Assembly: GCA_034520625.1 (NCBI GenBank) | Contig: JAXHNI010000008.1 | Span: forward strand, 623,574 to 687,573 | DNA: 64,000 nucleotides | Source: Gammaproteobacteria bacterium | GTDB taxonomy: Bacteria > Pseudomonadota > Gammaproteobacteria > Arenicellales > JAANXG01 | Direction of reading: 5' to 3' | Part shown: one piece after another, positions 1 to 64,000 of the stretch | Position numbering within the stretch: position 1 is the stretch's first letter | Layout of the letters: every line of letters begins with the position of its first letter | Notes under the pieces: model-generated | The model's input: only the letters and a program-made list of their open reading frames with translations | Database searches by the model: none | Told to the model about the DNA's origin: nothing | Made by a program: the position numbers and the translations under genes

Positions 1-630
1 CTCCTGCAGGGTCCGGTACAGGCCGGGCGCCACGGCACGCTCCCCGTCGTCGAGGTACTGGTTGCGGGAGCTCAGGGCCAGGCCGTCCCCGGCGCGTGCG
101 GTTTCGACCCCGTCAATTTCGACGGGCATCGCCAGGTCCGCCACCATGCGCCTGATGATGATGAGCTGCTGGTAGTCCTTGCGGCCGAACACGGCGACAT
201 CGGGACCGACGATATTGAACAGCCGGGCCACCACGGTGGTGACCCCCTGGAAGTGCGTCGGCCGGCGCTCACCGCACAGGATCTCGCCCAGCTCCGGCAC
301 CACGACCCGGGTCTGGCGGGCGGCGCCCCGGGGATAAATCGTGGCCTCTTCCGGCAGGAAAACCGCAGCCACGCCAAGCCGCTCGAGGGCCGTAAGGTCG
401 GCGTCCAGGGTTCGGGGATAGCTGCCGAAGTCCTCATTCGCCCCGAACTGCAGCGGATTGACGTAGATGCTCACCATCACCGCCCCGCAGCGCCGCGCCG
501 CGTGCTCCACCAGGGCGAGATGACCCTGGTGGAGATTGCCCATGGTCGGCACGAAGCCGATGGAACCGTGCCGGCTCCGCAGGTCACGGACACGGTCGCG
601 CACCTCGCCTACGGTTTTCAGGTGATGCAT
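1..630 (-). CDS. panC: pantoate--beta-alanine ligase (pantothenate synthetase); 3' end runs off the window
   Basis: My own reverse-strand translation from the ATG at 630-628 reads MHHLKTVGEVRDRVRDLRSRHGSIGFVPTMGNLHQGHLALVEHAARRCGAVMVSIYVNPLQFG... PTMGxLHxGH is the HIGH-type motif of PanC. A GGGGGAA SD-like stretch lies upstream. It is absent from the ORF track because there is no stop inside the window. Confidence 0.85.
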   Translation of the reverse strand, partial: MHHLKTVGEVRDRVRDLRSRHGSIGFVPTMGNLHQGHLALVEHAARRCGAVMVSIYVNPLQFGANEDFGSYPRTLDADLTALERLGVAAVFLPEEATIYPRGAARQTRVVVPELGEILCGERRPTHFQGVTTVVARLFNIVGPDVAVFGRKDYQQLIIIRRMVADLAMPVEIDGVETARAGDGLALSSRNQYLDDGERAVAPGLYRTLQE

Positions 631-662
631 CGAAATTCCCCCGCGCCGTCCATGCCGGCGGT

Positions 663-1334
663 TCAGGCGCTCGACAGGGGATTGAAATAGTGACGCCCGC
701 TGCGGGTGTCGCGAATACGCGCCAGCAGCGTGTTGAAGTCCGCCTCCACGTCCACGAAATTGATCTCCGCGGCGTTGATGATCAGCAGCGGCGTTTCCGA
801 ATAACGATGGAAAAAGCGGGTGTAGGCGTCCACCAGCTCGGCGAGATAATCGTGATCGATGGATTTTTCATACGCCACCCCCCGCTTCTCGATCCGTTCC
901 CGCAGCACCTCCACCGGCGCCTGGAGATAGATCACCAGGTCCGGAACAGGGGTCGCCGGCGCCAGATGCTCGTAGACCTGGCGGTACAGGCGGAACTCGT
1001 CGTCGTCCAGGTTCACCCGGGCGAACAAGACGTCCTTCTGCAGCAGGAAATCGGCGACCCGACCCGGCGTGAACATGTCGCCCTGACGCAGGGCCTGCAG
1101 CTGCCGGGCCCGCTGAAACAGGAAGAACAGCTGCGTTGGCAGCGCATATCGCTGCCTCGCGGCGTAGAAACGCTCCAGGAACGGGTTTTCCCCGGGCTCC
1201 TCGAGCACCAGCTCCGAGCCGAACGCCTCCGCCAGGCGTCGTGCCAGGCTGGTCTTGCCCACTCCGATGGGACCTTCCACAACGATGTAGGACGGTGATG
1301 CGTCTTGGCTTCGGTTCGGTTCCACTGGGTTCAT
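663..1334 (-). CDS. deoxynucleoside kinase family protein (dAK/dGK-like)
   Basis: C-terminal 223 aa of track ORF 663..1481. It has the P-loop VVEGPIGVGKTS, followed by ENPFLERFY and a dNK-like lid region. I place the start at the internal ATG (MNPVEPN) at 1334, because the upstream extension is Arg/Gly-rich and overlaps the yciB promoter region. Confidence 0.8.
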   Translation of the reverse strand: MNPVEPNRSQDASPSYIVVEGPIGVGKTSLARRLAEAFGSELVLEEPGENPFLERFYAARQRYALPTQLFFLFQRARQLQALRQGDMFTPGRVADFLLQKDVLFARVNLDDDEFRLYRQVYEHLAPATPVPDLVIYLQAPVEVLRERIEKRGVAYEKSIDHDYLAELVDAYTRFFHRYSETPLLIINAAEINFVDVEADFNTLLARIRDTRSGRHYFNPLSSA

Positions 1335-1479
1335 GATGGTATTATTGCCTGCCATGGATGTCACTGGCCAGCGGCCGGTGGTGGAATCCTTGCCGCGGCC
1401 GGCCCACGAGACGCATTGGTATCCAGCCGTCCTGTTGGCGTAACATGCCGCACTTTTTCCGGACCCCGGACCGCGCAAC

Positions 1480-2052
1480 ATGAAACTCGTTTTTGACCTG
1501 TTCCCCCTGATCCTGTTCTTTGCCGCTTACCGCGCCTTCGACATCTTCGTGGCCACCGGCGTCGCCATCGCGGCGGTCATCGCGCAGGTGGGTTGGCTCA
1601 AAATCAGGAACCACAGGATCGAGGCAATGCACATCATCAGCCTGGTGGTGATCGTGATTTTTGGCGGGGCCACCATCCTCACCGAGAACGAAGCCTTTAT
1701 CCGCTGGAAGCCGACGATTCTCTACTGGTGCTTCTCGGCGGTTCTGTTCGGATCCCGGTTCCTGTTCCGGAAGCCGGCGATACAATATGTCATGGGCTCC
1801 CAGTTGAGCCTCCCCGTACACGTATGGAACAGGATGAACCTGAGCTTCGCGGTGTTCACCCTGGTCATGGGCCTGCTCAATCTCTACGTGGCGTTCTACT
1901 ACGGCGCGGATCTGGCGCCCGACGTACAGCGGGACCATTGGGTCAATTTCAAGGTATTCGGGACGATGATACTGACTTTTTTGTTCGTTATCGGCCTGAT
2001 GCTTTCTTTGTCCCGGCATTTGAACATTGAGAACGACGAGGAGAAATCGTGA
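1480..2052 (+). CDS. yciB: intracellular septation protein A (YciB/IspZ family inner-membrane protein)
   Basis: 190 aa. The N-terminus [27 protein letters not shown] and five hydrophobic segments are typical of YciB. It is immediately followed by a YciI-family gene, which is the usual pairing. Confidence 0.85.
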
Positions 2053-2348
2053 TGTACTACCTGATTCTCGCCAAGGATGTACAGGATTCGCTGCCTCTCA
2101 GGAAGGGCGCCCGCACGGACCACCTGGCCCGCCTCAACGCCCTGCGCGACGAGGGCCGCCTGCTCACCGCGGGTCCCATGCCGGCGGTGGACAGCGAGGA
2201 CCCCGCCGAGGCCGGCTTTACCGGCAGCGTCATCATCGCCGAGTTCGATTCGCTGGATGACGCCAGGGCGTGGGCGGAGGCGGACCCCTATCGCGGCGCC
2301 GGGGTCTACGACTCCATCGAGGTGGTGCCCTACAAGAAGGTGTTCTAG
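2049..2348 (+). CDS. YciI family protein
   Basis: 99 aa: [29 protein letters not shown]...[23 protein letters not shown], a YciI-like fold signature. It overlaps the yciB stop (GTGATG). Confidence 0.85.
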
Positions 2349-2447
2349 CGTACCCCCGCTGATACTGTGACCTTCCAGAGTACCTCTGTGCTGTCAAGGT
2401 TCGGGGCTCTGACGCAGGCCAGCTAAAGAACCGGCACCGGGGAATGG

Positions 2448-2557
2448 GGCCAGTGGCGGGGGCTGTCCCCCAGGGCTGTCGAAAACAGGGATGTTTGAGC
2501 CAGAGCGTACACGGATGTATTCACAGCGGCCCTGGGGGACAGCCCCCGCCACTGGCC
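2448..2557. repeat. 110-bp palindromic element: perfect 29-bp inverted repeats with a 52-nt spacer
   Basis: GGCCAGTGGCGGGGGCTGTCCCCCAGGGC at 2448-2476 is the exact reverse complement of 2529-2557. Each arm also contains its own GGGGG-CTGT-CCCCC mini-hairpin. Confidence 0.85.
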
Positions 2558-2676
2558 TGCCCCTAATTTTACGGGCCGTCAAGCCGGATCAATGTCCACA
2601 GATCTCCGCATGGTGCGATATCTGTAGCGGACACGTCAGGAAATACCGCGGGAGCCCGCAACCGGACGCCGGTGAT

Positions 2677-2695
2677 ACGCCTCACCGTGAGGCGT
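2677..2695 (-). terminator. hairpin just downstream of the 2701..3186 gene (possible weak terminator)
   Basis: ACGCCTCA-CCG-TGAGGCGT forms an 8-bp stem with a 3-nt loop, 6 nt after the stop codon. No U-tract follows, so terminator function is uncertain. Confidence 0.3.
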
Positions 2696-2700
2696 CCCGC

Positions 2701-3186
2701 CTACTGTGCGGCAGTTTCGTCGTCCTTGTCATCCGACTGGAACGACTCGACAGCGCTACTATACGTGCTCTGCAGCTTGTCATAGGCCGTGATGAAGCCC
2801 TGCTTGGTGCTGTCCCAGGCCTCCGCCGATCCATGCTTCATGGCGCCGTACCACTCCGCGACCTGGTTGCGCTGCTCGCGCATGGACTTGAGCATTTCGG
2901 TGCGTTCCTCTCTGGCTTCTTCGCTCAGGGAATCCCAGTGCTCTTGCGTCCACGCCTGCATTTTCTCAAGGCGCTCGTCCATGGCATCCAGGGTTTTCCT
3001 GCCGGCTTCAACGGCCTTGTCCCGCTGCTCGGCGCTGTAGGACCCCAGGGCCTCCATGGTTTCGTTCCATTCCCTTTCCGTGGCCGGATTCGGCTTCGTG
3101 GCTTCTTCCCCGCTGTCGGACTGCACGGGGACGGCGACGATCAGAAGCACGGCAAACGAGGCCAGTGCTTGTTTCGGATATCTCAT
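2701..3186 (-). CDS. hypothetical secreted/periplasmic helical protein
   Basis: 161 aa. It has a signal-peptide-like N-terminus (MRYPKQALASFAVLLIVAVPVQS) followed by Glu/Lys/Trp-rich helical repeats. I recognise no family. Confidence 0.6.
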   Translation of the reverse strand: MRYPKQALASFAVLLIVAVPVQSDSGEEATKPNPATEREWNETMEALGSYSAEQRDKAVEAGRKTLDAMDERLEKMQAWTQEHWDSLSEEAREERTEMLKSMREQRNQVAEWYGAMKHGSAEAWDSTKQGFITAYDKLQSTYSSAVESFQSDDKDDETAAQ

Positions 3187-3268
3187 TGGTGGAATGAACC
3201 TCGGCTCGGTTGATGGATTTGATAGTATCCTGCAATGGTTTCGCCGATCCCGGGTCCGGGGCCGGCAA

Positions 3269-3550
3269 TCACCTAGCTCCCGGAACGAACCGCCTCACGA
3301 TACGGTTTACGCTGTCCCGCACGGCGGCCGTGGCGCGGTAGGCGCGCCGGAGTCCGCGAGGCTCCCGGTCCAGTTGCTCGAGCTTCCGATTGGCGGCATC
3401 CTGCTTGGCCCGCAGATCCTCGATCTGTTCCTCGATCCGCCCGGGGCATCCGGTCCGGTTTTCCCCGGCTTGCGCCCTGAGCCCGTCGATCCTGGCCTGC
3501 CATTGCTGGATCTGCCTGCGCAGCTGCTGCTGGTACGAGTGCTTCCCCAT
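3269..3550 (-). CDS. hypothetical coiled-coil protein
   Basis: Track ORF 3269..3601 trimmed to the internal ATG (MGKHSYQQQLRRQIQQWQARIDGLRAQ...). It has a heptad-like Gln/Arg/Glu pattern and a weak RBS. Confidence 0.4.
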   Translation of the reverse strand: MGKHSYQQQLRRQIQQWQARIDGLRAQAGENRTGCPGRIEEQIEDLRAKQDAANRKLEQLDREPRGLRRAYRATAAVRDSVNRIVRRFVPGAR

Positions 3551-3655
3551 GGCTTCATGCGTGCTTGAACAGGAACCATTGTGTCGCCGGCACCACCGCA
3601 TCGCTTTTACATTTGATAATCCGGCGGTTCTCCGTGCGCGTCTCCCCGGCCGGGG

Positions 3656-5056
3656 TCAGCGGGATTCGGTGGCGAGTCGGACCGATCGGCGCACGAGCCA
3701 GGTCAGCCCGGCAAGACTCACCGCGGATGCGGCCACGGCGGCCCATCCCGCCGCCTGGATACCCAGTGCGCCGGCCAGGAGAAAAAAAACGGGAATGTAG
3801 ATCAGCACGGCGCAGGCCTGTATACCCAGCACCGTGCCCTCACGTCCAAGCGCATAGCTCGCCGGACGCAGCGCCGCGCCGCCAAGCTCCAGCGCCGCGG
3901 CCGCCAGCAGCAGCGCCAGGACTGCGGCGCCGCGTCGGTACTCCGGGCCCGCCAGCAGTTCCAGCAACGGCGCACCGAGGATCAGCGCCGCCGCCACGAA
4001 GACACCACCCACTGCCAGCATGGCGGTGCTGACCTGCCGGGTCAGGCGCACGAAGCGTTGCGCGTCGCGCGTCCACAAGCGGCTCAAATCCGGGAATATG
4101 GCCTGGCGAAGCAGTGCCACCGGCTTGCCCAGCACTTCGGCCAGGTCCCGCGCCAGGCGAAAAACGCCGGCCCCGGCGGCTCCGAAATATGCGCCCACGA
4201 TCAGGGTCACGACGTGGCGGGGGAACACGTCCAGGTTGGACTGCCAATAGACGACTTTCAGAAACCGTTTCAGCCGCGGCTCGAGCTCGAACACCTGCCC
4301 CAGGCTGTGAGCGGCGATCGCCGGCATGTCCGGCCGCAGGGCCCGCCAGGCGAAACCGAGGACCACCGCATGCTCGACCAGCAGTCCCGCCGCCCAGATG
4401 ATCACGTACCAGTGTGCCGGGGCGCCGGTACCGGCCGCGAACACGACACCCATAAGGCGTACTAAGGGACCAATGGACAACAGGCCCCCGAGCAGCGCGT
4501 ACCGGTCGAGTACGCGAAGCGCCCCCCGGGCGCTGCCCGTAGCAGTCAGCGCCAACGCCGGCACGTAGCACCACGCGGCCGTTTGCAGGGCCGGATCCAG
4601 GCCGAGCAGTGGCCCCGACAACAGGTTCGCCGCGGCGCCGGCCAGGGCAGCCAGCAGCGCAGTCAGCACATCGATTCTCACGGTTCCCGCCAGGAGCCGC
4701 GGCCACGCGTCGCCGCGCCCCGGGTCGCGCCGCGCCACGCCGAAGCGAATGACCGCTTCGGCGGTCTTCACCGTACACAACTGGCGGATAACCAGCACGC
4801 TGGTGTGAACGAGGACCACCGCCCCGAAACTCTCGGCACCCAATGCCCTTGCCGTCAGCACCGTCGCCGCGAGCGTAGCCACCGCCGCACCGCCGCGGCC
4901 ACCGAGCAGCCAACCGAAATTGACCGCCACCCTGCGGCCGTTGCTCAAGACGTTTCCTGGATAATCGGGGAGAAGTCGTCGACGTCCGGCGCCATCAGCG
5001 TTCGAGCAGTTCCCGGGTTTCCCGGGGCACTGCGGTCTCTTCCAGGTAGCCGGCAT
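3656..5056 (-). CDS. MOP-superfamily polysaccharide/oligosaccharide flippase (Wzx/polysaccharide biosynthesis protein-like)
   Basis: 466-aa ORF with about 12-14 hydrophobic segments and a Wzx-like N-terminal region (VNFGWLLGGRGGAAVATLAATVLTARALGAESFGAVV...). The true start is probably downstream, for example TTG at 4948, which would remove the 62-nt overlap with the Crp/Fnr gene. Confidence 0.7.
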   Translation of the reverse strand: MPATWKRPQCPGKPGNCSNADGAGRRRLLPDYPGNVLSNGRRVAVNFGWLLGGRGGAAVATLAATVLTARALGAESFGAVVLVHTSVLVIRQLCTVKTAEAVIRFGVARRDPGRGDAWPRLLAGTVRIDVLTALLAALAGAAANLLSGPLLGLDPALQTAAWCYVPALALTATGSARGALRVLDRYALLGGLLSIGPLVRLMGVVFAAGTGAPAHWYVIIWAAGLLVEHAVVLGFAWRALRPDMPAIAAHSLGQVFELEPRLKRFLKVVYWQSNLDVFPRHVVTLIVGAYFGAAGAGVFRLARDLAEVLGKPVALLRQAIFPDLSRLWTRDAQRFVRLTRQVSTAMLAVGGVFVAAALILGAPLLELLAGPEYRRGAAVLALLLAAAALELGGAALRPASYALGREGTVLGIQACAVLIYIPVFFLLAGALGIQAAGWAAVAASAVSLAGLTWLVRRSVRLATESR

Positions 5057-5744
5057 CGAATCCCGCCCGCTGGGCCAGGCGGACGGGATCCAGCAACACT
5101 ACGCGGCCCGCATCCAGTGTCACCAGGTGCTCGCGGGTCAGCGCGCGAAAGCACCGGTTGGCATGGACATGGCTCATTCCCAGCGTATCCGACAGCAACG
5201 CCTGGGTAAGGGGGAGCAGCCCGGCATCCTCCCGGTCCACCCCCAGCTTGCGCATCCGGACGTGCAGCTCCACGAACAGGTGCGCCATGCGTTCGGCGGC
5301 CCCGCGCCGGCCGACCCGCACGATCTGCTCGTCCAGCATCCGCTCGCCCTGCCCGGCGATCCAGCTCAGCGCCAGGAGCAGACGCGGCCGGTGTGCCAGC
5401 GCATCGACGAGCTCCGTGGACGGGAACACGGCCAGCGACAGGGCCGTGATGGCTTCCACGCCGTAGTCGGACCGTTTCAGCATCACCGTGTACAGTCCCA
5501 TGATGTCACCGGGCAGCAGATAGTTGAGGATCTGCCTCCGTCCGTCGGCGAAGCTCTTGTATCGGAACGCCCAGCCGTCCAGCAGCACCCAGGTCCGGTT
5601 CATATCCTGCTCTTCCATGACAATCAGGTCCCCGGGGGATGCATCCTCGCGATGCTTCAGAAGGTCGTCCAGGGCGGCGAAGTCATCCTCATCGAGGTAG
5701 TCCAACGCGCGCAGGCGGTGGTGCAATGCGGTCGGGTGCTGCAT
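4995..5744 (-). CDS. Crp/Fnr family transcriptional regulator
   Basis: Track ORF 4995..5861 trimmed to the ATG at 5744 (MQHPTALHHRLRAL...). It has a cNMP-binding-like beta-roll (WVLLDGWAFRYKSFADGRRQILNYLLPGDIMG) and a C-terminal HTH (LTQALLSDTLGMSHVHANRCFRAL). Confidence 0.8.
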   Translation of the reverse strand: MQHPTALHHRLRALDYLDEDDFAALDDLLKHREDASPGDLIVMEEQDMNRTWVLLDGWAFRYKSFADGRRQILNYLLPGDIMGLYTVMLKRSDYGVEAITALSLAVFPSTELVDALAHRPRLLLALSWIAGQGERMLDEQIVRVGRRGAAERMAHLFVELHVRMRKLGVDREDAGLLPLTQALLSDTLGMSHVHANRCFRALTREHLVTLDAGRVVLLDPVRLAQRAGFDAGYLEETAVPRETRELLER

Positions 5745-5977
5745 TGTTGACGGGATATTGGCGTTTGTCGGGTGATGTTGCCGGGTGGCGTCGGGGCCAA
5801 TGATACCGTTCCGGTACCGACAGGCGGAAGGCGGAAGGCGGCCGATAGTGCAATGCAGCATACTATATATCTATACAAACAATATGAATCATCTATTTTG
5901 CAAATGCCCGACAATGCGTTAGTCTGCTTCCCGGACTGCCTGCATGACATAACTAGAAAGAGGTCACGACACGAACC

Positions 5978-6850
5978 ATGGCCACCCAAGCCGAACGGGA
6001 ATCGATCCGCCCCTGGCTCCTGCTGTCGCCAGCATTGATCTCCGTCACCCTGCTGCTGGTGATTCCGGTGATATTCATCGTCGTCTACTCGTTCTGGCTG
6101 CGCACCGCTGTGGGCTCGGAGCAGGTCGGCTTTTACATGGACAACTGGGTGGAGGTGCTGACCGACCCGTTCTACCGGGACATCCTGTTCAGCACCCTGC
6201 GCATCGCCGCCATCACCACCATCGTATGCGCTTTGATGGGCTACGTCCCGGCGTATTTCATCGCCCGCTCCCAGACCCGCTACAAGGCCCTGCTGCTGAT
6301 TCTGCTCATCCTGCCGTTCTGGATCAGCTACATCATCCGCACCATGTCCTGGATCAACATCCTGGGAGTGAGCGGCGCGCTGAACTCAGTGCTTCTCGGC
6401 ATCGGCGTAATCGACTCGCCCCTGCAGATGCTCTACAACGAGCCGTCCGTCATCCTCGGCCTGGTGCACTTCCTGCTACCGTTCATGATCCTGAACGTTT
6501 ATGTCAGCGTCGAAGGCATCGATGAAAACCTGACCGACGCAGCGCGCTCTCTGGGCGCCACCGCCTGGCAGTCCTTTCGCGAGGTCACCCTGCCCCTCTC
6601 GCTTCCCGGTCTGGCGGCCGGCGGGCTGCTGTGCTTCGTACTGTCCGCGGGCACCTACATCACGCCCCTGGTGCTGGGCGGGCCCCAGGACAAGATGTTT
6701 GCGAACCTGGTATTCGACGCCATCATCACCCAACTGAACTGGCCACTCGGCTCCGCCATGTCCCTGGTGCTGTTGATCGTGCTAGGTGCCCTGGTGACCG
6801 TTTACAACCGGTTCGTCGGCATTGGCCAGCTGGCCAAGAGCTTCAAATAG
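5978..6850 (+). CDS. ABC transporter permease (PotB/PotH-like)
   Basis: 290 aa with six TM segments, a PotB-like N-terminus (PWLLLSPALISVTLLLVIPV) and the EAA-loop region DENLTDAARSLGATAWQSFREVTLPL. Confidence 0.9.
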   Translation: MATQAERESIRPWLLLSPALISVTLLLVIPVIFIVVYSFWLRTAVGSEQVGFYMDNWVEVLTDPFYRDILFSTLRIAAITTIVCALMGYVPAYFIARSQTRYKALLLILLILPFWISYIIRTMSWINILGVSGALNSVLLGIGVIDSPLQMLYNEPSVILGLVHFLLPFMILNVYVSVEGIDENLTDAARSLGATAWQSFREVTLPLSLPGLAAGGLLCFVLSAGTYITPLVLGGPQDKMFANLVFDAIITQLNWPLGSAMSLVLLIVLGALVTVYNRFVGIGQLAKSFK

Positions 6851-6858
6851 GGGGGGTC

Positions 6859-7653
6859 ATGGGCTCTGTAAGCTGGAATCTGCTCCGCGCCTACACGATT
6901 TTCGTGTACCTGTTTATGTTCACGCCCATCGCGGTGGTCGTTCTGCTGGCATTCAACTCCAGCCAGTTCGGTGCCTTCCCCATGGAGGGCTTCAGCTTCC
7001 GCTGGTTCGTCGCTTTGTGGGAGAACGATGCCATCGTGCGCGCTTTTCAGGTCTCGCTGCTGCTCGGCACGCTGACGGCCCTGATCTCCACGACCCTGGG
7101 CGTGCTGGCCAGTCTGGCCCTGATTCGCTACGACTTTCCCGGCAAGCAGTCCCTCACCACCCTGCTCATCGCCCCGATTCTGGTACCGGAAGTGGTGCTG
7201 GCGGTGGCGCTGCTGCTGTTCCTGGGCTGGCTCGAACTGCACAAGAGCTTCACCATGCTGCTGCTGGGCCACGTAATCTTCACCCTGCCCTTCGTGCTCC
7301 TGGTGGTCCAGGCCCGGCTGGTGGGCATCAAGCGCGAATACGAGGAGGCCGCCCAGAGCCTCGGCGCGAACCCCTTCCAGACTTTCTTCCAGATCACGCT
7401 GCCGCTCCTGCTGCCAGCGGTGGTTGCGGGCTTCCTGTTCGCCTTCACGATTTCCTTCGACGACATCACCGGCACGCTGTTCTGGAAGCCTGGAGGCATC
7501 GAAACCGTCCCGACCCAGATATTCGCGATGCTGCGACACTCCATCAGCCCCGAGATCAACGCGCTGGGAACGGTCATGATCATCATGACCGTTGCGCTGC
7601 CGCTGCTCGGCGTCGCCATAGCGCGACGTCTGGCGTCGTCTTCATCGACATAA
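6859..7653 (+). CDS. ABC transporter permease (PotC/PotI-like)
   Basis: Track ORF 6631..7653 trimmed to the ATG at 6859 (MGSVSWNLLRAYTIFVYLFMFTPI...). The EAA loop is EYEEAAQSLGANPFQTFFQITLPL. It starts 8 nt after the preceding permease. Confidence 0.9.
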   Translation: MGSVSWNLLRAYTIFVYLFMFTPIAVVVLLAFNSSQFGAFPMEGFSFRWFVALWENDAIVRAFQVSLLLGTLTALISTTLGVLASLALIRYDFPGKQSLTTLLIAPILVPEVVLAVALLLFLGWLELHKSFTMLLLGHVIFTLPFVLLVVQARLVGIKREYEEAAQSLGANPFQTFFQITLPLLLPAVVAGFLFAFTISFDDITGTLFWKPGGIETVPTQIFAMLRHSISPEINALGTVMIIMTVALPLLGVAIARRLASSSST

Positions 7654-7698
7654 CGCAATGCAATTCAAACCGAAAAACCTCAAAGGAGGATACGCAAC

Positions 7699-8850
7699 AT
7701 GACCAACACCAAACGCTATGAACGACTGCTTGAACGCTACAGGAACGGCGACATCGACCGCCGTACTTTCCTCGGACTGCTCGGTGCCGCAGGCCTCGCC
7801 GCCGGTGTGATCGGCGGGCCCCTGCGGCCCATCAGCCGGGCGGTCGCCGCCGACGTCGAACAGATCCGTTTCGACGGCTGGGGCGGCGTGGTCTCGGAAG
7901 CATTTCGTGAGCACGCATTCGACCCCTATACCGAGGCCACCGGCATCGAAGTGGTGGACGGGACCTTCGGCGGCGCCGACGAGTATCTGGCCCGGGTGCG
8001 CTCCAGCCAGCCCGGCGAATACAACCTCGCCCACCTGTCCGGGGTATTCGACTACGAGCGTTACCACAACCTCGACTACAGCGTGGAGCTCAACGAGGAC
8101 AACATTCCGAACCTCGACAACTGCATCCCCAAGCTGGTGGACGTGTTCCGCAAGGTCACCGGCGGCACTCTTTCGGCCGTGCCCTACGACTACGGCACCA
8201 CCAACCTGGCCTACAACCGGAAGCACATCTCCGATGACGAGATCCGGGAAAAGGGCGCCAAGATCCTGATCGACGAGGCCTACAAGGGCAAGATCGGCGG
8301 CTGGGGCGAATGGAAGACCCGTATCTGGTACGGGGCCCTGCAGACCGACCAGGATCCCAACAACATCCAGGACATGGACGCCGTGTGGGATGCCATCCGC
8401 ACCCACCGCGACCTGGCCCTGAAATACTGGGGCTCCGGCGCGGAGCTGATGAGCCTGCTGGCCGAGGAAGAGATCTACGTCACCGAAGCCTGGTCCGGCC
8501 GCGTCCGCGCCCTGCAGGACCAGGGCCACGACATCGGGTACTACGACCCGCCGGGCGGCATCGCCTGGCAGGAATGCCTGTTCGTGATCAAGGGCAGCCC
8601 GCTGCCGGAGTGCGAGGAGCTTCTCAACTTCATGCTCGAGCCCGAGGTGGCAATCGCCGTGGCCGAGGGCCAGAACTATCCGCCGGCCCTGGATCCCAAC
8701 AAGGTGGACCTGGGCGACAAGGTGCCGACCCTGCCGGCGTTCGACCCGACGGGCACCCTGGAGAACCTGACGTTCTTCGACCCGGCGTACTGGAACGGCA
8801 ACGAGGCCGAATGGTCGAAGACCTTCGGCCGGGTTCAGCAGGGCTACTAG
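7699..8850 (+). CDS. ABC transporter periplasmic substrate-binding protein (PotD/PotF family) with a twin-arginine-type signal
   Basis: 383 aa. The N-terminus DIDRRTFLGLLGAAGLAAGVIG matches the RRxFL Tat motif. The remainder resembles family-1 extracellular solute-binding proteins. Confidence 0.85.
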   Translation: MTNTKRYERLLERYRNGDIDRRTFLGLLGAAGLAAGVIGGPLRPISRAVAADVEQIRFDGWGGVVSEAFREHAFDPYTEATGIEVVDGTFGGADEYLARVRSSQPGEYNLAHLSGVFDYERYHNLDYSVELNEDNIPNLDNCIPKLVDVFRKVTGGTLSAVPYDYGTTNLAYNRKHISDDEIREKGAKILIDEAYKGKIGGWGEWKTRIWYGALQTDQDPNNIQDMDAVWDAIRTHRDLALKYWGSGAELMSLLAEEEIYVTEAWSGRVRALQDQGHDIGYYDPPGGIAWQECLFVIKGSPLPECEELLNFMLEPEVAIAVAEGQNYPPALDPNKVDLGDKVPTLPAFDPTGTLENLTFFDPAYWNGNEAEWSKTFGRVQQGY

Positions 8851-8959
8851 GCCGGCAGCACGCCGGAAACCGCGGCCTCGGTGCGCTCCGCGAGGGGCGC
8901 ACCGGGGTCACTTCCGACAACATCTCACAACGTAAATACAAAGTCAGAGGTCTTCAAAC

Positions 8960-10048
8960 GTGGCGGAAAAAACGGCGGTCAAGCTAGACGGCATCGTCAA
9001 GCGGTTCGGCGGGCTCACCGCGGTCCACGAGATGAACCTGGACATCCAGGAAGGTGAATTCGTGACGTTCCTCGGACCCAGCGGGTGCGGCAAGACCACG
9101 ACGCTGCGCATGGTCGCCGGGCTGCTGGACCCGAGCGAAGGCGACATTCTGATCCACGGCAAGCGCGTCAACGACCTGCCCATACACAAGCGCAACCTGG
9201 GCCTGGTCTTCCAGAACTACGCGCTGTTTCCCCACAAGACGATTTTCGACAACATTGCATTCGGACTGAAGTATCGCGACGTGTCCCGCGACGACCTCCA
9301 GAAGCGTGTCAGCGAGGCGCTGGAGCTGGTCCAGCTGCCGCACACGGCGGACCGCTACCCGGCCCAGCTGTCCGGCGGGCAGCAGCAGCGCATCGCCCTG
9401 GCCCGCGCCATCGTGATCCGTCCCGAGGTGCTGCTGCTGGACGAGCCCCTGTCCGCCCTCGACGCCAATCTGCGGGAGGACATGCGGGTGGAGCTCAAGC
9501 GCATCCAGGACCAGCTAGGGATCACCACGATTTTCGTGACCCACGACCAGTCCGAGGCGCTGGCGATGTCCGACCGCATCGTGGTCATGAGCGAAGGCCG
9601 CGTGGAGCAGGTGGACCCGCCCCAGGTGGTCTACAGCAACCCCGCCTCCCTGTTCGTATCCCAGTTCCTGGGCAACTCGAACACGCTTTCCGGCCGCCTG
9701 GAATCGAAGAACGGAACCCATATCGTGCAGGTGGACGGCCTGGGCGCCATCCAGGTGGACGAGGCCCAGCTCAAGGAGTTCAGCGACGGCGACGCCGTGA
9801 CCCTGGTGATCCGGGCGGAGAAGCTCGCTCTCAGTGAGACCGAGAACCGGGAGGACAACGCCACCCAGCTCACCGGCCGCGTGACGGCGGTGGACTACCA
9901 GGGCACCGCGGCCCGGTATTTCATCAGTGCCGGCGGGCATTCCCTGCAGGCCTTCAACCAGATCGACCAGGAGCCCGTGAAGGAAGACACGGATATCCAT
10001 ATCCGCATCCGGGCGCGCGACTGCGTGCTGCTCGAGCCGGAGGCCTGA
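8960..10048 (+). CDS. ABC transporter ATP-binding protein (PotA-like)
   Basis: Walker A GPSGCGKTT, signature LSGGQQQR, Walker B LLLDEPLSALD, H-loop VTHDQ, and a C-terminal TOBE-like regulatory domain. Confidence 0.95.
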   Translation: MAEKTAVKLDGIVKRFGGLTAVHEMNLDIQEGEFVTFLGPSGCGKTTTLRMVAGLLDPSEGDILIHGKRVNDLPIHKRNLGLVFQNYALFPHKTIFDNIAFGLKYRDVSRDDLQKRVSEALELVQLPHTADRYPAQLSGGQQQRIALARAIVIRPEVLLLDEPLSALDANLREDMRVELKRIQDQLGITTIFVTHDQSEALAMSDRIVVMSEGRVEQVDPPQVVYSNPASLFVSQFLGNSNTLSGRLESKNGTHIVQVDGLGAIQVDEAQLKEFSDGDAVTLVIRAEKLALSETENREDNATQLTGRVTAVDYQGTAARYFISAGGHSLQAFNQIDQEPVKEDTDIHIRIRARDCVLLEPEA

Positions 10049-10084
10049 CTTGAACCGGGGCGATACCGGCGCCATACGTACCCG

Positions 10085-11440
10085 ATGACCACGAAATCCT
10101 CGCATCTTTTCTACCAGACACGCCAGCGCCGGCCCCTGATCGACCGTGCCGAAGGCATCCATATCTGGGATGTTCACGGCCAACGCTACATCGACGGTTC
10201 CAGCGGGGCGATGGTGGCCAACATCGGCCACAGCAATCCGCGCGTTCTGCAGGCCATGCGCGAGCAGATGGACAAGGCGACATTCGCTTATCGCCTGCAC
10301 TTCGAGAACGAGCCCGCCGAGGAGCTGGCCCGTGAAGTATCGGCGCTCATGCCAGAGGGCATGGACCGGGTATTCTTCGTCTCCGGCGGTTCCGAGGCGG
10401 TCGAATCCTGCATCAAGCTGGCTCGCAGCTGGGCCGTGGCGACGGGTCGAACCCAGCGTTACAAGATCATCTCCCGGTTTCCGTCCTACCACGGCAGCAC
10501 CCTCGGCGCGCTGGGGGTCACCGGCTCCACCCCGTTCACGGCGCCCTATGCGCCCATGATCGTGGAGATGCCCAAGATCCCCGCCCCCACCTGCTATCTC
10601 GACCGGGACGACCTGTCCATGCCGGAACGCGGCCTGCGGTATGCCGAAATGCTGCGAACGGAGATCCTGCGCCAGGGGCCGGAGACCGTGCTCGCTTTCA
10701 TGATGGAGCCCATCGGCGGCGCCTCCACAGGCGCCCTGGTGGCGCCGGAGAGCTACTACGAACGGATCCGGGAGATCTGCGACGAATTCGGTATTCTGCT
10801 GATCCTGGACGAGGTCATGACGGGGGCCGGACGCACCGGCCGGTTTCTGGGCGCCGAGCACTGGAACCTGCAGGCGGACATCATGTCGTTGTCCAAGGGT
10901 TTCGCCGCCGGGTACGCGCCGCTGGGGGCCATGGTAGCCCATCGCCGCATCGTGGAGCCGGTGCTCGACGCCGGCGGCTTCCCCCACGGCTACACCTACG
11001 CCGGCAATCCCCTGGCGGCGGCGGCCGGCCGCGCCGTCCTTCGGGAGATCCTCGAGCAGGACCTCATCGGCAACGCGCAAGCCATGGGCGATATCCTGAA
11101 GAAGCGGCTGGAAAGCCTGATGCACCGCTTTCCCTTCGTCGGCGACGTGCGCGGCAAGGGCCTGCTGCTGGCTTTCGAGCTGATGGACCGGCGCTCCGGG
11201 GAGCCGCTGGATCCCGCCCTCAACGCCCATTCGCGGCTGGTGGAACTGGCCTATGAGCGCGGCCTGATCATCTACTCGCGACGCACCCGGGGCGGCGCCC
11301 GGGGCGATCACTTCATGGTCTGCCCGCCGATGATCATCACCGAAGCGCAGATCGACGAGATCATGGCACTGCTCAATGACAGCCTGAGCGCGTTCGCCGC
11401 CGAGGTGTCGCTGCCGGACGAGGGCGCCCATGCCGCGTGA
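10085..11440 (+). CDS. class-III (omega/beta-amino acid type) PLP aminotransferase
   Basis: 451 aa. It shows class-III hallmarks: YIDGSSGAMVANIGH, FFVSGGSEAVE, ILLILDEVMTGAGRTG and the lysine region SLSKGFAAGYAP. Confidence 0.9.
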   Translation: MTTKSSHLFYQTRQRRPLIDRAEGIHIWDVHGQRYIDGSSGAMVANIGHSNPRVLQAMREQMDKATFAYRLHFENEPAEELAREVSALMPEGMDRVFFVSGGSEAVESCIKLARSWAVATGRTQRYKIISRFPSYHGSTLGALGVTGSTPFTAPYAPMIVEMPKIPAPTCYLDRDDLSMPERGLRYAEMLRTEILRQGPETVLAFMMEPIGGASTGALVAPESYYERIREICDEFGILLILDEVMTGAGRTGRFLGAEHWNLQADIMSLSKGFAAGYAPLGAMVAHRRIVEPVLDAGGFPHGYTYAGNPLAAAAGRAVLREILEQDLIGNAQAMGDILKKRLESLMHRFPFVGDVRGKGLLLAFELMDRRSGEPLDPALNAHSRLVELAYERGLIIYSRRTRGGARGDHFMVCPPMIITEAQIDEIMALLNDSLSAFAAEVSLPDEGAHAA

Positions 11441-12359
11441 GGTCATCATTACCTGCGCGGTGACGGGCTCCGTGCACACGCCGAGCATGAGCCCCAACCT
11501 GCCGGTCACCCCCGACGAGATCGCGGACCAGGCCATCGCCGCGGCCCGGGCCGGCGCCGCCATCCTCCATCTGCACGCCCGCGACCCGGACACCGGTCAC
11601 CCGACCCCTGACCCGGATGTATTCATGCGGTTCCTGCCGCGCATCAGGGCCGAATGCGATGCGGTGGTTAACATCACCACCGGCGGCGGCATGGGCATGA
11701 CCGTGGCGCAGCGCCTCGAAGCCGCAATGCGGGCCGAGCCGGAGATGTGCTCCCTGAACATGGGCAGCATCAATTTCGGTCTGTTCCCCGCCCTGGACAA
11801 GCCGCGGGAATGGCGCCACGAGTGGGAGCCGGAGTTTCTGGAAAACAGCCGTGACTTCGTGTTCAAGAACACCTTCAAGGACATCGAAACCGCCCTCCAG
11901 CGGCTGGGCGTCGAGCGCGGCACCCGCTTCGAGTTCGAGTGCTACGACGTGGGCCATCTGTACAACCTGGCTCACTTTCTGGAGCGCGGTCTGGTGGAGC
12001 CGCCGCTGTTCGTTCAGTTCGTCCTGGGAATCCTGGGGGGCATCGGCGCGGACACGGAGAACCTCGCGTTCATGAAGCGCACCGCCGACAAGCTGTTCGG
12101 CGACGCCTATCGTTTCTCCATCCTCGGCGCCGGCCGCCACCAGATGCCGCTGGCCGCCGCGTCGTTGTCCATGGGCGGCCACGTTCGCGTCGGGCTGGAG
12201 GACAACCTGTTCCTGGGGCCCGGTGAGCTGGCGCCCGACAACGCCGCACAGGTGGCGCGGGCGCGGCAGCTCATCGACGGGCTGTCGTTGAACGTCGCCG
12301 GCCCGGCCGCGGCCCGCGAAACTCTGGGCCTCAAGGGCGCCGACCGGGTCGCGTTTTAA
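11430..12359 (+). CDS. beta-keto acid cleavage enzyme (BKACE / 3-keto-5-aminohexanoate cleavage enzyme family, DUF849)
   Basis: 309 aa. The N-terminus MPREVIITCAVTGSVHTPSMSPNLPVTPDEIADQAIAAARAGAAILHLHARDP is the canonical BKACE TIM-barrel opening. It overlaps the aminotransferase stop by 11 nt. Confidence 0.85.
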   Translation: MPREVIITCAVTGSVHTPSMSPNLPVTPDEIADQAIAAARAGAAILHLHARDPDTGHPTPDPDVFMRFLPRIRAECDAVVNITTGGGMGMTVAQRLEAAMRAEPEMCSLNMGSINFGLFPALDKPREWRHEWEPEFLENSRDFVFKNTFKDIETALQRLGVERGTRFEFECYDVGHLYNLAHFLERGLVEPPLFVQFVLGILGGIGADTENLAFMKRTADKLFGDAYRFSILGAGRHQMPLAAASLSMGGHVRVGLEDNLFLGPGELAPDNAAQVARARQLIDGLSLNVAGPAAARETLGLKGADRVAF

Positions 12360-12367
12360 TTGTGGCC

Positions 12368-12424
12368 TGTAGGTCGGGCGCGAGCCCGACATTCAATACG
12401 AGTCGGGCTCGCGCCCGACCTACA
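12368..12424. repeat. REP-like hairpin, type 2 (perfect 23-bp inverted repeat, 11-nt loop)
   Basis: TGTAGGTCGGGCGCGAGCCCGAC at 12368-12390 is the exact reverse complement of 12402-12424. It lies between the BKACE stop and the deacetylase start. Confidence 0.85.
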
Positions 12425-12441
12425 CCATGGGTGCATGCAAC

Positions 12442-13485
12442 ATGAAGGTTTTCTATTCAGACATCCAGACCCGCCACGACCCCAAGTGCTTCCTGGTCAA
12501 CGGGCAGCAACAGCCGAACCCGGAAGTACCCGGACGGGCCGACGCCCTGGTGGCGGCGGCCCGGGAGGCGGACCATGACGTCACCGAGCCCGACGATCAC
12601 GGCCTTGGCCCGATGGCCGCCGTGCACACGCCGGAGTATCTGCAGTTCCTGAGCACCATCCACAAGCGCTGGAGCCGCATCGAGGGAGCGTCCGAGGAAG
12701 TCATTCCCAATATCCATCCCACCAACCGGGACGGCCGCTACCCCTCCTCCGCCGCCGGCCACGCCGGCTACCACATGGCGGATACCGCGTGCCCGATCTC
12801 GGCGAATTCCTGGGAATCCATTTACTGGGGCGCCAACAGCGCCGTGAGCGCGACCGACCACGTGCTGGCGACCGGCGCACCGGCCTATGCATTGTGCCGG
12901 CCTCCCGGTCACCACGCGTTCGCCGACGTGGCCGGCGGCTTCTGTTTCGTGAACAATTCCGCGGTGGCCGCCCTGCGCCTGCGCGGCGCCCACAACCGGG
13001 TCGCCATCATCGACGTGGATCTGCACCACGGCAACGGGACCCAGGGCATCTTCTACCACCGCCCGGACGTGTTCACGCTCTCCATCCACGCCGACCCCGA
13101 TCGCTTCTACCCGTTTTTCTGGGGCCACGCCGACGAGCGCGGCGCCGGACCGGGACTGGGCTACAACCTGAATCTGCCCATTCCCCGCGGCGCCGGCGAC
13201 GATGTGTTCCTGCCCACCCTGGACAAGGGACTGAAGCGCGTGAGGTCGTTCGCCCCCGGCGCCATCGTCGTGGCGCTCGGCTTGGACGCCTTCGAGGGCG
13301 ACCCGTTCGGCGGGCTCGCGGTCACTACGCCGGGCTTCGCCGAGATTGCGGAACGCGTCGGTCGATGCTGCCGGGGCCTGGGAGTACCGGCGGTCCTGGT
13401 CCAGGAAGGCGGCTACCTGTGCCCCGAGCTCGGCGACAACCTGGTCAGCTTCCTGTCGGGCTTCGAAAAAGGCCGCGATGCGTAG
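12442..13485 (+). CDS. histone-deacetylase-family amidohydrolase (acetylpolyamine amidohydrolase-like)
   Basis: Motifs CRPPGHHA, DVDLHHGNGTQ and EGGY. The N-terminus MKVFYSDIQTRHD parallels APAH (MRVIFSEDH, from memory). I prefer the ATG at 12442 over 12427, because 12427 sits directly against the REP hairpin. Confidence 0.85.
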   Translation: MKVFYSDIQTRHDPKCFLVNGQQQPNPEVPGRADALVAAAREADHDVTEPDDHGLGPMAAVHTPEYLQFLSTIHKRWSRIEGASEEVIPNIHPTNRDGRYPSSAAGHAGYHMADTACPISANSWESIYWGANSAVSATDHVLATGAPAYALCRPPGHHAFADVAGGFCFVNNSAVAALRLRGAHNRVAIIDVDLHHGNGTQGIFYHRPDVFTLSIHADPDRFYPFFWGHADERGAGPGLGYNLNLPIPRGAGDDVFLPTLDKGLKRVRSFAPGAIVVALGLDAFEGDPFGGLAVTTPGFAEIAERVGRCCRGLGVPAVLVQEGGYLCPELGDNLVSFLSGFEKGRDA

Positions 13486-13502
13486 GTCTGGTCGCTAGCC
13501 GC

Positions 13503-13706
13503 AATCGGCGAGAGGGCTCGCCTCCTACACGAGGGGGCCGTCGATCCGTAGGAGGCCAGCCCTCTGGCCGATCAGCCATGGCTGGAGGCCGTAATCGGCG
13601 AGAGGGCTCGCCTCCTACACGCGAGGGGCCGTCGACCCGTAGGAGGCCAGCCCTCTGGCCGATGAGACGTGGCTTGAAGCCGCAATCGGCCAGAGGGCCG
13701 GCCTCC
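13503..13706. repeat. BIME-like cluster of REP type-1 elements (about 5 copies in alternating orientation)
   Basis: AATCGGCGAGAGGGCTCGCCTCCTAC occurs at 13503-13528 and 13593-13618. It is paired with GTAGGAGGCCAGCCCTCTGGCCGAT at 13548-13572 and 13639-13663. A degenerate copy lies at 13684-13706. Confidence 0.85.
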
Positions 13707-13784
13707 GCGGGGGATCAATCGAGTCTGACCCCATTGATTCCATCTTCCATTGGCCCTCCTGGCGATCTCCCTCATAATTCCGGT

Positions 13785-14759
13785 ATGAAACGGGAGAATC
13801 CCGATCCCCGGATACTGGCGCTGAACTGGAACCTGCTCCGCACCTTTATGGTGATCGTCCAGGAGGGCAGCGTCACGGCGGCGGCCGCCAGGCTGAACCG
13901 CAAGCAGCCCACCATCAGCAACGCCCTCGGTCAACTGGAGAAGCAGCTCGACAAACACCTGATCGAACGCCGGCCGGGCCGGTTCCGCGTGACCAGCGCG
14001 GGCGAGCATCTGTATCGCGAATGCCTCGAGATATACGGCAATATCGCGCGCATTCCCACCCTGATCCGGGACATCGAGGACGAGGTCCGCGGCCAGATCC
14101 GCATCAGCATGGCCAGCCATGTGGTCTGCCCGCTGTTCGACTCGGTGATGAGCGAGTTCCACGGCCTGCATCCCAACGCCACCTTCCACGTCTCCATCGC
14201 CACCAGCGGCGACGTGGTGCAGCAGGTGCTGGAAAAGACCGCCAGCTTCGGCATCTGCCTGGTGCACGAGCCCCACCCCAGGCTCACCTACCAGCAGATG
14301 TACCGTGAGTACTTCGGGTTCTTCTGCGGACCGGGCCATCCCCTTTTCGGCCGCAGGGACCTGGCCATGGACGACCTGCAGAACGAATCCCTGGTTTCCT
14401 TCAATACAGACCAGCTTTCCGGACAACTGCGCCCGGTCGCGCTGCTGCGGGTACAGCAGAATGTCGGCCGACGCATCACGGCGATCTCCCCGCACCTCGA
14501 GGAAGTGCGGCGCATGATCGTCAACGGCCTGGGCATCGGCCCCCTGCCCATTCACGTCGTGCAGCGGGACGTCGAGGACGGTGTTTTGTGGCGGCTGCCG
14601 CCCTACGAGGACCCGCCCGCCATCGACATCTACCTGGTGTGGAATCCCCGCACCACCCTGAACCGCGCGGAAAACGAATTCCTCACCACCCTGCGGAACC
14701 GGATCGAGAGCACACCGGAGGAAGAGCGAAACTTCCTGCCGGGGAATGTGTCCGAGTAG
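13785..14759 (+). CDS. LysR family transcriptional regulator
   Basis: In-frame ATG at 13785 within the artefactually long track ORF 12789..14759. The wHTH reads LNWNLLRTFMVIVQEGSVTAAAARLNRKQPTISNALGQLEKQL and is followed by a LysR substrate-binding domain. Confidence 0.9.
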   Translation: MKRENPDPRILALNWNLLRTFMVIVQEGSVTAAAARLNRKQPTISNALGQLEKQLDKHLIERRPGRFRVTSAGEHLYRECLEIYGNIARIPTLIRDIEDEVRGQIRISMASHVVCPLFDSVMSEFHGLHPNATFHVSIATSGDVVQQVLEKTASFGICLVHEPHPRLTYQQMYREYFGFFCGPGHPLFGRRDLAMDDLQNESLVSFNTDQLSGQLRPVALLRVQQNVGRRITAISPHLEEVRRMIVNGLGIGPLPIHVVQRDVEDGVLWRLPPYEDPPAIDIYLVWNPRTTLNRAENEFLTTLRNRIESTPEEERNFLPGNVSE

Positions 14760-14778
14760 GCTTCGCGCCGGCGGCGCC

Positions 14779-16035
14779 ATGCAGTACCATGGCGCGCCCT
14801 CCAACCCGACCGAGACAGACGAACTGGTGGATCAATCCCGCTCACCCGCACCCGCTGAAGCACCCCGCCAGGACCTGACCGTCGACGGGACGGAAGTGAC
14901 GCTGCTTGGCACGGCCCATGTCTCGCGGCAGAGCATCGAGGACGTCAAGCAGGCCCTCGCCGACGGCGACCACGATGCAGTCGCCGTCGAGCTGTGTGAA
15001 CCGCGCTACCGGCGCCTCACCGGCACCGACGACTGGAGCCGGACCGACCTGTTCCGGATCATACGGTCCGGCCATGGCGGTCTGGTCGCGGCACAGCTTG
15101 CGTTGTCCGCCTACCAGAAGCGGCTCGCCGATCAGCTCGGTGTGGAGCCGGGCGGGGAGATGCGGGGCGCCATCGAGGCGGCAGCGGAACGGGGACTGCC
15201 GCTCTGGTTCGTTGATCGGGACATCGGCGTTACGCTCAAACGCCTGGTACGCTCGCTCCCCTGGCATCAGCGCCTGATGCTCATCAACGGGCTGCTGGCG
15301 TCGCTGTTTACCCGCGGCAGCGTGGACGAATCCGACATCGAGAGCCTGAAACACGGCGACATACTGGAAAGCACGTTCAGCGAATTCGCAGAGCACTCGC
15401 CGACCCTCTACCGCGTGCTGTTGACCGAGCGCGACCAGTACATGGCCGCGAGTCTTCGCCAGCGCATCGCCCGTGACCGGCCGCACCGGCTGCTGGTGGT
15501 GGTCGGCGCGGGGCATCTCAAGGGCCTCGCCGGGCAACTGCGGGAAAACGCGGACCCACAGGCCACACGCAGTGCCCTGGAACAGATCCCCCCGCGCAGC
15601 GCATTCAGCCGCGCGCTTCCCTGGTTGGTGGTCGGCATCATACTCGCCGGCTTCGTCATCGGGTTCCTCCGCAGCCCCGAGCTCGGCTTGCGGTTGGTGA
15701 CCGACTGGGTTGTGATCAATGGAACTCTCACCGCCGTGGGCGCCCTCATCGCCCGCGCCCACCCGGCAACTGTGGTAACGGCATTCGTCGCCGCTCCACT
15801 CACCTCGTTGAATCCGCTCATCGGAGCGGGCATGGTCACCGCCGCAGTGGAAACCTACTTCCGCAAACCCCGGATGGTGGATTTCGAGAATCTGCGCGAC
15901 CAGGTTACCCGGCTGCGTGGCTGGTACGCCAATCGCGCCACCCGGATCCTGCTGGTGTTCGTGCTCTGCACCGTAGGTTCGGTGGCGGCGACCTATATCG
16001 CGGGATTCCGGATATTCGGGAAGCTGGTCGCCTGA
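14779..16035 (+). CDS. TraB/PrgY-family protein (membrane-anchored C-terminus)
   Basis: VTLLGTAHVSRQSIEDV carries the TraB-family GTAHVS motif. VVVGAGHLKGL is present, and the C-terminus has 4-5 TM segments. The start is taken at MQYHG (14779). Confidence 0.8.
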   Translation: MQYHGAPSNPTETDELVDQSRSPAPAEAPRQDLTVDGTEVTLLGTAHVSRQSIEDVKQALADGDHDAVAVELCEPRYRRLTGTDDWSRTDLFRIIRSGHGGLVAAQLALSAYQKRLADQLGVEPGGEMRGAIEAAAERGLPLWFVDRDIGVTLKRLVRSLPWHQRLMLINGLLASLFTRGSVDESDIESLKHGDILESTFSEFAEHSPTLYRVLLTERDQYMAASLRQRIARDRPHRLLVVVGAGHLKGLAGQLRENADPQATRSALEQIPPRSAFSRALPWLVVGIILAGFVIGFLRSPELGLRLVTDWVVINGTLTAVGALIARAHPATVVTAFVAAPLTSLNPLIGAGMVTAAVETYFRKPRMVDFENLRDQVTRLRGWYANRATRILLVFVLCTVGSVAATYIAGFRIFGKLVA

Positions 16036-16114
16036 CCGGCGCGCCTCGCCTCCTGCGTCTTGGTGGGTATCCCTCCCCCGCAGGCTTGATCGGCCAGGGG
16101 GCTGGCGTCCTACG
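16036..16114. repeat. REP type-1 copies (one degenerate, one good)
   Basis: GATCGGCCAGGGGGCTGGCGTCCTACG lies at 16088-16114, and a degenerate copy CCGGCGCGCCTCGCCTCCTGCG lies at about 16036-16057. Confidence 0.7.
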
Positions 16115-16133
16115 CCGTTTTACGATCGCCGGC

Positions 16134-16727
16134 TCAGTCGATTTCCGCGTGGGTGACAACGGACCCGGCTTCTCGCAAGCGCGCGGCGAGTTGCTCGATA
16201 TCCGCATCGTCCCGGATGGCAGTGACCCGGTAGACGCCTGCGCTGCCAGGACCCTGCACGATCTCGATATGCAACTCGTTGAGGAGTCGGCGTATATCCC
16301 GTTCCGTTGCGCCCGGGTCGAATCGGACCTGTATGGTGGGTGTAGCCGTCGCCTCGCCGGCGGGCTTGTAAGTATCACCGCCCCGCCGTGCATCGATCAA
16401 CAATCCGGCCTGTACAGCGATCACCAGAACCGCCGCGGCAATCGCGGGCCGCCACCACCACCCGGCAGCGACGGCCGACCCGGACTTCCGGGATTCCTCA
16501 TCAATAGTGGATTTCAGGCGGCGCAGTCCGAACTCTCCCGGTGAGCCAAAGTCCTGGGACTTCACGGTCTCGCGCACCTGTCGCAGCATCTCGACGTCGG
16601 CGGCAGCCCGTTCGTTGTCCTGCAGGTAATCGCGCACTCTATTCGCTTCCGCGCCGGTCAGGGTATCGTTGACATACCAGGGAAGCAGCTCTTCCATATC
16701 ACGATCGTCGCTGATGTCTTCTGCCAT
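16134..16727 (-). CDS. putative anti-sigma factor (single-pass membrane protein)
   Basis: Track ORF trimmed to the ATG at 16727, which forms an ATGA overlap with the ECF sigma stop. The N-terminal anti-sigma-like helix is LLPWYVNDTLTGAEANRVRDYL, with the zf-HC2 Cys/His ligands apparently absent. It has one TM segment (WWWRPAIAAAVLVIAVQAGLLI) and a roughly 100-aa periplasmic domain. Confidence 0.65.
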   Translation of the reverse strand: MAEDISDDRDMEELLPWYVNDTLTGAEANRVRDYLQDNERAAADVEMLRQVRETVKSQDFGSPGEFGLRRLKSTIDEESRKSGSAVAAGWWWRPAIAAAVLVIAVQAGLLIDARRGGDTYKPAGEATATPTIQVRFDPGATERDIRRLLNELHIEIVQGPGSAGVYRVTAIRDDADIEQLAARLREAGSVVTHAEID

Positions 16728-17299
16728 CAAATTCGTTCTCCAGTCATCCCCATGCGCTCGAGACAGCGCTTGAGAGATATCCTTGCGTGATACATCCGCG
16801 TCTTCACCGTCCCCGCTGGACAATCGACGATTTCCGCAATCTCCCCGTAGGACAATTCCTCGAAGAACGCCAGATGAACCACCTGGCGGTGCTGGTCGGT
16901 CAATCCCTTGAGACAGGTTCGCAGGGAACGGCGATGCTGGGCGGCTGCCACGACGCGTTCTCCCGAGACTGGAGATGCATCCGGCAGCCCTTCGTCAAGC
17001 TCTTCGTGGCTGCGTTTGCCGCGACGGCGCAGAACGTCCAGCACTTTGTTGTTGGCAATCCCGAGCAGCCAGGTCCGGACTTTCGACCCCCCCTTGAAAC
17101 GGCCCGCGGTGCGCCAGACCACCAGCATTGCTTCGTTGACGATTTCCGCCGCCGCATGGGGATCATCCAGGCGAAACTGCACGAAGGCGTAAACATCTTT
17201 CTCATAGGAACGATAGAACTGTTCCATTGCGGACTCATCTCCCCCGGCAATCGCCGTGAGCAGCCGCCGCGCCGATTGCTCGTTCTCCTCCCGGGGCAT
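16727..17299 (-). CDS. ECF-type RNA polymerase sigma-70 family factor
   Basis: 190 aa starting from the ATG at 17299 within track ORF 16727..17932. Region 2 is DVYAFVQFRLDDPHAAAEIVNEAMLVVWR. Region 4 is LTDQHRQVVHLAFFEELSYGEIAEIVDCPAGTVKTRMYHARISLKRCL. Confidence 0.9.
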   Translation of the reverse strand: MPREENEQSARRLLTAIAGGDESAMEQFYRSYEKDVYAFVQFRLDDPHAAAEIVNEAMLVVWRTAGRFKGGSKVRTWLLGIANNKVLDVLRRRGKRSHEELDEGLPDASPVSGERVVAAAQHRRSLRTCLKGLTDQHRQVVHLAFFEELSYGEIAEIVDCPAGTVKTRMYHARISLKRCLERMGMTGERI

Positions 17300-19032
17300 C
17301 AGCGCGCGTTGAGCCGGCGCAGAGGTGAGGATGCCACCATGATTCCATCTTCCAACGCGCTGACCCGCATGTACACATGTCCCATGCCCGCGAGATGATC
17401 CATGACCAGGCGTGAAATTTCCGCACGGGATCGGTCCGCGGGCACCACCAGTCCCGCCGTGGGATCCCCCCGAACGAGCAGCGTTGAGTTCAGTTGCTCC
17501 CGCTCTTCCGGGTCCGGCTCCTGCTGAAGCTGGGCCGGCGTAAAAAACTCGATGAGGACGTGCGTCGCCGTGGCGGGAATATCCGACCAGGACACTTCCA
17601 GGCCCGTCTCGGTCACGCTGTTGGGCGGCGGGCTCAGCACGGACACCGGAGACGGCAACGCAGCGGCGCTCACCTGGCCCGGCGACACGCCCACGTAGTA
17701 CTGGATCTGAGTCTGGTCCGAAAGCAGCTCCGGCTCCTGAACCCGGAACCGCACGATGTGCCGCCCCGTGCCGGTCGCCGTGAAGGTACGGGAAATCTGT
17801 ACCGTGTTCTGCCCCACCACGAAGTTGGAGTACAGCTGGAGCGGCCGGAAAAAAAGCTGGTTTCCGCCGCCTTCGGCGACCTCCCAGGTACCTCGCAGCA
17901 GGCCACCGGGCCCGTCGAAGCGCAGGTCGCACACAACATGCACCGGGTCTCCCTCCTGCACGATCTTTACCCGCGAGCCGTCATGGAAACGGCATTTCAT
18001 CGCCGAGATGGAGAAATCCGCCTGGCCGGGCCCGGTCAGATTCACGGGCACCCGCGCGATGAATCGGTTGCCGAAGTCATCGCGAAGTGTACGCTCGAGG
18101 ATCAGGCCACCCCCCTGCTGCCTGGCCCGGAGCAGCTGCGACGAGGACAGCTGGATGGTTTCGTTGAAAACGGCCTGGCCGGATCGAATGCCGGAGCGGG
18201 TCAGGGGCCGATTGCCCTGCCCGATCGCCGAACCCGACCGGGTCCTGACGACATAACGGTCCGACCGCAGGGTCAGGTTCGAGCCGCTGCCTACCTGTTC
18301 CACCGTACCGGTCCAGGTCACTGGCACCGGCGTCGAGGCCCCGAGAAAAGACGCACTGCTGGTGGAACTCGAGCCATTGAACGCCACCAGCCGGGACAGG
18401 TTCAGGTCGATGACGCCGGACGCCTGGGCGGACAGCCCCAGCGCAACACTGTCGGTCTTGGGGCCGGTGGCCGAAAACTGCGCCTGCCAGGTCCGCTGGT
18501 AAACCAATCCGGACACCGCCTGGGCAGCCACGCTTTCCAGGGCACCGCGAAGCCGGGCCGGAGAATAATCCACTATGGGTATCGGGACCCGGGCATCCAG
18601 GATGACCTGTGCAATGGCGTCACCAACGGCATTCGGAATCTGCACGGATTCGGGCACCGGGACGACGCCATTACAGGGGACGCCCGTGGTGCGATTGGCA
18701 TTGTTGACAGCCAGCACAGTGCCGCCCAACCGGAACTGCCCGCTCTGGGAGGTGGCCGGGGCCTGCTCGTTGTCGCAGTCCGGCTGCCAGGTCGGCGAGA
18801 ACGACGACGGCGAAAAGCTGACGCTGGGCACCGTACCGCGGAACAGGTCCCGGAAGGTGGGGCTGGGGGGCAGGGTCGCGGGATCCGGCCGGATGGTCGG
18901 GAAATCCACGCGGGCATTGATGCTCACGGAGCCCGGAGAGACATTCAGGCCCTGTATCGCCCACACGGGCCCGGCCGCCGCCAACAACAGCCCGCCCAGC
19001 AGTTTTCCAATCCTTTCAAGGTTCATGATCAT
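17299..19032 (-). CDS. 577-aa secreted hypothetical protein
   Basis: The signal peptide is MIMNLERIGKLLGGLLLAAAGPVWA and a GGGAGA RBS is present. Its stop overlaps the sigma start (ATGA). The composition is Ser/Thr/Gly/Val-rich and beta-type. I recognise no family. The antisense ORF 17494..19257 is Arg-rich junk. Confidence 0.7.
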   Translation of the reverse strand: MIMNLERIGKLLGGLLLAAAGPVWAIQGLNVSPGSVSINARVDFPTIRPDPATLPPSPTFRDLFRGTVPSVSFSPSSFSPTWQPDCDNEQAPATSQSGQFRLGGTVLAVNNANRTTGVPCNGVVPVPESVQIPNAVGDAIAQVILDARVPIPIVDYSPARLRGALESVAAQAVSGLVYQRTWQAQFSATGPKTDSVALGLSAQASGVIDLNLSRLVAFNGSSSTSSASFLGASTPVPVTWTGTVEQVGSGSNLTLRSDRYVVRTRSGSAIGQGNRPLTRSGIRSGQAVFNETIQLSSSQLLRARQQGGGLILERTLRDDFGNRFIARVPVNLTGPGQADFSISAMKCRFHDGSRVKIVQEGDPVHVVCDLRFDGPGGLLRGTWEVAEGGGNQLFFRPLQLYSNFVVGQNTVQISRTFTATGTGRHIVRFRVQEPELLSDQTQIQYYVGVSPGQVSAAALPSPVSVLSPPPNSVTETGLEVSWSDIPATATHVLIEFFTPAQLQQEPDPEEREQLNSTLLVRGDPTAGLVVPADRSRAEISRLVMDHLAGMGHVYMRVSALEDGIMVASSPLRRLNAR

Positions 19033-19047
19033 CGCTCGAATCTCCCG

Positions 19048-21150
19048 CTAGTAATTCCGGCCCGTCGACACCGGCCAGTCCACTGTTACACCAACGAACA
19101 CCTGGGACGGCGTGCTGTCGTTCCCGGAATCCAGCCGGTCGTTGAAGTTCTGGAAATCACCTCGCAGCCAGAGCGACATGCCGGGCCGATTCTCCCGCGG
19201 CTGCACTACCTGCCAGTCAATCTCGAAACTCAAGAAGGCATTGTCGCTGGAGAATGAGTCGTCAGTGGTGCGGTCGAGGTTCATGCTGTAGTTCAGCCGC
19301 CCGGTGAGCTTCTCCGGGACAAGCACCGCGTCCAGGCTGACGCCCCACAAGCTGGTCCGGGTGATGGTGCCATCGCTCTCGAATATCCGGTTGTACTGGT
19401 ACTGCAGCCCGGCGTACAGGCGCCGGGCGATAGACAGGTTCACGCCGACATCACTGATCTCGTTGCGCAGATCCGGTGTGCGCCGGGTCAGGTCATCTTC
19501 GAAACCCAGGGTATGGCCCACATACCAGTTCCACTCCGGGTAATTGAAGCTGGCCGACACCCGGGCGGAGCGGGTCCGGCGATCAAGGGGACTGCCGCTG
19601 AAGTCCGGCGGTAACCGGGTCTGCTCCTGCCGCCCGTACTGTAACCCCGTGCTCAGCGACGGCCTGCCGTACCACGGCGTCAGCAAGTTGCCCTCGTCAT
19701 CGTATTCCGGGCGCGGCGACCAGGAGGCGTAAAACTGCACGAGGTCGGTATCCAGCCTAGGCAGATCGGGCGCCTCGTCGACGTTGTCGTGCTCTTTGCC
19801 GGCGGACAGGGACAGGTTCAACCCGCCCCAGCGAAAATCACTGTAAACCCGCCGCAGTTCCTTGTCAGAAGGCAGAAAGCCGTTGGCGATGCTCCGGAAG
19901 AACAGGCCGGTCTGCCGGTATTCCGCGCCGATTGTCAGGTCGGCCGGCGAGTCGCCGAGCATCGTACCCTGCATCGGCACCACTTCCGCGAGCAGCATCC
20001 GGGCATCGTCGTCGATCTTGTCAAGATCCCCGTTGATGCCGTCAAAGTCGTAGTCCGTCCTGGCGTATTCGCCCCGCAAACGCAGCTTGTCATCCAGCAG
20101 CCGGGACTCTGCGGAGATGCTGGCCGCGTCCCCTTCGGCAAGCACATCACGGCCGGCGAGAGACGTGCCAAAATCATCATTGCCCTTTCCGGACAGAGCC
20201 GCCGCCGATAGCGTGAGCACACGGCTATTGTCGAAGGGTCTGACCGAAGCCACGCCACCCATGACGCGGGAGCGGACCTCTTCCACGCCCAGGATGTCCC
20301 GGCGTCCGATCGTCGGCTCGGCACGCATGGCGAACGCCGTGCCCGTAGCCCGGCCGTCCACCATGGAGCGGGTCGCCGAGACGCCGCGCCGGTAGAAGTC
20401 ATCAATGATCAGGCTGTCGCTCTCCACGGCGTGGTGGCCAAGATTGATCTCGGAAACCTGGTCGCTGCGGGTAAACAGGTACTCCCCGATATCCACTTCA
20501 TCGCCGTCCCGTGGATCGTCGAGGGTGTTTCTCAGGTCAACACCGAGGCTGCTGTAGAGAAGCGATGCATCGGCTTCCACTTCCCAGTCGTCCTTTGCCA
20601 ACCGTCCCTGAATCCTCGCACTGCCGTCACCCTGGAAATCATCGTCGTCGGCGACGGCCTGCCCTGCGGTTCCACCAGCGGTTGCGCCCACACTCTGCCC
20701 GGACGACCGCACGGCTTCGTCATGCTCGACCCGGTAACCCAGCTCCACCGTGGTTCGCGCATCCAGGGACTTCTCAGCGAAGCCAGTCGGACTGCCGGTC
20801 TGCAGGGTCCACAGGCCGCGTTCGAGGATCTGGCCGTCCGGGGTATATTCCACCAGCCGGACGCGATGGGACCCGGGTTCCAGGGGCTGGGGCGGCGTCA
20901 CGACGATCACGAAACCGCCGGGTGATTCCTCGAGACGGACCACTTCACTGACTTCGATATCGTTGATTTCGAGCGCCAGCCACTGCAGGGTTTCGACGGT
21001 GACCTCGGACGGCAACTGGATGCGAATGTCCGACGTCGGCTGCCGTACCTCCTCTCCCACCTCAGCGAGTGTCGGCTGCCACTGCGCCTGGGCGCTCGCC
21101 GCGACCAGATACAGCGGCAATGCCATGGCCCCTCTGATACGACTCCACAT
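19048..21150 (-). CDS. predicted outer-membrane beta-barrel protein with an N-terminal Ig-like domain
   Basis: 700 aa with a strong RBS (GGGAGGTGGAG) and the signal peptide MWSRIRGAMALPLYLVAASAQA. The N-terminal roughly 110 aa look like a beta-sandwich. The rest shows alternating hydrophobic and polar strands (AFLSFEIDWQV, MSLWLRGDF, VFVGVTVDW) and ends in Tyr. The C-terminal OMP signature is imperfect. Confidence 0.55.
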   Translation of the reverse strand: MWSRIRGAMALPLYLVAASAQAQWQPTLAEVGEEVRQPTSDIRIQLPSEVTVETLQWLALEINDIEVSEVVRLEESPGGFVIVVTPPQPLEPGSHRVRLVEYTPDGQILERGLWTLQTGSPTGFAEKSLDARTTVELGYRVEHDEAVRSSGQSVGATAGGTAGQAVADDDDFQGDGSARIQGRLAKDDWEVEADASLLYSSLGVDLRNTLDDPRDGDEVDIGEYLFTRSDQVSEINLGHHAVESDSLIIDDFYRRGVSATRSMVDGRATGTAFAMRAEPTIGRRDILGVEEVRSRVMGGVASVRPFDNSRVLTLSAAALSGKGNDDFGTSLAGRDVLAEGDAASISAESRLLDDKLRLRGEYARTDYDFDGINGDLDKIDDDARMLLAEVVPMQGTMLGDSPADLTIGAEYRQTGLFFRSIANGFLPSDKELRRVYSDFRWGGLNLSLSAGKEHDNVDEAPDLPRLDTDLVQFYASWSPRPEYDDEGNLLTPWYGRPSLSTGLQYGRQEQTRLPPDFSGSPLDRRTRSARVSASFNYPEWNWYVGHTLGFEDDLTRRTPDLRNEISDVGVNLSIARRLYAGLQYQYNRIFESDGTITRTSLWGVSLDAVLVPEKLTGRLNYSMNLDRTTDDSFSSDNAFLSFEIDWQVVQPRENRPGMSLWLRGDFQNFNDRLDSGNDSTPSQVFVGVTVDWPVSTGRNY

Positions 21151-21338
21151 GGCTCCACCTCCCGAATACTTTATGATTGTATGGCTACTGTACCCGGATA
21201 TTGATCCGGTATCAGGTTTCGAGGCGCGACATCACTGCCGTACTCCAGGAATCTCCGGTACACACCCCTGCCAATATCGCGCTCCGCCGCTGAAGCGGCC
21301 CGGCGTTCTTCATCCGATTCCGGTTGTTCCTGCCCTGG

Positions 21339-21364
21339 GTCGTGACTTCACCCGCCGCGGTTCA
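21339..21364 (-). promoter_or_regulatory. candidate ECF-type promoter TGAACC-N15-ACGAC upstream of the barrel/secreted/sigma/anti-sigma operon
   Basis: The minus strand reads GGAACTTGAACC-GCGGCGGGTGAAGTC-ACGAC. The motif and spacing are identical to the sites at 23695-23720 and 26768-26793. It lies about 190 nt upstream of the ATG at 21150. Confidence 0.45.
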
Positions 21365-21417
21365 AGTTCCTTTCCACGGTGTCCTTGCCGCGGCTCGTCG
21401 TCCGCGAGGACGATGAC

Positions 21418-23583
21418 CTAGCGACCGAGCGGTTCGTCGGGACCCCCCTCCCCGTCACCCGGATGACCGCCGGGTCCGGCTATTTTTTCTTCCAGCTCCT
21501 TGCGGAAACGCTCCGCATCCGCTTCGCTCAGCGGCCGCTCCCCGCTTCCGATGTCCTCCGGCGACGGGTTGCCCACCAGCTGGTGCTCGGGCAGGATCAG
21601 CCGCGGTCCATCCGGGTCCGGCGTCGCGCCGTCTGGACCGGGATTCACGTAGTCATCGTTGGGGTTCTTGATACCGAAATCGATGCGCCGCCCGATCCCA
21701 ATCTCATACAGCCAGCGCGCCCAGGCAGCCTCCGCCTCCGTCGGTGCGTTGGGGTCGGGATTCCCGCTCGGGTCCAGCGGGCCCGGGCCGCGGATTCTGT
21801 GATGACTGCCCCGAACACGATCCTGGACGACCCGCCCTTCGGCATTGGTCCTGATTACGCGCCGATAATTGAGCTGGTCATTGGGTCCCCAGTTTTCCTG
21901 TCGTGTTTCGGTTGACCCATCCTTGAAGGTTGTCCGTGTCGTGTACACGGTCGTACCGTTGGCGCCCGGCTCCTCGGTGGTGGTCTTGTCAGTCACCGGG
22001 TCGGTGCTGGCCGCACCGCCCATTGCTCCCCTGGGGGAAGGGGGCGTTACCGGTGGACGCCCGGCGCTGCCGCTGCTGGCCGGCCCCGCATTGGCGGGCG
22101 GGCGCCGCGGGGTGGTCGCCTCGGGCATGAAACCCATGCCGCCGAAGATGTCATTCGCGTCGTCGCCGTTGAGCTCGTCCAGCAGCTCGAAAAACTTGTC
22201 ATCCTCTTCACGGGAGCCTCCCAGACCGGTATCCGGCATCGGGCTACTCCCATCACCGAGGCCCTCGATACCCGGCAGCGCGGCGAGGTCTGTCGCCGCG
22301 TCCTCGATCCCGCCCAGATCCTCCAGATGCGCCATCCCGCTGTCCGCAAACCTGCTTTCCGAAACCCGGTCGGCCTGCACGGCGGGCAGATCGGCGACCC
22401 GATCCTGGACCGCCGGGAGTGTCTGCCGGTCTGACGGCGAGCCGCCCGACGCCAACGCCGGCCGCTCGACATCCTCGTCGGCAATATACTGGCGCGTCCC
22501 CAGCGGGCCGTCCGGCGCATCGCCCGTCAGATCCGCCTCGGGAACTTGTACGCCGGGATTTTTATTGCGCACCGCGCTGCCGAACAGCTTGCTGAGATCG
22601 TCGCGTTCTGCGGTCTGCGGACCACCGGACACCGGCACGCAGGCCAGATTGTTGCGCTCGTTCGCCTCCGGAATCTGTCCGTCGCTGTCCGCCACCGCGC
22701 ACCAGTACAGGCCGGTGGGTCCCGCCAGGTTGCCGGGCACGTTCATTGCCATCGACAGGCGCTCGCTCTGGCCCCCCGCAGGGACCCGCATCGCCCACTG
22801 GTCCTTCTCCAACAACATCCCGCGGCCACCCATCGCCATCACCACGGTACGCGTCAGGTCCCGGTCCACCAGCGCCAACCGCACCCGGTAGCGCTCGTTC
22901 CTCGGCACCCGGGACTGCCCCCGGTTGGGAATCAACACCTCCACCATCTGGGTCTCGCCCGGGCGCAGCACCCCGGCCCGGATTTCCGCCGCCAGGTCCA
23001 CGTCCGACGCCTGGACCGGCGCCCCCGGCTCGGCGCAGCCCTTTAGAGTGAGCCGCTGCCGGTCGCCGTCCACATCGCACTGCAGCACGTAGTCCGGGCC
23101 CGGCTGCAGATGACTCAAGCGGAATCGGTATTCCCGCGCCGTGCGCGAGTACGCCTGCAGCGACTGGCGCTGGCCGCCTGCCTCCAGCCGGCAGTCCAGT
23201 CCACCGTCCCGCAGATTCTCACCGCGCACATGAATCTCCGAGCCCCGGCCCAGGCAGCCGGGAGGCTGAATGTGATCGATGCGGCCCTGGCGGGTCGGCG
23301 GCTGCTTGCCGGGACTGTCCGGCTCCGCCGGCTGGATCGGCTTGGCCGCCGGCTGGTCACAGTGCTGCTTGTACAGCTTTTCGTACTTCGGCCTGTCCTG
23401 CTTGTTGAAATTCGGGGATTTGATCAGCGCCGGGTATTGCTTGCAGAAAACATCCACCTCCTGCTGCGACAATCCACCGCCCTCCATATGACCCAGATAA
23501 TGCGCGGAAAACACAGCACCCGACGGCATCAGCCAGAATGCCAAAGCCGCACCCGCAACCCGGGAAAGTCCGATGCTTCTCAT
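21418..23583 (-). CDS. secreted CARDB-domain protein, paralog A (721 aa)
   Basis: Signal peptide MRSIGLSRVAGAALAFWLMPSGAVFSA. A CARDB-like block ends in GQIPEANERNNLACV (the E-x-N-E-x-N-N signature). The N-terminal roughly 330 aa are paralogous to the next gene. The C-terminal half is Pro/Gly/Asp-rich with no family I recognise. Confidence 0.8.
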   Translation of the reverse strand: MRSIGLSRVAGAALAFWLMPSGAVFSAHYLGHMEGGGLSQQEVDVFCKQYPALIKSPNFNKQDRPKYEKLYKQHCDQPAAKPIQPAEPDSPGKQPPTRQGRIDHIQPPGCLGRGSEIHVRGENLRDGGLDCRLEAGGQRQSLQAYSRTAREYRFRLSHLQPGPDYVLQCDVDGDRQRLTLKGCAEPGAPVQASDVDLAAEIRAGVLRPGETQMVEVLIPNRGQSRVPRNERYRVRLALVDRDLTRTVVMAMGGRGMLLEKDQWAMRVPAGGQSERLSMAMNVPGNLAGPTGLYWCAVADSDGQIPEANERNNLACVPVSGGPQTAERDDLSKLFGSAVRNKNPGVQVPEADLTGDAPDGPLGTRQYIADEDVERPALASGGSPSDRQTLPAVQDRVADLPAVQADRVSESRFADSGMAHLEDLGGIEDAATDLAALPGIEGLGDGSSPMPDTGLGGSREEDDKFFELLDELNGDDANDIFGGMGFMPEATTPRRPPANAGPASSGSAGRPPVTPPSPRGAMGGAASTDPVTDKTTTEEPGANGTTVYTTRTTFKDGSTETRQENWGPNDQLNYRRVIRTNAEGRVVQDRVRGSHHRIRGPGPLDPSGNPDPNAPTEAEAAWARWLYEIGIGRRIDFGIKNPNDDYVNPGPDGATPDPDGPRLILPEHQLVGNPSPEDIGSGERPLSEADAERFRKELEEKIAGPGGHPGDGEGGPDEPLGR

Positions 23584-23694
23584 CACCACCCTGCCCTCCC
23601 GCCGGGCCGGCCCCGGCTTCCCAACCCGGAACCCTCCGGCAAATATCGTTCAACCTCACGGCGTCCCGGCCGTTATCCAGTGGTCAATCGATAA

Positions 23695-23720
23695 GTCGTC
23701 GCGCAGCCTTTTGCGGTTCA
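23695..23720 (-). promoter_or_regulatory. candidate ECF-type promoter TGAACC-N15-ACGAC upstream of CARDB paralog A
   Basis: The minus strand reads TTTGAACC-GCAAAAGGCTGCGCG-ACGAC. It lies about 112-137 nt upstream of the ATG at 23583. Confidence 0.45.
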
Positions 23721-23772
23721 AAGTTTACAGTAAAGGTCCGGAATACCGGTTCCCGTCAATACCTGCCCGTTT

Positions 23773-26655
23773 CTAGCCGCCCCGGGATGCCGGATAATCG
23801 CGTGTTTCGCGCAGCGATCGCCGGTTGTTCGACTCATCACTCTCCAGAATCTTTCCTTGCGCATCCACCGTCACGCCGATCCAGCCACCGCGAATCACCG
23901 AAGATTCTCCTCCACCGCATTCCAGGCAGCTCCAGACCAGCTCCGGGCTGCGGCGAACCGAGGTAGTCAGTCTCAAAGAGCGGCCCGGCGCCATGCCCAC
24001 AATGGGCAGAGTTACATCAGCCACGAAGAGTTTCATTCCTGAGTACTCCTCACGCGAGAATCTTGCCATGACCTCGGTTGCCAACGATGGACTGACACCG
24101 CGATTGGCCACCGTCACATGCAGGTACTTCGGTCCCAGATCACCTTCTTCAGTGCCGTACTCCAGCTCCACGGACTCCACCACCAGGTCAGCCAGGCCGC
24201 TTTCCTCCCGAACCCGCTCGTCCTGCGCCGCTGCTTCCCGCGTACGCGCATCCGGAGCCGCACCGGACATGTCGGGCGGAAACTCCCAGGGCCGGAAACT
24301 GCTGGTTCCCGGCAGGTACTGCGGTGTCAGCACGGCATACAGCATCAGCGGCACGCTGCCGTCAGGTGCAAACTCGTCCGCGGGAATATCGGCGGAATCA
24401 CGCGCCACACACAGCAACCGCGCCGACTGGTTGCGACCGAGCGTCAGGGTCCCGGGTATCGCTCCAAGGGGGGACCGGTGACCCGACGTATTCACGCAGT
24501 CCACACCTCGGACTACGCCCCATTCATAAAGAATATCGAACGTAAGCGCAGCATCGCGGCGGTTGGCGTTGTAGTCAATGCGATACATGCCCCAGTCATC
24601 GCCGCCCCGTTCCTCGACCACCTGCAGGATCAGGTTCTCCATCTCCCGATTGTCTCCCGCGCCACCGGTCCTGCCGGCTACGACATAACCATCGCTGGAA
24701 GGCGCGCCCACGTCCCGGACAAGCACATTGTTACCGGGTCTCGGGTCACCGGCGAAAGGCGGCGCCCCGATGGTAGCCCGGAGCACAGCACGGCGGCTGG
24801 TGGGCAGCCGATAGTCGGTCCAATATGACTTGAGGCGGGTTTCGCGGAAATCGGCGATACGCACGGTATCGGACCACACCACCTCCCCTTCCTGCCCAGC
24901 TCTCGAGTTAGGCGACCCGAGCACCCGAAGCTCGAGTGGCACGGTGGCCGAGGGATCGATGTTTCCGGGAACATCGACGGCCCGGACGAGAATGAGAATC
25001 CGGCCGCGGTCCGGTCCGCGCGGCGTAGGCCGCAACTCGTAGACCTCGAGATCCATTCCCTCAACATTTGCAGTGGTGCCTTCCCAGAACACCATGGAAA
25101 CGAGTGAATTCGATGCGGCGAACCGAACCAGGCTCTCCAACCAGTCGGGCTCGCCGCCATGGTTGACTTCCACCGCATTGGTTTCACCGTCCGGATCGTC
25201 CACGACGGCTGCATCCATCGTGCCGTTGTCCACCATCACACAGCCTTTCACAAAATACGTCCGGCCGGCGACCATGGCCGATCTCCGTACTTCGTCGAGC
25301 TCGTAGGAACCTCCATGCCTTCCCGACCCCGCGAAGAATCCGTCGGGTCCGCCATCTTCCCACGACGCAGGACCGCCGGCGCAGTCATTCGGCGGAAATG
25401 GCGACCCTTCACGGAAACGCAGATGCAAGCCGGTAACGGGATGGCCCGCCACTTGCCCCGGCAAAGCGTCCCATGAGACCGTCATCGGCTCCTCCGGATC
25501 CACATCCACCGGCCGCATGCCGTAGGAGGCGTTCACTTTGAGGGTCATGTCCAGACTGGCCAGTCTTGCGCCGGCCGGCGCCGTCGTGTCTCTCAGCGCA
25601 TCGGGATCTACCTGCACGTCCACATTCGGCTTGCGAACGGCACTGCCAAACACGCCGGTCAGATCCGACCGGGCAACGATACCGTCGTCGCCTGCGGCGG
25701 CGACGCATACCAGATTATTGCCTTCGTTGACCTCCGGGATCCCATCATCGATGTCAGCAAAGGCACACCAGAACAGGGTTTTGCCTTCCGGCAGCCTTCC
25801 GGGCACGGCCATGGTCATTGAAACGCGCTCGGAGCCACCTGGTTCCGCGACCCGCGTCACCCACTGCCGCCTGTGGGCCAGGACACCACCCGACGCCGGG
25901 GACAGAACTGAGCTCATCCGCATCCCCGTCCGGCCGAGGTCACGGTCCACCAGCGCCAACACCAGGCGGTGCCGGCGGTTGCCCGCCCCGCCGCGGCCCC
26001 GGTTCGCGACCGAAATCTGAATCGTCTGGGTCTCCCCCGCCCGCAGCTGCCCAACACGTATCTCCGGCACCAGATCGATCTCTTCCGCCTGATCGGCTGT
26101 ACCCGGGCAGGCCTGCAACCGGAGTCCATTTCGATCTCCCGCCACTTCGCATGCGATCCGGTAGCCCGGGCCGGTCAGCAGTTCGTCCAGCCTGAATCTA
26201 TACTCTTGCTCCGTACGCGAGTAGGCCTGCAGGGAGAGGCGCTGGCCGTTGGACTCCAGCTGGCAGTTCAGGGCGCCGCGTCGAAGGTCCCGGCCCCGTA
26301 CCCGGATCTCCGCGCCCCGTTCAGCGCACGACGGGCCGTCAATGCGGTCGATCCGACCCGCGGCCGCTTCAGGTTTGTCAGGCAAATCCGGCTGGGCCGG
26401 CTGCGCGGGCGCAGGCTCCGGCGGCTTCAGACAGTGCTGCTTGTACAGCTCTTCGTACTTCGGCCTGTCCTGCTCGTTGAAATTCGGAGATTTGATCAGC
26501 GCCGGGTATTGTTTGCAGAAAGCATCCACCTCCTGCTGCGACAATCCGCCGCCCTCCATATGACCCAGATAATGCGCGGAAAACACAGCACCCGACGGAA
26601 CCAGCCAGAACGCCAAAGCCGCGCCCGCAACCCGGAAAAGTCCACTGCTTCTCAT
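23773..26655 (-). CDS. secreted multi-CARDB-domain protein, paralog B (960 aa)
   Basis: Track ORF 23773..26715 trimmed to the ATG at 26655, by analogy with paralog A (MRSSGLFRVAGAALAFWLVPSGAVFSA). CARDB-type signatures are IPEVNEGNNLVCV, PRPGNNVLVRDV and the C-terminal ILESDESNNRRSL. Confidence 0.8.
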   Translation of the reverse strand: MRSSGLFRVAGAALAFWLVPSGAVFSAHYLGHMEGGGLSQQEVDAFCKQYPALIKSPNFNEQDRPKYEELYKQHCLKPPEPAPAQPAQPDLPDKPEAAAGRIDRIDGPSCAERGAEIRVRGRDLRRGALNCQLESNGQRLSLQAYSRTEQEYRFRLDELLTGPGYRIACEVAGDRNGLRLQACPGTADQAEEIDLVPEIRVGQLRAGETQTIQISVANRGRGGAGNRRHRLVLALVDRDLGRTGMRMSSVLSPASGGVLAHRRQWVTRVAEPGGSERVSMTMAVPGRLPEGKTLFWCAFADIDDGIPEVNEGNNLVCVAAAGDDGIVARSDLTGVFGSAVRKPNVDVQVDPDALRDTTAPAGARLASLDMTLKVNASYGMRPVDVDPEEPMTVSWDALPGQVAGHPVTGLHLRFREGSPFPPNDCAGGPASWEDGGPDGFFAGSGRHGGSYELDEVRRSAMVAGRTYFVKGCVMVDNGTMDAAVVDDPDGETNAVEVNHGGEPDWLESLVRFAASNSLVSMVFWEGTTANVEGMDLEVYELRPTPRGPDRGRILILVRAVDVPGNIDPSATVPLELRVLGSPNSRAGQEGEVVWSDTVRIADFRETRLKSYWTDYRLPTSRRAVLRATIGAPPFAGDPRPGNNVLVRDVGAPSSDGYVVAGRTGGAGDNREMENLILQVVEERGGDDWGMYRIDYNANRRDAALTFDILYEWGVVRGVDCVNTSGHRSPLGAIPGTLTLGRNQSARLLCVARDSADIPADEFAPDGSVPLMLYAVLTPQYLPGTSSFRPWEFPPDMSGAAPDARTREAAAQDERVREESGLADLVVESVELEYGTEEGDLGPKYLHVTVANRGVSPSLATEVMARFSREEYSGMKLFVADVTLPIVGMAPGRSLRLTTSVRRSPELVWSCLECGGGESSVIRGGWIGVTVDAQGKILESDESNNRRSLRETRDYPASRGG

Positions 26656-26767
26656 TACCACCCTGCCCTCCCCCCCGGACCGGCCCGGTTTTCCCAACCC
26701 GGCGCCCTCCGGCAATTATCGATCAACCTCACGGCATCCCGGCCGTTATCCAGTAGTCAATCGATAT

Positions 26768-26793
26768 GTCGTCGTACGAGTTGTTCCGGTTCA
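26768..26793 (-). promoter_or_regulatory. candidate ECF-type promoter TGAACC-N15-ACGAC upstream of CARDB paralog B
   Basis: The minus strand reads ATTGAACC-GGAACAACTCGTACG-ACGAC. It is part of the duplicated leader shared with paralog A. Confidence 0.45.
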
Positions 26794-26933
26794 ATATTAC
26801 ACCGGTATCATCCAAGGCGCACCCGCAAGGCGCCAACGCGTCGAGAGCGCCCGGGAATGCAGTAATCCGGGAATTGGCCTGTACGCGGGCATCAACATGA
26901 GGCAATGTGGATAACCATTAACCGGCAGCGAAA

Positions 26934-27818
26934 ATGATATCCATCTGGACACGTTCGGGCTTCATGCTTGCCTGCATCGCAATACCGGCCGCGGCGACCT
27001 TCGGCCAGCAGACCATCGTTCAGCCCCTGTACCAGCTTCCGGTGGAATCGATGACTCCGCAGCATAATCCGGAGCGCGCCCCGCCGACCGACCAGCACGA
27101 ACCGGCGCAACAGGCTCCGGTTACGACCCACGGGCTCAACTTCGAGCCCGAAGCTCCGGCCGAGCCAGACAAACCCCTGAGCGGCACGACGGACACTGAT
27201 CAGAAAATCGAAACAGAGCTGCCAACCGAATCGGATCAACGGGGCAGGCCTTCACCCCGGCGGCAGCACAGCGAGCCTCCGCCCATCGACACCAACGCCG
27301 AGCTGCTGGTGCGGGCCCTGGACTGGCTGCTGGAAGAACGCGTGGAGTTGATCAACATGAGCCTGGCCGGCCCGGCCAACCGTCTGCTACAGCATGCCGT
27401 TGAAACGGCTGTCGAATCCGGCGTACTAATTGTCTCCGCAGCCGGCAACGGCAATCCCGCGTTCCCGGCCGCCTACCCGGGTGTCGTGGCGGTGACCGCG
27501 GTGGACAGCCGGGGCCGCGTCTACCGCCAGGCCAATCGTGGGGACTATGTCGATTTCGCCGCGCCCGGCGTGGATGTTTTCCTCGCCGCGCCCTACAACC
27601 GGGGCAAGTACTACTCCGGCACTTCCTTCGCCACACCGTTCGTAACTGCCGCACTGGCAGTCCTCATATCGCGCCATCCCGAGGCTGGCTCCGACGCGCT
27701 TCTCCGCCAGCTATCGAACACAGCCCGGGACCTCGGCGATCCCGGCCGGGATCCCACCTTCGGCTGGGGGCTCGTCCAGGTGCCGGCCGACTGCACCAGC
27801 CTTGCCGCGCGTGAATGA
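26934..27818 (+). CDS. secreted S8 (subtilisin)-like protein lacking recognisable Asp and His catalytic motifs
   Basis: 294 aa. It has the signal peptide MISIWTRSGFMLACIAIPAAATFG and a roughly 100-aa Pro/Glu/Gln-rich linker. It then carries S8 blocks: LINMSLAG (oxyanion Asn), VSAAGNG, AVTAVD and YYSGTSFATPFVTAALAVL (catalytic Ser). I found no D-[ST]-G or H-G-T block upstream. Confidence 0.75.
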   Translation: MISIWTRSGFMLACIAIPAAATFGQQTIVQPLYQLPVESMTPQHNPERAPPTDQHEPAQQAPVTTHGLNFEPEAPAEPDKPLSGTTDTDQKIETELPTESDQRGRPSPRRQHSEPPPIDTNAELLVRALDWLLEERVELINMSLAGPANRLLQHAVETAVESGVLIVSAAGNGNPAFPAAYPGVVAVTAVDSRGRVYRQANRGDYVDFAAPGVDVFLAAPYNRGKYYSGTSFATPFVTAALAVLISRHPEAGSDALLRQLSNTARDLGDPGRDPTFGWGLVQVPADCTSLAARE

Positions 27819-27883
27819 CCCTGTATCGAGCGCATGACGACCACAGGGGTAGAGGTCGCCCCCGGTTTACCGGCGCGAAGGTA

Positions 27884-28004
27884 GTAGGAGGCGAGCCCTC
27901 TCGCCGATCAAGGCCTTGATGCAAGCGGTAATCGGCCAGGGGGCTGGCCTCCTGGTCGCATCCCCCCACAGACCTGATCGGCTACAGGGGGCTGGACTCC
28001 TACG
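27884..28004. repeat. REP type-1 cluster (3 copies)
   Basis: GTAGGAGGCGAGCCCTCTCGCCGAT at 27884-27908, AATCGGCCAGGGGGCTGGCCTCCTGG at 27930-27956, and GATCGGCTACAGGGGGCTGGACTCCTACG at 27976-28004. Confidence 0.85.
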
Positions 28005-28005
28005 C

Positions 28006-30756
28006 CTACGCCGCCTTGCGGTCGCCCGCGGCGAGCTGGCGCAGGACGTACTGCAGGATGCCGCCGTGGTTGTAGTATTCCCACTCCTTCGGGGTGTCGA
28101 TGCGTACCCGCGCCTGGAACGTCCGCTCGCCGTCGTCGCCGCGCACCTTGACTGTGACTTCCTTGACGCCGGATTCCAGCCCCTCGATGTCGAACTCCTC
28201 CTCGCCGCTGAGCGCTTCGCGGTCGCCGCTGCTCTGGAACTGCAGCGGCAGGACCCCCATGCCGATGAGGTTGGAGCGGTGAATGCGTTCGTAGGATTCG
28301 GCGATCACGGCGCGCACGCCGAGCAGACGGGTACCCTTGGCGGCCCAGTCCCGCGAGGAGCCGGTGCCATACTCCTTGCCGGCGATCACGATCAGCGGGA
28401 CGCCGTCCTCCTGGTACTGCATGGAGGCGTCGTAGATGGGCATCTGTTCGCCATCGGGCAGATGGCGGGTCCAGCCGCCCTCCGTCCCCGGCGCCATCTC
28501 GTTGCGCAGACGGATGTTGGCGAAGGTACCGCGCATCATGACCTCGTGGTTGCCGCGCCGCGAGCCGTAGGAGTTGAACTGGCCCTGGGATACGCCGTTG
28601 TCCAGCAGGTACTTGCCCGCCGGGGAGTCCGCGGCGATGGATCCCGCCGGCGAGATATGATCGGTGGTAATGGAGTCGCCGACCTTCACCAGCACCCGGG
28701 CGCCCTTGATCTCCTCCAAGGCCGCCGGCTGCCGCGGCATGCCGTCGAAGAACGGCGGCTTGCGGATATAGGTCGAATCGTCGTCCCAGTCGAACAAGGC
28801 CCCCTCCGGGGTCTCGATTTTCCGCCAGCGCTCGTCACCCTTGAACACGTCAGCGTACTTAGATTGAAACATCTCCCGGTCGATGGTGCTGTCGACCACT
28901 TTATCGATATCCGCCTTGGCCGGCCAGATGTCCTTCATGTAGATATCGTTGCCGTCTTTATCCTGAGCAATGGGATCCCTGTAGAGGTCGATATTGGTGG
29001 TGCCGGCGATGGCATAGGCCACCACCAGCGGCGGCGAGGCCAGGAAGTTCATCTTGACGTCAGGGTGAATCCGGCCCTCGAAGTTGCGGTTGCCGGACAG
29101 CACCGAGCAGGCCACCAGCTCGCCGTCGTGGATGGCATCGCTGATCTCCTCCCGCAGGGGGCCAGAGTTGCCGATGCAGGTGGTACAGCCGTAGCCGACA
29201 ATATCGAAGCCGAGCGCCTCCAGCGGATCCAGCAAATCGGATTTTTCGAGATACTCGGTCACTACCTGAGAGCCCGGCGCCAGGGAGGTCTTGACCCAGG
29301 GCTTTACCTTGATGCCCCGGTCCATGGCGTTCTTCGCCAGCAGGCCGGCGCCCACGATGACATCGGGATTCGAAGTGTTGGTGCAGCTGGTGATCGCCGC
29401 GATGACCACGTCGCCGTCGGTCAGGGTGAAGGTCTCCCCGTCCATGGTGACCTCCCGCGCGCCATTGAGGTGCGACGCCTGGCCGTCCACGGCGGTGGAC
29501 CCGCCTTCGTCCTCGAACCGGTCCTTGTCGGCCTCCTTGCGCGCCCCGTCGCTGCGCTCGATCTGCATGTCGTGGATATGGCGGCCGATAACGTCCCGGG
29601 ATTCACTCAGGGCGATGCGATCCTGGGGCCGCTTCGGACCGGCCACGGACGGTACGACATCGCCTAGGTCCAGCTCCAGCACATCGGTGTAATTCGCTTC
29701 CACCGCGCCGGTTTCCCGGAACATGCCCTGCCGGCGGGCGTAGGCCTCCACCAGCGCGATCTGCTCTTCACTGCGCCCGGTCTGGTCCAGGTAATCCAGC
29801 GTGGCCTGGTCTACCGGGAATATGCCGACCGTGGCGCCGTACTCGGGGCACATGTTGGAGATCGTGGCCTGGTCGGCGATGGAAAGATGATCCAGGCCGT
29901 CGCCGAAAAACTCGACAAAGCTGCCCACCACACCCTTTTCGCGCAGCATCTGGACCACCGTCAGCACCAGGTCCGTGGCGGTGGCGCCTTCCGCCAGCTC
30001 ACCCACGAGCCGGAAACCGATGACCTGGGGAATGAGCATGGGTATCGGCTGGCCCAGCATGGCGGCCTCCGCCTCGATGCCGCCGACGCCCCAGCCCAGG
30101 ACGCCGACGCCGTTGATCATGGTGGTATGGGAATCCGTGCCCACCAGGGTGTCGGGGTAGGCCTGCCGGGTCCCGTCCACGGATTTGTTGAAGACCACCT
30201 GGGCCAGGTACTCGAGGTTCACCTGGTGCACGATCCCGGTGGCGGGCGGCACCACGCTGAAATTCTTGAATGCCCCCTGGCCCCAGCGCAGGAACTGGTA
30301 GCGCTCCTTGTTGCGCTTGTACTCCAGGGCCGCGTTCAGGTCGAGCGCCTTGCCGCTGCCGTAATGGTCCACCATGACCGAGTGATCGATCACCAGGTCC
30401 GCCTGGGACAGCGGATTGATCAGGTCCGGATCAGCGTCCAGTTTCTTCATCGCCTCGCGCATCGTCGCCAGGTCCACCACCGCCGGCACCCCGGTGAAGT
30501 CCTGCAGCAGCACCCGCGCCGGGGTGAAGGCAATCTCCCGGCTCGGCTCAGCCTTGGGATCCCAGCCCGCCAGGGCCTCGATGTCCTCGCGCGTCACGCT
30601 CTCCCCGTCCTCGTGCCGGAGCAGGTTCTCCAGGAGAATTTTCAGGGAGTACGGCAGCTTGTCCAGGTCAAACTGCTCGGACAGGACATCCAGGGCATGG
30701 ATTTCGTAGGACTTGCCGCCGACTTCCAGGGTAGTGCGCGCGTCGAAACTGTTCAT
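28006..30756 (-). CDS. acnA: aconitate hydratase A
   Basis: 916 aa. The N-terminus is [18 protein letters not shown]. The Fe-S cluster Cys motifs [10 protein letters not shown] and [10 protein letters not shown] are present, and the length is typical of AcnA. Confidence 0.95.
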
Positions 30757-31036
30757 CAGGTATCAGGTCTCCGTTCGTAGAATGGGCTGCAGCCGGGCCG
30801 CTGCAGAGTCCGGGGGCGCCCGGGGGGCGCGGCCCGCCCGGATTGACGTTATTCTACCAAATCCGGCGGGTTCTTTTCAGGAACCGGGCCATTGAACCCC
30901 TTTTTCGCACTCGCGGCGCCTCTCCCGAACGCCCCGTCCCGGCGGCGGCTCGAACAGCCGCGCCCGGGCCTTGTATACTCGAATCCATAAACACAAGACG
31001 GCCGGCCGCCGGCCGACACAGCAGCGAGGTCATGCC

Positions 31037-32932
31037 ATGGGAGACTACCAAGCCGTTTACGACCGCTCCATCGAGGATCCGGAAGGGTTCTGGGGAGAAG
31101 TCGCCGAAGACATTCACTGGTATCGCAAATGGGACAAGGTCCTCGACGATTCCAACGCGCCGTTCTACAAGTGGTTCACCGGCGGCGAGCTGAACACCTG
31201 CTACAACGCCGTGGACCTGCACGTGGACAACGGCCGCGGCGACCAGGCGGCGTTGATTTATGACAGCCCGGTCACCGACTCCAAGCGCACCATTACCTAC
31301 TCCGGGCTGAAGGACGAGGTGGCGGCGTTCGCCGGCGCCCTGCGGACCCAGGGCGTGGCGAAAGGCGACCGGGTGATCATCTACATGCCCATGGTCCCCG
31401 AGGCCGTGATCGCCATGCTCGCCTGCGCCCGGCTCGGCGCCGTGCATTCCGTGGTGTTCGGCGGTTTCGCGTCCAACGAGCTGGCCACCCGCATCGACGA
31501 CGCCCGGCCGAAGGTCCTGGTGTCAGCGTCCTGCGGCATCGAGCCCGGGCGGGTGGTGGAATACAAGCCGCTGCTGGACGGCGCCATAGAGAAGGCGAAG
31601 CACAAGCCGGACCGCTGCATCATACTGCAGCGCCCGCAGAAACCGGCTGCCATGGGAGACCGGGACATCGACTGGAAGCAGGCGGCGTCGGAGAGCGAGC
31701 CCGCCGAGTGCGTGGCGGTGGCCGCCACCGACCCGCTCTATGTCCTGTATACCTCCGGCACCACCGGGCAGCCCAAGGGCGTGGTCCGCGACAACGGCGG
31801 CCACGCCGTGGCCCTGAAATGGAGCATGAAGAACATCTACGACACGGACGCCGGCGACGTCTTCTGGGCCGCGTCCGACGTCGGCTGGGTGGTGGGGCAC
31901 TCGTACATCGTCTATGCGCCGCTGCTCAAGGGCTGCACGACGGTGATGTTCGAGGGCAAGCCCGTGGGCACGCCGGACGCCGGCGCTTTCTGGCGGGTCA
32001 TCGCCGAGCACGAGGTGTCGGTCATGTTCACCGCCCCCACGGCGTTCCGGGCCATCAAAAAAGAGGATCCCCGCGGCGAATACATGAAGAAGTACGACCT
32101 GTCGAAATTCAAGACCCTGTTCCTGGCCGGGGAGCGCTGCGATCCGGACACCCTGAACTGGGCGCAGGACATGCTCGAGGTGCCCGTCATCGACCACTGG
32201 TGGCAGACCGAAAGCGGCTGGCCCATCGCCGCCAACTGCATGGGCATCGAGCGCTTCGAAATCAAGCCCGGGTCGCCCACCAAGCCGGTGCCGGGCTACG
32301 ACGTGCGCATACTGGGGGAATCCGGCAAGGAAGTCGCACCGGGGGACATGGGCGCCATCACCGTCAAACTGCCGCTTCCGCCGGGCACCTTCCCCACGCT
32401 CTGGAACAACGACGAACGCTACAGGGAATCCTACATGGCCCGCTTCCCGGGCTACTATCTCACGGGCGACGCCGGGTACAAGGACGAGGACGACTACCTT
32501 TGGATCATGAGCCGCATCGACGACGTCATCAATGTCGCCGGCCACCGGTTGTCCACCGGCGCCATGGAGGAAGTGCTCGCTTCCCATCCCGATGTCGCCG
32601 AGTGCGCCGTGCTGGGGGCGGCGGACGAAATGAAAGGCCAGCTGCCGCTGGGGCTGGTGGTGCTCAAGGCCGGCGTCGAGCGCGACGACACGGAAATCGT
32701 CCGCGAGCTGGTAGCGCTGGTGCGCGAGGAGATCGGGCCCGTGGCCGCCTTCAAGCAGGCGGCCGTGGTGCAGCGGCTGCCCAAAACCCGTTCCGGCAAG
32801 GTCCTGCGCGGCACCATGCGCAAAATCGCCGACGGCCAGACCTACTCGACCCCGGCCACCATCGACGACCCGGCGATCCTGGACGAAATCGCCGATTCAC
32901 TGCGGAAACTGGGCTATCCCAAGAAGGGATAA
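31037..32932 (+). CDS. prpE: propionate--CoA ligase-like acyl-CoA synthetase
   Basis: Track ORF 30971..32932 trimmed to [23 protein letters not shown] (631 aa). The N-terminus and length parallel E. coli PrpE (from memory). The AMP-binding motif is YTSGTTGQPKGV. A separate, clearly Acs-type paralog lies at 49491..51437. Confidence 0.8.
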   Translation: MGDYQAVYDRSIEDPEGFWGEVAEDIHWYRKWDKVLDDSNAPFYKWFTGGELNTCYNAVDLHVDNGRGDQAALIYDSPVTDSKRTITYSGLKDEVAAFAGALRTQGVAKGDRVIIYMPMVPEAVIAMLACARLGAVHSVVFGGFASNELATRIDDARPKVLVSASCGIEPGRVVEYKPLLDGAIEKAKHKPDRCIILQRPQKPAAMGDRDIDWKQAASESEPAECVAVAATDPLYVLYTSGTTGQPKGVVRDNGGHAVALKWSMKNIYDTDAGDVFWAASDVGWVVGHSYIVYAPLLKGCTTVMFEGKPVGTPDAGAFWRVIAEHEVSVMFTAPTAFRAIKKEDPRGEYMKKYDLSKFKTLFLAGERCDPDTLNWAQDMLEVPVIDHWWQTESGWPIAANCMGIERFEIKPGSPTKPVPGYDVRILGESGKEVAPGDMGAITVKLPLPPGTFPTLWNNDERYRESYMARFPGYYLTGDAGYKDEDDYLWIMSRIDDVINVAGHRLSTGAMEEVLASHPDVAECAVLGAADEMKGQLPLGLVVLKAGVERDDTEIVRELVALVREEIGPVAAFKQAAVVQRLPKTRSGKVLRGTMRKIADGQTYSTPATIDDPAILDEIADSLRKLGYPKKG

Positions 32933-33254
32933 CAGAGTTCGCCGGCACCGCCGGAATGCGCTTGCCGGTCCGGTGGAAACGGAGTACTTTGCGCAACGCA
33001 TCCCACGGCTGGCGGCTTCCCCGGTTGCCGCTGACGCAACCGGGCGGGAAACGGCCGCCCGGCTCCACGGATGTAGCCCCTGATCCAGGTGGATCGTTTC
33101 CCACCCCTTCAGGAATGCGTCTCAACCTGTTGTGAGCCGTGGCGGCGCGATTCGCCGCACGTTCCCTAAGACCTGCCCGGTGAAGCCGCCCTGACCATAT
33201 CCCTGGAGGGTTTCGTCGAGCACCGGTGAGCATGACGGGGTGAGGAATCGCCCC

Positions 33255-34430
33255 TCAGCGCGGCACGGATGCCGCAAGCTGATCCAGGGCCGCCTGCACG
33301 CCACCCGGCCGGTACGGTATCCCGGACAGGGCCAGGCCCATCTCGACGCCGGACAGGGTACCGGCCAGCATCAGGTCATTGAAATGGCCGAGGTGGCCGA
33401 TGCGGAACACTTTTCCCGCCCAGCGTCCGAGGCCGGTGCCGAGGGACATATCGAAGTTGTCGAGAATGATCCGCCGCAAACCGTCGGCATCATAACCGTC
33501 GGGAACGAGCACCGCGGTCAGCACGCCGCTGTATTCAGCCGGGTTCCGGCACAGCACTTCCAAGCCCCAGGCCTCGACGGCCAGGCGTGCCGCCCGCCCG
33601 TGGCGCTCGTGGCGCGCGAATACCCGGTCGAGACCTTCCTCGTGGAGCATTTCCATAGACGCCCGCAGGCCATAGAGCAGGTTGGTGGCCGGGGTATACG
33701 GAAAGAAGCCCTTTTCGTTCGCCGCCAGCATGTCATCCCAGTGCCAGTAGGATTTCGGCAGACGTGACTGGCGACCCGCCGCCCGCGCCTTCGGCGACAC
33801 CGCGTTGAAGGACAGACCGGGCGGCAGCATCAGTCCTTTCTGCGAACCCGCGATCGCAACGTCCACGCCCCAATCGTCCATGCGAAAGTCCACCGACCCC
33901 AGGGACGAAATGGTGTCCACCATCAACAGCGCCGGGTGCGCGGCGTTGTCGATGGCACGGCGCACCGCCGGTATGCGACTCAACACGCCGGTGGAGGTTT
34001 CATTATGCACGACGCACACGGCCTTGATGCCGCGCCCGCTGTCCTCGGCGAGCCTTGCCTCGATGGCTTCGGAGTCGGCGCCGGTTCGCCAGTCCGTCGG
34101 CAGCTGCTCGGATTCGACGCCCAAACGGAGGGCAAGGCGGTGCCACAGGGTCGCGAAGTGTCCGGTATCGGCCACCAGTATCCGGTCTCCGGGGGACAGG
34201 GTATTGACCAGCGCGGCTTCCCAGGCGCCGGTGCCCGACGCCGGATAGACGATCACCGGATGCCCGGTCCGGAAGACGCCGCGCAGGCCGTTCAGCACCT
34301 CGCGGACCAGGGCGCTGAACTCCGGGCCCCGGTGGTCAATGGTGGGCCCGTCCATGGCGCGCAGCACGCGGTCCGGCACATTGGACGGACCCGGAATCTG
34401 GAGAAAATGTCGGCCGCTATGGGCGGTCAT
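33255..34430 (-). CDS. class-V aminotransferase (serine--glyoxylate / alanine--glyoxylate type)
   Basis: 391 aa. It begins [18 protein letters not shown], has the PLP-lysine region [14 protein letters not shown], and shows overall SGAT/AGXT-like organisation. Confidence 0.85.
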
Positions 34431-34434
34431 GCCC

Positions 34435-35655
34435 TCACATGAACGCCTGGATGCCTGTCTGGGACCGGCCCAGGATCAAGGCGTGGATATCGTGGGTGCC
34501 CTCGTAGGTGTTCACGGTCTCGAGATTCATCACATGCCGGATCACGTGGTACTCGTCGGCGATGCCATTGGCGCCGTGCATGTCCCGGGCGGTGCGCGCG
34601 ATGTCCAGCGCCTTGCCGCAGTTATTGCGCTTGAGCATGGAAATCGCTTCCGGGGCGGCCTCCCCGGCGTCGACCAGGCGCCCCAGCCGCAGCACGCCGC
34701 TCAAGCCGAGGGCAATTTCCGTCTGCATGTCGGCGAGCTTCTTCTGGATCAGCTGGTTCGCCGCCAGCGGCCGACCGAACTGCTTGCGGTCCAATACGTA
34801 CTGGCGCGCGGCGTGCCAGCAGAACTCGGCGGCGCCCATGACACCCCATGCGATGCCGTAGCGCGCGCGGTTCAGGCACCCGAACGGGCCCTTGAGGCCG
34901 GAGACGTTGGGAAGCAGATTCTCTTCCGGCACGAAGACGTCCTTCATCACGATCTCGCCGGTGATTGAGGCCCGCAGCGAGAATTTTCCCTCGATGGGAT
35001 TGCTGCTCAGGCCTTCCATGCCCTTTTCCAGCACGAATCCCCGTATGGTGTCGTCATCCGTTTTCGCCCACACCACGAACACGTCGGCAATCGGCGCATT
35101 GGTGATCCAGGTTTTGCTGCCGTTCAGCACGTAGCCGCCTTCCGCCGGCGCGGCCCGGGTTTTCATACCCCCGGGATCGGAGCCGTGGTCCGGTTCCGTC
35201 AGGCCGAAACAACCGATCCACTCCGCGCTCGCGAGCCTGGGCAGGTAGCGCTCACGCTGGGCTTCCGTGCCGTAGGCGTGTATCGGGTGCATCACCAGGG
35301 AAGACTGCACGCTCATCGCCGACCGGTAGCCGGAGTCCACCCGCTCCACTTCACGGGCAATGAGACCGTAGGCGACGTAGCTCGCGCCGGCACCGCCGTA
35401 CTGCTCCGGCAGCGTGGGTCCGAGGAAGCCGAGCCCGGCCATCTCGTTCATGATTTCCCGATCGAAGTGCTCGGCGCGGTTGGCTTCCAACACCCGCGGC
35501 ATCAGGCTGGACTGGCAGTATTCCCGGGCGCTGTCGCTGATCAGGCGCTCCTCATCGTTGAGCTCCTGCTGGAACAGGAGCGGATCGTCCCACTGGAACC
35601 TCGCACCCACCCCCGGCCTGGATTCGGATCGGGACGATTCGGAATTCGACGACAT
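34435..35655 (-). CDS. gcdH: glutaryl-CoA dehydrogenase
   Basis: Track ORF trimmed to MSSNSESS at 35655. [37 protein letters not shown] and the C-terminal [16 protein letters not shown] are GcdH-type acyl-CoA dehydrogenase sequence. Confidence 0.9.
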
Positions 35656-35795
35656 GACATACTCCCGGTGGAATTGATGATTAGCATACCAGCTCAGTTG
35701 CCGCCCGCTGCCGGAAACCGGCCCGGCGGCCACCGTAGTATCCGTAATCACCGCCGGGGCATCAACCGACGCGCTCCTGAATCGTTATCGCTGGC

Positions 35796-38700
35796 ATGAA
35801 CGAAAAACATCAGCAATCAAACACATCCGGCGACCGGCCCCCCAAGCCTCGCAAGCGCCGCCGCTACCCCTGGATACTTCTGGGCGTACTGGTGGTGCTG
35901 CTCGCCATGGTGGCGGCGGCACCGTCCCTGCTTTCCTCGCCCCCGCTGCGAAACGCGGTCCTGAACTGGTACAACCAGTCGATCCCGGGATCCATGAGCG
36001 TCGAAGAGCTCTCTCTGTCCTGGCTCGGGGGACAGTCCGCCCGGAACGTGGCGATCAACGATTCGCAGGGAGCAGGAATACTAAAGCTGGACGAGCTCAC
36101 CACGGACCTGTCCCTGCTCGACGCGCTGCGGCGCCGGCTCTCCCTGGGCCGGACGGTGCTGACCGGGCTGGATATCGACCTTCACATCGGCGAGGACGGC
36201 ACGGACAACCTGACCGCGGCGCTGGGTGGCGGGGAACCCGCCACCGGTGCTGCGGGCGGCGGCCCGGTGGTTCCGCTCACGGGCAACATGGCGCTCGTGG
36301 ACGGCCGGATTGCGCTGGCGGCGCCGGGGATCGACCCCGTCGCCCTGGAAAACCTGGCCGGCGATATCAGCATGGCGGACCCGGACGCCCCCATCACGAT
36401 CCGCTTCAGCGGCAACAGCCGGCAGGGGGAGCTCCAGGGCACCATCAACCTGGAAGGACAGATCAATAACCTGTTCAGCGATGGCAGGCTGACCCCCGAA
36501 ACGGCGACCGCCAGCATCGACGCCGGGATCGAGGATCTGCCCGTCGACGCCCTGGACCGGATGCTGGGGTATCGCGGAATGCTGAGCGCCGCACTGGGGG
36601 ACAGGACGAGTGTCCACATCAATGTGGACGGCGATGCGGCGCATCAGGACGTATCCATCGACGCCACGAGCCCCAACGCGCAGCTGAGGCTCTCAGGCGC
36701 TATCGCCGAGGGGCGGTTCCGGCTGCGCAAGCCTGCCTCCGCCCGGCTCTCCGTCACGCCCGGGCTCGTGGATGTGGTCGGCGGGCCGGGGCCCGGTGCA
36801 CCACCGGCCCGGCTGGCAGCGCCGGTGCCGCTGCAGCTGGAAGTCGAGAGCCTGGACCTCCCCCTGGATGACTTTTCCGCCGCGGGCGTCGCACTGAAAG
36901 CCTCGCTGTCCGCGGGCGACGTGGTGCGTCTCAGCGATATCGAGAATGTCGGGGAACTGAACATCAACGACCTGCGCCTGCAGATTGACAGCCCGGAGCT
37001 GGGCGACCAGGTGCGGCTCTCGCTGGCCGGCAAGCCGGTCTCGCGGGACGGTGCAGGCGACCTGACCGTCGACGCGAACATCCGACATCTTCTCGACGAT
37101 GCGGGCAATTTCCGGCTCGACGGGAGCACGGTCGAGGCGACATCATCCATCGCCGGCCTGCCGACAAGCCTGGTCGACAGCGCGCTCCAGCAGAACGGCC
37201 TGCTGGTCGACGCCCTGGGGGACACGTTCGGCCTGACGCTGAACGCCGACACCGATCCGGAAGGCCGCTTCAAAATAACCGGAAGCGTGGACACCGACCG
37301 ATTGCGGACCGGGACGATGGCGCTTCACCTCGACGACGGGATCGTCCTGGCACGGCCCGCCCAGCTCCAGTTTGCAGCAAGCCCGCAGCTGTGGCGGCGG
37401 CTCCTCGGCGAGGAGGCCGGCTATCAACTCTCTCAGAGCACGGAATGGACCGTCGATATCCAAACTCTGCGTATACCGGTGCCGGCGGGCGGTTCAGAGC
37501 CGTTTCAACCCGGCGCGGTACGTCTGGAGGCCTCGGCTTCTTCGCCGTCCCTGTCCCTCGTCGAGCCCGGGACATCCGGGTCCATCCGGTTGGAGAGTCC
37601 GCGCGTCGCCATTGCCGCCGGCAGCGGCCTGGGTGAGTTTGAATTCACCGCCCGCACGGACGTGGTGCAGCCGGACGGCATGCTGGAATCCCTGGATGCC
37701 TCGCCGCTCCGGGTCGGCATCGAGGGCAGGACGGGACTGAACGGGGACGCGTCCATGAAGGCAATCACCAGCGTGCTCGAGGCATCGGGGAAGGGCGTGG
37801 ACATCAGCCTGAGCACGGTCGTGGAGGAAAACCTGTCGCGATTGACGCTGACCGAACCGTCTCCGTTCACGTTGACCCTGACCCCGGCCATGGTGGCGGC
37901 GTGGCAGGACGATGCGGCACCCGCGGTGGCGCTGGAGCGGAACGCCGCGATCCGGGGCACCCTGGACCGCCTGACCCTACCGCTGTCGCCTTTTGAATTC
38001 ACCGGTCTCGATGCGAGCGGCAAGGCTGGCCTGGGCGGAGCCGGACCGGACGCCGTCGGCCTCGTTTCACCCGGCGGCGCCGTGACCCGGCTCGACGACA
38101 CCCGCGTCGCATTCGATTTCACGGGCGGGGACGGCGGCCGCAGCCAGTTCGAGCTCACCGCAGGCGTTCGATCCGATAGCGGCGAGTCGGGGAACGCCGC
38201 TGTCGAAGCATCCGCCACCAACCTGATGAATGCCGACGGCCAGCTTTCCGGCACGACGATGAGCCTCGACCTGTCCGGCACCCTGGAACAGCTTCCGGTC
38301 GCCCTCCTGGACCAGGTCCTGGCCATGGAAGAAACGGCGAGCGCAACGCTGGGGCCCACCACCGATATCGAGCTCAGCGCCCGGCTCGACGCCATGCGGG
38401 GCCCCGTCTCGCTCAGCCTGACTGCGCCGAACGCCAGCGCGGACATCAAGGCGCGGCTGGGAGACCAGGGCCTGACGCTGTCGGAACCGCTGGTAGCCCA
38501 GGTGGCGCCAACCCCGGAGTTCGGCAGCCAGGTGCTCGCGAAAGTCCACCCGATCTTCGAAACCACCCAGCGCGCCGAACGGCCCATACGCTTGGAAATA
38601 CCCGCCGAGGGTGTGCTGATTCCGGTGGAAAACTACGATTTCAGCCGTATCACCGTGCCGGTGATGACCCTGGATTTCGGGAAAATCATCCTGAAAAGCG

Positions 38701-39353
38701 GCTGGATGCTGCGCGGCATCGTGGAGCTCGGGCAGCGGTTCGGGAAGCTGGACAGCGTCGAGCGGGAAGAGCTCGAAGCCTGGTTCACTCCCGGGGTGAT
38801 GGAGGTCAGGGACGGGCGGGTCCTCTACACACGGCGGCTGGACGTGCTGCTCGCCGAGAAGCTGCACCTTGCCACCTGGGGCAGCGCCGATGTGAGCGGC
38901 GATCGCTCGGATCTCACCCTGGCATTCATGCCGGGCACCATGGAGCGGGTGTTCAGCATCACCGTCGCCGGCGACGATGCCCTGCATGTGCCGATAACGG
39001 GCCCGCTGTCCAGCCCCGGCATCGATTTCAGGAAGGCGGGCGCCGACTTGGCGCGGCTGCGGGCCCGGGAGGAAGTATCGGGGGAGAACCCGCTCGCGGG
39101 CGCCCTGCTGGGCGCAGTCACCGGCCGGGGCGGCGGCGGCGCGATCCCCCCCGCCTCGGTCACGCCCCTGCCCTGGGCCGAGCAGCTCGAGGCGCTGGAC
39201 GCCGCCGCCGAAGCGCAGCGGGAATCGGACGGGGTACAGGAACCGGCACAGCCTCGACAGGAAGCGGAGCAGCCAGCGGAAAAGAAACCCAGCACCGAGG
39301 AGCAGGTGATCAGGGGAATTATCGACATATTCGGCGGCAAGAAAGACGAATAG
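35796..39353 (+). CDS. large membrane-anchored protein, AsmA/TamB-like (function unknown)
   Basis: 1185 aa. It has a basic N-terminus, one TM segment (YPWILLGVLVVLLAMVAAAP), a long beta-rich repetitive body and an acidic tail. The AsmA-like assignment rests on architecture only. Confidence 0.5.
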   Translation: MNEKHQQSNTSGDRPPKPRKRRRYPWILLGVLVVLLAMVAAAPSLLSSPPLRNAVLNWYNQSIPGSMSVEELSLSWLGGQSARNVAINDSQGAGILKLDELTTDLSLLDALRRRLSLGRTVLTGLDIDLHIGEDGTDNLTAALGGGEPATGAAGGGPVVPLTGNMALVDGRIALAAPGIDPVALENLAGDISMADPDAPITIRFSGNSRQGELQGTINLEGQINNLFSDGRLTPETATASIDAGIEDLPVDALDRMLGYRGMLSAALGDRTSVHINVDGDAAHQDVSIDATSPNAQLRLSGAIAEGRFRLRKPASARLSVTPGLVDVVGGPGPGAPPARLAAPVPLQLEVESLDLPLDDFSAAGVALKASLSAGDVVRLSDIENVGELNINDLRLQIDSPELGDQVRLSLAGKPVSRDGAGDLTVDANIRHLLDDAGNFRLDGSTVEATSSIAGLPTSLVDSALQQNGLLVDALGDTFGLTLNADTDPEGRFKITGSVDTDRLRTGTMALHLDDGIVLARPAQLQFAASPQLWRRLLGEEAGYQLSQSTEWTVDIQTLRIPVPAGGSEPFQPGAVRLEASASSPSLSLVEPGTSGSIRLESPRVAIAAGSGLGEFEFTARTDVVQPDGMLESLDASPLRVGIEGRTGLNGDASMKAITSVLEASGKGVDISLSTVVEENLSRLTLTEPSPFTLTLTPAMVAAWQDDAAPAVALERNAAIRGTLDRLTLPLSPFEFTGLDASGKAGLGGAGPDAVGLVSPGGAVTRLDDTRVAFDFTGGDGGRSQFELTAGVRSDSGESGNAAVEASATNLMNADGQLSGTTMSLDLSGTLEQLPVALLDQVLAMEETASATLGPTTDIELSARLDAMRGPVSLSLTAPNASADIKARLGDQGLTLSEPLVAQVAPTPEFGSQVLAKVHPIFETTQRAERPIRLEIPAEGVLIPVENYDFSRITVPVMTLDFGKIILKSGWMLRGIVELGQRFGKLDSVEREELEAWFTPGVMEVRDGRVLYTRRLDVLLAEKLHLATWGSADVSGDRSDLTLAFMPGTMERVFSITVAGDDALHVPITGPLSSPGIDFRKAGADLARLRAREEVSGENPLAGALLGAVTGRGGGGAIPPASVTPLPWAEQLEALDAAAEAQRESDGVQEPAQPRQEAEQPAEKKPSTEEQVIRGIIDIFGGKKDE

Positions 39354-39493
39354 CCACAGGCCGGGGCCCTGCTCCGCCGCTTTGCGGCTGAAGAGTGCGA
39401 TCATGTGCGGCTACATCGAGGTTGCCCGCCGGGGGAATGTCCGATTAAATCCGGGTAAATCAACGACGCGCGACCGGACCGGAAACGCCAATC

Positions 39494-40030
39494 ATGCAAC
39501 GCGAGATCGTTCTGTCGGTGATCGCCGACGACCACCCGGGAATCGTACAGTCGCTGGCGGAGACCATCGCCGGCCACGGCGGCAACTGGCTCGACAGCAG
39601 CATGTCGCACCTGAGCGGCAAGTTCGCCGGTATCGTGCTGCTGGAGGTATCCGGGGAACGGGAACGGGAGCTGGAGGACGCGCTTCGATCCCTGGACCGG
39701 AGCGGCCTGCACGTCGCCTTCGAGCGGACGGCCTCTTCCGGCACGCAACCCTTTCACTACGTGATGGTCAGCATCGTCGCGAACGACCGGCCCGGAATCG
39801 TCGGGGAGATTTCCGACCTCCTCGCCAGGCACGATATCAACATCGAGTCTCTCACCACATCCGTGGCGGACACCCCCATGTCCAGCGGCCATCTGTTCAA
39901 GGCGCGGTTTCAGGCCAACCTGCCGGAAAACATGAGCTATGACGACCTGCAGCGGGTGCTCGAATCGGCGTCGGATGATCTCATGGTGGAGCTGGATGGA
40001 CACCCGTGGTCCGAGCAGCCGCCGTACTGA
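39494..40030 (+). CDS. tandem-ACT-domain protein, glycine cleavage system regulator GcvR-like
   Basis: 178 aa with two ACT-type modules (VLSVIADDHPGIVQSLAETIAGHGGN and MVSIVANDRPGIVGEISDLLARHDINI), matching GcvR architecture. Confidence 0.65.
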   Translation: MQREIVLSVIADDHPGIVQSLAETIAGHGGNWLDSSMSHLSGKFAGIVLLEVSGERERELEDALRSLDRSGLHVAFERTASSGTQPFHYVMVSIVANDRPGIVGEISDLLARHDINIESLTTSVADTPMSSGHLFKARFQANLPENMSYDDLQRVLESASDDLMVELDGHPWSEQPPY

Positions 40031-40045
40031 AGGTTCCCGGCGGCG

Positions 40046-40660
40046 TCAGGTACCCGTTCGCCCCAGCGGCAGCAGAACCAGCGGCTCGACGTCTAGGCCG
40101 AGACATCCCCTGACGGCGTCATCGTCGAACCCGCCGACGAACACACTGCCCAGCTGCAGCTCGGCGGCCTGGATCGCGATACTCTGCGCCGCGGCGCCGG
40201 CTTCCATGTAGATGTAGCGACGGCCGCGCCTGCCATCCGGTGGCTGATCGGCGAACTCCTGCTCAGTTCGCGCCACGTCGCCGGCGATGATGATCAGCGC
40301 CGCACAGAATCTCACCCAGGGTTGGTCCTCCAGTGCGGCGCGGTAAAGGGGCGGCCGCAGGTCGCCGTGGCCGACCGCTTCCAGGGCGTTGGTCCGCGGC
40401 TCGTACATGTAGAGTCCCTGTTCCATGCCGGAAACCTCGCCAGCCGCCAGGTACAGCGTCAGCGGGCTCAGGGCATGGGGCGAAGGTACGGTATGCTTGC
40501 CGGAGCTGTGGCTGATGCCCTGGCCGGCCCAGAACAACCGGGCCAGCTCCTCGAGAGTCAGGGCGCCGTCGACGTACTCGCGCACCGAACGGCGATTCAT
40601 CAATAACGCGGCGAAGCCCTCCGACGCGCCGGGCGCGGGCAACTGGATGCGGGAAGTCAA
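40046..40660 (-). CDS. SagB/ThcOx-type nitroreductase-family dehydrogenase
   Basis: This is the C-terminal part of track ORF 40046..41041. IQLPAPGASEGFAALLMNRRSVREY fits the SagB-type opening (LPxP...RRSVRxF). It also has LARLFWAGQGIS and GGFDDDAVRGCLGL. I place the start at TTG 40660, preceded by AAGG; an ATG at 40600 would cut off the LPAP block. Confidence 0.7.
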   Translation of the reverse strand: MTSRIQLPAPGASEGFAALLMNRRSVREYVDGALTLEELARLFWAGQGISHSSGKHTVPSPHALSPLTLYLAAGEVSGMEQGLYMYEPRTNALEAVGHGDLRPPLYRAALEDQPWVRFCAALIIIAGDVARTEQEFADQPPDGRRGRRYIYMEAGAAAQSIAIQAAELQLGSVFVGGFDDDAVRGCLGLDVEPLVLLPLGRTGT

Positions 40661-40689
40661 TGCTTTACCTTGAACTGAAAGCGGGTTCG

Positions 40690-40699
40690 TATTCGAATA
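40690..40699. promoter_or_regulatory. 10-bp perfect palindrome TATTCGAATA in the 70-bp divergent intergenic region
   Basis: Seen directly. It is centred between the SagB-like start (40660) and the nucleotidyltransferase start (40731), in the most AT-rich stretch of this locus. Operator function is only a guess. Confidence 0.25.
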
Positions 40700-40730
40700 T
40701 ACAGAATCAACGGAAAACACTACAACTCGT

Positions 40731-41822
40731 ATGACCACCGATAATCCGGCCGATGAACTGATACGCGCCAGCGCCTGTGTGGAGATTGACGACCGGTGTG
40801 CCGAGGCCATCCGACAAGCCTGCCGCCGGCAGCGCGACTGGAGCCGGACTATTCGCGAAGCCGAGCTGCACGGCATGGCGCCCTGGCTCCACAAGCGTAT
40901 CGGGGACGCCGACGCCGGGATACCGGAGGATATCGGCAGAAAGCTTTCCGCGCTGGCATTCCGCCATGCGGATGCAATCCGGATCAGAACCCGGGCGCTG
41001 CTTGAGATTACAGAACAGCTCCGCCTGCAGGGCATCGACATGCTGGTCCTGAAAGGCGCGGCGCTCGCCCATATCGTCTACGAACGGCCGGGGCTACGGC
41101 CCATGAGTGACATAGACGTGCTGGTGAGTCCCGACCAGCTCCACCGGGCGTCGACCATCGTGTCGGAGCTCGGCTACCAGACCGCCAGCGGTCCGCGCCC
41201 ACCCGACGACCACCATCACCTGCCGACGGTCTCACGGACCATCGACCGGCTGCTGGTCAGCATAGAGATTCACCACGACGCCCTGGCGCCGGACAACATC
41301 GGGTCGATCCGCGGGGACGCACTGACCGAGCCGGCGCGCGCATTCATCGTAAACGATGCAACGCTCCATACGCTCGGGCATATCGACATGCTGCGCCACC
41401 TGTGCCGCCACGCCCTGGAGCCTCGTGAATCGATGAAGATCGGATCGGCCCTGGACATCATGCTTTACGCCTCGCACTACGCCGGGGACATCGACTGGCC
41501 CCGGCTGAAGGGGGAATTTCCCGAGGTGATCAACATGCTGCAGCTTCTGGGCCACCTGGTGCCCCGCCCCGCGGGACTGGAGCCGTACGTTCCCGCAACG
41601 GCCCCCGCCGCACCCGGGGGCGTCGGCGTGGGGATGATCCCCCTTTCCAGGCTGCGGCACCGCAAGGACCGGACCGCGAAGCTGTTCAACCCCTCGGACT
41701 GGTGGCTGCGCGGCTTCTACAATGTCCCGCCGGGGCGCTCCCTGGCCTATACCAAGGCGGTGCGCCACCCCGCGCGGATACTGTTCTGGCTCTGGCGGCG
41801 CATGGGAAAAGCAGGCCATTGA
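40731..41822 (+). CDS. nucleotidyltransferase family protein (NTP_transf_5-like, 'uncharacterised nucleotidyltransferase')
   Basis: 363 aa. IDMLVLKGAALAHIVYERPGLRPMSDIDVLVSPDQLHRASTIVSELGY is the typical core of this family, as seen in lasso-peptide and RiPP neighbourhoods. Confidence 0.75.
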   Translation: MTTDNPADELIRASACVEIDDRCAEAIRQACRRQRDWSRTIREAELHGMAPWLHKRIGDADAGIPEDIGRKLSALAFRHADAIRIRTRALLEITEQLRLQGIDMLVLKGAALAHIVYERPGLRPMSDIDVLVSPDQLHRASTIVSELGYQTASGPRPPDDHHHLPTVSRTIDRLLVSIEIHHDALAPDNIGSIRGDALTEPARAFIVNDATLHTLGHIDMLRHLCRHALEPRESMKIGSALDIMLYASHYAGDIDWPRLKGEFPEVINMLQLLGHLVPRPAGLEPYVPATAPAAPGGVGVGMIPLSRLRHRKDRTAKLFNPSDWWLRGFYNVPPGRSLAYTKAVRHPARILFWLWRRMGKAGH

Positions 41823-41883
41823 GCTTCTGTTTACAGGGATCCTGAGGTATATTTCCCACACGTTCAAAAAACAACGGCAGGCC

Positions 41884-42162
41884 ATGAACTCCGAAGCAAT
41901 CCCACACGCCAACACCGAATTCAGTCTTGAGGAAATCGACGACGAGCTGCTGCTATACCACCCGGCCAAGACCAAGGCGGTGTATCTGAACGAAACCGCT
42001 GCCCTGGTATGGCAATTGTGCGACAGCAAGCGCTCGGTCGCCGAAATCGTCTCGCTTCTCCAGGAGAACTATCCCGAATCCGAAACCATCCAGTCGGATG
42101 TTGAACAAACTCTGCAGCAGCTCGCGGACAACGGTGCCGTCGACCTGGAAAGCGGTCAATGA
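41884..42162 (+). CDS. PqqD-family (RiPP recognition element-like) protein
   Basis: 92 aa starting from the ATG at 41884. DDELLLYHPAKTKAVYLNETAALVWQLCDSKRSVAEIVSLLQENYPE is a typical PqqD/RRE sequence. Its stop overlaps the next gene (ATGA). Confidence 0.8.
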   Translation: MNSEAIPHANTEFSLEEIDDELLLYHPAKTKAVYLNETAALVWQLCDSKRSVAEIVSLLQENYPESETIQSDVEQTLQQLADNGAVDLESGQ

Positions 42163-43010
42163 GAACCCACTACGTCTCATTCGCCGACAACTCCGTTGCC
42201 ATAAAGTACGACGAAAAGACCCACCAGTCGCTGCTGGACTATCTTTTCGGCGACCTGGAAAGCACGGAGACCACCCGACCGCTGAGCCGTATGCGGATTC
42301 TTCCGGCGGACGAAGCACACAAGACCCGCCTGGAACAGGACGGCAGCAAGCTGTACTCGGGAGACTGCCGCACCACCCTGGCGAGAACCCTGGTGGAAAA
42401 GACGCTGTACGCCCTGGTGGACAAGGACGACAGCGGACTGGCGTTCCACGCTGCGGCCGTATGCTCGGGCAATACCGGCGTGATGATCCCCGGCCACAGC
42501 GGAGCCGGCAAGAGCACCCTGGCGGTGTGGCTGGCAACCCGTGGCTTCAACTACCTTACCGACGAGCTGGTGCACATACCGCTCGGCACGAGCCGGATCG
42601 AGGCGTTTACACGGCCGATCAACCTGAAGCAGAACGGCTGCCGCATGCTCGAGGAGGAATTCGACATCCGCGATGCGGAAGACCGGATTCTGACCAACAA
42701 GCGGCTCTCGATAGTACCCCACCGGCTGCTGAACCCCCGACACCAGAAGCTGACGCCGGAGATTTCCTTCATCCTGTTTCCCAGGCTGATATCCGAAGGC
42801 GAGCATCGGCTCGAACCCCTGTCGAAAGCCCAGGCGGGGTTGAAGCTGGTGGAATGCCTGGTCAACGGCCGGAACATTCCGAATCACGGCTTCGACCAGG
42901 TCAGCCGGATCGTGCGCGACGTGCCCGCCTACGTACTTCACTACACGGGTTTCCGCACACTGCCCGGTCTGCTCCGTGAAATTCTTCCGCAGGTTTCCTC
43001 CCAGGCCTGA
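42159..43010 (+). CDS. HPr kinase/phosphorylase-related protein ('HprK-related kinase A' type)
   Basis: 283 aa. LAFHAAAVCSGNTGVMIPGHSGAGKSTLAVWL contains a P-loop in the HprK C-terminal-domain context. It is translationally coupled to the PqqD gene. Confidence 0.8.
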   Translation: MRTHYVSFADNSVAIKYDEKTHQSLLDYLFGDLESTETTRPLSRMRILPADEAHKTRLEQDGSKLYSGDCRTTLARTLVEKTLYALVDKDDSGLAFHAAAVCSGNTGVMIPGHSGAGKSTLAVWLATRGFNYLTDELVHIPLGTSRIEAFTRPINLKQNGCRMLEEEFDIRDAEDRILTNKRLSIVPHRLLNPRHQKLTPEISFILFPRLISEGEHRLEPLSKAQAGLKLVECLVNGRNIPNHGFDQVSRIVRDVPAYVLHYTGFRTLPGLLREILPQVSSQA

Positions 43011-43021
43011 CCGTTCGACCA

Positions 43022-44858
43022 TTGCCCGGCCACCGGCAATCGACAACCCGGGGTTTCCTGCTTACCCGCACCGGCGATGCCGGGCGGGTGCTGCTGCACT
43101 GCGAATCGGACATACCGGCGGCGACCGCCGGCGTAGAGACCGTGTCCTGCAAAAGCGAACGCGATCTGCTATCGCGATTCATCGAGAACGTTCAGGAACT
43201 GGACCCGGACGTCCTGATCGGCTGGAACGTCATCGACTTCGACCTGGCCGTGCTCCAGGAGCGTTGCCGCGAGCTTGGCATGACGCTCGACCTGGGCCGT
43301 GGACGCGGCACGGCACGAATCATCCGCCGGGGCGAATCCAATGCGGGCGCCGTCGCCCGGATTCCCGGCCGCGTGGTGCTGGACGGGATCGAGTGCCTGC
43401 GCGCGGCATTCTGGGTTTTCGAGAGCTATTCGCTGGAATCCGTTGCCCAGGAGCTCCTCGGGCGGGGCAAGGCCATCGCCGCCTCCGATGACAAGGCCGC
43501 CGAGATCACCCGGCTGTTCAACGAGGACCCGGCGGCGCTGGCCTGCTACAACATGGAGGACTGCCGCCTGGTGCTGGATGTTTTCGCAGCCGCCAACCTC
43601 CTGGATTTCGTAGTGGAGCGTACACGACTGACCGGTCTGGCCATGGGCAGGCAGGGCGGATCCGTGGCGGCGTTCGACTACCTCTACCTCCCCCGCCTGC
43701 ATCGCCGCGGCCGGGTGGCGCCGAGCCTCACCGCAAAAGCCTACCCGGACAGCAGCCCGGGGGGCTACGTCCTGGACTCCGTTCCGGGCATCCACGAGAA
43801 CGTCGCCCTGATGGACTTCAAGAGCCTGTACCCCAGCATCATCAGGACGTTCCGGATCGATCCGCTGGGCCTCGCCCGGCCGGGCGAAGACCCTGTTCCC
43901 GGTTTCCTGGGGGCCGCATTCTCGCGCACGGACAGCATCCTGCCGTCCATCATCGAGGAGCTATGGCAGCGCCGCGACAAGGCGAAACAGGAAGGCAATC
44001 AACCCCTCGCCCAGGCCGTCAAGATCCTGATGAATTCTTTTTACGGCGTGCTCGGCACGGACGGCTGCCGCTTCTACGACCCGAAACTGGGCAGCAGCAT
44101 CACCCGCCGCGGACAGGAGATCATACAAACCTCGCGACAATGGATCGAGGAACAGGGATTCAGGGTCATCTACGGCGACACCGATTCTCTCTTCGTCCTG
44201 CTGCACGACGACGGCGTCTCCGCCGCGGACCGGGCTCACGAGCTGGTGGCGGGATTGAACGAACGATGGTCCGAAACGATACGGCGGCAATACCGCCTGC
44301 CCAGCTACCTGGAGGTGGAACTGGAGACGGTGTTTACGAAGTTCTTCATGCCTCGGATCCGCGGCCGGGAGGCCGGCAGCAAAAAACGGTACGCCGGCCT
44401 GGCCGGAAACGACGGCCAGGCTCTGGTCATCAAGGGTCTGGAGGCGGTACGCTCGGACTGGACCGACTTGGCGAGGCACTTTCAGCGGGAGCTGCTGCAG
44501 GCGGTCTTCCGGGAACAGGACGTGGAGCCCTTGATCCGCCGGTACGTCGATCTCGTACGGTCCGCCGACGGTCGCTCGCGGCTGGTTTACCGCAAGCGCC
44601 TCAGGCGACCTGTCGATGCCTACCGCAAGAACATTCCGCCCCATGTCAGGGCCGCACGCCAGCTGGACAGTCCCGGCACCGAGGTCCGGGTACTGTATGA
44701 CCACGGCGGGGCCGCAGCCGGTGGAAAAACTTTCGGCTCCCCTGGACTTCGACCACTATGTCGATCGCCAGATCAAGCCCGTCGCCGACTCCGTCCTCCC
44801 CTTCATCGGACTGGATTTCGACGCCATTATCGGCGGCCAGAGGGATTTTTTTCAATGA
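43022..44858 (+). pseudogene. polB: DNA polymerase II (family B), decayed: in-frame N-terminal deletion plus a 1-nt frameshift
   Basis: Pol II-like blocks are present: Exo II (DVLIGWNVIDFDL), Exo III (ACYNMEDCRLV), motif A (DFKSLYPSI), motif B (KILMNSFYGVLG) and motif C (YGDTDS). The N-terminus jumps from GFLLTR (E. coli residues about 5-10) to the region just before Exo II. The C-terminus continues in another frame (track ORF 44616..44858: YCMTTAGPQP...PFIGLDFDAIIGGQRDFFQ) after an extra G in the GGG run at 44688-44690. Confidence 0.75.
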
Positions 44859-44907
44859 AGTACCCTGAGCTCATTACCATGAGCACCACCACGGCGAGCC
44901 CCGCTCA

Positions 44908-45981
44908 GTGATGCGCATCGTTCTTTTGATCCCCGTCGCCGGATTGCTGCTGCTCGCGGCGGTCTATCTGCTCACGCCGCGGGCCATACTCGACATGGAA
45001 CCGCCGGAGCGGGGATACACCGACGTCCATGCCCATATCGGGGGCATCGGCGCCGGAGGCAGCGGCGTATACGTTCATCCGGATCTCGCCGACAGCTTCA
45101 AGTTTGGTTTCTATCTTCGCTGGCTGGGCGTGAGCCGGGAGGAGCTCGACCGTCACGGCGACGCGCGGGTCGCCGAACGGTTGAACCGGGCGATCGTGGA
45201 ATCCAGGTACGTCGCACGCGCCGTCATCCCGGCGCTGGACGGCGTCGTACGCGAAGACGCCATCGACCGCGCCGCGACCCAGTTGTACATTCCGAATGAG
45301 TTCACCGCCCGGATGGCCGAACGCTACGGCAACCTGGAGTTCGGTGCCAGCGTCCACCCCGACCGCTCGGACTGGCGGCAGCGTCTGTTGGACGCCCAAC
45401 GCAGGGGGGCGGTGCTGGTAAGGTGGTTCCCTGCGGTGATGGACATCGACCCGTCCGACAGGCGCCATATTGACTATTATCGAACACTGGTTGAACTGGA
45501 TCTTCCCCTGCTGGTTCATGTCGGCCGGCAGAAGCTCTTCAGCGAAATCCGGAGCGCACTCGGCGATCCGGAAAAGCTCACTCTGCCCCTGGAGCGGGGC
45601 GTCACAGTCATCGCCACCCATCTTGGCACCACGGGCAGCTACGAAGGCGAAGCCAGCCACGAAAGGCTGCTGGGCATGCTTGCTGACCATCCGCGCCTGT
45701 ACACGGACATCGCCGGCCTGACGCAGCTCAACAGAGTCGGGTACCTCGTCAATGCCCTGGAGCGGCCCGTCGTCGCAGACCGGATGCTGTACGGATCGGG
45801 CTGGCCCCTCCAGTTCTTTCCGCTGGTGTCACCGTTGTATCACTGGCCCGACGTCGACCTGGGCACCGTCAAGACCATCCAGTTGATGGAAAACAGGCTG
45901 GACCGGGATATCGCACTGAAAAAAGCCCTCGGTGTACAGCACGGGGTATTCGAGCGTTCCGGCCGGCTGCTGACGCGCTGA
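44908..45981 (+). CDS. amidohydrolase-family metal-dependent hydrolase (membrane-anchored or secreted)
   Basis: 357 aa with an N-terminal hydrophobic segment, the DVHAHIGG HxH metal motif and a TIM-barrel amidohydrolase_2-like layout (LLVHVG, ATHLG, MLYGSGWP). Confidence 0.65.
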   Translation: MMRIVLLIPVAGLLLLAAVYLLTPRAILDMEPPERGYTDVHAHIGGIGAGGSGVYVHPDLADSFKFGFYLRWLGVSREELDRHGDARVAERLNRAIVESRYVARAVIPALDGVVREDAIDRAATQLYIPNEFTARMAERYGNLEFGASVHPDRSDWRQRLLDAQRRGAVLVRWFPAVMDIDPSDRRHIDYYRTLVELDLPLLVHVGRQKLFSEIRSALGDPEKLTLPLERGVTVIATHLGTTGSYEGEASHERLLGMLADHPRLYTDIAGLTQLNRVGYLVNALERPVVADRMLYGSGWPLQFFPLVSPLYHWPDVDLGTVKTIQLMENRLDRDIALKKALGVQHGVFERSGRLLTR

Positions 45982-46143
45982 TCCCTCCGTTCCCCCGGAA
46001 CCGGCGGTCTATTGACACCGGTAACGGCGCGCATATCTAATAGTTGATCCGATATACGACCGATGTCCGCGCGGACCCCTGATTTACCCAGCGACAAATA
46101 TTGACCTATTCAGCCGGCACTGTGCGGCGGACAAACGAAGCCC

Positions 46144-46212
46144 GTAGGAGGTCGGCCCCTGCCGATGGGCCATTGCCCGAAGCCTCAATCGGCGAGGGGG
46201 CTCGCCTCCTGC
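46144..46212. repeat. REP type-1 pair (convergent orientation)
   Basis: GTAGGAGGTCGGCCCCTGCCGAT at 46144-46166 and AATCGGCGAGGGGGCTCGCCTCCTGC at 46187-46212. Confidence 0.8.
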
Positions 46213-46283
46213 TCTTTTGGCGACCCGCGCGCATGCGTTTCCCCTTCTCCGTCTGAATCAACGGCCACCAGTATTTCCGACCT

Positions 46284-47231
46284 ATGTCTCCGAACCAGAT
46301 CGATTATCGCGACAATACCATCACTGTCGACGCCGACTATGTGCAACCGGCTACCGCCGGCTTCCACCTGATGATCGAGAACGGGCACGCCGCGTTTTTC
46401 GACACGGGCACGACCCCGTCCCTCCCAAACGCCGTCGCCGCGCTGCGGGAACGCGGTTTGTCGAACGAGGACGTCCAGTACGTGATCCCCACCCATGTGC
46501 ACCTCGACCATGCCGGCGGCGCCGGGGCGATGATGCGCGCCTTCCCCAACGCCCGCATGATCGTTCATCCGCGCGGCGCGAGGCATATGATCGATCCCGC
46601 GAAACTGTGGCAGGGAACCGTGGGCGTTTATGGCGAGGAACGCGCCGCACTGCTCTACGGGGAAGTGGTGCCGGTTCCCGAGGAGCGGATAACCATCGCC
46701 GAGGACAATGCTGAAATCGACTTCCAGGGCCGCAGCCTGTTGTTCATCGATACACCGGGACATGCACGCCACCATTTCTGCGTCGTCGACCGGGACCGCC
46801 GGGCGGTCTTCGCCGGCGATATGCTGGGGATCTCCTATCGCGTATTCGACAGCGACCGCGGGCCGTTCGTGTTTCCATCCACGACTCCCGTCCAGTTCGA
46901 GCCCGATGCGTTGCACGAATCGCTCCAGCGTATAGAAGCGCTTCAGCTCCGGTTCGCCTACATCGCGCATTTCGGGCGTATCGAGCTGAACCCGTCGATT
47001 TTCCGAGCGCTGCACGAGCGCGTCGACCGTTTCGTGGACATCGCCCTGCAGGTGGAGAACGAGCCGGCGCGCGAATCGGTATTGACCGACCGGCTGGCCA
47101 AGTACCTGTTCAGCGAGGTGAAGAGCCACGGCTCCGCCATCGCCGACGACAAGATCCGCATGAACCTGGCCATGGACGTCAAGCTGAATGCCCAGGGCAT
47201 CGATGTCTGGCTCGAGCGTCGAAAGGGCTGA
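46284..47231 (+). CDS. MBL-fold metallo-hydrolase
   Basis: 315 aa carrying the HxHxDH motif (IPTHVHLDHAGGAG) and a downstream His (DTPGHARHH). Confidence 0.85.
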   Translation: MSPNQIDYRDNTITVDADYVQPATAGFHLMIENGHAAFFDTGTTPSLPNAVAALRERGLSNEDVQYVIPTHVHLDHAGGAGAMMRAFPNARMIVHPRGARHMIDPAKLWQGTVGVYGEERAALLYGEVVPVPEERITIAEDNAEIDFQGRSLLFIDTPGHARHHFCVVDRDRRAVFAGDMLGISYRVFDSDRGPFVFPSTTPVQFEPDALHESLQRIEALQLRFAYIAHFGRIELNPSIFRALHERVDRFVDIALQVENEPARESVLTDRLAKYLFSEVKSHGSAIADDKIRMNLAMDVKLNAQGIDVWLERRKG

Positions 47232-47266
47232 CGCCCGGCAGGACCGGCCCGGCGCGGGTCAGCCGC

Positions 47267-47698
47267 TCAGAAAAGCCCGAGGCTGAGGGCGATAACCACC
47301 GCATAGCGTGCACCCTTGCCCAGACCCGTGAGCACCACGAACTGGCCGAGGGGCACCCGCATGATGCCGGCAATGAAGGTCAGCCCGTCCCCGCCCACCG
47401 GCAGCCATGCCATCAACAGGGACCACTTGCCATAGCGCAGGAACCAGGCCTGGGCCCGGTGGAGCTGGTGGGGCTTGAAGGGAAACCAGCGCCGGTCCTG
47501 GAAATGCAGCAGGAACCGCCCCAGGTACCAGTTGACCACGGCACCGAGGGTATTGCCCACGGTTGCCGCCAGGAAAACGCCGAACGGGTCGGCGCCGCGC
47601 ATGAGCAGGGCCACGAGTACCACTTCCGAGTAGAACGGCAGCAGGGTGGCAGCGACGAAGGCTGTGGCGGCGAGAAACAGATAGGATCCGGGCTCCAT
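47267..47698 (-). CDS. YqaA/DedA-related small inner-membrane protein
   Basis: 143 aa. FLAATVGNTLGAVVNWYLGR and WLPVGGDGLTFIAGIMRV are typical of the YqaA (SNARE-associated domain) family. Confidence 0.8.
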   Translation of the reverse strand: MEPGSYLFLAATAFVAATLLPFYSEVVLVALLMRGADPFGVFLAATVGNTLGAVVNWYLGRFLLHFQDRRWFPFKPHQLHRAQAWFLRYGKWSLLMAWLPVGGDGLTFIAGIMRVPLGQFVVLTGLGKGARYAVVIALSLGLF

Positions 47699-47707
47699 GG
47701 TGGGGAG

Positions 47708-48397
47708 TCAGAGGCTGATCACTTCGCCGGATGCCCGGACCGAGCCTGCAAAGGCACGGAAAAGGGCACGCTGGCCGCGTTTGTAGGGCAGGTATTCGGG
47801 ATGCCATTGCACACCGACGAGAAACCGGTGGCCCGGGTCTTCGATACCCTGGATGAACCCGTCCGAGTCCCGCGCCGATACACGAAGCCGCTCCGCCAGC
47901 TGCTCTACCGCCTGGTGGTGCAGGCTGTTCACCCGGGTGGTGCGGGTTTTCATGCATGATTCGAGGATGCTGCCGGCCACCAGGTGTGCATCCTTGATGG
48001 GAAACGCACTGTTCAGGTTCGGTGTCCGCTGCCGCAGGGGCCTTAGGTCCTGGTAGAGGGTTCCGCCCAGCACGACGTTGATGAGCTGTGCCCCGCGGCA
48101 GATGCCGAGTATCGGGACGTTGGTGTCGAGTGCCCTTTTCAGGATATCTATCTCGAAGCGGTCGCGCTCCACGTCATACTCCGCGAGTCCGTCCCCCACC
48201 GCGCCGTAGTGCGTGGGCTCGATATTGTCGCCGCCGCCGATGACAATGCCTCGTACCGGGGTCGGCGACCTGCGCCGGCCGGGGGCCAGGTAGGCGGCGC
48301 GCAAGCCGGCCAGGCGGAGCATGAATCGCGCCGCCCACCAGCTCAGCTTGAGCCGTCGGTCAGGCCCCGTGACCGCTACGTCGAACGCACGAGCCAC
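47708..48397 (-). CDS. class-I glutamine amidotransferase / peptidase C26 (gamma-glutamyl-GABA hydrolase PuuD-like)
   Basis: 229 aa with the nucleophile elbow PILGICRGAQLINVVLGGTLYQDL and the His region VGVQWHPE. Confidence 0.85.
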   Translation of the reverse strand: MARAFDVAVTGPDRRLKLSWWAARFMLRLAGLRAAYLAPGRRRSPTPVRGIVIGGGDNIEPTHYGAVGDGLAEYDVERDRFEIDILKRALDTNVPILGICRGAQLINVVLGGTLYQDLRPLRQRTPNLNSAFPIKDAHLVAGSILESCMKTRTTRVNSLHHQAVEQLAERLRVSARDSDGFIQGIEDPGHRFLVGVQWHPEYLPYKRGQRALFRAFAGSVRASGEVISL

Positions 48398-49365
48398 GAA
48401 TCACACTGCTCGATCCACCGGGTCTTGAACAGGCGGGGTCCGGCCCGATTGAGCTCCCGGCGAAAAGCCCGGCATGCCCGGGACAGCCGGTCACGGTCAT
48501 CCGCCAGGTATTCCACCTCCAGCCAGCGGCTCCAGGGCTGACGCAGGTTCCAGTCCTCCCGGTCGATATCGCAGTTGGGCAGCCGGTAGTGCAGCGCCGG
48601 GCGCGGCTTGACGCGGGGATCGTCCACGGCTTCACGGACTTTCTCCGGGGCGATATGGGCGAACAACGGCAGCATGTCCAGGCTCTTGTTGCGCGTGGGA
48701 TTCGCCTCCAGGTAGTCGTCTATCAGCTCGTCGATATCCGGCGCATAGCCGGCATCCAGAATCCGGTCGATATACAACGCGTCGAAAGTTTCGATATAGG
48801 GGGTGAACCACTTGCGGCTGGGGTCGAGCTGCTCACGATCCACCAGCCAGTCGTACAGGCAGGTATAGCTGCGCAGGTAATCCAGAATGGTCGCCGGATC
48901 CAGACCCGGCATCTCGGGATTCAGATGCAGGCCAAACGCATACCACGGGGAATGGCGAGTGCCCCGCGCACCCGCCCGCCGCAGCGCCGCAAACAGGGGC
49001 TCCAGCTCCAGAACCCGTTCCATGGGAATCGGCTCGGTGATGATCTCCCAGGGCACCACGACCTGCGCCGCGCCGGCGAGGGCATCGTCGGTCAGCCGCT
49101 CGATCTCGCTCCTGGTCCCGTCCTGCTGCGCCGTCCGCGCCAGTTCCTTCAGGTAGGCTGCATCCAGCTCCAGGATCAGATCACCCACCGTGCCGCCGGT
49201 GATCCTGTACTCGAAGCGGGTGTCGCGATGCACCGCGCCGCCCAGCTGCCCGGTGATGGTATCCAGTATCACCGGCGGGGCGAGCCCGGCGAACTCGAGC
49301 TCGACGCCGATTCGCCGCGGCCGGCCTTCGTGGTTCGTTGTCGTCGGTGGCAAAAAATCGTTCAA
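48376..49365 (-). CDS. amidoligase family protein (glutamine-synthetase-like 'Amidoligase_2')
   Basis: 329 aa. RRIGVELEFAG..., WEIITEPIP and FGLHLNPE fit my recollection of the amidoligase_2 family. It overlaps the downstream C26 gene by 22 nt. Confidence 0.7.
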   Translation of the reverse strand: MNDFLPPTTTNHEGRPRRIGVELEFAGLAPPVILDTITGQLGGAVHRDTRFEYRITGGTVGDLILELDAAYLKELARTAQQDGTRSEIERLTDDALAGAAQVVVPWEIITEPIPMERVLELEPLFAALRRAGARGTRHSPWYAFGLHLNPEMPGLDPATILDYLRSYTCLYDWLVDREQLDPSRKWFTPYIETFDALYIDRILDAGYAPDIDELIDDYLEANPTRNKSLDMLPLFAHIAPEKVREAVDDPRVKPRPALHYRLPNCDIDREDWNLRQPWSRWLEVEYLADDRDRLSRACRAFRRELNRAGPRLFKTRWIEQCDSWLVRST

Positions 49366-49490
49366 GGGACACCATCGGACGTACCGGTCCGGTCACCCGG
49401 CGCAGTGGCAGCATAAAGCGCCGCGTCCGGCCGCGGGAGTCGCGCCGGACCGGAGGTCTCCGTCCTCCCGGGCCTCCGGCGGCTTTCCGG

Positions 49491-51437
49491 CTACTTGTTT
49501 AAGCGGTTCTCGATCAGGTGATCCACCACCGTGGGGTCCGCCAGCGTACTGGTGTCACCCAGATTGTTCAGCTCGTTCTCGGCGACCTTGCGCAATATCC
49601 GGCGCATGATCTTGCCCGACCGGGTCTTCGGGAGCGCCGGCGCCCACTGCAGAAGGTTGATCTTGGCGAACGCGCCGATCTCCTTGCGTACCAGCTGGAC
49701 AAGCTCTTCCCGCAGCTCGTCGGATCCTTCCTCACCCGCCATGAGCGTCACGTATGCGTAGATGCCCTGGCCGGTAACCGGATGGGGATAGCCCACCACG
49801 GCCGCTTCTGCAACCTTCTCGTGAAGGACCAGCGCGGACTCGATTTCGGCGGTGCCCAGCCGATGCCCGGACACGTTCAACACGTCGTCCACACGCCCCG
49901 TTATCCAGTAGTAGCCGTCCTCGTCCCGACGGGCGCCGTCGCCGGTGAAGTAGTAGCCCTTGTACATCTGGAAATAGGTTTCAAAAAAGCGTTTGTGGTC
50001 GCCGTACACGGTACGCATCTGAGACGGCCACGGGAACTTGATCGCGAGGTTGCCCGCGGCCGGACTGTCCGTCAGCTCATTGCCCTGGTCATCCATCAGC
50101 ACCGGCTGGACGCCGAAGAACGGCCGGGTGGCCGACCCCGGTTTCAAGGCCGTCGCGCCGGGAACGGGTGTAATCATGTGGGCGCCGGTCTCGGTCTGCC
50201 ACCAAGTATCCACGATGGGGCAGCGCTCGTCGCCCACGACCCGGTAGTACCACTCCCAGGCCTCCGGATTGATCGGTTCGCCGACGGTGCCCAGCAGCCT
50301 GACGGATTTCCGGGAAGTTTTCTTTACCGGTTCCTCACCGGACGCCATCAGGGCGCGAATGGCCGTGGGCGCCGTATAGTAAATATTGACCTGGTGCTTG
50401 TCGCATACCTCCCAGTGGCGGGACGCCGACGGGTACGTGGGTACGCCCTCGAAGATCAGCGTGATGGCGCCGTTCGCCAGGGGACCGTAGACGATATAGG
50501 AATGTCCGGTCACCCAGCCTACGTCGGCGGTGCACCAGAACACCTCGCCATCATGATAATCGAACGTGTACTTGTGGGTCATGGCGCACTGCAGAAGGTA
50601 GCCGGCGGTGGTATGCAGGACGCCCTTGGGCTTGCCCGTGGAACCCGAGGTATAAAGAATGAACAGCGGGTCTTCGGCGTCCATCTCCTCCGCCGGACAG
50701 TCGGCGTCCGCCGAGGCCATCAGATCGTGATACCAGAAGTCGCGGCCTTCGTTCCAGGCCGCAGAGCCATCGTCGCACTGCACCACGATGGAGGTGTGCA
50801 CATTGGGACACTCCTCCAGCGCCTTGTCGGCATTGGCTTTCAACGGGGTTTTCCGCCCGCCGCGGATGCCCACGTCCGCAGTAATGACGGTCTGGCAGTC
50901 CGAATCCAGGATCCGGTCCCGCAGCGCATCCGGGGAAAAGCCGCCGAACACCACGGAATGAACGGCGCCGATGCGCGCGCAGGCGAGCATGGCGACAGCC
51001 GCCTCCGGCACCATCGGCATATAGATCGAAACCCGGTCGCCTTTGCCGACGCCCCGGGACTTCAACACGTTGGCAAACTTGCATACTTCCTGATGCAGTT
51101 CCCGGTAGGTGAGCTTTCTGTCGGTATCGGGTTCATCCCCCTCCCAGATAATCGCCGTCTGGTCGCCGCGGGAATCGAGGTGGCGATCGACACAGTTGTA
51201 GCAGACGTTCAGCTTGCCGCCTTCGAACCACTTGATATGGAGATCGTCTTCCTGGTAGCTCCAGTCCAGCACCTTGTCCCACTTCTTGTACCAATCGAGG
51301 AACTCCTCGGCCTGCTCGGCCCAGAACCCTTCGGGATCCTCGATGGAGCGCTTGTACATTCGTTCATACGCATCGGCATCGATCCATGCGTTCCGGGCAA
51401 CACTTTCAGGTACGGGATACATCTTCACTTCCGACAT
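49491..51437 (-). CDS. acs: acetyl-CoA synthetase
   Basis: 648 aa. [32 protein letters not shown] and the C-terminal [16 protein letters not shown] are classic Acs sequence. Confidence 0.95.
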
Positions 51438-51489
51438 GGCTTCCTCCTCGTCATCATTTCGACCGGCGGACTTCAGGCCGATTTCAGTT

Positions 51490-51569
51490 CAAGGGGCCGG
51501 CGTACCTGAAGCGGCCCTCGAGACGGCCCCGGGGCTGGATGATCAGTCTTCAGGTACGCCGGCCCCTTG
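51490..51569. repeat. perfect 22-bp inverted repeat with a 36-nt spacer, upstream of acs
   Basis: CAAGGGGCCGGCGTACCTGAAG at 51490-51511 is the exact reverse complement of 51548-51569. It lies 53-132 nt upstream of the acs ATG and is unrelated to the two REP families. Confidence 0.8.
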
Positions 51570-51698
51570 GAATGGCTCAAGATTCCTCGAATTTTATAGG
51601 TGGACAATTCAGTTGTCTAACCACTGGCCGGGGGGCGGCACTGAACACCTTCGAAGCCGCCGGGTCTATACTAACACCGACTTCCTCCGGGACGCGCC

Positions 51699-52124
51699 GT
51701 GAAAGACTTCAATGCACATGTACCCAGCGATATCGTGGCGGTGCTCGACGCGTCGGCGGTCCTGGAGATCACGGAGTTCCGGCTGTTCGAGCTGGCATGG
51801 CGGGAGTGGTTCGGAAGCCGCCCGGACCAGCAGCACATTGAGCGGTATTTCGCCGCCTACATGTTCGCCGACCGGGTGCCCCACTGGGTTCGCAGCTTCG
51901 CCCGGCACATACTGCAGTTGAATGCCGAGGGGCGCCTGGATCCGAAGGCTTTCGGCGTCTGGCAGCGGCTGCCCAGCAGCCGCATGCGTTTTCTCGTCAA
52001 GCTCTACTGTGCTGCATTGCTCGTACTCCTGGTGGTGTTATCCACCGCCGCCATGGACCTCGATGACCAGATAATGTCCTTCTACCGCAGCTGCTATTTC
52101 CCGCCCTGTTATACCGCAGACTGA
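51699..52124 (+). CDS. hypothetical protein with one C-terminal TM segment
   Basis: 141 aa with a GTG start. The composition is plausible and it has a TM segment (FLVKLYCAALLVLLVVLSTAAM). I recognise no family. Confidence 0.45.
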   Translation: MKDFNAHVPSDIVAVLDASAVLEITEFRLFELAWREWFGSRPDQQHIERYFAAYMFADRVPHWVRSFARHILQLNAEGRLDPKAFGVWQRLPSSRMRFLVKLYCAALLVLLVVLSTAAMDLDDQIMSFYRSCYFPPCYTAD

Positions 52125-52141
52125 ACCGTGGCCAGCGAATC

Positions 52142-52321
52142 TCAGATCAGCTCGAACACATCCACAAACAGGACCCTGAAAAAGAACAACAGGGCGATGC
52201 AGCCGAAAAGCAGACGCACCGTATCGCTGTCGCCGTTCTCATCCCGGTACGTCAGGCCGTGCCATGCGACAGCGCCCGTCACGATCAGAAACACCAGGTT
52301 CATCAGAGCCTCGTTGTCCAT
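52142..52321 (-). CDS. 59-aa small membrane protein (below the ORF-track length cutoff)
   Basis: My own translation is MDNEALMNLVFLIVTGAVAWHGLTYRDENGDSDTVRLLFGCIALLFFFRVLFVDVFELI. It has two hydrophobic segments and starts 3 nt after the TPR gene stop, in the same direction. Confidence 0.35.
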   Translation of the reverse strand: MDNEALMNLVFLIVTGAVAWHGLTYRDENGDSDTVRLLFGCIALLFFFRVLFVDVFELI

Positions 52322-52324
52322 CCG

Positions 52325-52903
52325 CTATTTCTTGTAGGTTCGCTGTTTCTCGTCCAGCTCGGGCACGCGCAGCACGCGCTGGTCCTCCGACTTTGCCAGC
52401 TCCTGCTTCAGATAGGCCAGGCGGTCCGCCACCGTGGGCGGCGGCTCGGGTTGATTGCGCAGAAAACGGATCAGCCAGTGGGGGCCTTCGGCCACCTCCT
52501 CATCGAGATCCACGGCCCTCTCGTAGTCGGCAACGGCCTGCTCATACTTTCCCATCCGGTCGAACAGGATGCCGCGATTCGCATAGGTGCCGCCAAAGTA
52601 CGGTTGCAGATCCACCGCCTGGTTGAACCAGCGCAGCGACTCGTCGTAGCGCTCGAGCTGCATCAATGTCCGGGCCTTGGCGCGTACGTAGTGCGGAGCG
52701 TCCGGTTTGGCCGCCAGGGCTTCCTCGTACTTCTCCAGGGCCCGTCGGTACCCGCCATCCTCGAAGAAAATCTCACCCTCCTGGAATGCCGTGTTGCCGG
52801 GAATTCTGTCGATCAGGAACGTGTCTGCGATGGACCAGGCGATCCAGGCCACCACCATCGCAATCGCCGTGTACTTCAGGAATCTGTAAAGTTTTTCATC
52901 CAT
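52325..52903 (-). CDS. membrane-anchored TPR-repeat protein
   Basis: Track ORF trimmed to MDEKLYRF at 52903. It has an N-terminal TM segment and three TPR-like units (YRRALEKYEEALAAKPD, YDESLRWFNQAVDLQP, YEQAVADYERAVDLD). Confidence 0.75.
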   Translation of the reverse strand: MDEKLYRFLKYTAIAMVVAWIAWSIADTFLIDRIPGNTAFQEGEIFFEDGGYRRALEKYEEALAAKPDAPHYVRAKARTLMQLERYDESLRWFNQAVDLQPYFGGTYANRGILFDRMGKYEQAVADYERAVDLDEEVAEGPHWLIRFLRNQPEPPPTVADRLAYLKQELAKSEDQRVLRVPELDEKQRTYKK

Positions 52904-53138
52904 GCGCGGGGAAACCGATGCGCGCCACATTGAAGAAGAAGGAAAACAGGAAACAGACCACCACCGCTACGAAGCGCGCCCTCTGCTTCTGCGCCGCCAG
53001 TTCGCTGGCGTCGAGCTCAGTCTTCAACTTTCTCTGTTGCCGGCGCACGCTTACTACGTAAATCAGGTTGCTGGCCGGGAGAAACAACAGCGCGGTCAGC
53101 AACAGCACCCAGAACCAGAATATTACCACGGGACTCAT
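52896..53138 (-). CDS. 80-aa two-TM membrane protein
   Basis: MSPVVIFWFWVLLLTALLFLPASNLIY...FVAVVVCFLFSFFFNV. Its stop overlaps the TPR gene start (ATGGATGA), and it lies downstream of the symporter in the same direction. Confidence 0.5.
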   Translation of the reverse strand: MSPVVIFWFWVLLLTALLFLPASNLIYVVSVRRQQRKLKTELDASELAAQKQRARFVAVVVCFLFSFFFNVARIGFPAHG

Positions 53139-53251
53139 GACGCGTTTATTGTATCAAACGTTCAGGCCTCGCCTTCGAGCCCCGAGAAAAAGGGGGAGGG
53201 TTTCCCCTCCCCCTTCGCGTCCTTCCCTGGATCACGCGATGTTTGGCGGAA

Positions 53252-55210
53252 TCAGATGTTGCCCGCTTCTTCCGCGTGATCGCCGATGTCCTCGTACAGA
53301 GCCTGCACTTCCCGCTCCGGCACGGTGGACATTTCCATCTTGTAGGCGAGGAACCACATCATGAATACGCCGAGCGCCCACCACAGCAGCTGCCACGTCC
53401 AGATGGAGGGCATGCCGAACAGCCAGGTGGTGGCGTCATTCGGGTTGCCGAAAATGGTGTTTCCGATGACGGCGCCGGGGCCGATTCCGAAGAAGAACCA
53501 CACCAGGGTGATGATCCACGCCACGGGCACCAGGCCTTTCTTGGAGTCCGGCAGTGTGGCGTGCTCCTTGAGGAAATTGTGGAACTTCATCTTGTGGTCC
53601 ATATCCGACTGGCTCTGGGTCACGGTCGATACCAGGAGTGCGATTCCCAGATTGAAGATCATGCCCCAGCCGGCCGCGTGAATGGTCCACGGCCAGCGTC
53701 CCCAGGGCATGTACTGGGAGCCGATATTCTCCGTCAGGGTCACCGCGATGATGCCCGCGGCGAGCCCCAGGGTGACGCCCTGCCGGGTCAACCAGGGGAA
53801 GTAGCACACGGCCATCAACGGCACCCACATCTGGAAGCCGTAGGCCACCGCCAGGCCGCCCAGGAGTACCAGGGCGTCGGTGGCGGTGGTGGCCACCACC
53901 AGAGCGGACAACACGATCGCCAGAACCCCTACTCTGCCCCAGAACTTCTGCTGGCCGTGGCTGGCATTCGGCAGGATGTAGTGCTTCAGCAGATCCCGAG
54001 TCAGCATACCGCCGGCCGTCGACATATAGGCGGCGCCGGTGGACTGCATTGCCGCCAGGGCGCATACCGACAACAGGCCCACGGCCCACGGTGCGGTGTC
54101 GCCCAGCAGCCAGATCAACTGCGGCACCAGGTTGCCCTGGGCTCCGGGGGAATCCATGAGATTGGACACACCCAGCGCCTGCAAACCCTGCTGCATGACC
54201 GGGTTCACCATCTCGGGATGGGCGTTCATGAACCCTTCATTGGCACCCAGCATATGGGCGCCCATGCCCTGGAATGCGGTGAACAGGAACAGGATGATGC
54301 CGATGCCGAAGCTGGACGCCCACACCTGCTGCGGCGCAAACGGCCGCGGATCAGTGTTGGAGAACGCCCACATGCTGAACGCCGGCGAGGAGTGAATACC
54401 CATCAGCGCGAACATGTAGGTCAGTATCATGATGCCGGTCCAGGCGCCCCCTGTTGCTGAAGGCCCGTTCGACACGAACTGTATGACCCCGGGTATTGCT
54501 ATGTAATGGCTGTAGCCGTCCGGTGTCCGCTTCTCGTCGAACTCCGCCAACTGGGCAAGACCGGCGTTCAGCTGGTCGAAGCCGCCGACGAACGTGATCG
54601 CAATGACGCCGAGGGCCACGATGCCGGCGGCCAGCAGAATGCACTGGAGCGTATCCACGTACGCCACCGCGCGAAGCCCGCCGGACGCCACGTAGACGAA
54701 CACCACCGCGGACAGCATCCACATACCGACGTTGACACCGAGCAGGCCGTCGGTCAGCACGTTGAACAGGAATCCCGAGGCTCGGAGCTGCAGCCCCAGA
54801 TAGGGAATCGAGAAACACAGCGCCACCAGCACCACCAGCAGGCGGATCGCATCGCCCCGGAAGTAGTGAGCCAGCATCTCTCCGGGGGTCACGAAGCCGA
54901 AGCGCTTGCCCAGCATCCATTGGCGCTTCAGGAACATGACGCCGGTGAATGGAATGGTAATGGCGTAGAACGATGCATAGGCGTACTGGAACCCGTCTAC
55001 ATAGAGAAGGCCCGGGTGACCCATGAAAGTCCAGCCGGAGAATGACGTTGCGGTTGCCGCAAGCACGAATACCCAGATCGAGAGCCTGCGCCCCGCGATG
55101 AAGTAGTCGCTCGCCGTCTTCGCCGTCATCGCGCCCCTGATACCCCAGAAGATACAGTAGGCCCAATACAGGATGACGAACATGAACAACCAGACCATTT
55201 TTGGATCCAT
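53252..55210 (-). CDS. sodium:solute symporter (SSS/SLC5) family transporter
   Basis: 652 aa with about 14 TM segments. It shows the SSS opening DYFIAGRRLSIWVFVLAATATSFSGWTFMG and the block GGLRAVAYVDTLQ. A good RBS (AAGGGGGAGAAG) is present. Confidence 0.9.
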   Translation of the reverse strand: MDPKMVWLFMFVILYWAYCIFWGIRGAMTAKTASDYFIAGRRLSIWVFVLAATATSFSGWTFMGHPGLLYVDGFQYAYASFYAITIPFTGVMFLKRQWMLGKRFGFVTPGEMLAHYFRGDAIRLLVVLVALCFSIPYLGLQLRASGFLFNVLTDGLLGVNVGMWMLSAVVFVYVASGGLRAVAYVDTLQCILLAAGIVALGVIAITFVGGFDQLNAGLAQLAEFDEKRTPDGYSHYIAIPGVIQFVSNGPSATGGAWTGIMILTYMFALMGIHSSPAFSMWAFSNTDPRPFAPQQVWASSFGIGIILFLFTAFQGMGAHMLGANEGFMNAHPEMVNPVMQQGLQALGVSNLMDSPGAQGNLVPQLIWLLGDTAPWAVGLLSVCALAAMQSTGAAYMSTAGGMLTRDLLKHYILPNASHGQQKFWGRVGVLAIVLSALVVATTATDALVLLGGLAVAYGFQMWVPLMAVCYFPWLTRQGVTLGLAAGIIAVTLTENIGSQYMPWGRWPWTIHAAGWGMIFNLGIALLVSTVTQSQSDMDHKMKFHNFLKEHATLPDSKKGLVPVAWIITLVWFFFGIGPGAVIGNTIFGNPNDATTWLFGMPSIWTWQLLWWALGVFMMWFLAYKMEMSTVPEREVQALYEDIGDHAEEAGNI

Positions 55211-55387
55211 AAAGCTTCTCCCCCTTCTTAAAGGTGCATAGCAGTCAGGTTGATTGATGGTCGGCGGACCTGGAATTCTCTGCGGCCCGCCGCGCCGTGC
55301 GCGGGGGAACGTGGAAGAGGACGAGCTTCCTCCAACGGCACCCGCACTGGTCTCAACAATCCTAAACCCAGAAACCGTTGACTTTAT

Positions 55388-55403
55388 TGCAAGCGCCGTG
55401 CCA
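55388..55403 (-). promoter_or_regulatory. sigma54 (-24/-12) promoter for the symporter operon
   Basis: The minus strand reads TGGCACGGCGCTTGCA, a full match to TGGCACG-N4-TTGCW. It lies about 180 nt upstream of the symporter ATG and about 140 nt downstream of the stop of the sigma54 enhancer-binding-protein gene. Confidence 0.7.
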
Positions 55404-55477
55404 GCTCCGGCTTTCCCGCGCCAGTCATAGGAAACAGGGAGTTACCGGGTCGCGCCGGCGATACCCGCCGGTGCAAA

Positions 55478-55529
55478 CGTTACGCAACGAAACACATGGG
55501 TGATTTCGTAACATGCTGCAATGCAGCAT
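55478..55529. promoter_or_regulatory. candidate upstream activator sites: GTTAC-N24-GTAAC dyad plus a 17-bp perfect palindrome
   Basis: cGTTAC at 55478-55483 faces GTAACa at 55508-55513, and another GTTAC lies at 55441-55445. ATGCTGCA-A-TGCAGCAT at 55513-55529 is a perfect 8-1-8 palindrome. All lie 75-140 bp upstream of the -24/-12 element. Confidence 0.35.
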
Positions 55530-55541
55530 TCATCGCCGTAG

Positions 55542-56879
55542 TCAGCGACTGTCCGAACCCTTCCGGCGCGGGATACCGAGCTTCTGGCGCCGCTCCCACA
55601 GCGTCTTGCGGCTCACGCCCAGGCGACGCGCGAGCTCCGTTTCGGTCATGTGCGGCTCGTGCTGGCGGACGAAATTACAGAAGTAGTCGTCCAGCGAATC
55701 ACTCATGTCGACTTCGGTGCCCGCTTTGGCATCAACCTTCACCGCCAGCAGACCGGGGGTGATGGTTTCACCATCGCACAGGATCACCGCACGCTCGACG
55801 GCATTCTCGAGCTCCCGCACGTTTCCCGGCCAGTGATAACTGCGAATCAAGGCCAGGGTCTGCCGGTCGAACTGAAGCGCCGGCTTGTTGAGCCGCTCGC
55901 AGGAGCGCTTCAGCAGAAAGTCGGCCAGTTTCTCGACGTCATCGCCCCGGGCCCGCAGCGGCGGCAGCTGGATTTCCATCACCCGCAGCCTGAAATACAC
56001 GTCCTCCCGGAACGCCTCAGTGCGGGTCAGATCCTCCAGGTCGCGATTGGTGGCCGCCACGACGCGTACGTTGATTTTCCGGGTGCTGTTGGATCCCACC
56101 CGGCGAACCTCTCCGTCCTGCAGCACCCGCAGCAATCCCGCCTGGGCCGTCAGGGTCAGCTCGGCGATCTCGTCGAGGAACAGCGTGCCGCCGTTTGCGG
56201 CCTCCACCAGCCCTTCACGCAGCGCCACGGCACCGGTGAACGCACCCCGCTCGTGGCCGAACAGCTCCGATTCGATCAGGTCATCGGAGATCGCACCGCA
56301 GTTCACCGCGATGATCGGCCCGTCGCTACGCGGGCTCGCTTCGTGAATCGCGCGTGCCACCAGCTCCTTGCCCGTACCCGACTCACCGAGGATCAGGACG
56401 TTGGTGTGCGTCGGCGCCACCTTGGCGATGCGACCGAAGACGTCGCGCATGACGTTGCTGTCGCCGATCATGCCGGAAACCGGATACTGCCGCCGGAGGT
56501 CGGATTTCAGGGCTTCGTTCTGCCGCTGCAGGCGGCTTTCCTTGATGATGCGATCGACCACCATCATCATTTCCTCGTGGTCGAAGGGCTTGGCGATGTA
56601 GTCCACCGCTCCTTGCCGCATGGATTCCACGGCGGACCTCACGCTGGCGTAGCTGGTCATGATCAGAACCGGGGTGCCGCCGGCCTTGGCGATCACATCC
56701 GTTCCCGGGTCGCCCGGAAGACGCAGGTCCGCGATGATCAGGTCGAACTGGGAGAGTTGATACTGTTCCGCCTCCTGGACGGACCCGGCGGTTTCGACGT
56801 CGAATCCGTGGCGGCCCAACAGGGTCGTCAGCGCCGAGCGGATCACCGCTTCATCGTCGATCACCAGTACGCTGCTCAT
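55542..56879 (-). CDS. sigma54-dependent response regulator (NtrC/CbrB-like enhancer-binding protein)
   Basis: 445 aa. It has a receiver domain (VLVIDDE...[11 protein letters not shown]), an AAA+ core ([15 protein letters not shown], plus the GAFTGA motif as GAFTGAV) and a C-terminal Fis-type HTH ([22 protein letters not shown]). Confidence 0.95.
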
Positions 56880-59845
56880 GACCGGGCCGCCGTGGACAGT
56901 CCGGATTCCGCGGAACGGGCCTCCCGAAAACGCATGCGAACCAGCGTGCCGCCGGATTCAGGACTGCTGATGTCTATGTGCCCATCGTGCTCCTTCACGA
57001 TGTTGTAGACCAGCGGCAACCCCAGGCCGGTGCCCTCGCCCGGCTCCTTGGTGGTGAAAAACGGGTCGAAGACCTTCTCGATATTGCCCGGGTCGATGCC
57101 CGATCCGAGATCCTGGACACAGATCTCCACCCATCCCGACCCGCCGCGCGTGAACACGGTAACGGGCTGCTCGTCGCCGGAGGCCTGGCAGGCATTGGTC
57201 AGCAGATTCACGAATACCTGCAGCATCTTCTGCCGAACCCCCAGTACGTAGAGGGCGGAGTCGCAGCGGTTGACGCAATCCGTGCCCCGGCCGGACCGGC
57301 TCAATCTGACCAGCTCGACCGCCTCGCCGACGCATTCGCTGATATTCACCGGCTCTTTGTTCTCCGGCTCCTGGCCGCCGTGGCTGAAACTCACCAGGGA
57401 ACGAACGATGGCGCTGATCCGCCGGGTCTGGTCGAGTATCTGGCCGACGCCACGCCTGACGCCCGGATCGTCGGTTTCATCCCGGAGGTTCTGCGCCAGG
57501 CAGGCAATCCCGGTGACCGGGTTGCCGACTTCGTGGGCAACCCCGGCCGCGAGGCGTCCCAGGGACGCGAGCCGGTCCGCGTGGGCCAGCTCCGCCTCAA
57601 GCTTGTGTTTTTCCGTGGTGTCCTCCACCAGCAGAACGGTACCGGTTGACTCCCGGACCCGTTCGGCCATCGCCACCCCCGGCACCCGACCAAGGTACGC
57701 TTTGTGCAGGTTCAACCACCGGGATTCCCCGTCCACCACGGCGTGGATCTTGGTCAGCGCCGTGGCCTCCCCCTCCAGGAACCCGTCCAGCAGATCGCAC
57801 CAGGGCTCGGGCAGCCTGCCGAGCCGGCGGCCCACGGCGTCAACCGGCGCGACGCCCGACAACGTCGACATGGCATGATTCCAGATGACGATTTCGCCCC
57901 CGGGACCCACCGAGCAGACCCCGGAGGGCAGCTTCTCCAGGACCTGGCGGTGGTAGCGCCGCAGGGAATCCAGTTCTCCCAGCAGTCCCCGCATCCGCAT
58001 CTGCGAAGTCTCCAGCCGCTCCTCGATGATCCGTATGCTGTCCGCGAACAGATTCTGGGTCTTCGAATCCATGCGAAGCTGTTGATTCACAACGCTCCGG
58101 GCCAGTTCCGGGCCGAGCAGTCCCGACAGGTTGCGTTCGATACGGTCACGCAGGCGGTGCAGGTTGGAAGGGTTGGTCTCGTCCGCCGGCAGCCCCAGGT
58201 CCTTGAGCGCCAGCTGCACTTCCTTGTGGGCCATATCATCGCCGATCAGTCGTGCCAGCTGCTCGGTGAACTCGTCGGTGGTACCGACCTCCAGCACGCC
58301 GCCCCGGGGCAGAATGGTCTCGTTGACGCATGCGCTCGCGGCGTCCGCCTCGTCGGGGGACTGCCGCGTCACCAGCGAAACCAGCACGAACAATCCGGCG
58401 TTGACCGTCAACGACCAGAAGGTCACGAAGGTCCACTTGTCCATTCCCGTGTATTCGAGCCAGGGCTGCAGCGAAATCCCTGCATTGGCGGGCGCCCCGG
58501 CATCGATCAGGGGGACAAACAACATGACGAACCAGAGCAGTGCACCGCCGGCGAGCCCGGCCAGGAAGCCGTTGCGGTTTGCGTTGTCCCAGTACAGCAC
58601 GCCGACGACCCCGGGCAGGAACTGGGCGACCGCCACAAAGGAAATGAGCCCCAGCTCCACGAGTCTCTGGTTGTGCTCCAGGGCGACATAAAACCCGTAG
58701 CCCGCCAGCACGATCACCGCGATCACAACCCGCCGGCCCCACAACAGCCAGCGATACAGGTTCAATGTGGGATCCGGAATGCTCGCGGGCAGCACGAGAT
58801 GATTCAGTGCCATGGCCGACAACGCCACGGTGGTGACGATCATCATGGCACTGGCCGCGGACACGCCGCCGAGGAGGGCGAACACGGTGAGGAGCTGGGA
58901 ACCGCTGCCCAGCGTGATCCCCAGCACGTAGTAGTCCGCATCGGCGCCCGCCGACAGGCTCTGACCGGCCCAGAGGATGAAAGGTATGGGCAGATTCAGC
59001 AGCAGCAGGAACAACGGGAACCCCCAGGCGGCAACCCGGAGGCTTCCTGGATCGATATTCTCGGTGAAAGCCATGTGGAACTGGCGCGGCAGCAGGAAGG
59101 CCGCACCGAAAGCCAGGAACAGCAGCGTAGTCCACGAGCCTTCCCGGATCGGCTGATAGAGTGATTCCAGCGCCCCGGGATTGTCCTGCAGCCATCGTTC
59201 AACACCGCTGAAGCCCCCGAGTACCCCGAACACGGCAAACAGCCCTACCGTCATCAGCGCAACGAGCTTGACCAGCGACTCGAAGGCAATCGCCACTACC
59301 AGCCCCTCGTGCTTTTCCCGGGGCGTGACGTGCCGGGCCCCGAAAAGTATCGCGAACAGTATCAACACCACGCAGAATCCGAATGCCAGAGCCTTGGGCG
59401 CCGCTTCCTGGGTCAAGACGTGAATGGACTCCGTGACAGCCCTGATCTGCAGGGCGATGTAGGGCAGCGTGCCGGCGAGCATGAACAGGGTCACCATGAT
59501 TCCCGCCGCTTGGCTGCGAAACCGGAATGCGAACAAATCTGCGAGAGACGTGAGCTGGTATTCGCGAATCAGACGCAGCAGCGGTTCCATCAGCACCGGC
59601 GTCAGTGCGAAAGCAATGGTCACGCCGAGATAGATGGTCAGGAAGGTGTAGCCCTGGCTGGCGGCGAAACCGACGCTGCCGTAATAGGTCCAGGTGGTGG
59701 CATACACGCCCAGCGACAGGACGTAGGTAAGGGGGTGGCGTGCCAGGCCCGCGGGTAGCTTGCCGTGCTCCGTCGCGTAGGCGATGAGAAAAAGCAGGCA
59801 CAAATAAAGAAATATTGCCGAGAAAAGGGCCGTCAGGCTAAACAT
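56876..59845 (-). CDS. sensor histidine kinase with an N-terminal SSS/SLC5 transporter-like domain (CbrA/CrbS-like architecture)
   Basis: 989 aa. About 13 TM segments resemble a sodium:solute symporter, followed by a PAS-like region, the HisKA H-box ([12 protein letters not shown]) and HATPase_c (N box NLLTNACQA; G boxes DLGSGI and GTGLGL). It forms an ATGA overlap with the response regulator gene. Confidence 0.9.
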
Positions 59846-60029
59846 CTTTGCGCCGGCGGCCGATCAGTGCCGCGCCCGCGATCACGGCGGCCCAGAGGAC
59901 ATAGGGGGTATACCATGGACTATTGTCCTGCGCCCATGCGAACATAACGGGCGAAGCGAACAGTACCAGGGCGACGAGCACCAGCAGCACAGTCCGCTCG
60001 ATTGTTTTATCGGGTGCCCTGTGGTCCAT
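59838..60029 (-). CDS. 63-aa two-TM membrane protein overlapping the sensor kinase start
   Basis: [63 protein letters not shown]. Its stop overlaps the kinase ATG (AAAGATGTTTAG). Its own RBS is weak. Confidence 0.5.
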   Translation of the reverse strand: MDHRAPDKTIERTVLLVLVALVLFASPVMFAWAQDNSPWYTPYVLWAAVIAGAALIGRRRKDV

Positions 60030-60246
60030 TGCATCAGAGTAGCAAAACCCGTTTCGAAACGTAACAGAATAATGGGCGCCCGTTGTCGATACATATGGCG
60101 TGCCCCGGTCAAGCTACAGTGCATGCGAGCCTGCGGCCTGGTTGAAAAGAAGGCGACCACCCCCTCCTGCCGGAAACGGTGGACGGTCCGGGATGCCTTC
60201 ATCCCGTTCAATTGAATCGGTTCTGGAGCTCCTTCGGACAACAACA

Positions 60247-60738
60247 ATGCGATACATCATCTCCCTGCTTCTGGTTCTTGCGGCGCTGTGGCTGGCGATC
60301 TCCGGCGTCTACAAGCCACCGATTCTGATCCTCGGCGCGGCGTCGGTCGCCCTGGTTGCATGGCTGAGTCTGCGGATGCATGTAGTCGGAGCCGAGCACA
60401 ACCCGGTTCTGTTTTCCTGGCGCCTGCCCCTGTACTGGGGATGGCTGGTGTGGCAGATCGTGTTGGCCAACCTGCACGTGGCGCGGCGGGTATTGAACCC
60501 GGACGGGCTGCAGCCCGCCGTCATACGGGTACCGGCGACACAGCGGACAGCCGTGGGGCGGGTAACCTATGCCAACTCGGTCACCCTGACCCCGGGAACG
60601 GTCTCCCTCGAACTGACTCCCGACACGCTGACGGTGCACGCCCTGGATGCCCATTCTGCGAACGGCCTGCGTGAAGGCGCACTGGCGCGGCGCATCAACT
60701 GGCTCGAGGGCGCGACGCACCGGGAGAAACGCTCATGA
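60247..60738 (+). CDS. mrpE: Na+/H+ antiporter (Mrp/Mnh/Pha) subunit E
   Basis: Track ORF trimmed to MRYIISLLLVLAALWLAISG at 60247. ANSVTLTPGTVSLEL is the MnhE signature block. Confidence 0.85.
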   Translation: MRYIISLLLVLAALWLAISGVYKPPILILGAASVALVAWLSLRMHVVGAEHNPVLFSWRLPLYWGWLVWQIVLANLHVARRVLNPDGLQPAVIRVPATQRTAVGRVTYANSVTLTPGTVSLELTPDTLTVHALDAHSANGLREGALARRINWLEGATHREKRS

Positions 60739-61028
60739 CGACAGTGCTGGTAATCACGGTCATGGCCGTGTTCGCCACCATGGCGATGGCCCTGGTCCGG
60801 GCGCTCAAGGGGCCGACAGTCTACGACCGAATCGTATCGGTCAACGTCTTCGGCACCAAGACGGTGCTGGTGGTGGCCCTGGTCACTTACATAACCGGCC
60901 ACGCCGATCTCATCGACGTCGCGCTGGTCTATGCCCTGATCAACTTCATCGCCGTGGTCACCGTGCTCAAGCTGGTGAAGATGCACGATCTGGCCGGAGC
61001 CGGACCCGGGGACATCACCGATGGCTGA
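60735..61028 (+). CDS. mrpF: monovalent cation/H+ antiporter subunit F
   Basis: 97 aa, 3 TM segments. LKGPTVYDRIVSVNVFGTKTV is MnhF-like. It overlaps mrpE by 4 nt. Confidence 0.85.
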   Translation: MTTVLVITVMAVFATMAMALVRALKGPTVYDRIVSVNVFGTKTVLVVALVTYITGHADLIDVALVYALINFIAVVTVLKLVKMHDLAGAGPGDITDG

Positions 61029-61374
61029 GGGGCTGCTCCAACTTTTTTCCTGGCTCTGCCTGCTGGCGGGCGGAGCGGTGGGCATTCTGGGGGGACTGGG
61101 GCTGCTCCGGTTTCCGGACTTCTATACGCGGCTGCATGCCGCGGGCATGACCGATACTCTGTGCGCGCTGCTGATCGTCACGGGCCTGGTGGTGCAGTCC
61201 GGGTTGAGCCTGTTGACGGTCAAGCTGCTGCTCATACTACTGTTCCTGCTGTTCACCGCTCCCACCGCAACCCATGCCCTGGCGCGGGCGGCCATGGTCG
61301 ACAAGGTCGAACCCAGGCGGTCCGGCGGCGGCGATGGTGACCCGGCCGGCGAGGACGCGTCATCGAATACCTGA
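61021..61374 (+). CDS. mrpG: monovalent cation/H+ antiporter subunit G
   Basis: 117 aa. GLLRFPDFYTRLHAAGMTDTL and APTATHALARAA are MnhG signature blocks. Confidence 0.85.
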   Translation: MAEGLLQLFSWLCLLAGGAVGILGGLGLLRFPDFYTRLHAAGMTDTLCALLIVTGLVVQSGLSLLTVKLLLILLFLLFTAPTATHALARAAMVDKVEPRRSGGGDGDPAGEDASSNT

Positions 61375-61391
61375 TCGACATCGGCCTGCTG

Positions 61392-61922
61392 GTGTTCCTG
61401 GTGATCGTCGCCGTCGCCATCGTGCGGGTGCGCGACCTGTTCGCCTCCGCGATGCTGTTCGCCATCTACTCGCTGCTTTCGGCGGGCCTGTTCACCGTGC
61501 TGGACGCCGGGGACGTGGCCTTGACCGAGGCCGCCGTGGGCGCCGGCATCAGCACCATCCTGATTCTGGCGGTGCTGACCCTGACCCGGCGCCATGAGCA
61601 CCCGCTGCAGAGCCACAACTCGCTGGCGCTGGCGGTGGTCCTGGTCACCGGCGCCGCGCTGATCTACGCGAGCCTGGACCTGCCTGAGTTCGGCGCCCCG
61701 GACAATCCGGCCCATATGCATGTCGCGCCTTACTACATCGAGCAGAGCTACCCCGACATGGGCGTGCCCAACATGGTGGCGGCCGTCCTGGCGAGCTACC
61801 GCTCCATCGACACCCTGGGCGAGGCCTTCGTGATCCTGACCGCCGGTCTGGGGGTCTACGCGCTGTTGTCGGTCAAGCCGCGGCGGCGCAGGCGCCGGCA
61901 TGACGAGGAGGACCAGTCGTGA
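61392..61922 (+). CDS. MnhB-related membrane protein (DUF4040-like; equivalent to the MrpA C-terminal or MrpB N-terminal module)
   Basis: 176 aa. AVGAGISTILILAVL and VAAVLASYRSIDTLGEAFVILTAG are typical of the DUF4040/MnhB-related family. The start is uncertain: GTG at 61392, or possibly further upstream. Confidence 0.75.
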   Translation: MFLVIVAVAIVRVRDLFASAMLFAIYSLLSAGLFTVLDAGDVALTEAAVGAGISTILILAVLTLTRRHEHPLQSHNSLALAVVLVTGAALIYASLDLPEFGAPDNPAHMHVAPYYIEQSYPDMGVPNMVAAVLASYRSIDTLGEAFVILTAGLGVYALLSVKPRRRRRRHDEEDQS

Positions 61923-62368
61923 GAGAGAACGGCATCCTGCGCGTCGTCGCGCGCTTCCTGATCCCCCTGATCCTGCTCTTCGGGCTGTACATCCAGTTCC
62001 ACGGCGAATACTCGCCCGGCGGCGGCTTCCAGGCCGGCGTGATGTTCGCCGCCGGCTGGATCCTGTTCGCACTGATTTACGGGCTCGACGCGGCGCTGAA
62101 GGTGGTACCGGAACGCGCCATGTACGTGCTCATGGTGCTCGGCGTGCTGCTCTACTGCACGGTCGGGCTCCTGGGCGTGATCCTGGGCGGCCGCTTCCTC
62201 GATTTCTACCCGCTCCTGCCCGGCACCCATGCCGCGCAGCAAACGGGCATCGTGACCGTGGAATTCGGCGTCGGGGTCACCGTGGCCACCGTGGTCATGC
62301 TGTTCTTCACCATGTTCGCGCGCCGCCGGCGCGAGTGGGACGATGCGCCGCCGGAGGACACGGACTGA
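61919..62368 (+). CDS. mrpB: Na+/H+ antiporter subunit B
   Basis: 149 aa. LILLFGLYIQFHGEYSPGGGFQAGVMFAAGWIL is the MnhB core motif. Confidence 0.85.
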   Translation: MRENGILRVVARFLIPLILLFGLYIQFHGEYSPGGGFQAGVMFAAGWILFALIYGLDAALKVVPERAMYVLMVLGVLLYCTVGLLGVILGGRFLDFYPLLPGTHAAQQTGIVTVEFGVGVTVATVVMLFFTMFARRRREWDDAPPEDTD

Positions 62369-62733
62369 TGGAGCTGCTGGGTTATTTCAACTACTGGGTG
62401 GTGGTCGTGCTGATGATGATCGGCTTCTATGCCGTGATCGCGCGCGGCAACATGGTCAAGAAGATCATGGGACTGAACCTGTTCCAGACCTCCGTGTTCA
62501 TCCTGTTCATCTCCGCGGGGAAAATCATCGGGGGCTCCACCCCGATCCTGCGGGACGGAGTCGAAGTGTATTCCAATCCGCTCCCCCACGTGCTCATCCT
62601 CACCGCCATCGTCGTCGGCGTGGCCACCACTGCGGTGGGCCTTGCCCTGGTGGTGCGCATCAACGAGGAGTACGGCTCCGTCCACGACGATCATATCAGC
62701 CACGAGGAAACCCTGGAGGCAGCCGAGCGCTGA
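62368..62733 (+). CDS. mrpC: cation:proton antiporter subunit C (NuoK-like)
   Basis: Starts at the ATG at 62368 (MELLGYFNYWVVVVLMMIGFYAVI...), within an artefactually extended track ORF. KKIMGLNLFQTSVFILFIS is MnhC-like. Confidence 0.9.
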   Translation: MELLGYFNYWVVVVLMMIGFYAVIARGNMVKKIMGLNLFQTSVFILFISAGKIIGGSTPILRDGVEVYSNPLPHVLILTAIVVGVATTAVGLALVVRINEEYGSVHDDHISHEETLEAAER

Positions 62734-64000
62734 TGGCCATTGCCGAGTTGATGCCCTTCTGCGTGCTGGTGCCGCTGATCGCTGCCCCGGTATGCGCGCT
62801 GCTGCCGGGCCGCGTCTGGCCCTGGGCCCTGGCCCTCGCCGCGGCCGCCGCCAGTGCCGCCATCGCCGCCCTGACACTCCCGGCGGCCATGGGCGCTCCC
62901 CTGTCCTATGCCTTCGGCAACTGGCCGCCTCCGATCGGCATCGAGTACCGCGTCGACGCCGCGAATGCTTTCGTCGCTCTACTGGTGGCCGGCATGGCGG
63001 TGGTGACGCTGCCCTGGGCGAAGACCAGCGTGGACGCCGAGGTTCCCGAGCGCCAGGGCACTTTTTACGCCCTGTTCCTGCTGGCCTTCGCCGGGCTCAT
63101 GGGCATCACCCTGACCGGCGACGCCTTCAACGTCTTCGTATTCCTCGAGATCTCGTCGCTGGCCACTTATGCCCTCATCGCCCACGGCCCGGACCGGCGC
63201 GCCCTGCTGGCCGCTTTCCGGTACCTCATTATGGGTACGGTTGGCGCGACGTTCCTGCTCATCGGCATCGGTTTTCTCTACATGATGACCGGCACTCTCA
63301 ACATGGCCGACCTGGCAGAACGCCTGCCGGCCGTACGCGAGACCAACACCGTGCGCGCCGCCCTCGCGTTCATCATCGTGGGAATGGGCCTGAAGCTCGC
63401 CCTGCTGCCGCTGCACCTGTGGCTGCCCAATGCCTATACCTACGCGCCGAACTTCATCACCGTGTTCGTGGCCGGCACTGCCACCAAAGTCGCCCTGTAC
63501 GTCATGCTGCGCTTCGTATTCACGGTGTTCGCGCCGGACTACAGCTTCGCGGTGCTGCCGCTGGCGCTGGTGCTGATGGTGCTGGCAATCGCCGGCATGT
63601 TCGCCGGCTCCTGGGTGGCCATGTTCCAGGCCAATCTCAAGCGCATGCTGGCCTACTCCTCCGTCGCCCAGGTCGGCTACATGGTGCTGGGCATCTCGCT
63701 GGTGAGCGTTACCGGCATCACCGCCGCCTTCCTTCACCTTTTCAACCACGCCCTGATGAAGGGCGCCCTGTTCATGGCGCTGGGCACCATGATCTACCGG
63801 GTCGGCTCCGCCCGCATCGAGGCCGTTCGCGGCCTGGGCCGCGTCATGCCGTGGACGCTGACCGCCTTCGCCCTGGCGGGCCTGTCCATCATCGGGGTGC
63901 CCACCACCGCCGGATTCATCAGCAAGTGGTACCTGATACTCGCCGCCATGGAGGCCGGCCACTGGTGGCTGGTCATGCTGATCGTCATTACGTCCCTGAT
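62733..64000 (+). CDS. mrpD: proton-conducting antiporter subunit D (NuoN/NuoM-like); 3' end runs off the window
   Basis: My own translation from the ATG at 62733 is MAIAELMPFCVLVPLIAAP... It continues with LHLWLPNAYTYAP, KRMLAYSSVAQVGYM and HALMKGALFMALG, which are MrpD/NuoN family blocks. There is no stop before the window end. Confidence 0.9.
   Translation, partial: MAIAELMPFCVLVPLIAAPVCALLPGRVWPWALALAAAAASAAIAALTLPAAMGAPLSYAFGNWPPPIGIEYRVDAANAFVALLVAGMAVVTLPWAKTSVDAEVPERQGTFYALFLLAFAGLMGITLTGDAFNVFVFLEISSLATYALIAHGPDRRALLAAFRYLIMGTVGATFLLIGIGFLYMMTGTLNMADLAERLPAVRETNTVRAALAFIIVGMGLKLALLPLHLWLPNAYTYAPNFITVFVAGTATKVALYVMLRFVFTVFAPDYSFAVLPLALVLMVLAIAGMFAGSWVAMFQANLKRMLAYSSVAQVGYMVLGISLVSVTGITAAFLHLFNHALMKGALFMALGTMIYRVGSARIEAVRGLGRVMPWTLTAFALAGLSIIGVPTTAGFISKWYLILAAMEAGHWWLVMLIVITSL

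Follow-up and report, generated by a model that had tools for sequence, protein, structure and literature searches.

What does an operon that combines an ABC importer with a class-III aminotransferase, a BKACE enzyme and an HDAC-type deacetylase take up and degrade? The operon lies in a 64,000-nucleotide stretch of DNA (hereafter the window) from an uncultured marine gammaproteobacterium; the label "halophile-like genome" given to the source in a first-pass annotation is not borne out. That annotation proposed a catabolic route of the N6-acetyl-beta-lysine type. Our own reading, to which we assign a probability of roughly 0.55, is that the locus may be an inducible operon for taking up and catabolising N6-acetyl-beta-lysine (3-amino-6-acetamidohexanoate) or a very similar compound.

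Layout of the locus

Profile searches and reading of the open reading frames place seven tightly spaced, co-directional genes on the plus strand at 5978-13485. The features of the locus are as follows.

5862..5977, no strand: AT-rich intergenic stretch ahead of the first permease gene, read directly; putative promoter/operator of the operon
5978..6850, plus strand: PotB-like ABC permease, 290 aa (PF00528, BPD_transp_1)
6859..7653, plus strand: PotC-like ABC permease, 264 aa, corrected coordinates (PF00528, BPD_transp_1, in the frame of ORF 6631-7653)
7699..8850, plus strand: periplasmic substrate-binding protein of the PotD/PotF-type fold, 383 aa (SBP_bac_8/SBP_bac_6, TAT signal)
8960..10048, plus strand: ABC ATPase with TOBE domain, 362 aa (ABC_tran and TOBE_2)
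10085..11440, plus strand: class-III (PLP) aminotransferase, 451 aa; proposed N6-acetyl-beta-lysine transaminase (PF00202, 1e-97)
11430..12359, plus strand: BKACE, 309 aa; proposed 6-acetamido-3-oxohexanoate:acetyl-CoA cleavage enzyme (PF05853, 5e-109)
12442..13485, plus strand: HDAC-fold Zn deacetylase, ApaH-like, 347 aa; proposed 4-acetamidobutanoyl-CoA / 4-acetamidobutanoate deacetylase (PF00850, 3e-72)
13486..13740, no strand: REP-like palindromic repeats, two and a half units, forming long hairpins (repeat count, fold energy, alignment)
13750-13778, strand not given: promoter-like site of the LysR gene, TTGGCC-17-CATAAT (promoter scan)
13785..14759, plus strand: LysR-type regulator (orthology to cluster LysRs)

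Family matches recover all seven genes in the order first proposed, and the 11-nt overlap described between the aminotransferase and BKACE genes is present at 11430-11440. While the gene content thus stands, three details have changed: the second permease now lies at 6859-7653, the start of the deacetylase is moved, and the LysR gene is added. The PotC-like permease starts at ATG 6859, preceded by a G-rich ribosome-binding stretch, and, along all of its 264 aa, shares 88% identity with the corresponding gene call of L083, a related contig. ORF 6822-7721, taken from a mechanical ORF list as a candidate for the second permease, was rejected, having no family match in Pfam or NCBIfam. The deacetylase frame opens at 12427 (ORF 12427-13485), but the protein probably starts at Met 12442, since a database protein of 347 aa is 100% identical.

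A scan of 5862-5977 for a consensus promoter gave no match. At the other end, the core of the REP-like repeat occurs four times in the window against none expected, and the predicted fold of 13486-13740 (-154.9 kcal/mol, z = -7.8) suggests that these hairpins mark the 3' boundary of the seven-gene transcript, with a putative role as terminator or stabiliser. The LysR protein encoded beyond them is 47-60% identical to a cluster-adjoining LysR in 17 other loci, and shares 48.6% identity with that of the Brucella cluster; in the close relative L083, too, a LysR gene follows that of the deacetylase. On orthology, we assign the LysR gene to the operon unit, as its predicted regulator.

The BKACE belongs to a clade marked by its gene neighbours

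The BKACE retains the Zn ligands H47/H49/E257, the base E170, R253/D258 and the carboxylate binders T83/S108/N110. An acetamido tail is neutral. Val15 stands at the position of Kce Glu14, one of three residues faced by the distal, amino-bearing end of the Kce substrate, and BKACEs of group G1, to which the nearest solved structures belong, accept "apolar and non-charged terminal moieties" (PMC11961710 supplement; PMC4922564).

The protein also matches NF053538 (511 bits, cut-off 430), an NCBIfam "equivalog" named "3,5-dioxohexanoate:acetyl-CoA acetone transferase". This raises the possibility that the enzyme cleaves 3,5-dioxohexanoate (triacetate) or another neutral beta-keto acid in an aromatic or polyketide-type route, and that its neighbours are coincidental. 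Among its close solved relatives is BKACE15 (378 bits), a characterised G1 enzyme that indeed cleaves 3,5-dioxohexanoate and beta-ketohexanoate, although the in-vitro screen behind that activity covered only 20 substrates. Coincidence, however, does not account for the neighbours. In our tree the BKACEs that have this aminotransferase, this deacetylase or a GNAT acetyltransferase beside them fall into one clade, which includes the window BKACE; no such neighbours occur in the sister clade, the one with PDB 3e49. An ortholog of the deacetylase, taken at 50% identity or more, adjoins the BKACE gene in 25 of the 27 clade members, against 0 of 36 BKACEs from elsewhere (Fisher p = 1.4e-15, kinship ignored), and the arrangement is therefore far from chance. 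Furthermore, BKACE15 carries the out-group residue at four of five clade-specific positions (I17, R148, T198, W230), and phloroglucinol- or aromatic-pathway genes are absent from the locus. We consider this explanation extremely improbable. The first-pass annotation had counted membership of a BKACE subfamily with a different substrate against its own proposal, and the NCBIfam name formally places the protein in one; we judge the name not to refute the acetyl-beta-lysine reading, because the label stems from a promiscuous group and the clade is distinct.

The deacetylase lacks the polyamine contacts of ApaH

The first-pass annotation held acetylated polyamines to be equally possible substrates. 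On that account, acetylputrescine, acetylcadaverine or acetylspermidine would be imported and deacetylated by the ApaH-like enzyme, the aminotransferase would act on the diamine, and the BKACE would be functionally unrelated. Several features are consistent with this: the transporter has a PotABCD-like architecture, the aminotransferase resembles putrescine and polyamine transaminases (about 245-255 bits), and the deacetylase, which has no match in NCBIfam, carries the cluster-4 motifs RPPGHH and EGGY and finds its best solved relatives (3men, 9gkz, 6phr, 3q9b) among proteins annotated as acetylpolyamine amidohydrolases.

The equivalents of the catalytic residues are all kept (H158/H159/D195/H197/D284/Y323). 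Elsewhere, however, the enzyme differs from ApaH by E17F, F27P, E106A, Y168F, F225Y and PIS to PFG, and Glu106, Phe27, Tyr168, Phe225 and the PIS motif are the polyamine contacts of M. ramosa ApaH (PMC11532494). All 29 cluster-linked deacetylases show the same replacements (Glu106 to Ala or Val, Phe27 to Pro, Tyr168 to Phe, Phe225 to Tyr, PIS to PFG), with no conserved acidic substitute. More distant homologs of the deacetylase, at 51-57% identity, occur in other contexts. Also against polyamine use, the operon has no aminoaldehyde dehydrogenase, the BKACE gene is invariably present and overlaps that of the aminotransferase, and the amino-acid importer, GNAT and thioesterase of the sister operons described below would make no sense in polyamine catabolism. 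Acetylpolyamines thus become a less likely substrate than first supposed, and we regard them as very unlikely.

The transporter points the same way, in that the Pot equivalog models all score far under their cut-offs: 207.9 bits against 348 for the PotB-like permease, and only 35.9 against 582 for the binding protein. The ATPase barely exceeds the cut-off of the potA subfamily model TIGR01187 (357.1 against 355.6 bits). The closest solved structures to the binding protein (PotD, a GABA sensor scaffold and a mannopine binding protein) are very distant, with E about 1e-8, and the protein is too diverged for its specificity to be read. The aminotransferase exceeds the cut-off of no NCBIfam model, and the function of its best solved relative, 3i4j, is not known.

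Related operons and the acetyltransferase

The full gene set, with the LysR gene, is kept in Thalassospira, Hwanghaeella, Ferruginivarius and Halofilum, as well as in an Ectothiorhodospiraceae MAG and in the contig most closely related to the window. Orthologs of the binding protein (75-80% identical) are found in the PotD-type loci, of which the window locus is one, and orthologs of the PotB-like permease (71-75%) are encoded at the corresponding place in Thalassospira, Arhodomonas, Hwanghaeella and Ferruginivarius. The aminotransferase has orthologs of 58-74% identity directly upstream of a BKACE gene in 29 other loci. The triad of enzymes is also conserved in Rhizobiales, whose operons contain the same three orthologs at 59-74% identity. 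In Brucella intermedia the order is LysR, SBP_bac_3, two permeases, ATPase, DMFA2_C, aminotransferase, BKACE, GNAT, HDAC and 4HBT, with overlapping stop and start codons, and the core of this operon recurs in at least 13 Mesorhizobium species, in Phyllobacterium, and on plasmids of Shinella, Roseateles and Rhizobium. The 4HBT thioesterase gene is present in some Rhizobiales operons, beside those for the aminotransferase, BKACE, deacetylase, GNAT and an amino-acid ABC importer of lysine/arginine/ornithine-like type. The binding protein of the Brucella-type operon has its highest scores with cystine and lysine/arginine/ornithine models, a result in keeping with a basic amino acid.

Within a 9-kb neighbourhood, GNAT is encoded in 0 of 10 PotD-type loci, drawn from two proteobacterial classes, and in 19 of 20 other loci with the aminotransferase and deacetylase (p = 3.7e-7, kinship ignored); the GNAT-bearing loci are mostly from Rhizobiales. 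Homologs of the GNAT, the 4HBT thioesterase and DMFA2_C were not found in the 64-kb window. The absence of GNAT from PotD-type loci fits import of a substrate that is already acetylated. Alternatively, the core chemistry is the same but free beta-lysine or another 3,x-diamino acid is imported, with the acetyltransferase encoded elsewhere in the genome, of which the window covers only 64 kb. The usual ligands of PotD-fold binding proteins are polyamines, and classically cationic amines, which would suit such a substrate, as would the orthology of the aminotransferase, BKACE, deacetylase and LysR to those of GNAT-bearing operons. Set against the GNAT counts, this alternative would require each lineage to depend on a dedicated acetyltransferase encoded away from the operon, which is less parsimonious, and we think it unlikely.

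Some related operons also contain genes that lie outside our model: in Rhizobiales the addition is DMFA2_C, in Halofilum and Thalassospira it is DAO-M20-RidA. Two loci combine DMFA2_C, BKACE and HDAC without aminotransferase or GNAT, and in Azospirillum a BKACE and a deacetylase are paired with quite different partner enzymes. The additional genes hint at a more complex substrate or at variants, and together with the Azospirillum pairing and the promiscuity of G1 BKACEs toward neutral beta-keto acids they leave some room for another beta-amino acid, neutral or N-acylated and so far unrecognised among natural products and osmolytes, processed by the same scheme of aminotransferase, BKACE and amide hydrolase. 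However, no other natural compound is known to need an acetyltransferase, beta-transaminase, BKACE, deacetylase and thioesterase together, and for exactly this enzyme set beta-lysine has direct biochemical precedent. The amino-acid-type binding protein of the GNAT variant also scores near lysine/arginine/ornithine binders. We hold this possibility to be rather unlikely.

Proposed pathway

Under the acetyl-beta-lysine reading, the PotD-fold binding protein and ABC transporter would import the acetylated zwitterion, and arrival of the substrate in this form would explain why the window operon has no GNAT. The aminotransferase would remove the 3-amino group (EC 2.6.1.65 chemistry), giving 6-acetamido-3-oxohexanoate, which the BKACE, its gene presumably translationally coupled to that of the aminotransferase, would convert with acetyl-CoA to acetoacetate and 4-acetamidobutanoyl-CoA. 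The deacetylase may act on this thioester, or on 4-acetamidobutanoate once the thioester is hydrolysed, yielding acetate and a 4-aminobutyrate unit that would enter GABA catabolism. The N6-acetyl group would serve as a protecting group, blocking cyclisation of the 6-amine onto the 3-keto group; where a relative takes up the diamino acid unacetylated, the GNAT would add it. The deacetylase probably works late in the pathway, since a GNAT and an early-acting deacetylase from the same operon would undo each other in a futile cycle, and the window enzyme shares its binding-site signature with orthologs from GNAT-bearing operons. The LysR protein would probably respond to the substrate or to one of the pathway intermediates.

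Comparison with the classical beta-lysine pathway

The activities EC 2.6.1.65 and 3.5.1.51 belong to the classical pathway of beta-lysine degradation. In Pseudomonas B4 this pathway, the subject of papers from the Barker laboratory in 1979-81, reportedly comprises an acetyltransferase, a transaminase, an acetyl-CoA-dependent cleavage, a deacetylase and a thioesterase. The first-pass annotation equated the aminotransferase, BKACE and deacetylase with three steps of the N6-acetyl-beta-lysine route, a correspondence that comparative genomics supports. It also described the activities as not known to have assigned genes, and in the searchable open literature we likewise found no gene assignment for the steps of the pathway. 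If our reading is true, these would be the genes for a pathway described biochemically around 1980. The Rhizobiales GNAT has no NCBIfam match to the archaeal beta-lysine acetyltransferase AblB and is not its ortholog. The gene families of the Brucella/Mesorhizobium-type operon match all five activities reported for Pseudomonas B4, whereas the window operon would start at the second step.

Organisation of the operon and its surroundings

The ORF listing and family scans confirm, with minor coordinate corrections, the seven co-directional genes that the first-pass annotation had placed at 5978-13485, as well as the 11-nt overlap it had described between the aminotransferase and BKACE genes. The window comes from an uncultured gammaproteobacterium and has a G+C content of ∼64%; the closest named relatives of the source genome's proteins are from Arenicellales MAGs. 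The genes of the operon and the adjoining regulator gene are as follows.

5978-6850, + strand: PotB-like permease (ORF listing and family scans)
6859-7653, + strand: PotC-like permease, 264 aa (88% identical over its full length to a gene called in a related contig)
7699-8850, + strand: PotD-fold binding protein with a TAT signal (family scans)
8960-10048, + strand: ABC ATPase with a TOBE domain (family scans)
10085-11440, + strand: class-III aminotransferase (PF00202, 1e-97, 327.7 bits, residues 18-432, a full-length match)
11430-12359, + strand: BKACE (PF05853/DUF849, 5e-109, 364 bits)
12427-13485 (ORF; likely Met at 12442), + strand: HDAC-fold deacetylase (PF00850, 3e-72, 244 bits)
13785-14759, + strand: LysR regulator gene, with its own promoter-like site upstream

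The BKACE also matches its family over the full length, residues 5-301 covering positions 2-274 of the 274 in the PF05853 profile. Met 12442 is the most likely start of the deacetylase, since a database entry of 347 aa matches it with 100% identity. An ORF at 6822-7721, considered as the second permease, was rejected; it is without a family match.

We regard the LysR gene as part of the unit because its product is 48.6-60% identical to the LysR proteins that accompany the same cluster in other genomes. The ORF opposite it (13572-14804, −) has no family match and is its antisense shadow. The deacetylase and LysR genes are separated by 255 nt of REP-like hairpins (13486-13740), which consist of two and a half palindromic units of ∼90 nt each, with the core AATCGGCGAGAGGGCTCGCCTCCTACA, and fold with −154.9 kcal/mol (z = −7.8). 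The core has 4 matches in the window against 0 expected, and copies further off lie at 27883-27909 (−) and 46187-46213 (+). Scanning for consensus promoters and terminators gave sites no more common than in shuffled sequences, save for the promoter-like site before LysR.

On the upstream side, a Crp/Fnr-family regulator gene (4995-5861, −) diverges from the operon, at the site held by a LysR gene in other PotD-type loci, that is, clusters with a Pot-fold importer like that of the window. Two further ORFs, 3656-5056 (−) and 2491-3213 (+), have coding-like third-position G+C but no Pfam or NCBIfam match, and the first was set aside as a gene candidate; in the matching region of the nearest relative contig, L083, hypothetical genes of 409, 94 and 167 aa are called. 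On the downstream side, L083 has an aconitase gene directly after LysR (12081-15829), whereas ∼13 kb lies between the two in the window (14746-27900), which would be either an insertion in the window or a deletion in L083. This stretch holds a TraB/GumN-family gene, an ECF sigma/anti-sigma pair (∼16134-17400), three large ORFs without a Pfam match (17299-19032, 19048-21150 and 21418-23589), a 980-aa CARDB-containing protein (23773-26715) and a subtilase (26934-27818), with a REP-like copy at its right edge. Elsewhere, at 40731-49365, a short family-B DNA polymerase gene (629 aa, 43022-44911) lies near an NTP_transf_5 nucleotidyltransferase (40731-41822), together with an amidohydrolase, a metallo-β-lactamase-fold gene and an Amidoligase_2 (48376-49365)/Peptidase_C26 (47708-48397) pair.

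The enzymes are conserved in two types of operon

Scanning species-representative genomes with the window's BKACE yielded 80 loci, which we compared with the window's proteins by tblastn. The full set of two permeases, binding protein, ATPase, aminotransferase, BKACE and deacetylase is found at 55-80% identity, usually with a divergently oriented LysR gene, in Thalassospira, Hwanghaeella, Ferruginivarius and an uncultured bacterium (L067). Arhodomonas and a Rhodovibrionaceae MAG have all of the set but an adjacent deacetylase, while on the shorter contig of an Ectothiorhodospiraceae MAG the set is present from the binding protein onward. By look-ups of single homologs, gene order is the same in L083, whose BKACE is 92% identical to that of the window, and in Halofilum ochraceum.

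Orthologs of the aminotransferase, BKACE and deacetylase, 59-74% identical to those of the window, occur in a different operon in at least 13 species of Mesorhizobium, in Phyllobacterium, in Brucella intermedia and on several Rhizobiales and Burkholderiales plasmids. In B. intermedia (L081) a divergent LysR gene is followed by an SBP_bac_3 binding protein, two permeases, an ATPase, a DMFA2_C-like protein, the aminotransferase, the BKACE, a GNAT acetyltransferase, the HDAC-fold deacetylase and a 4HBT thioesterase, with 4-nt overlaps at the GNAT/deacetylase and deacetylase/thioesterase junctions. Both its binding protein and its permeases belong to the polar amino-acid type, and they match cystine and lysine/arginine/ornithine models best, below the cut-offs. 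The 4HBT thioesterase is found as well in some Mesorhizobium operons and in that of Halofilum. The DMFA2_C-like protein (550 aa; PF20254, no NCBIfam match; 5379-7034 in L081 and 6916-8604 in a further locus, L022) has its gene immediately before that of the aminotransferase in 17 of the 20 Rhizobiales-type loci; speculatively, it might be an amidase or a lactamase.

The aminotransferase-BKACE-deacetylase triad, whose conservation the first-pass annotation had named as a check, is kept across genomes, in several PotD-type and Rhizobiales-type loci. In a neighbour-joining tree of 65 BKACEs from the scanned loci, those adjoining this aminotransferase, the deacetylase or a GNAT gene all fall in one clade, with the window's BKACE inside it, and no such neighbours occur in the sister clade, which contains PDB 3e49. 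An ortholog of the deacetylase adjoins the BKACE in 25 of the 27 clade members and in 0 of 36 others (p = 1.4e-15, without correction for phylogeny).

The BKACE is of the neutral-substrate type

The window's BKACE keeps the Zn ligands H47, H49 and E257, the catalytic residues E170, R253 and D258 (Glu171, Arg254 and Asp259 in the numbering of BKACE15 from Paracoccus denitrificans) and the carboxylate binders T83, S108 and N110 (Thr85, Ser110 and Asn112), the roles of which are defined in the BKACE15 structures (PMC11961710). It is predicted to cleave a β-keto acid in an acetyl-CoA-dependent manner, giving acetoacetate and an acyl-CoA. Inspection of the pocket, another check named at first pass, finds all catalytic residues in place, and finds Val15 at the position of Glu14 in Kce, the BKACE of lysine fermentation. 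According to PMC11961710, Kce Glu14 is one of three residues facing the distal, amino-bearing end of the substrate. The residue is Val in 25 of 27 clade members and Ile in 38 of 40 others. Four more changes are specific to the clade (R148K, T198F, I199V and W230F); among the clade-specific positions only position 17 has a documented role.

The best solved relatives are 3e49, 3e02, 8rio and 3lot, the nearest being G1-type; the enzyme is closest to G1 templates and has no charged residue at the Kce Glu14 position, as expected of group G1, to which BKACE15 is stated to belong (PMC11961710). G1 enzymes are described, in PMC11961710 and PMC4922564, as promiscuous and as accepting 'apolar and non-charged terminal moieties'. 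An acetamido tail fits this description; a free ammonium would not.

The first-pass annotation had held that a place in a subfamily with a different demonstrated substrate would refute its proposed route. NCBIfam would give the enzyme a name of this kind: the BKACE scores 511.4 bits, against a cut-off of 430, with NF053538, the equivalog model for 3,5-dioxohexanoate:acetyl-CoA acetone transferase. This is evidence against the acetyl-β-lysine reading, yet we judge that it does not refute it, because the name comes from an in-vitro screen of a promiscuous group with 20 substrates, because the physiological role of BKACE15 is stated as unknown, and because, at four of the five positions that mark the clade, BKACE15 has the residue of the out-group. 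The window's clade stands apart from both BKACE15 and 3e49 by its neighbours and by 4-5 signature residues. Given this distinctness, we consider a 3,5-dioxohexanoate-type role very improbable, for all that the score passes the cut-off.

The deacetylase and transporter depart from polyamine systems

The deacetylase is a bacterial ApaH-like (acetylpolyamine amidohydrolase-like) 'cluster 4' enzyme, without any NCBIfam match, that keeps all catalytic residues (equivalents of H158, H159, D195, H197, D284 and Y323) and the RPPGHH and EGGY motifs. Its closest solved relative is 3men of B. pseudomallei, a protein for which we know of no assay. In ApaH of M. ramosa, Glu17 is among the polyamine contacts. 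The others, as reported in PMC11532494, are Glu106, which forms a salt bridge, Phe27, Tyr168, Phe225 and a PIS motif. At these places the window's enzyme has E17F, F27P, E106A, Y168F, F225Y and PFG for PIS, and each of the 29 deacetylases linked to the cluster, in either type of operon, shows the altered signature, with Ala or Val at 106. That the contacts are replaced argues against acetylpolyamines as substrate, and that the signature is shared argues for the same deacetylase substrate in both operon types. Use of acetylpolyamines by the operon is, in the light of these replacements, scarcely credible to us.

The transporter subunits score far below the Pot equivalog cut-offs (PotD 35.9 against 582, PotB 207.9 against 348, PotA 384.6 against 482); a broad model, that of the potA subfamily, is narrowly passed (357.1 against 355.6). 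Among solved structures the binding protein has remote relatives only, and deriving its specificity from them was abandoned because they are too distant.

A candidate route for N6-acetyl-β-lysine

The first-pass annotation had suggested that the three enzymes make up an N6-acetyl-β-lysine-type catabolic route. Work in Barker's laboratory (1979-81) reportedly showed that Pseudomonas B4 degrades L-β-lysine aerobically via five activities. These are said to be an acetyl-CoA-dependent N6-acetyltransferase, followed by N6-acetyl-β-lysine transaminase (EC 2.6.1.65), an acetyl-CoA-dependent cleavage of 3-keto-6-acetamidohexanoate to acetoacetate and 4-acetamidobutyryl-CoA, and lastly a deacetylase and a thiolesterase that yield 4-aminobutyrate; the last two reportedly reside on one purified Pseudomonas B4 protein, 4-acetamidobutyryl-CoA deacetylase-thiolesterase (EC 3.5.1.51). 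We found no sequences attached to this pathway.

Candidates for the transaminase, the cleavage enzyme and the deacetylase are adjacent and co-oriented in the window, a match of chemistry types, while the N6-acetyltransferase and thiolesterase steps lack a candidate, with no GNAT, 4HBT or DMFA2_C homolog found within the 64 kb. The Brucella operon, in turn, encodes a plausible protein for each of the five activities together with an importer that would suit a basic amino acid, and to our knowledge no other natural substrate needs an acetyltransferase, a transaminase, a BKACE, a deacetylase and a thioesterase. GNAT is absent from all 10 PotD-type loci, the window included, and present in 19 of the 20 other loci with both aminotransferase and deacetylase (p = 3.7e-7); the one exception is on a short contig, where the upstream ATPase suggests that it is in fact PotD-type. 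Because GNAT tracks the type of transporter, window-type operons probably import an acetylated substrate, and those with importers for a free diamino acid would acetylate it after entry by means of GNAT. That free β-lysine is imported here too, and acetylated by an unlinked enzyme, is a quite unlikely alternative, as GNAT is missing from every PotD-type locus and from the whole of the window.

If the deacetylase did not act later, its presence in the same operon as GNAT would create a futile cycle, so we place it, as the first-pass annotation did, at the end of the route, where it would act on a later intermediate; the argument comes from the GNAT-bearing sister operons. As the window is without a thioesterase, the CoA ester might be resolved by the deacetylase acting on the thioester itself, with lactam formation or a housekeeping thioesterase as the next step. 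Two acyl-CoA ligases in the window were considered as activators of acetoacetate and rejected, being an acetate-CoA ligase and a PrpE-like ligase. The aminotransferase matches no NCBIfam model above its cut-off, and no reference sequence was found for EC 2.6.1.65; from its context, we propose that it is the N6-acetyl-β-lysine transaminase.

Our reading of the operon is that it would serve the uptake and catabolism of N6-acetyl-β-lysine, to which we give a probability of roughly 0.55; comparative genomics lends the idea more support than it had when proposed. Several genes do not fit the simple pathway model. In Halofilum ochraceum (L084, 10966-15247) and Thalassospira lucentensis (L001, 11022-14950) genes for a DAO-family FAD oxidoreductase, an M20 deacylase and RidA come after that of the deacetylase, in Halofilum with 4-nt junction overlaps and the 4HBT thioesterase last; the model explains neither these genes, which are absent from the window, nor the Rhizobiales DMFA2_C-like protein. 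Two loci, in Ciceribacter and Arenimonas, have DMFA2_C-BKACE-deacetylase without aminotransferase or GNAT. Such genes could be variations on a theme, with oxidative instead of transaminative deamination or an extra deacylation, or could signal a substrate family broader than β-lysine. Insofar as the accessory and variant operons point to the latter, they favour some other neutral or N-acylated β-amino acid as the substrate of the window's operon, which we nevertheless regard as unlikely.

Deacetylase homologs at a greater distance are found together with BKACEs in operons of a very different make-up. On plasmid p2 of Azospirillum brasilense Sp7 (L085, 109-12606), a homolog of 52% identity and a BKACE are accompanied by an M20 deacylase, a peptide-type ABC importer, a ketopantoate-reductase-like dehydrogenase, a Zn hydrolase and an acetolactate-synthase-like ThDP enzyme. 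This operon may encode another BKACE pathway, distinct from the first, whose substrate is N-acylated. The plasmid homologs of Azospirillum and Qingshengfaniella were set aside as support, their contexts being other ones.

Implications of the assignment

A full-text search of the open-access literature, which is not proof of absence, found no paper assigning genes to steps of the β-lysine pathway, and the papers on acetyl-β-lysine that it found all concern synthesis or occurrence. Both the enzyme families and the chemistry of the pathway were known before; what appears to be new is the gene assignment, the logic of two operon types and the prediction that an ApaH-like enzyme has a substrate other than a polyamine. 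N-ε-acetyl-β-lysine is a compatible solute (osmolyte) of methanogenic archaea, and β-lysine is a building block of streptothricin-type antibiotics. We suggest tentatively, at somewhat under even odds, that the operon is dedicated to the scavenging of N-ε-acetyl-β-lysine.

If our reading is correct, it would provide the first genes for the orphan EC 2.6.1.65 and EC 3.5.1.51, as well as for the unnamed enzyme that cleaves 3-keto-6-acetamidohexanoate, in a 45-year-old orphan pathway known for more than 40 years from purified enzymes, and would give the first known bacterial route consuming N-ε-acetyl-β-lysine and β-lysine, tying osmolyte release by archaea to aerobic marine and saline heterotrophs. 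The substrate of an HDAC-fold enzyme would be a small acetamido-acyl-CoA or acetamido-acid, and neither a polyamine nor a protein, which would extend the substrate range of the bacterial HDAC fold, and the 'protect, then deprotect' use of acetyl would be split over two operon types according to whether the free or the acetylated compound is imported. New annotations could be given to thousands of proteins that databases at present call '3-keto-5-aminohexanoate cleavage protein', 'histone deacetylase family protein' or 'aspartate aminotransferase family protein'. A specialist may not find the result very surprising, but cultured carriers of the cluster (Thalassospira lucentensis DSM 14000, Halofilum ochraceum, Brucella intermedia and Mesorhizobium species) make the prediction directly testable.

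Comparison with known systems

The Pseudomonas B4 activities map one-to-one on the chemistries of the cluster family, of which the window holds the middle three. The window differs in having neither acetyltransferase nor thioesterase and in having a dedicated ABC importer, which together imply growth on the acetylated compound; in the cluster family, moreover, deacetylase and thioesterase would be separate proteins (HDAC-fold and 4HBT).

The carnitine module consists of carnitine dehydrogenase, a BKACE that is the dehydrocarnitine cleavage enzyme, and betainyl-CoA thioesterase. Both there and in lysine fermentation (Kdd and Kce) the BKACE stands mid-route, as in the window, an upstream enzyme making the β-keto acid, and the BKACE step gives a CoA ester and acetoacetate, with a thioesterase or hydrolase completing the route. 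In the window, however, we propose that a PLP transaminase, not a dehydrogenase, makes the β-keto acid from a β-amino acid. The carnitine and Kce BKACEs belong to cationic-substrate groups (G5 or G2) and that of the window to the neutral-substrate G1, and the route of the cluster family would be bracketed by an N-acetyl protect/deprotect pair, GNAT and the HDAC-fold enzyme.

BKACE15 (PDB 8RIO/8RIP/9HNF) is G1-type like the window's enzyme, with identical Zn, catalytic and carboxylate-binding residues, but the window's BKACE lies in a separate clade by its neighbours and by I17V, R148K, T198F and W230F. The bacterial ApaHs (M. ramosa ApaH, P. aeruginosa PA1409/PA0321 and Pseudomonas sp. ApaH; PMC11532494) share the fold of the window's deacetylase, at ∼40-50% similarity, along with the His-His pair, the Asp/His/Asp Zn site, the Tyr and the RPPGHH and EGGY motifs; unlike them, the window's enzyme has its polyamine contacts replaced, by residues that are conserved in the cluster-linked orthologs. 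The PotABCD and PotFGHI polyamine importers have the four-component architecture and the protein families of the window's transporter, whose subunits nonetheless fall far short of the equivalog cut-offs.

Follow-up and report, generated by a model that had tools for sequence, protein, structure and literature searches.

The window, by which we mean the whole 64,000-nt stretch of DNA analyzed here, carries on its minus strand two genes for secreted CARDB proteins and a barrel-p577-sigma-anti-sigma operon, with a divergent gene for a subtilisin-like (S8) peptidase on the plus strand (Table 1). The operon structure is predicted, as deduced from the 16-nt and overlapping junctions between genes: the sigma ATG overlaps the p577 stop codon (TGATG), and the anti-sigma start overlaps the sigma stop codon. 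Close to the cluster there is also a LysR-type gene, both in the window and in three related loci (L010, L012 and L017).

Table 1. Genes, leader and promoter-like sites of the cluster (window coordinates)
Feature	Position	Strand	Description
Anti-sigma gene	16134-16727	minus	197 aa, one transmembrane segment; NCBIfam NF052375 E = 4e-7, below cut-off
ECF sigma gene	16727-17299	minus	190 aa; Pfam Sigma70_r2, r4_2, Sigma70_ECF
p577	17299-19032	minus	577 aa, secreted multi-domain beta-sandwich protein; tblastn synteny
Outer-membrane barrel	19048-21150	minus	700 aa; signal peptide, N-terminal beta-sandwich, large beta-barrel (AlphaFold2)
Intragenic promoter-like site	19258-19283	minus	exact match; PWM 20.3 bits; 226 nt 5' of p577 ATG (19032)
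P(barrel) promoter-like site	21339-21364	minus	exact match; PWM 30.1 bits; 188 nt 5' of ATG at 21150
CARDB-A	21418-23583	minus	721 aa, secreted, no Pfam match; predicted regulon member
P(CARDB-A) promoter-like site	23695-23720	minus	exact match; PWM 24.3 bits; 111 nt 5' of ATG at 23583
CARDB-B	23773-26655	minus	960 aa, secreted, C-terminal CARDB domain (Pfam E = 9e-8); predicted regulon member
CARDB-B 5' leader	26656-26767	minus	duplicated at 23584-23694 (alignments)
P(CARDB-B) promoter-like site	26768-26793	minus	exact match; PWM 30.0 bits; 112 nt 5' of CARDB-B ATG (26655)
S8 (subtilisin-like) peptidase	26934-27818	plus	divergent; 294 aa; Pfam Peptidase_S8 profile positions 95-288 only

The sigma factor has no domains other than sigma-2 and sigma-4, and an anti-sigma gene comes directly after its own, as expected of an ECF sigma encoded with its cognate partner. 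It matches the NCBIfam sigma70-ECF superfamily (TIGR02937) at 98 bits, above the cut-off. Scores against individual NCBIfam families all fell below their cut-offs (SigK PRK09646, 109.9 vs 226; PRK11924.3-1, 164.7 vs 258; PRK12515, 144.9 vs 236), and assignment to an ECF group from NCBIfam was therefore dropped. The ECF reclassification paper does not mention a context of S8 or CARDB genes (PMC7826278). In all loci the anti-sigma gene lies directly 3' of the sigma gene, and one anti-sigma homologue has a weak zf-HC2 match. Conservation of the sigma extends across uncultured Gammaproteobacteria of marine and sediment origin.

Over their N-terminal ~360 aa, CARDB-A and CARDB-B are paralogous, with 56% identity. 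The AlphaFold2 model of the barrel (mean pLDDT 82.3) retrieved FimD/PapC ushers and MtrB (TM 0.40), along with other large outer-membrane barrels, from the PDB with Foldseek, and the protein has no Pfam or NCBIfam match. The gene for p577 always follows the barrel gene, as judged by tblastn synteny; its model (pLDDT 67.5) matched only generic Ig-like or macroglobulin-like folds. Because the Foldseek matches of both proteins are generic, no function was assigned to either. The S8 peptidase of the window has an incomplete catalytic domain, in which the parts with Asp and His are missing: compared by tblastn with the 538-aa orthologues of L009 and L010, it has an in-frame gap of ~270 aa, which removes IGLIDTG and EHGTA.

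Four Copies of a Bipartite Motif in the Gene Cluster

A preliminary description of this DNA had placed the motif TGAACC-N15-ACGAC in front of three minus-strand transcription units, at 21339-21364, 23695-23720 and 26768-26793. An exact pattern search returned these sites with the coordinates and sequences claimed, together with a fourth copy that had been overlooked, at 19258-19283 within the barrel ORF. The window holds four exact matches rather than three, all on the coding strand and within 7.5 kb. P(CARDB-B) reads TGAACC GGAACAACTCGTACG ACGAC (26793-26768). P(CARDB-A), TGAACC GCAAAAGGCTGCGCG ACGAC (23720-23695), lies within the 189-nt gap between the CARDB genes, and P(barrel), TGAACC GCGGCGGGTGAAGTC ACGAC (21364-21339), within the 267 nt that separate CARDB-A from the barrel gene, at the head of the sigma operon. 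The intragenic site, TGAACC TCGACCGCACCACTG ACGAC (19283-19258), is inside the 3' end of the barrel ORF. The 11 positions originally specified are exact in all three sites first described, but the motif is longer, TTGAACC-N16-CGAC-N2-A: all four copies have a T at or near the position before TGAACC and an A three bases past CGAC, as in the extended P(CARDB-B), tatTGAACC...CGACatA (26796-26764). The full consensus is tTTGAACC-N16-CGAC-N2-A.

In 100 dinucleotide shuffles, 0.02 matches to TGAACC-N15-ACGAC were expected per window, and none of the 100 reached four. When the whole window was scanned with a position weight matrix (PWM), the four sites scored 30.1, 30.0, 24.3 and 20.3 bits and the next best match 13.3 bits. 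The rest of the 64 kb is thus not populated by the motif at a comparable density; a similar density throughout the genome, irrespective of gene starts, is what the preliminary description had named as evidence against its reading. The training set of the PWM came from the very loci under study, with P(CARDB-A) and the intragenic site left out of it; the regular expression TGAACC-N16-CGAC-N2-A, derived from the window, is free of this circularity.

Could the repeats be chance matches, or functionless remnants passively carried by the CARDB duplication? Sites A and B do lie within the duplicated segment, as had been pointed out: the two leaders are identical at 98 of 112 positions, and the first 360 nt of the coding sequences at 303 of 374. 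Within the A/B pair, however, the half-sites are kept while the spacer between them has decayed to 7/15 identity, and the 60 nt upstream are unrelated. Intact half-sites around a decayed spacer are a promoter-like footprint. The barrel-operon and intragenic sites have flanks unrelated to the others, and the chance expectation is 0.02 per window. In independent loci (below), 28 copies stand against ~0.1 expected. Taken together, these observations effectively refute chance or passive duplication as the origin of the motif.

The Motif Has the Architecture of an ECF Promoter

The half-sites consist of an AAC -35 core and a CGAC -10 core with 17 nt between them. An AAC core in the -35 element, a -10 element containing CG and a fixed spacing within the ECF range are the features of ECF promoters, whose spacers are 14-17 bp; the autoregulatory promoter of Bacillus subtilis sigX also has CGAC as its -10 (PMC5758882). 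The general ECF architecture suggested in the preliminary description is supported, with AAC and CGAC placed as in the sigX promoter (PMC5758882), and the reading as an ECF promoter held up in all the computational tests applied. All four sites are on the coding strand, 111-226 nt 5' of CARDB-B, CARDB-A, the barrel gene and p577. The spacing is specific: GAACC-N16-CGAC occurs 30 times in 212 kb of independent related loci, compared with 3.2 +/- 1.9 in shuffles, and GAACC and CGAC at other spacings (10-23) gave 0-11 matches there. A literature search found nothing specific on TGAACC or GAACC...CGAC as an ECF motif.

Other promoter types were also considered. No sigma-70-like promoter (TTGACA-N16-18-TATAAT) was predicted in the three intergenic regions, and the sole match resembling one in 15500-27500 is inside the barrel ORF (19868-19840). 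The sigma-54 pattern TGGCAC-N5-TTGC gave only matches with up to two mismatches, scattered and mostly in coding sequence. A sigma-54 reading was rejected, as the single match in a leader (23653) lacks GG and the others are noise. Terminator-like matches on the minus strand were disregarded because of their position inside regions coding for signal peptides.

A different reading is that the element acts as RNA and not as a DNA promoter, for example by marking where a longer transcript, begun further upstream, is processed or bound. The leader is indeed conserved and carries a small conserved hairpin 3' of the motif. Within it is a conserved element of ~50 nt, ACTnnATAACGGCCGGGAnGCCGTnAGGTTGAnCGAT, which also follows the motif in L009, L018, L010 and L011. 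But the half-sites are not mutually complementary, and a spacer that is free in sequence and fixed in length is a constraint of DNA geometry. The CGGC/GCCG hairpin is conserved with 0-1 compensatory pairs in four to six sequences and a fold z of -0.94, and an Rfam scan of 15000-28500 at E <= 1 returned just one chance snoRNA match. A structured RNA in the duplicated leader was rejected: the six leaders are conserved, but without covariation and with ordinary stability. We regard action at the RNA level as highly improbable. A small ORF in the barrel leader (MKNAGPLQRR..., from 21313 downwards) was also rejected, because its changes relative to L009, judged by eye, are mostly at first positions, unlike those of a coding sequence. 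The unusually long leaders of about 100-180 nt proposed earlier apply within the window (about 105, 105, 181 and 219 nt), but are not general, since in other loci the motif stands ~20-240 nt from the start codon.

The Motif Travels with the Sigma Gene

The search for related loci, designated by L numbers, was built on an alignment of 12 sequences; all the sequences compared are metagenome-assembled genomes or contigs, from lineages that are not fully independent. Across 18 related loci, 241 kb in all, the 11-base pattern TGAACC-N16-CGAC-N2-A has 28 matches, as against ~0.1 expected. Nearly all of these copies are 5' of, and co-oriented with, barrel, S8 peptidase or secreted CARDB/PKD-like genes, and a p577 paralogue is also found among the co-oriented genes 3' of the sites. 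Sites homologous to P(CARDB-B) precede CARDB or barrel genes in L009, L010, L017 and L018. Equivalents of P(barrel) are 5' of the barrel gene in L009, L010, L011, L005, L016 and L018, and 5' of a secreted-protein gene preceding the barrel in L002 and L004. A further embedded site lies within the sigma ORF in L001, L002, L003, L005, L008, L011 and L013, though not in this window. One match in L002 (6711-6735, GAACC...CGAC without the T) was excluded as ambiguous, being in a probable coding region and scoring 13.9 bits.

The motif is present in every sigma-bearing locus, and it accompanies the sigma gene across loci whose barrel proteins are just 30-42% identical. Conversely, L012, L014 and L015, which keep the barrel and p577 genes and lack the sigma, anti-sigma and S8 genes, have no copy of TGAACC-N16-CGAC-N2-A. 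Because the motif travels with the sigma gene and is missing where the sigma is missing, we infer, in agreement with the preliminary description, that the sigma operon is autoregulated and the CARDB genes co-regulated with it. Autoregulation is, however, not shared by the whole family: in L002 and L003 the sigma gene is separated from the barrel operon and has no motif immediately 5' of it.

These data also bear on whether the motif is read by some factor other than the local sigma. This might be a second, paralogous ECF sigma encoded in the genome, some other ECF sigma whose specificity overlaps, or a transcription factor, for which the neighboring LysR-type protein is a candidate. The same MAG does contain a second, paralogous module with the same motif, located near U5R46_18915, whose sigma is 64% identical; either of the two sigmas may read a given site, and cross-talk between them is possible. 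Moreover, ECF sigmas are known to overlap in the promoters that they recognize (PMC5758882), and a LysR gene accompanies the cluster in the window, L010, L012 and L017. Nevertheless, it is with the local sigma that the motif co-occurs in every sigma-bearing locus. L012 is informative here, as it retains the LysR neighbor without sigma, anti-sigma and S8 genes, and the motif is absent. The motif also lacks symmetry, and its two parts are held strictly 16 nt apart, which is typical of a sigma rather than of a dimeric LysR box. A different reader thus appears quite unlikely.

The Intragenic Copy Is under Synonymous-Site Constraint

The fourth site coincides with barrel codons 623-632 (ATG AAC CTC ... 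GAC GAC TCA). Since it lies in coding sequence, it might be nothing but a by-product of a conserved peptide (x-N-x...D-D-S) combined with GC-rich codon bias, and not a promoter. The N and DD residues are conserved, and the codons used for them, AAC (P = 0.53-0.94) and GAC (P = 0.37-0.86), are the favored ones. TGAACC-N16-CGAC persists, without the trailing A, at the intragenic position of L014, a locus with no sigma gene within 10 kb, implying that part of the conservation of the site comes from the protein sequence (N...DD).

Several features of the codon alignment nevertheless argue against the peptide as the whole explanation. The pattern xTG-AAC-Cnn...GAC-GAC-TCA is kept in at least five deep lineages. 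At two positions the amino acid varies while the motif bases stay constant: the codon before AAC is always xTG, whether it specifies M, V or L, and the codon after it always begins with C, whether it specifies L, Q, R or H, with L002 as the exception. Rare codons occur exactly where the consensus demands them. The Ser after Asp-Asp is TCA in 10/10, although A-ending Ser codons make up just 3-11% in these genes, and L003 has TTA, which likewise supplies the trailing A; TTG provides the T of TTGAAC in genomes with 68-78% GC3. Taken jointly, the synonymous choices have a probability of 0.002-0.025 per lineage in at least five deep lineages, and the site is the top window of the gene for invariant third positions (5/11 vs a mean of 6.5%). 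Finally, the site has decayed in loci without the sigma: in L012, whose barrel is 59% identical and has no downstream sigma, it is broken at three key positions (AGC, GAT, TCG), and it is decayed in L015 as well. The intragenic copy is under constraint at the nucleotide level, and a mere by-product of the peptide is unlikely. This intragenic copy probably represents the older autoregulatory promoter, since it is kept in the distant L001, L007 and L013, where the barrel gene has no site 5' of it.

A Model for the Regulon

In summary, these analyses lead us to propose, with a probability of roughly 85%, that RNA polymerase recognizes the four TTGAACC-N16-CGAC-N2-A sites as promoters when it carries the ECF sigma encoded at 16727-17299, or else a closely related paralogue of the same specificity. 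Both the local sigma as the reader and the transcription start sites are predictions from sequence. According to this model, the membrane anti-sigma (16134-16727) would release the sigma, and the holoenzyme would initiate a few bases past CGAC at all four sites. Two of these would drive the secreted CARDB-B and CARDB-A; P(barrel) would drive barrel-p577-sigma-anti-sigma; and the site within the final 230 nt of the barrel ORF would drive p577-sigma-anti-sigma. Together, P(barrel) and the intragenic site would create positive autoregulation, which co-expression of the anti-sigma may buffer. As for the signal, a cue from the envelope or the cell surface is presumed, in which the linked S8 peptidase may play a part.

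Discussion

The finding is solid and represents fairly ordinary regulation, in a gene cluster of the cell envelope that is itself uncharacterized; it does not overturn the current understanding of ECF control. What it provides is a precise promoter consensus and the first predicted regulon for an uncharacterized ECF sigma. In the window, the predicted regulon comprises two CARDB proteins, a large outer-membrane barrel and a multi-Ig-like protein; in relatives it would include PKD-like secreted proteins and the S8 peptidase. The motif could be used to annotate regulons across the genomes of this group, and for orthogonal sigma/promoter pairs. A promoter embedded in coding sequence would impose a dual constraint, with rare codons kept by promoter function, and would bear on how the conservation of synonymous sites is interpreted.

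A broader interpretation, which we offer tentatively and at slightly less than even odds, is that barrel-p577-sigma-anti-sigma-S8 constitutes an undescribed ECF signaling unit of Arenicellales-like Gammaproteobacteria, with TTGAACC-N16-CGACnnA as the mark of a secreted CARDB/PKD regulon. An ancestral autoregulatory promoter in the barrel coding sequence would have dictated codon choice across lineages of ~40% protein identity, and in many lineages the further site within the sigma ORF would allow the anti-sigma to be expressed independently of the sigma.

How does this system compare with those already known? The sigma-X promoter of B. subtilis, TGTAAC-N17-CGAC, is similarly bipartite, with its AAC and CGAC cores 17 nt apart. 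The closest relatives are autoregulated ECF sigma/anti-sigma operons with AAC (-35) and CGx (-10) promoters, of which the sigX autoregulatory promoter, with CGAC as its -10, is the nearest example (PMC5758882). In both systems the sites are 5' of the sigma's own operon and of a few genes for envelope or secreted proteins, and the sigma is co-transcribed with a membrane anti-sigma (here as predicted from gene order). They differ in that the -35 here is TTGAACC instead of TGTAAC, with an extra conserved A three bases past CGAC; that the host is a gammaproteobacterium, with the sigma third in its operon, after an outer-membrane barrel and a beta-sandwich protein; and that one promoter copy is embedded in coding sequence.

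Embedding as such has a precedent in Escherichia coli rpoE-rseABC, where a sigma-E-dependent promoter lies in a coding region (rseA P3 within rpoE). As there, an ECF-type promoter inside an upstream ORF of the operon would produce nested sigma-dependent transcripts, but the one described here, embedded in the barrel ORF two genes before the sigma, would keep the sigma within its transcript. By sequence, the closest solved structure is that of Mycobacterium tuberculosis SigK (E = 1.9e-22), from the SigK-RskA system (ECF19, with ECF18 and ECF214 as neighboring groups). That system shares with ours a single-pass anti-sigma encoded downstream, and the best NCBIfam models for our sigma are PRK11924.3-1, PRK12515 and SigK. 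However, the scores are well below cut-offs, our anti-sigma has no RskA match in Pfam, and the context is one of barrel, p577 and S8 genes. The FecI/FecR/FecA system also links an outer-membrane barrel gene to an ECF sigma and a membrane anti-sigma. In contrast to FecA, the present barrel has no match to a TonB-dependent receptor, plug or signaling domain in Pfam, and the anti-sigma has no FecR match; by Foldseek, TonB-dependent receptors score below ushers and MtrB for the barrel model.

Results

An exact pattern search of the 64-kb window for TGAACC-N15-ACGAC, a candidate ECF sigma promoter, returned four matches, all on the minus strand. Three, in front of CARDB-A, CARDB-B and the barrel operon, are exactly as the preliminary description gave them when 17000-27500 is read on the minus strand; the fourth, which it overlooked, lies within the barrel ORF, with the next gene 226 nt downstream. 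Dinucleotide shuffles of the window gave a mean of 0.02 against the 4 observed. Allowing one mismatch added just two unrelated matches in the window, the chance level. The preliminary description would have counted a similar motif density irrespective of gene starts as a refutation; across the window, no exact copy lies outside the cluster. Neither sigma-70-like nor sigma-54-like promoters were predicted in the three intergenic regions of the cluster. The next-best PWM match (13.3 bits, CTCTGCACC...GGCGACCTAT) sits on the other strand just past the anti-sigma gene, falls within the TraB-like ORF 14746-16035 at its 3' end, and is probably due to chance.

Features of the cluster and related loci (L001-L018, loci of barrel homologues); positions without a locus are in the window, whose minus-strand genes are listed as they would be transcribed, followed by S8
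Feature	Position	Strand	Remarks
CARDB-B	26655-23773	-	960 aa; Pfam CARDB
CARDB-A	23583-21418	-	721 aa; paralogue of CARDB-B over first ~360 aa
barrel	21150-19048	-	700 aa
p577	19032-17299	-	577 aa
ECF sigma	17299-16727	-	Sigma70_r2 + r4_2
anti-sigma	16727-16134	-	single transmembrane segment; weak NF052375 match
S8 (subtilisin-like)	26934-27818	+	divergent to cluster
motif copy	26793-26768	-	exact match
motif copy	23720-23695	-	exact match
motif copy	21364-21339	-	exact match
motif copy (intragenic)	19283-19258	-	exact match; barrel ORF 3' end, codons 623-632
next-best PWM match	15964-15996	+	probably chance
leader element	26690-26767 and 23618-23694	-	CARDB leaders
leader element after motif	L009:1951-2022; L018:440-517; L010:2076-2153; L011:98-170
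motif pair	L001:9657-9681 and 6622-6646	-	identical spacers and flanks
sigma-ORF copy	L001:14044-14076; L002:17525-17557; L003:17643-17675; L013:14025-14057; L011:4668-4700; L005; L008
motif 5' of barrel gene	L005, L009, L010, L011, L016, L018
motif 5' of secreted 540-559-aa protein gene preceding barrel	L002, L004
motif 5' of S8 gene	L003
motif 5' of p577 paralogue	L008
motif 5' of CARDB genes	L009, L017, L018
motif 5' of five separate secreted PKD-like or CARDB-like protein genes	L001	both

The barrel, p577, sigma and anti-sigma genes meet at junctions of 16 nt or overlapping start and stop codons, which leads us to read them as a putative single operon. In the AlphaFold2 model of the barrel protein (pLDDT 82), a signal peptide and an N-terminal beta-sandwich precede a very large beta-barrel. 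Pilus ushers and MtrB are the closest PDB matches to this model; their TM scores are low. The p577 model is a string of beta-sandwich domains with generic matches only. The S8 gene encodes 294 aa versus 538-556 aa in relatives: an in-frame gap of ~270 aa takes out the segments with the catalytic Asp (IGLIDTG) and His (EHGTA), and the signal peptide, Asn and Ser (GTSFATP) are retained. The short gene is probably an inactive remnant, or else an artefact of assembly, and the truncation may be relevant should S8 act on the anti-sigma or CARDB proteins.

We found 33 homologues of the barrel protein, every one a hypothetical protein of Gammaproteobacteria or Arenicellales MAGs and metagenomes. Our comparative set comprised 18 loci (241 kb), the first 15 of which (212 kb) served for the relaxed-core and spacing counts. 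By tblastn, barrel-p577-sigma-anti-sigma is a conserved module with an S8 peptidase adjoining; L012, L014 and L015 keep barrel and p577, with no sigma, anti-sigma or S8 within the stretch covered. GAACC-N16-CGAC occurred 30 times, compared with 3.2 +/- 1.9 in shuffles (maximum 9), and with a leading T (TGAACC-N16-CGAC) 25 times, compared with 0.6. The 16-nt spacing is specific, because the same half-sites at spacings of 10-23 yield 0-11 matches. Alignment of 17 sites 5' of genes gave the consensus tTTGAACCg-N15-(a/g)CGAC-N2-A, its trailing A present in 15. The 11-base pattern TGAACC-N16-CGAC-N2-A, readable from the window's four sites alone, matched 28 times in the 18 loci versus ~0.1 expected by base composition, with at least one match in each locus of the sigma-bearing lineages and none in L012, L014 or L015. 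The sites stand in front of the genes listed in the table, an arrangement such as a sigma factor regulon would show.

L012 is syntenic with window positions 16134-28006 (aconitase ... CARDB-barrel-p577 ... LysR), without S8, sigma or anti-sigma and without a motif copy anywhere in the locus; it is a natural 'deletion mutant' for the regulatory part of the module. In L006 (1777-3980), two tyrosine-recombinase (integrase-like) genes follow barrel at the expected place of p577, which suggests that a mobile element inserted into the module. The L016 protein is identical with U5R46_18915, encoded by the source MAG. This MAG appears to have another barrel-p577-sigma-anti-sigma module, paralogous to the first (p577 62% and sigma 64% identical), in which the motif recurs 5' of barrel (25.8 bits) as well as at the intragenic site; cross-talk, or a mixed-strain bin, is a possibility. 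Frameshifts split barrel in the Logan contig of L016.

The sites 5' of CARDB-A and CARDB-B had been described as not independent, and their duplication is borne out by leaders identical at 98/112 positions and by the first 360 nt of coding sequence (303/374). The 15-nt spacers separating the half-sites are identical at only 7/15, and the sequences upstream of the -35 are unrelated. Such decay, with half-sites retained and the spacer free, is what a promoter would predict.

Two L001 copies with identical spacers and flanks (gggtTTGAACCCCCGACCGTTTTCCGCCGACtc) precede different secreted-protein genes, a promoter duplication analogous to this pair; three L001 motif targets are paralogous PKD-like proteins. 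CARDB order is inverted in L017 (2-5496, A-like then B-like) relative to the window (21418-26655, B then A). In L010, L011 and L016, S8 and barrel are not separated by a CARDB gene, and the L010 barrel promoter and leader are homologous to those of CARDB-B in the window; on these grounds, it would seem that the CARDB genes were inserted behind an ancestral barrel promoter close to S8. Directly 3' of the promoter lies a conserved ~50-nt leader element (ACTATACAACGGCCGGGAnGCCGTnAGGTTGAACGATAGATGCCG) with a small invariant hairpin. It has no Rfam match and shows neither covariation nor unusual stability, so we make no claim of a structured RNA. The element may add a further layer of regulation, and could be an operator, RNA stabiliser or sRNA target.

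Because the intragenic site encodes a peptide, M-N-L-D-R-T-T-D-D-S, protein conservation could in principle account for it. In a codon alignment, however, the codon before AAC is ATG, GTG, TTG or CTG, the amino acid differing and the -TG ending constant; the codon after it is CTC, CTG, CTT, CGG, CGT, CAG or CAC, four amino acids with C first (sole exception, L002). Asp-Asp is GAC-GAC without exception. The following Ser is TCA in 10/10 (L003 has TTA), although A-ending Ser codons make up merely 3-11% in these genes, and TCA provides precisely the trailing A of a consensus that came from intergenic sites. With codon usage taken gene by gene, these synonymous choices have a joint probability of 0.002-0.025 in each lineage, and at least five lineages whose proteins are no more than 42% identical keep them. 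In a codon alignment of five lineages, an unbiased scan ranked this as the gene's best 11-codon window for invariant third positions (5/11 versus a gene mean of 6.5%). In L012, which lacks sigma, a barrel 59% identical reads ATG AGC ... GAT GAC TCG, with three key positions broken, and L015 has likewise lost the site; the main caveat is L014, which retains the core without the trailing A. In L001, L007 and L013, the intragenic site is present and none precedes the barrel gene. Sigma autoregulation therefore probably ran through the embedded promoter first; the site in front of barrel is particular to the lineage of the window and a few others.

A second conserved copy lies within the sigma ORF of several loci: TTG AAC GAT ... 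GCC GAC ATA/GTA/ACA, equivalent to TTGAACG-N16-CGAC-N2-A, where rare codons hold the third-position A while the amino acid varies (I, V, T). It is absent at window positions 17150-17190, having been lost in the window and L010. It would yield an anti-sigma (and S8) transcript without sigma.

Discussion

These data confirm and extend the preliminary description and support its interpretation; new here are the fourth, coding-embedded site, the extended consensus and, across genomes, a regulon for a module that is itself uncharacterised. Of the possible readings, a standard ECF circuit has the best support. In it, the anti-sigma would retain sigma at the membrane until an envelope signal freed it to initiate at the four sites, boosting its own operon from two nested promoters, plus both CARDB genes. 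Predicted lengths of the 5' UTRs for the four sites are about 105, 105, 181 and 219 nt.

This set of putative promoters belongs to a well-known class. Typical ECF promoters have AAC in the -35 and a group-specific CG-type -10 (PMC5758882). The sigma is nearest by sequence to SigK-like and PRK11924/PRK12515-like models, under all curated cut-offs. We rejected a FecIRA-type system because Pfam found no TonB-receptor or FecR features in barrel or anti-sigma. Sigma operons with a promoter inside an upstream ORF are known, an example being rseA P3 within E. coli rpoE.

Follow-up and report, generated by a model that had tools for sequence, protein, structure and literature searches.

The polB gene of this Arenicellales-like bacterium, a chromosomal orthologue of DNA polymerase II (Pol II), has quite probably been caught just after its inactivation by two independent lesions, and its product is most likely non-functional. 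The gene lies on the plus strand of a 64,000-nucleotide stretch of DNA (hereafter the window, with a G+C content of 64%), where the open reading frame (ORF) as written (43022-44911) begins with a TTG start and encodes 629 amino acids. Set against six intact relatives, it is disrupted as pseudogenes are, by a deletion of 163 codons near its 5' end and a +1 frameshift near its 3' end, and the best label for it would be that of a very recent polB pseudogene or disrupted allele rather than a novel type of polymerase. The order Arenicellales was confirmed in the taxonomy for this clade, and the host is here called Arenicellales-like.

Identity of the gene and its public record

On sequence criteria, the gene is placed by descent in the PolII-like clade of B-family polymerases. 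Residues 45-552 of the window protein matched residues 200-713 of Escherichia coli Pol II (E value of 1e-159; phmmer against PDB), the retained region being about 48% identical to the E. coli enzyme, and homology to Pol II ended at residue ~552-556 (phmmer and NCBIfam). The protein scored 746 bits against the NCBIfam Pol II equivalog NF004421, for which the cut-off is 570, and covered positions 196-723 of the 795 profile positions, compared with positions 4-794 for its closest relative. Pfam recognized DNA_pol_B and only the C-terminal half of DNA_pol_B_exo1, and found no match to DNApolII_N (PF21474) in the window protein, a domain that is present in full-length relatives. These searches bear out the earlier sequence-only reading of this DNA, which had named the gene polB (DNA polymerase II).

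The Pol II core, comprising the rest of the exonuclease domain, the palm, the fingers, and most of the thumb, occupies positions 43073-44687 and was aligned to E. coli Pol II residues 200-713. Within it, the alignment of Pol II proteins (alignment A1) located Exo II (GWNVIDFD; 43220-43243, residues 67-74), Exo III (YNMEDC; 43547-43564, residues 176-181), motif A (DFKSLYPS; 43814-43837), motif B (KILMNSFYG; 44021-44047), and motif C (YGDTDS; 44171-44188), all on the plus strand. These five motifs and KKRY are all intact, in agreement with the sequence-only reading, which had described motifs A, B, and C and Exo II and III as such; moreover, motifs A, B, and C and KKRY are invariant in the alignment. 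The GWN within Exo II is a signature of the PolII-like clade (PMC7544198).

The product of the ORF is identical to a protein in nr, MDZ7841577.1 ("MAG: DNA polymerase II [Gammaproteobacteria bacterium]"), which is encoded on a 733-kb contig and is the single member of its protein cluster. As reference we used the closest relative, P0002, an intact protein of 774 amino acids that is encoded on a 4.6-kb Logan contig (L002, from SRR34348092); the window polB and that of L002 are 92% identical in amino acids and 88% identical in nucleotides. A scan of genome contigs returned, among the matches listed, only relatives of at most 58% identity, and scans of the window for Rfam families and tRNAs gave no matches.

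An in-frame deletion of the N-terminal and Exo I region

Comparison with L002 placed the 5' lesion entirely within polB. Two blastn blocks, L002 1-534 with window 42537-43070 (94.8% identity) and L002 1025-3986 with window 43072-46080 (88.4% identity), are separated by 490 nt in L002 and by 1 nt in the window, so that 489 nt net (163 codons) are missing and the frame is preserved. The retained start of the gene (43022-43069, plus strand) comprises the TTG and first 16 codons (MPGHRQSTTRGFLLTR), whose amino acids are identical to residues 1-16 of P0002, and the junction itself falls at 43070-43072, in a hybrid codon 17 (ACC), as seen by blastn and manual alignment against L002, with the breakpoints placed to about 2 nt by comparison with three further relatives (L003-L005). 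Across the junction, the window protein reads MPGHRQSTTRGFLLTR-T-GDAGRVLLHCES, where P0002 reads MPGHRQSTTRGFLLTR-NWRD...(163 aa)...YLC-GDTGRVLLHCES. The missing stretch corresponds to P0002 residues 17/18-179/180, or approximately H11-E170 of E. coli Pol II (alignment A1). The sequence-only reading had come close to this result by comparison with E. coli Pol II, having estimated a loss of about 160 codons, including the N-terminal region and the Exo I DIET motif, with a junction at about 43070-43085.

The missing stretch contains the DNApolII_N domain and also Exo I (DxE; SFDIET at P0002 161-166), which is thus absent from the window protein. The E. coli equivalents of the Exo I carboxylates are presumably D155 and E157, a numbering consistent with the alignment. 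An AlphaFold model of full-length P0002 (pLDDT of 88; TM-score of 0.93 to E. coli Pol II 3K5L) indicated that the deletion takes out every secondary-structure element of the N-terminal domain, as well as strands 159-166 (carrying Exo I D163 and E165) and 173-180, which are the first two strands of the exonuclease domain. The deleted part was not found elsewhere, as tblastn with P0002 residues 18-180 gave no match to it in the whole window.

No direct repeat was found in L002 at the two breakpoints, about 490 nt apart, and microhomology between them, judged by comparison with four relatives, was at most 1-4 nt and imperfect. Repeat-mediated deletion, or collapse of a repeat by the assembler, was rejected on this ground, and illegitimate recombination or slippage is the probable origin of the 489-bp internal deletion. 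The lack of an ATG, which had been read as a further sign of decay, turned out to be no such sign, because the intact sister gene in L002 starts at the identical TTG and shares the same first 16 codons.

A +1 frameshift and the displaced C-terminal tail

The second lesion is one extra G, relative to the relatives, in a GGG run at 44688-44690 (plus strand), which shifts the reading frame by +1, as seen in the alignment to L002 and in a change of frame in tblastn. At this site, the window reads GAGGTCCGGGTACTG and L002 reads GAGGTCC-GGTACTG, with the extra G located 168 nt before the native stop. The final 55 codons of Pol II, together with its native stop, therefore lie out of frame, at 44691-44858 (alignment A1; within the ORF at 44616-44858), and the frame as written continues instead over 44691-44911, adding 73 unrelated residues after residue 556 and ending at a stop codon within the beginning of the following gene. 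Removal of one G yields a protein of 611 amino acids in which the restored frame reads ...GTEVRYCMTTAGPQPVEK...GGQRDFFQ*; this repaired protein ends in ...GTEVRYCMTTAGPQPVEKLSAPLDFDHYVDRQIKPVADSVLPFIGLDFDAIIGGQRDFFQ* and aligns collinearly with every relative and with the C-terminus of E. coli Pol II. Both the switch of frame after the GGG run, mended by removing one G, and the likeness of the mended end to the E. coli C-terminus with its QLGLF-type tail had been recognized in the sequence-only reading, and both held up here.

The C-terminal QRDFF(Q) tail, which is encoded within 44691-44858 and aligns with QLGLF of E. coli, is out of frame in the gene as written. In E. coli Pol II, these last five residues (QLGLF, 779-783) are the motif that binds the beta-clamp groove (PMC5731819). 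As encoded, the window gene thus lacks three defining features of the Pol II family, namely an N-terminal domain, the Exo I motif, and a clamp tail read in frame, and the alignment bears out the expectation that the product as written is without Exo I and the clamp-binding tail.

Pol II of E. coli is an accessory, non-essential repair and translesion polymerase. The internal deletion costs the window protein its N-terminal domain, along with the Exo I carboxylates and beta-strands one and two of the exonuclease fold, and the one-G insertion swaps its last 55 residues, which make up the end of the thumb and the tail that binds the beta clamp, for the unrelated ones. Judged from structure, a product that could not proofread, had an incomplete exonuclease fold, and was not tethered to the clamp would probably be unstable or inactive. 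As judged from E. coli, where the polymerase is dispensable, such a loss may well be tolerated, because Pol II serves as an accessory repair and translesion polymerase.

Selection on the retained sequence and the age of the damage

Codon alignments with L002-L005, made after repair of the frameshift, were used to compare polB with three flanking genes. Between the window and L002, polB showed a dS of 0.29, a dN of 0.035, and a dN/dS of 0.12, and the dN/dS of the flanking genes ranged from 0.06 to 0.24. When changes were polarised with three outgroups, 12 amino-acid changes were assigned to the window branch and 11 to that of L002, with 40 and 28 synonymous changes, respectively. Among 120 homologues, the window protein carried no private substitution at a fully conserved column and two private substitutions at columns conserved to at least 97%, where the median sequence carried one; of these two, one is common to P0002 and the other is H365Q. 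Even the 55 codons now out of frame, when compared with L002 in the Pol II frame, differed at 15 synonymous and only 2 non-synonymous codons. Neither dN/dS nor the changes by branch nor the conserved columns gave any sign of relaxed selection on the retained polB.

We infer that polB was normal and under selection for essentially all of the time since the split from the sister lineage, and that both lesions would be either very young or not real. Because both the retained sequence and the out-of-frame tail are free of relaxed selection, the lesions should be very recent or the frameshift an artefact; for a pseudogene, an absence of relaxation is compatible only with very recent inactivation. 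A rough calculation from dS suggests that neutral evolution over 1-3% of the branch could be enough for one indel without detectable extra substitutions. The gene had earlier been described as "decayed", and while the disruption by deletion and frameshift stands, "decay" overstated the case, as the retained sequence is still constrained.

The upstream cassette

Upstream of polB lies a cassette of NTP_transf_5, PqqD, and HprK-like genes, the last of which, an HprK-related-kinase-like gene (42159-43010, plus strand), is not part of the damage and is separated by 11 nt from the start codon of polB; its product matched Pfam Hpr_kinase_C weakly and NCBIfam TIGR04352 below the cut-off. The order ACT/GcvR-like, nitroreductase (minus strand), NTP_transf_5, PqqD, HprK-like, polB, Amidohydro_2, and MBL-fold was found with a full-length polB in four contigs, with PolB identities to the window of 78% (L004), 76% (L005), 72% (L086, from JGI), and 68% (L087, an Arenicellales MAG, GCA_049583715.1), and on the shorter contigs L002 and L003 the HprK-like gene likewise adjoins an intact polB on its upstream side. 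The HprK-like gene therefore stands immediately 5' of a full-length polB in all six relatives (68-92% identity, with L003-L005, L086, and L087 at 68-80%), and the context of polB differs only at 58% identity. In L002, whose polB is intact, both the HprK-like gene and the 11-nt spacer are present, in a flank 94.8% identical to the window. In L004 and L086, the stop codon of the HprK-like gene overlaps the start codon of polB. A search for a LexA box (CTGT-N8-ACAG) gave only matches with 1 mismatch, at chance level, and none at the promoter position.

The sequence-only reading had suggested that acquisition of the cassette truncated the 5' end of polB, and had proposed a comparison of the gcvR-polB locus in relatives without the cassette. 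Proximity, the 11 nt between the end of the cassette and the start of polB, is what speaks for this causal model, but the relatives examined point the other way, with the cassette upstream of intact polB in relatives and hence ancestral. Moreover, the deletion lies wholly inside polB, beginning 16 codons downstream of the start, and the spacer and start region are the same as in the intact sister. Insertion of the cassette as the cause was thus ruled out by synteny in the six relatives, and we give this model next to no weight. Because the cassette precedes intact polB in relatives, it is an old, ancestral neighbour of the gene in this Arenicellales-like clade that took no part in the damage.

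Real loss, artefact, or a functional short polymerase

The deletion is very likely real in the assembled population, and the extra G is reasonably likely to be so. The competing view of an artefact, in which polB of this genome is intact or nearly so and the extra G arose as a homopolymer or consensus error, perhaps where a CCGG site is methylated, is unlikely. In its favour, the source is a MAG in which a consensus error could occur within a GGG run; the retained gene appears to be under full constraint, its out-of-frame tail included, as would be expected equally of artefactual lesions; and searches of nr and JGI metagenomes did not confirm either lesion in a second assembly. Specifically, no second assembly with either lesion was found in the protein cluster or in JGI metagenome contigs, and exact-pattern scans of those contigs for the junction and for the frameshift site (with both GG and GGG) gave 0 matches. 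The 489-nt gap might likewise have arisen in the MAG through misassembly or a mixture of strains, but its breakpoints are without any repeat that could collapse in assembly, and a repeat-free deletion would be an unusual assembler artefact. The rest of the window was examined for comparable damage: about 53 ORFs, selected by length and third-position G+C, span about 95% of the 64 kb, and the gaps left after the first ORF pass contain ordinary genes. Ten neighbouring same-strand ORFs, which might have been split pairs, proved by Pfam to be separate complete genes, and with the remaining ORFs judged by length and third-position G+C only, polB is the sole visibly broken gene. Because the other ~52 ORFs in 64 kb look intact, the rate of consensus indel errors is low, and a lone random indel would fall in polB in only ~3% of cases (~1.8 kb of ~60 kb coding). 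Two lesions in one gene fit a real loss better than random error. Taken separately, it is possible, though rather unlikely, that the frameshift alone is an error, and very unlikely that the deletion is an artefact as well.

The gene might still produce a working short Pol II, that is, an in-frame deletion allele expressed from the TTG that would be exonuclease-deficient, possibly clamp-independent, and error-prone, with a mutator or translesion role. The deletion is indeed in frame with the start and first 16 codons kept, motifs A, B, and C, KKRY, Exo II, and Exo III are intact, and purifying selection is still visible. Nevertheless, an in-frame result has a one-in-three chance anyway, the loss of two core exonuclease strands and the N-terminal domain should destabilise the protein, the frameshift removes the clamp motif, and the selection signal predates the deletion, as the sister gene is intact. 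The architecture itself was found in none of the 120 homologues: orthologues sharing the short N-terminus, which the sequence-only reading had named as the observation that would point to a natural short variant, were looked for and gave 0 of 120, and an internal gap of at least 15 amino acids occurred in no homologue but the window protein. A natural short Pol II family was rejected, since the shorter homologues are truncated at the N-terminus (from P0002 residues 25-136 onwards) and not internally deleted. A functional short Pol II would thus seem very improbable, and expression of the deletion allele as an error-prone mutator or translesion Pol II, with the frameshift an error or tolerated, would be similarly improbable. 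Programmed +1 ribosomal frameshifting at CGG-G could in principle restore the C-terminus, and the downstream frame is perfectly conserved, but a recent origin of the frameshift accounts for that conservation, and the extra G occurs in none of the relatives, all of which read through with GG. The sequence GUC CGG GUA is not known as a slippery or hungry-codon site, and programmed frameshifting, whose site is not conserved in orthologues, was rejected as having hardly any likelihood.

Meaning for annotation and for the lineage

The public record MDZ7841577.1 names the truncated, frameshifted product of 629 amino acids "DNA polymerase II" and does not flag it as a pseudogene. Real lesions would mean that an accessory polymerase for repair and translesion synthesis has only just been lost from this lineage, a common and tolerated event, and the locus would then provide a snapshot of a pseudogene before drift accumulates. 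Disruption of a gene for a non-essential repair polymerase is an ordinary kind of event. A useful correction concerns the HprK-like/PqqD/nucleotidyltransferase cassette, which is an ancestral conserved neighbour of polB and not a recent damaging insertion. If, on the other hand, the short Pol II were expressed and active, a B-family polymerase could work without its N-terminal domain and with a partial exonuclease fold.

Comparison with known polymerases

The window gene resembles E. coli Pol II (PolB/DinA; PDB 3K57 and 1Q8I) in its GWN-type Exo II, Exo III, motifs A, B, and C, and KKRY, and, after removal of one G, in a collinear C-terminus whose Qxx[LF]F-type tail aligns with QLGLF. It differs from the E. 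coli protein in lacking the equivalent of residues ~11-170 (the N-terminal domain and Exo I) and, as written, the last 55 residues, and from the E. coli gene in its position downstream of an HprK-like cassette and in having no LexA box above chance. With the L002 gene and its product P0002, it shares the TTG start, the flanking genes, and the C-terminal tail. The Arenicellales-like orthologues as a whole (P0002-P0019) are 774-794 amino acids long and possess DNApolII_N, Exo I, and a tail read in frame; the window gene is set apart from them by the 489-nt deletion and the extra G.

A working Exo I motif is absent not only from the window protein but also from B-family polymerases that are naturally exonuclease-inactive or split, namely archaeal PolB2, the bacterial G2 group, and Pol alpha/zeta (PMC7544198). 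Those lineages, however, are old and conserved and have retained the N-terminal domain together with an exonuclease fold that is complete, though inactive, whereas the loss seen in the window is a private and very recent deletion in an otherwise typical Pol II.

Genes co-oriented with polB

Immediately upstream of polB and on the same strand lie genes for an NTP_transf_5 protein, a PqqD-like protein and an HprK-related-kinase-A-like protein (40731-43010), and the same set was found in four contigs of relatives (L004, L005, L086, and L087). In all of the Arenicellales-like relatives (68-92% PolB identity), polB was immediately preceded by this co-oriented three-gene set, and in L004 and L086 the polB start and the stop of the upstream set share 4 nt. 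This peptide-chaperone/kinase/nucleotidyltransferase trio and Pol II may represent a conserved operon. The set matched NCBIfam TIGR04352 and TIGR04353 (“HPr-rel-A system”) weakly, below cut-off, and neither a lasso-type cyclase nor a precursor peptide was seen near it.

A putative small repeat in the intergenic spacers

In the spacer that separates the Amidohydro_2 gene from its MBL-fold neighbour there is a ~140-nt insertion (46081-46219), which was missing in six relatives and is strongly self-pairing (-54 kcal/mol; RNAfold). Its 3′ part is the palindrome GGCGAGGGGGCTCGCC, further copies of which were detected between other genes of the window (13501-13528, about 13593-13616, and 27886-27908). 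The insertion looks like a lineage-specific small repeat of the REP or MITE type. Elsewhere in the window, translations of 16134-17350 (-) and 13850-16035 (+) point to a putative ECF-type sigma factor gene beside a putative anti-sigma gene, together with a putative LysR-type regulator and a TraB/PrgY-like gene.

Substitution, annotation, and 3′ boundary of polB

Beyond its internal deletion and frameshift, the window polB has a single private substitution at a near-invariant site, namely H-to-Q at ORF residue 365 (44114-44116), a position of the SSITRRGH stretch downstream of motif B at which 99% of the other homologues (n=119) have H. Despite the frameshift and the internal deletion, the 629-aa product (nr MDZ7841577.1; 43022-44911) is named just “DNA polymerase II” in the public record, which carries neither a pseudogene flag nor a frameshift flag. 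The native polB stop is separated from the Amidohydro_2 gene start by ~50 nt (44859-44910), and the frameshifted ORF crosses this spacer and ends within the GTGATG start region of the Amidohydro_2 gene. The corresponding spacer is 48 nt in L003 and 154 nt in L004, two further relatives with full-length polB, whereas in the sister contig with intact polB (L002) the two genes overlap.
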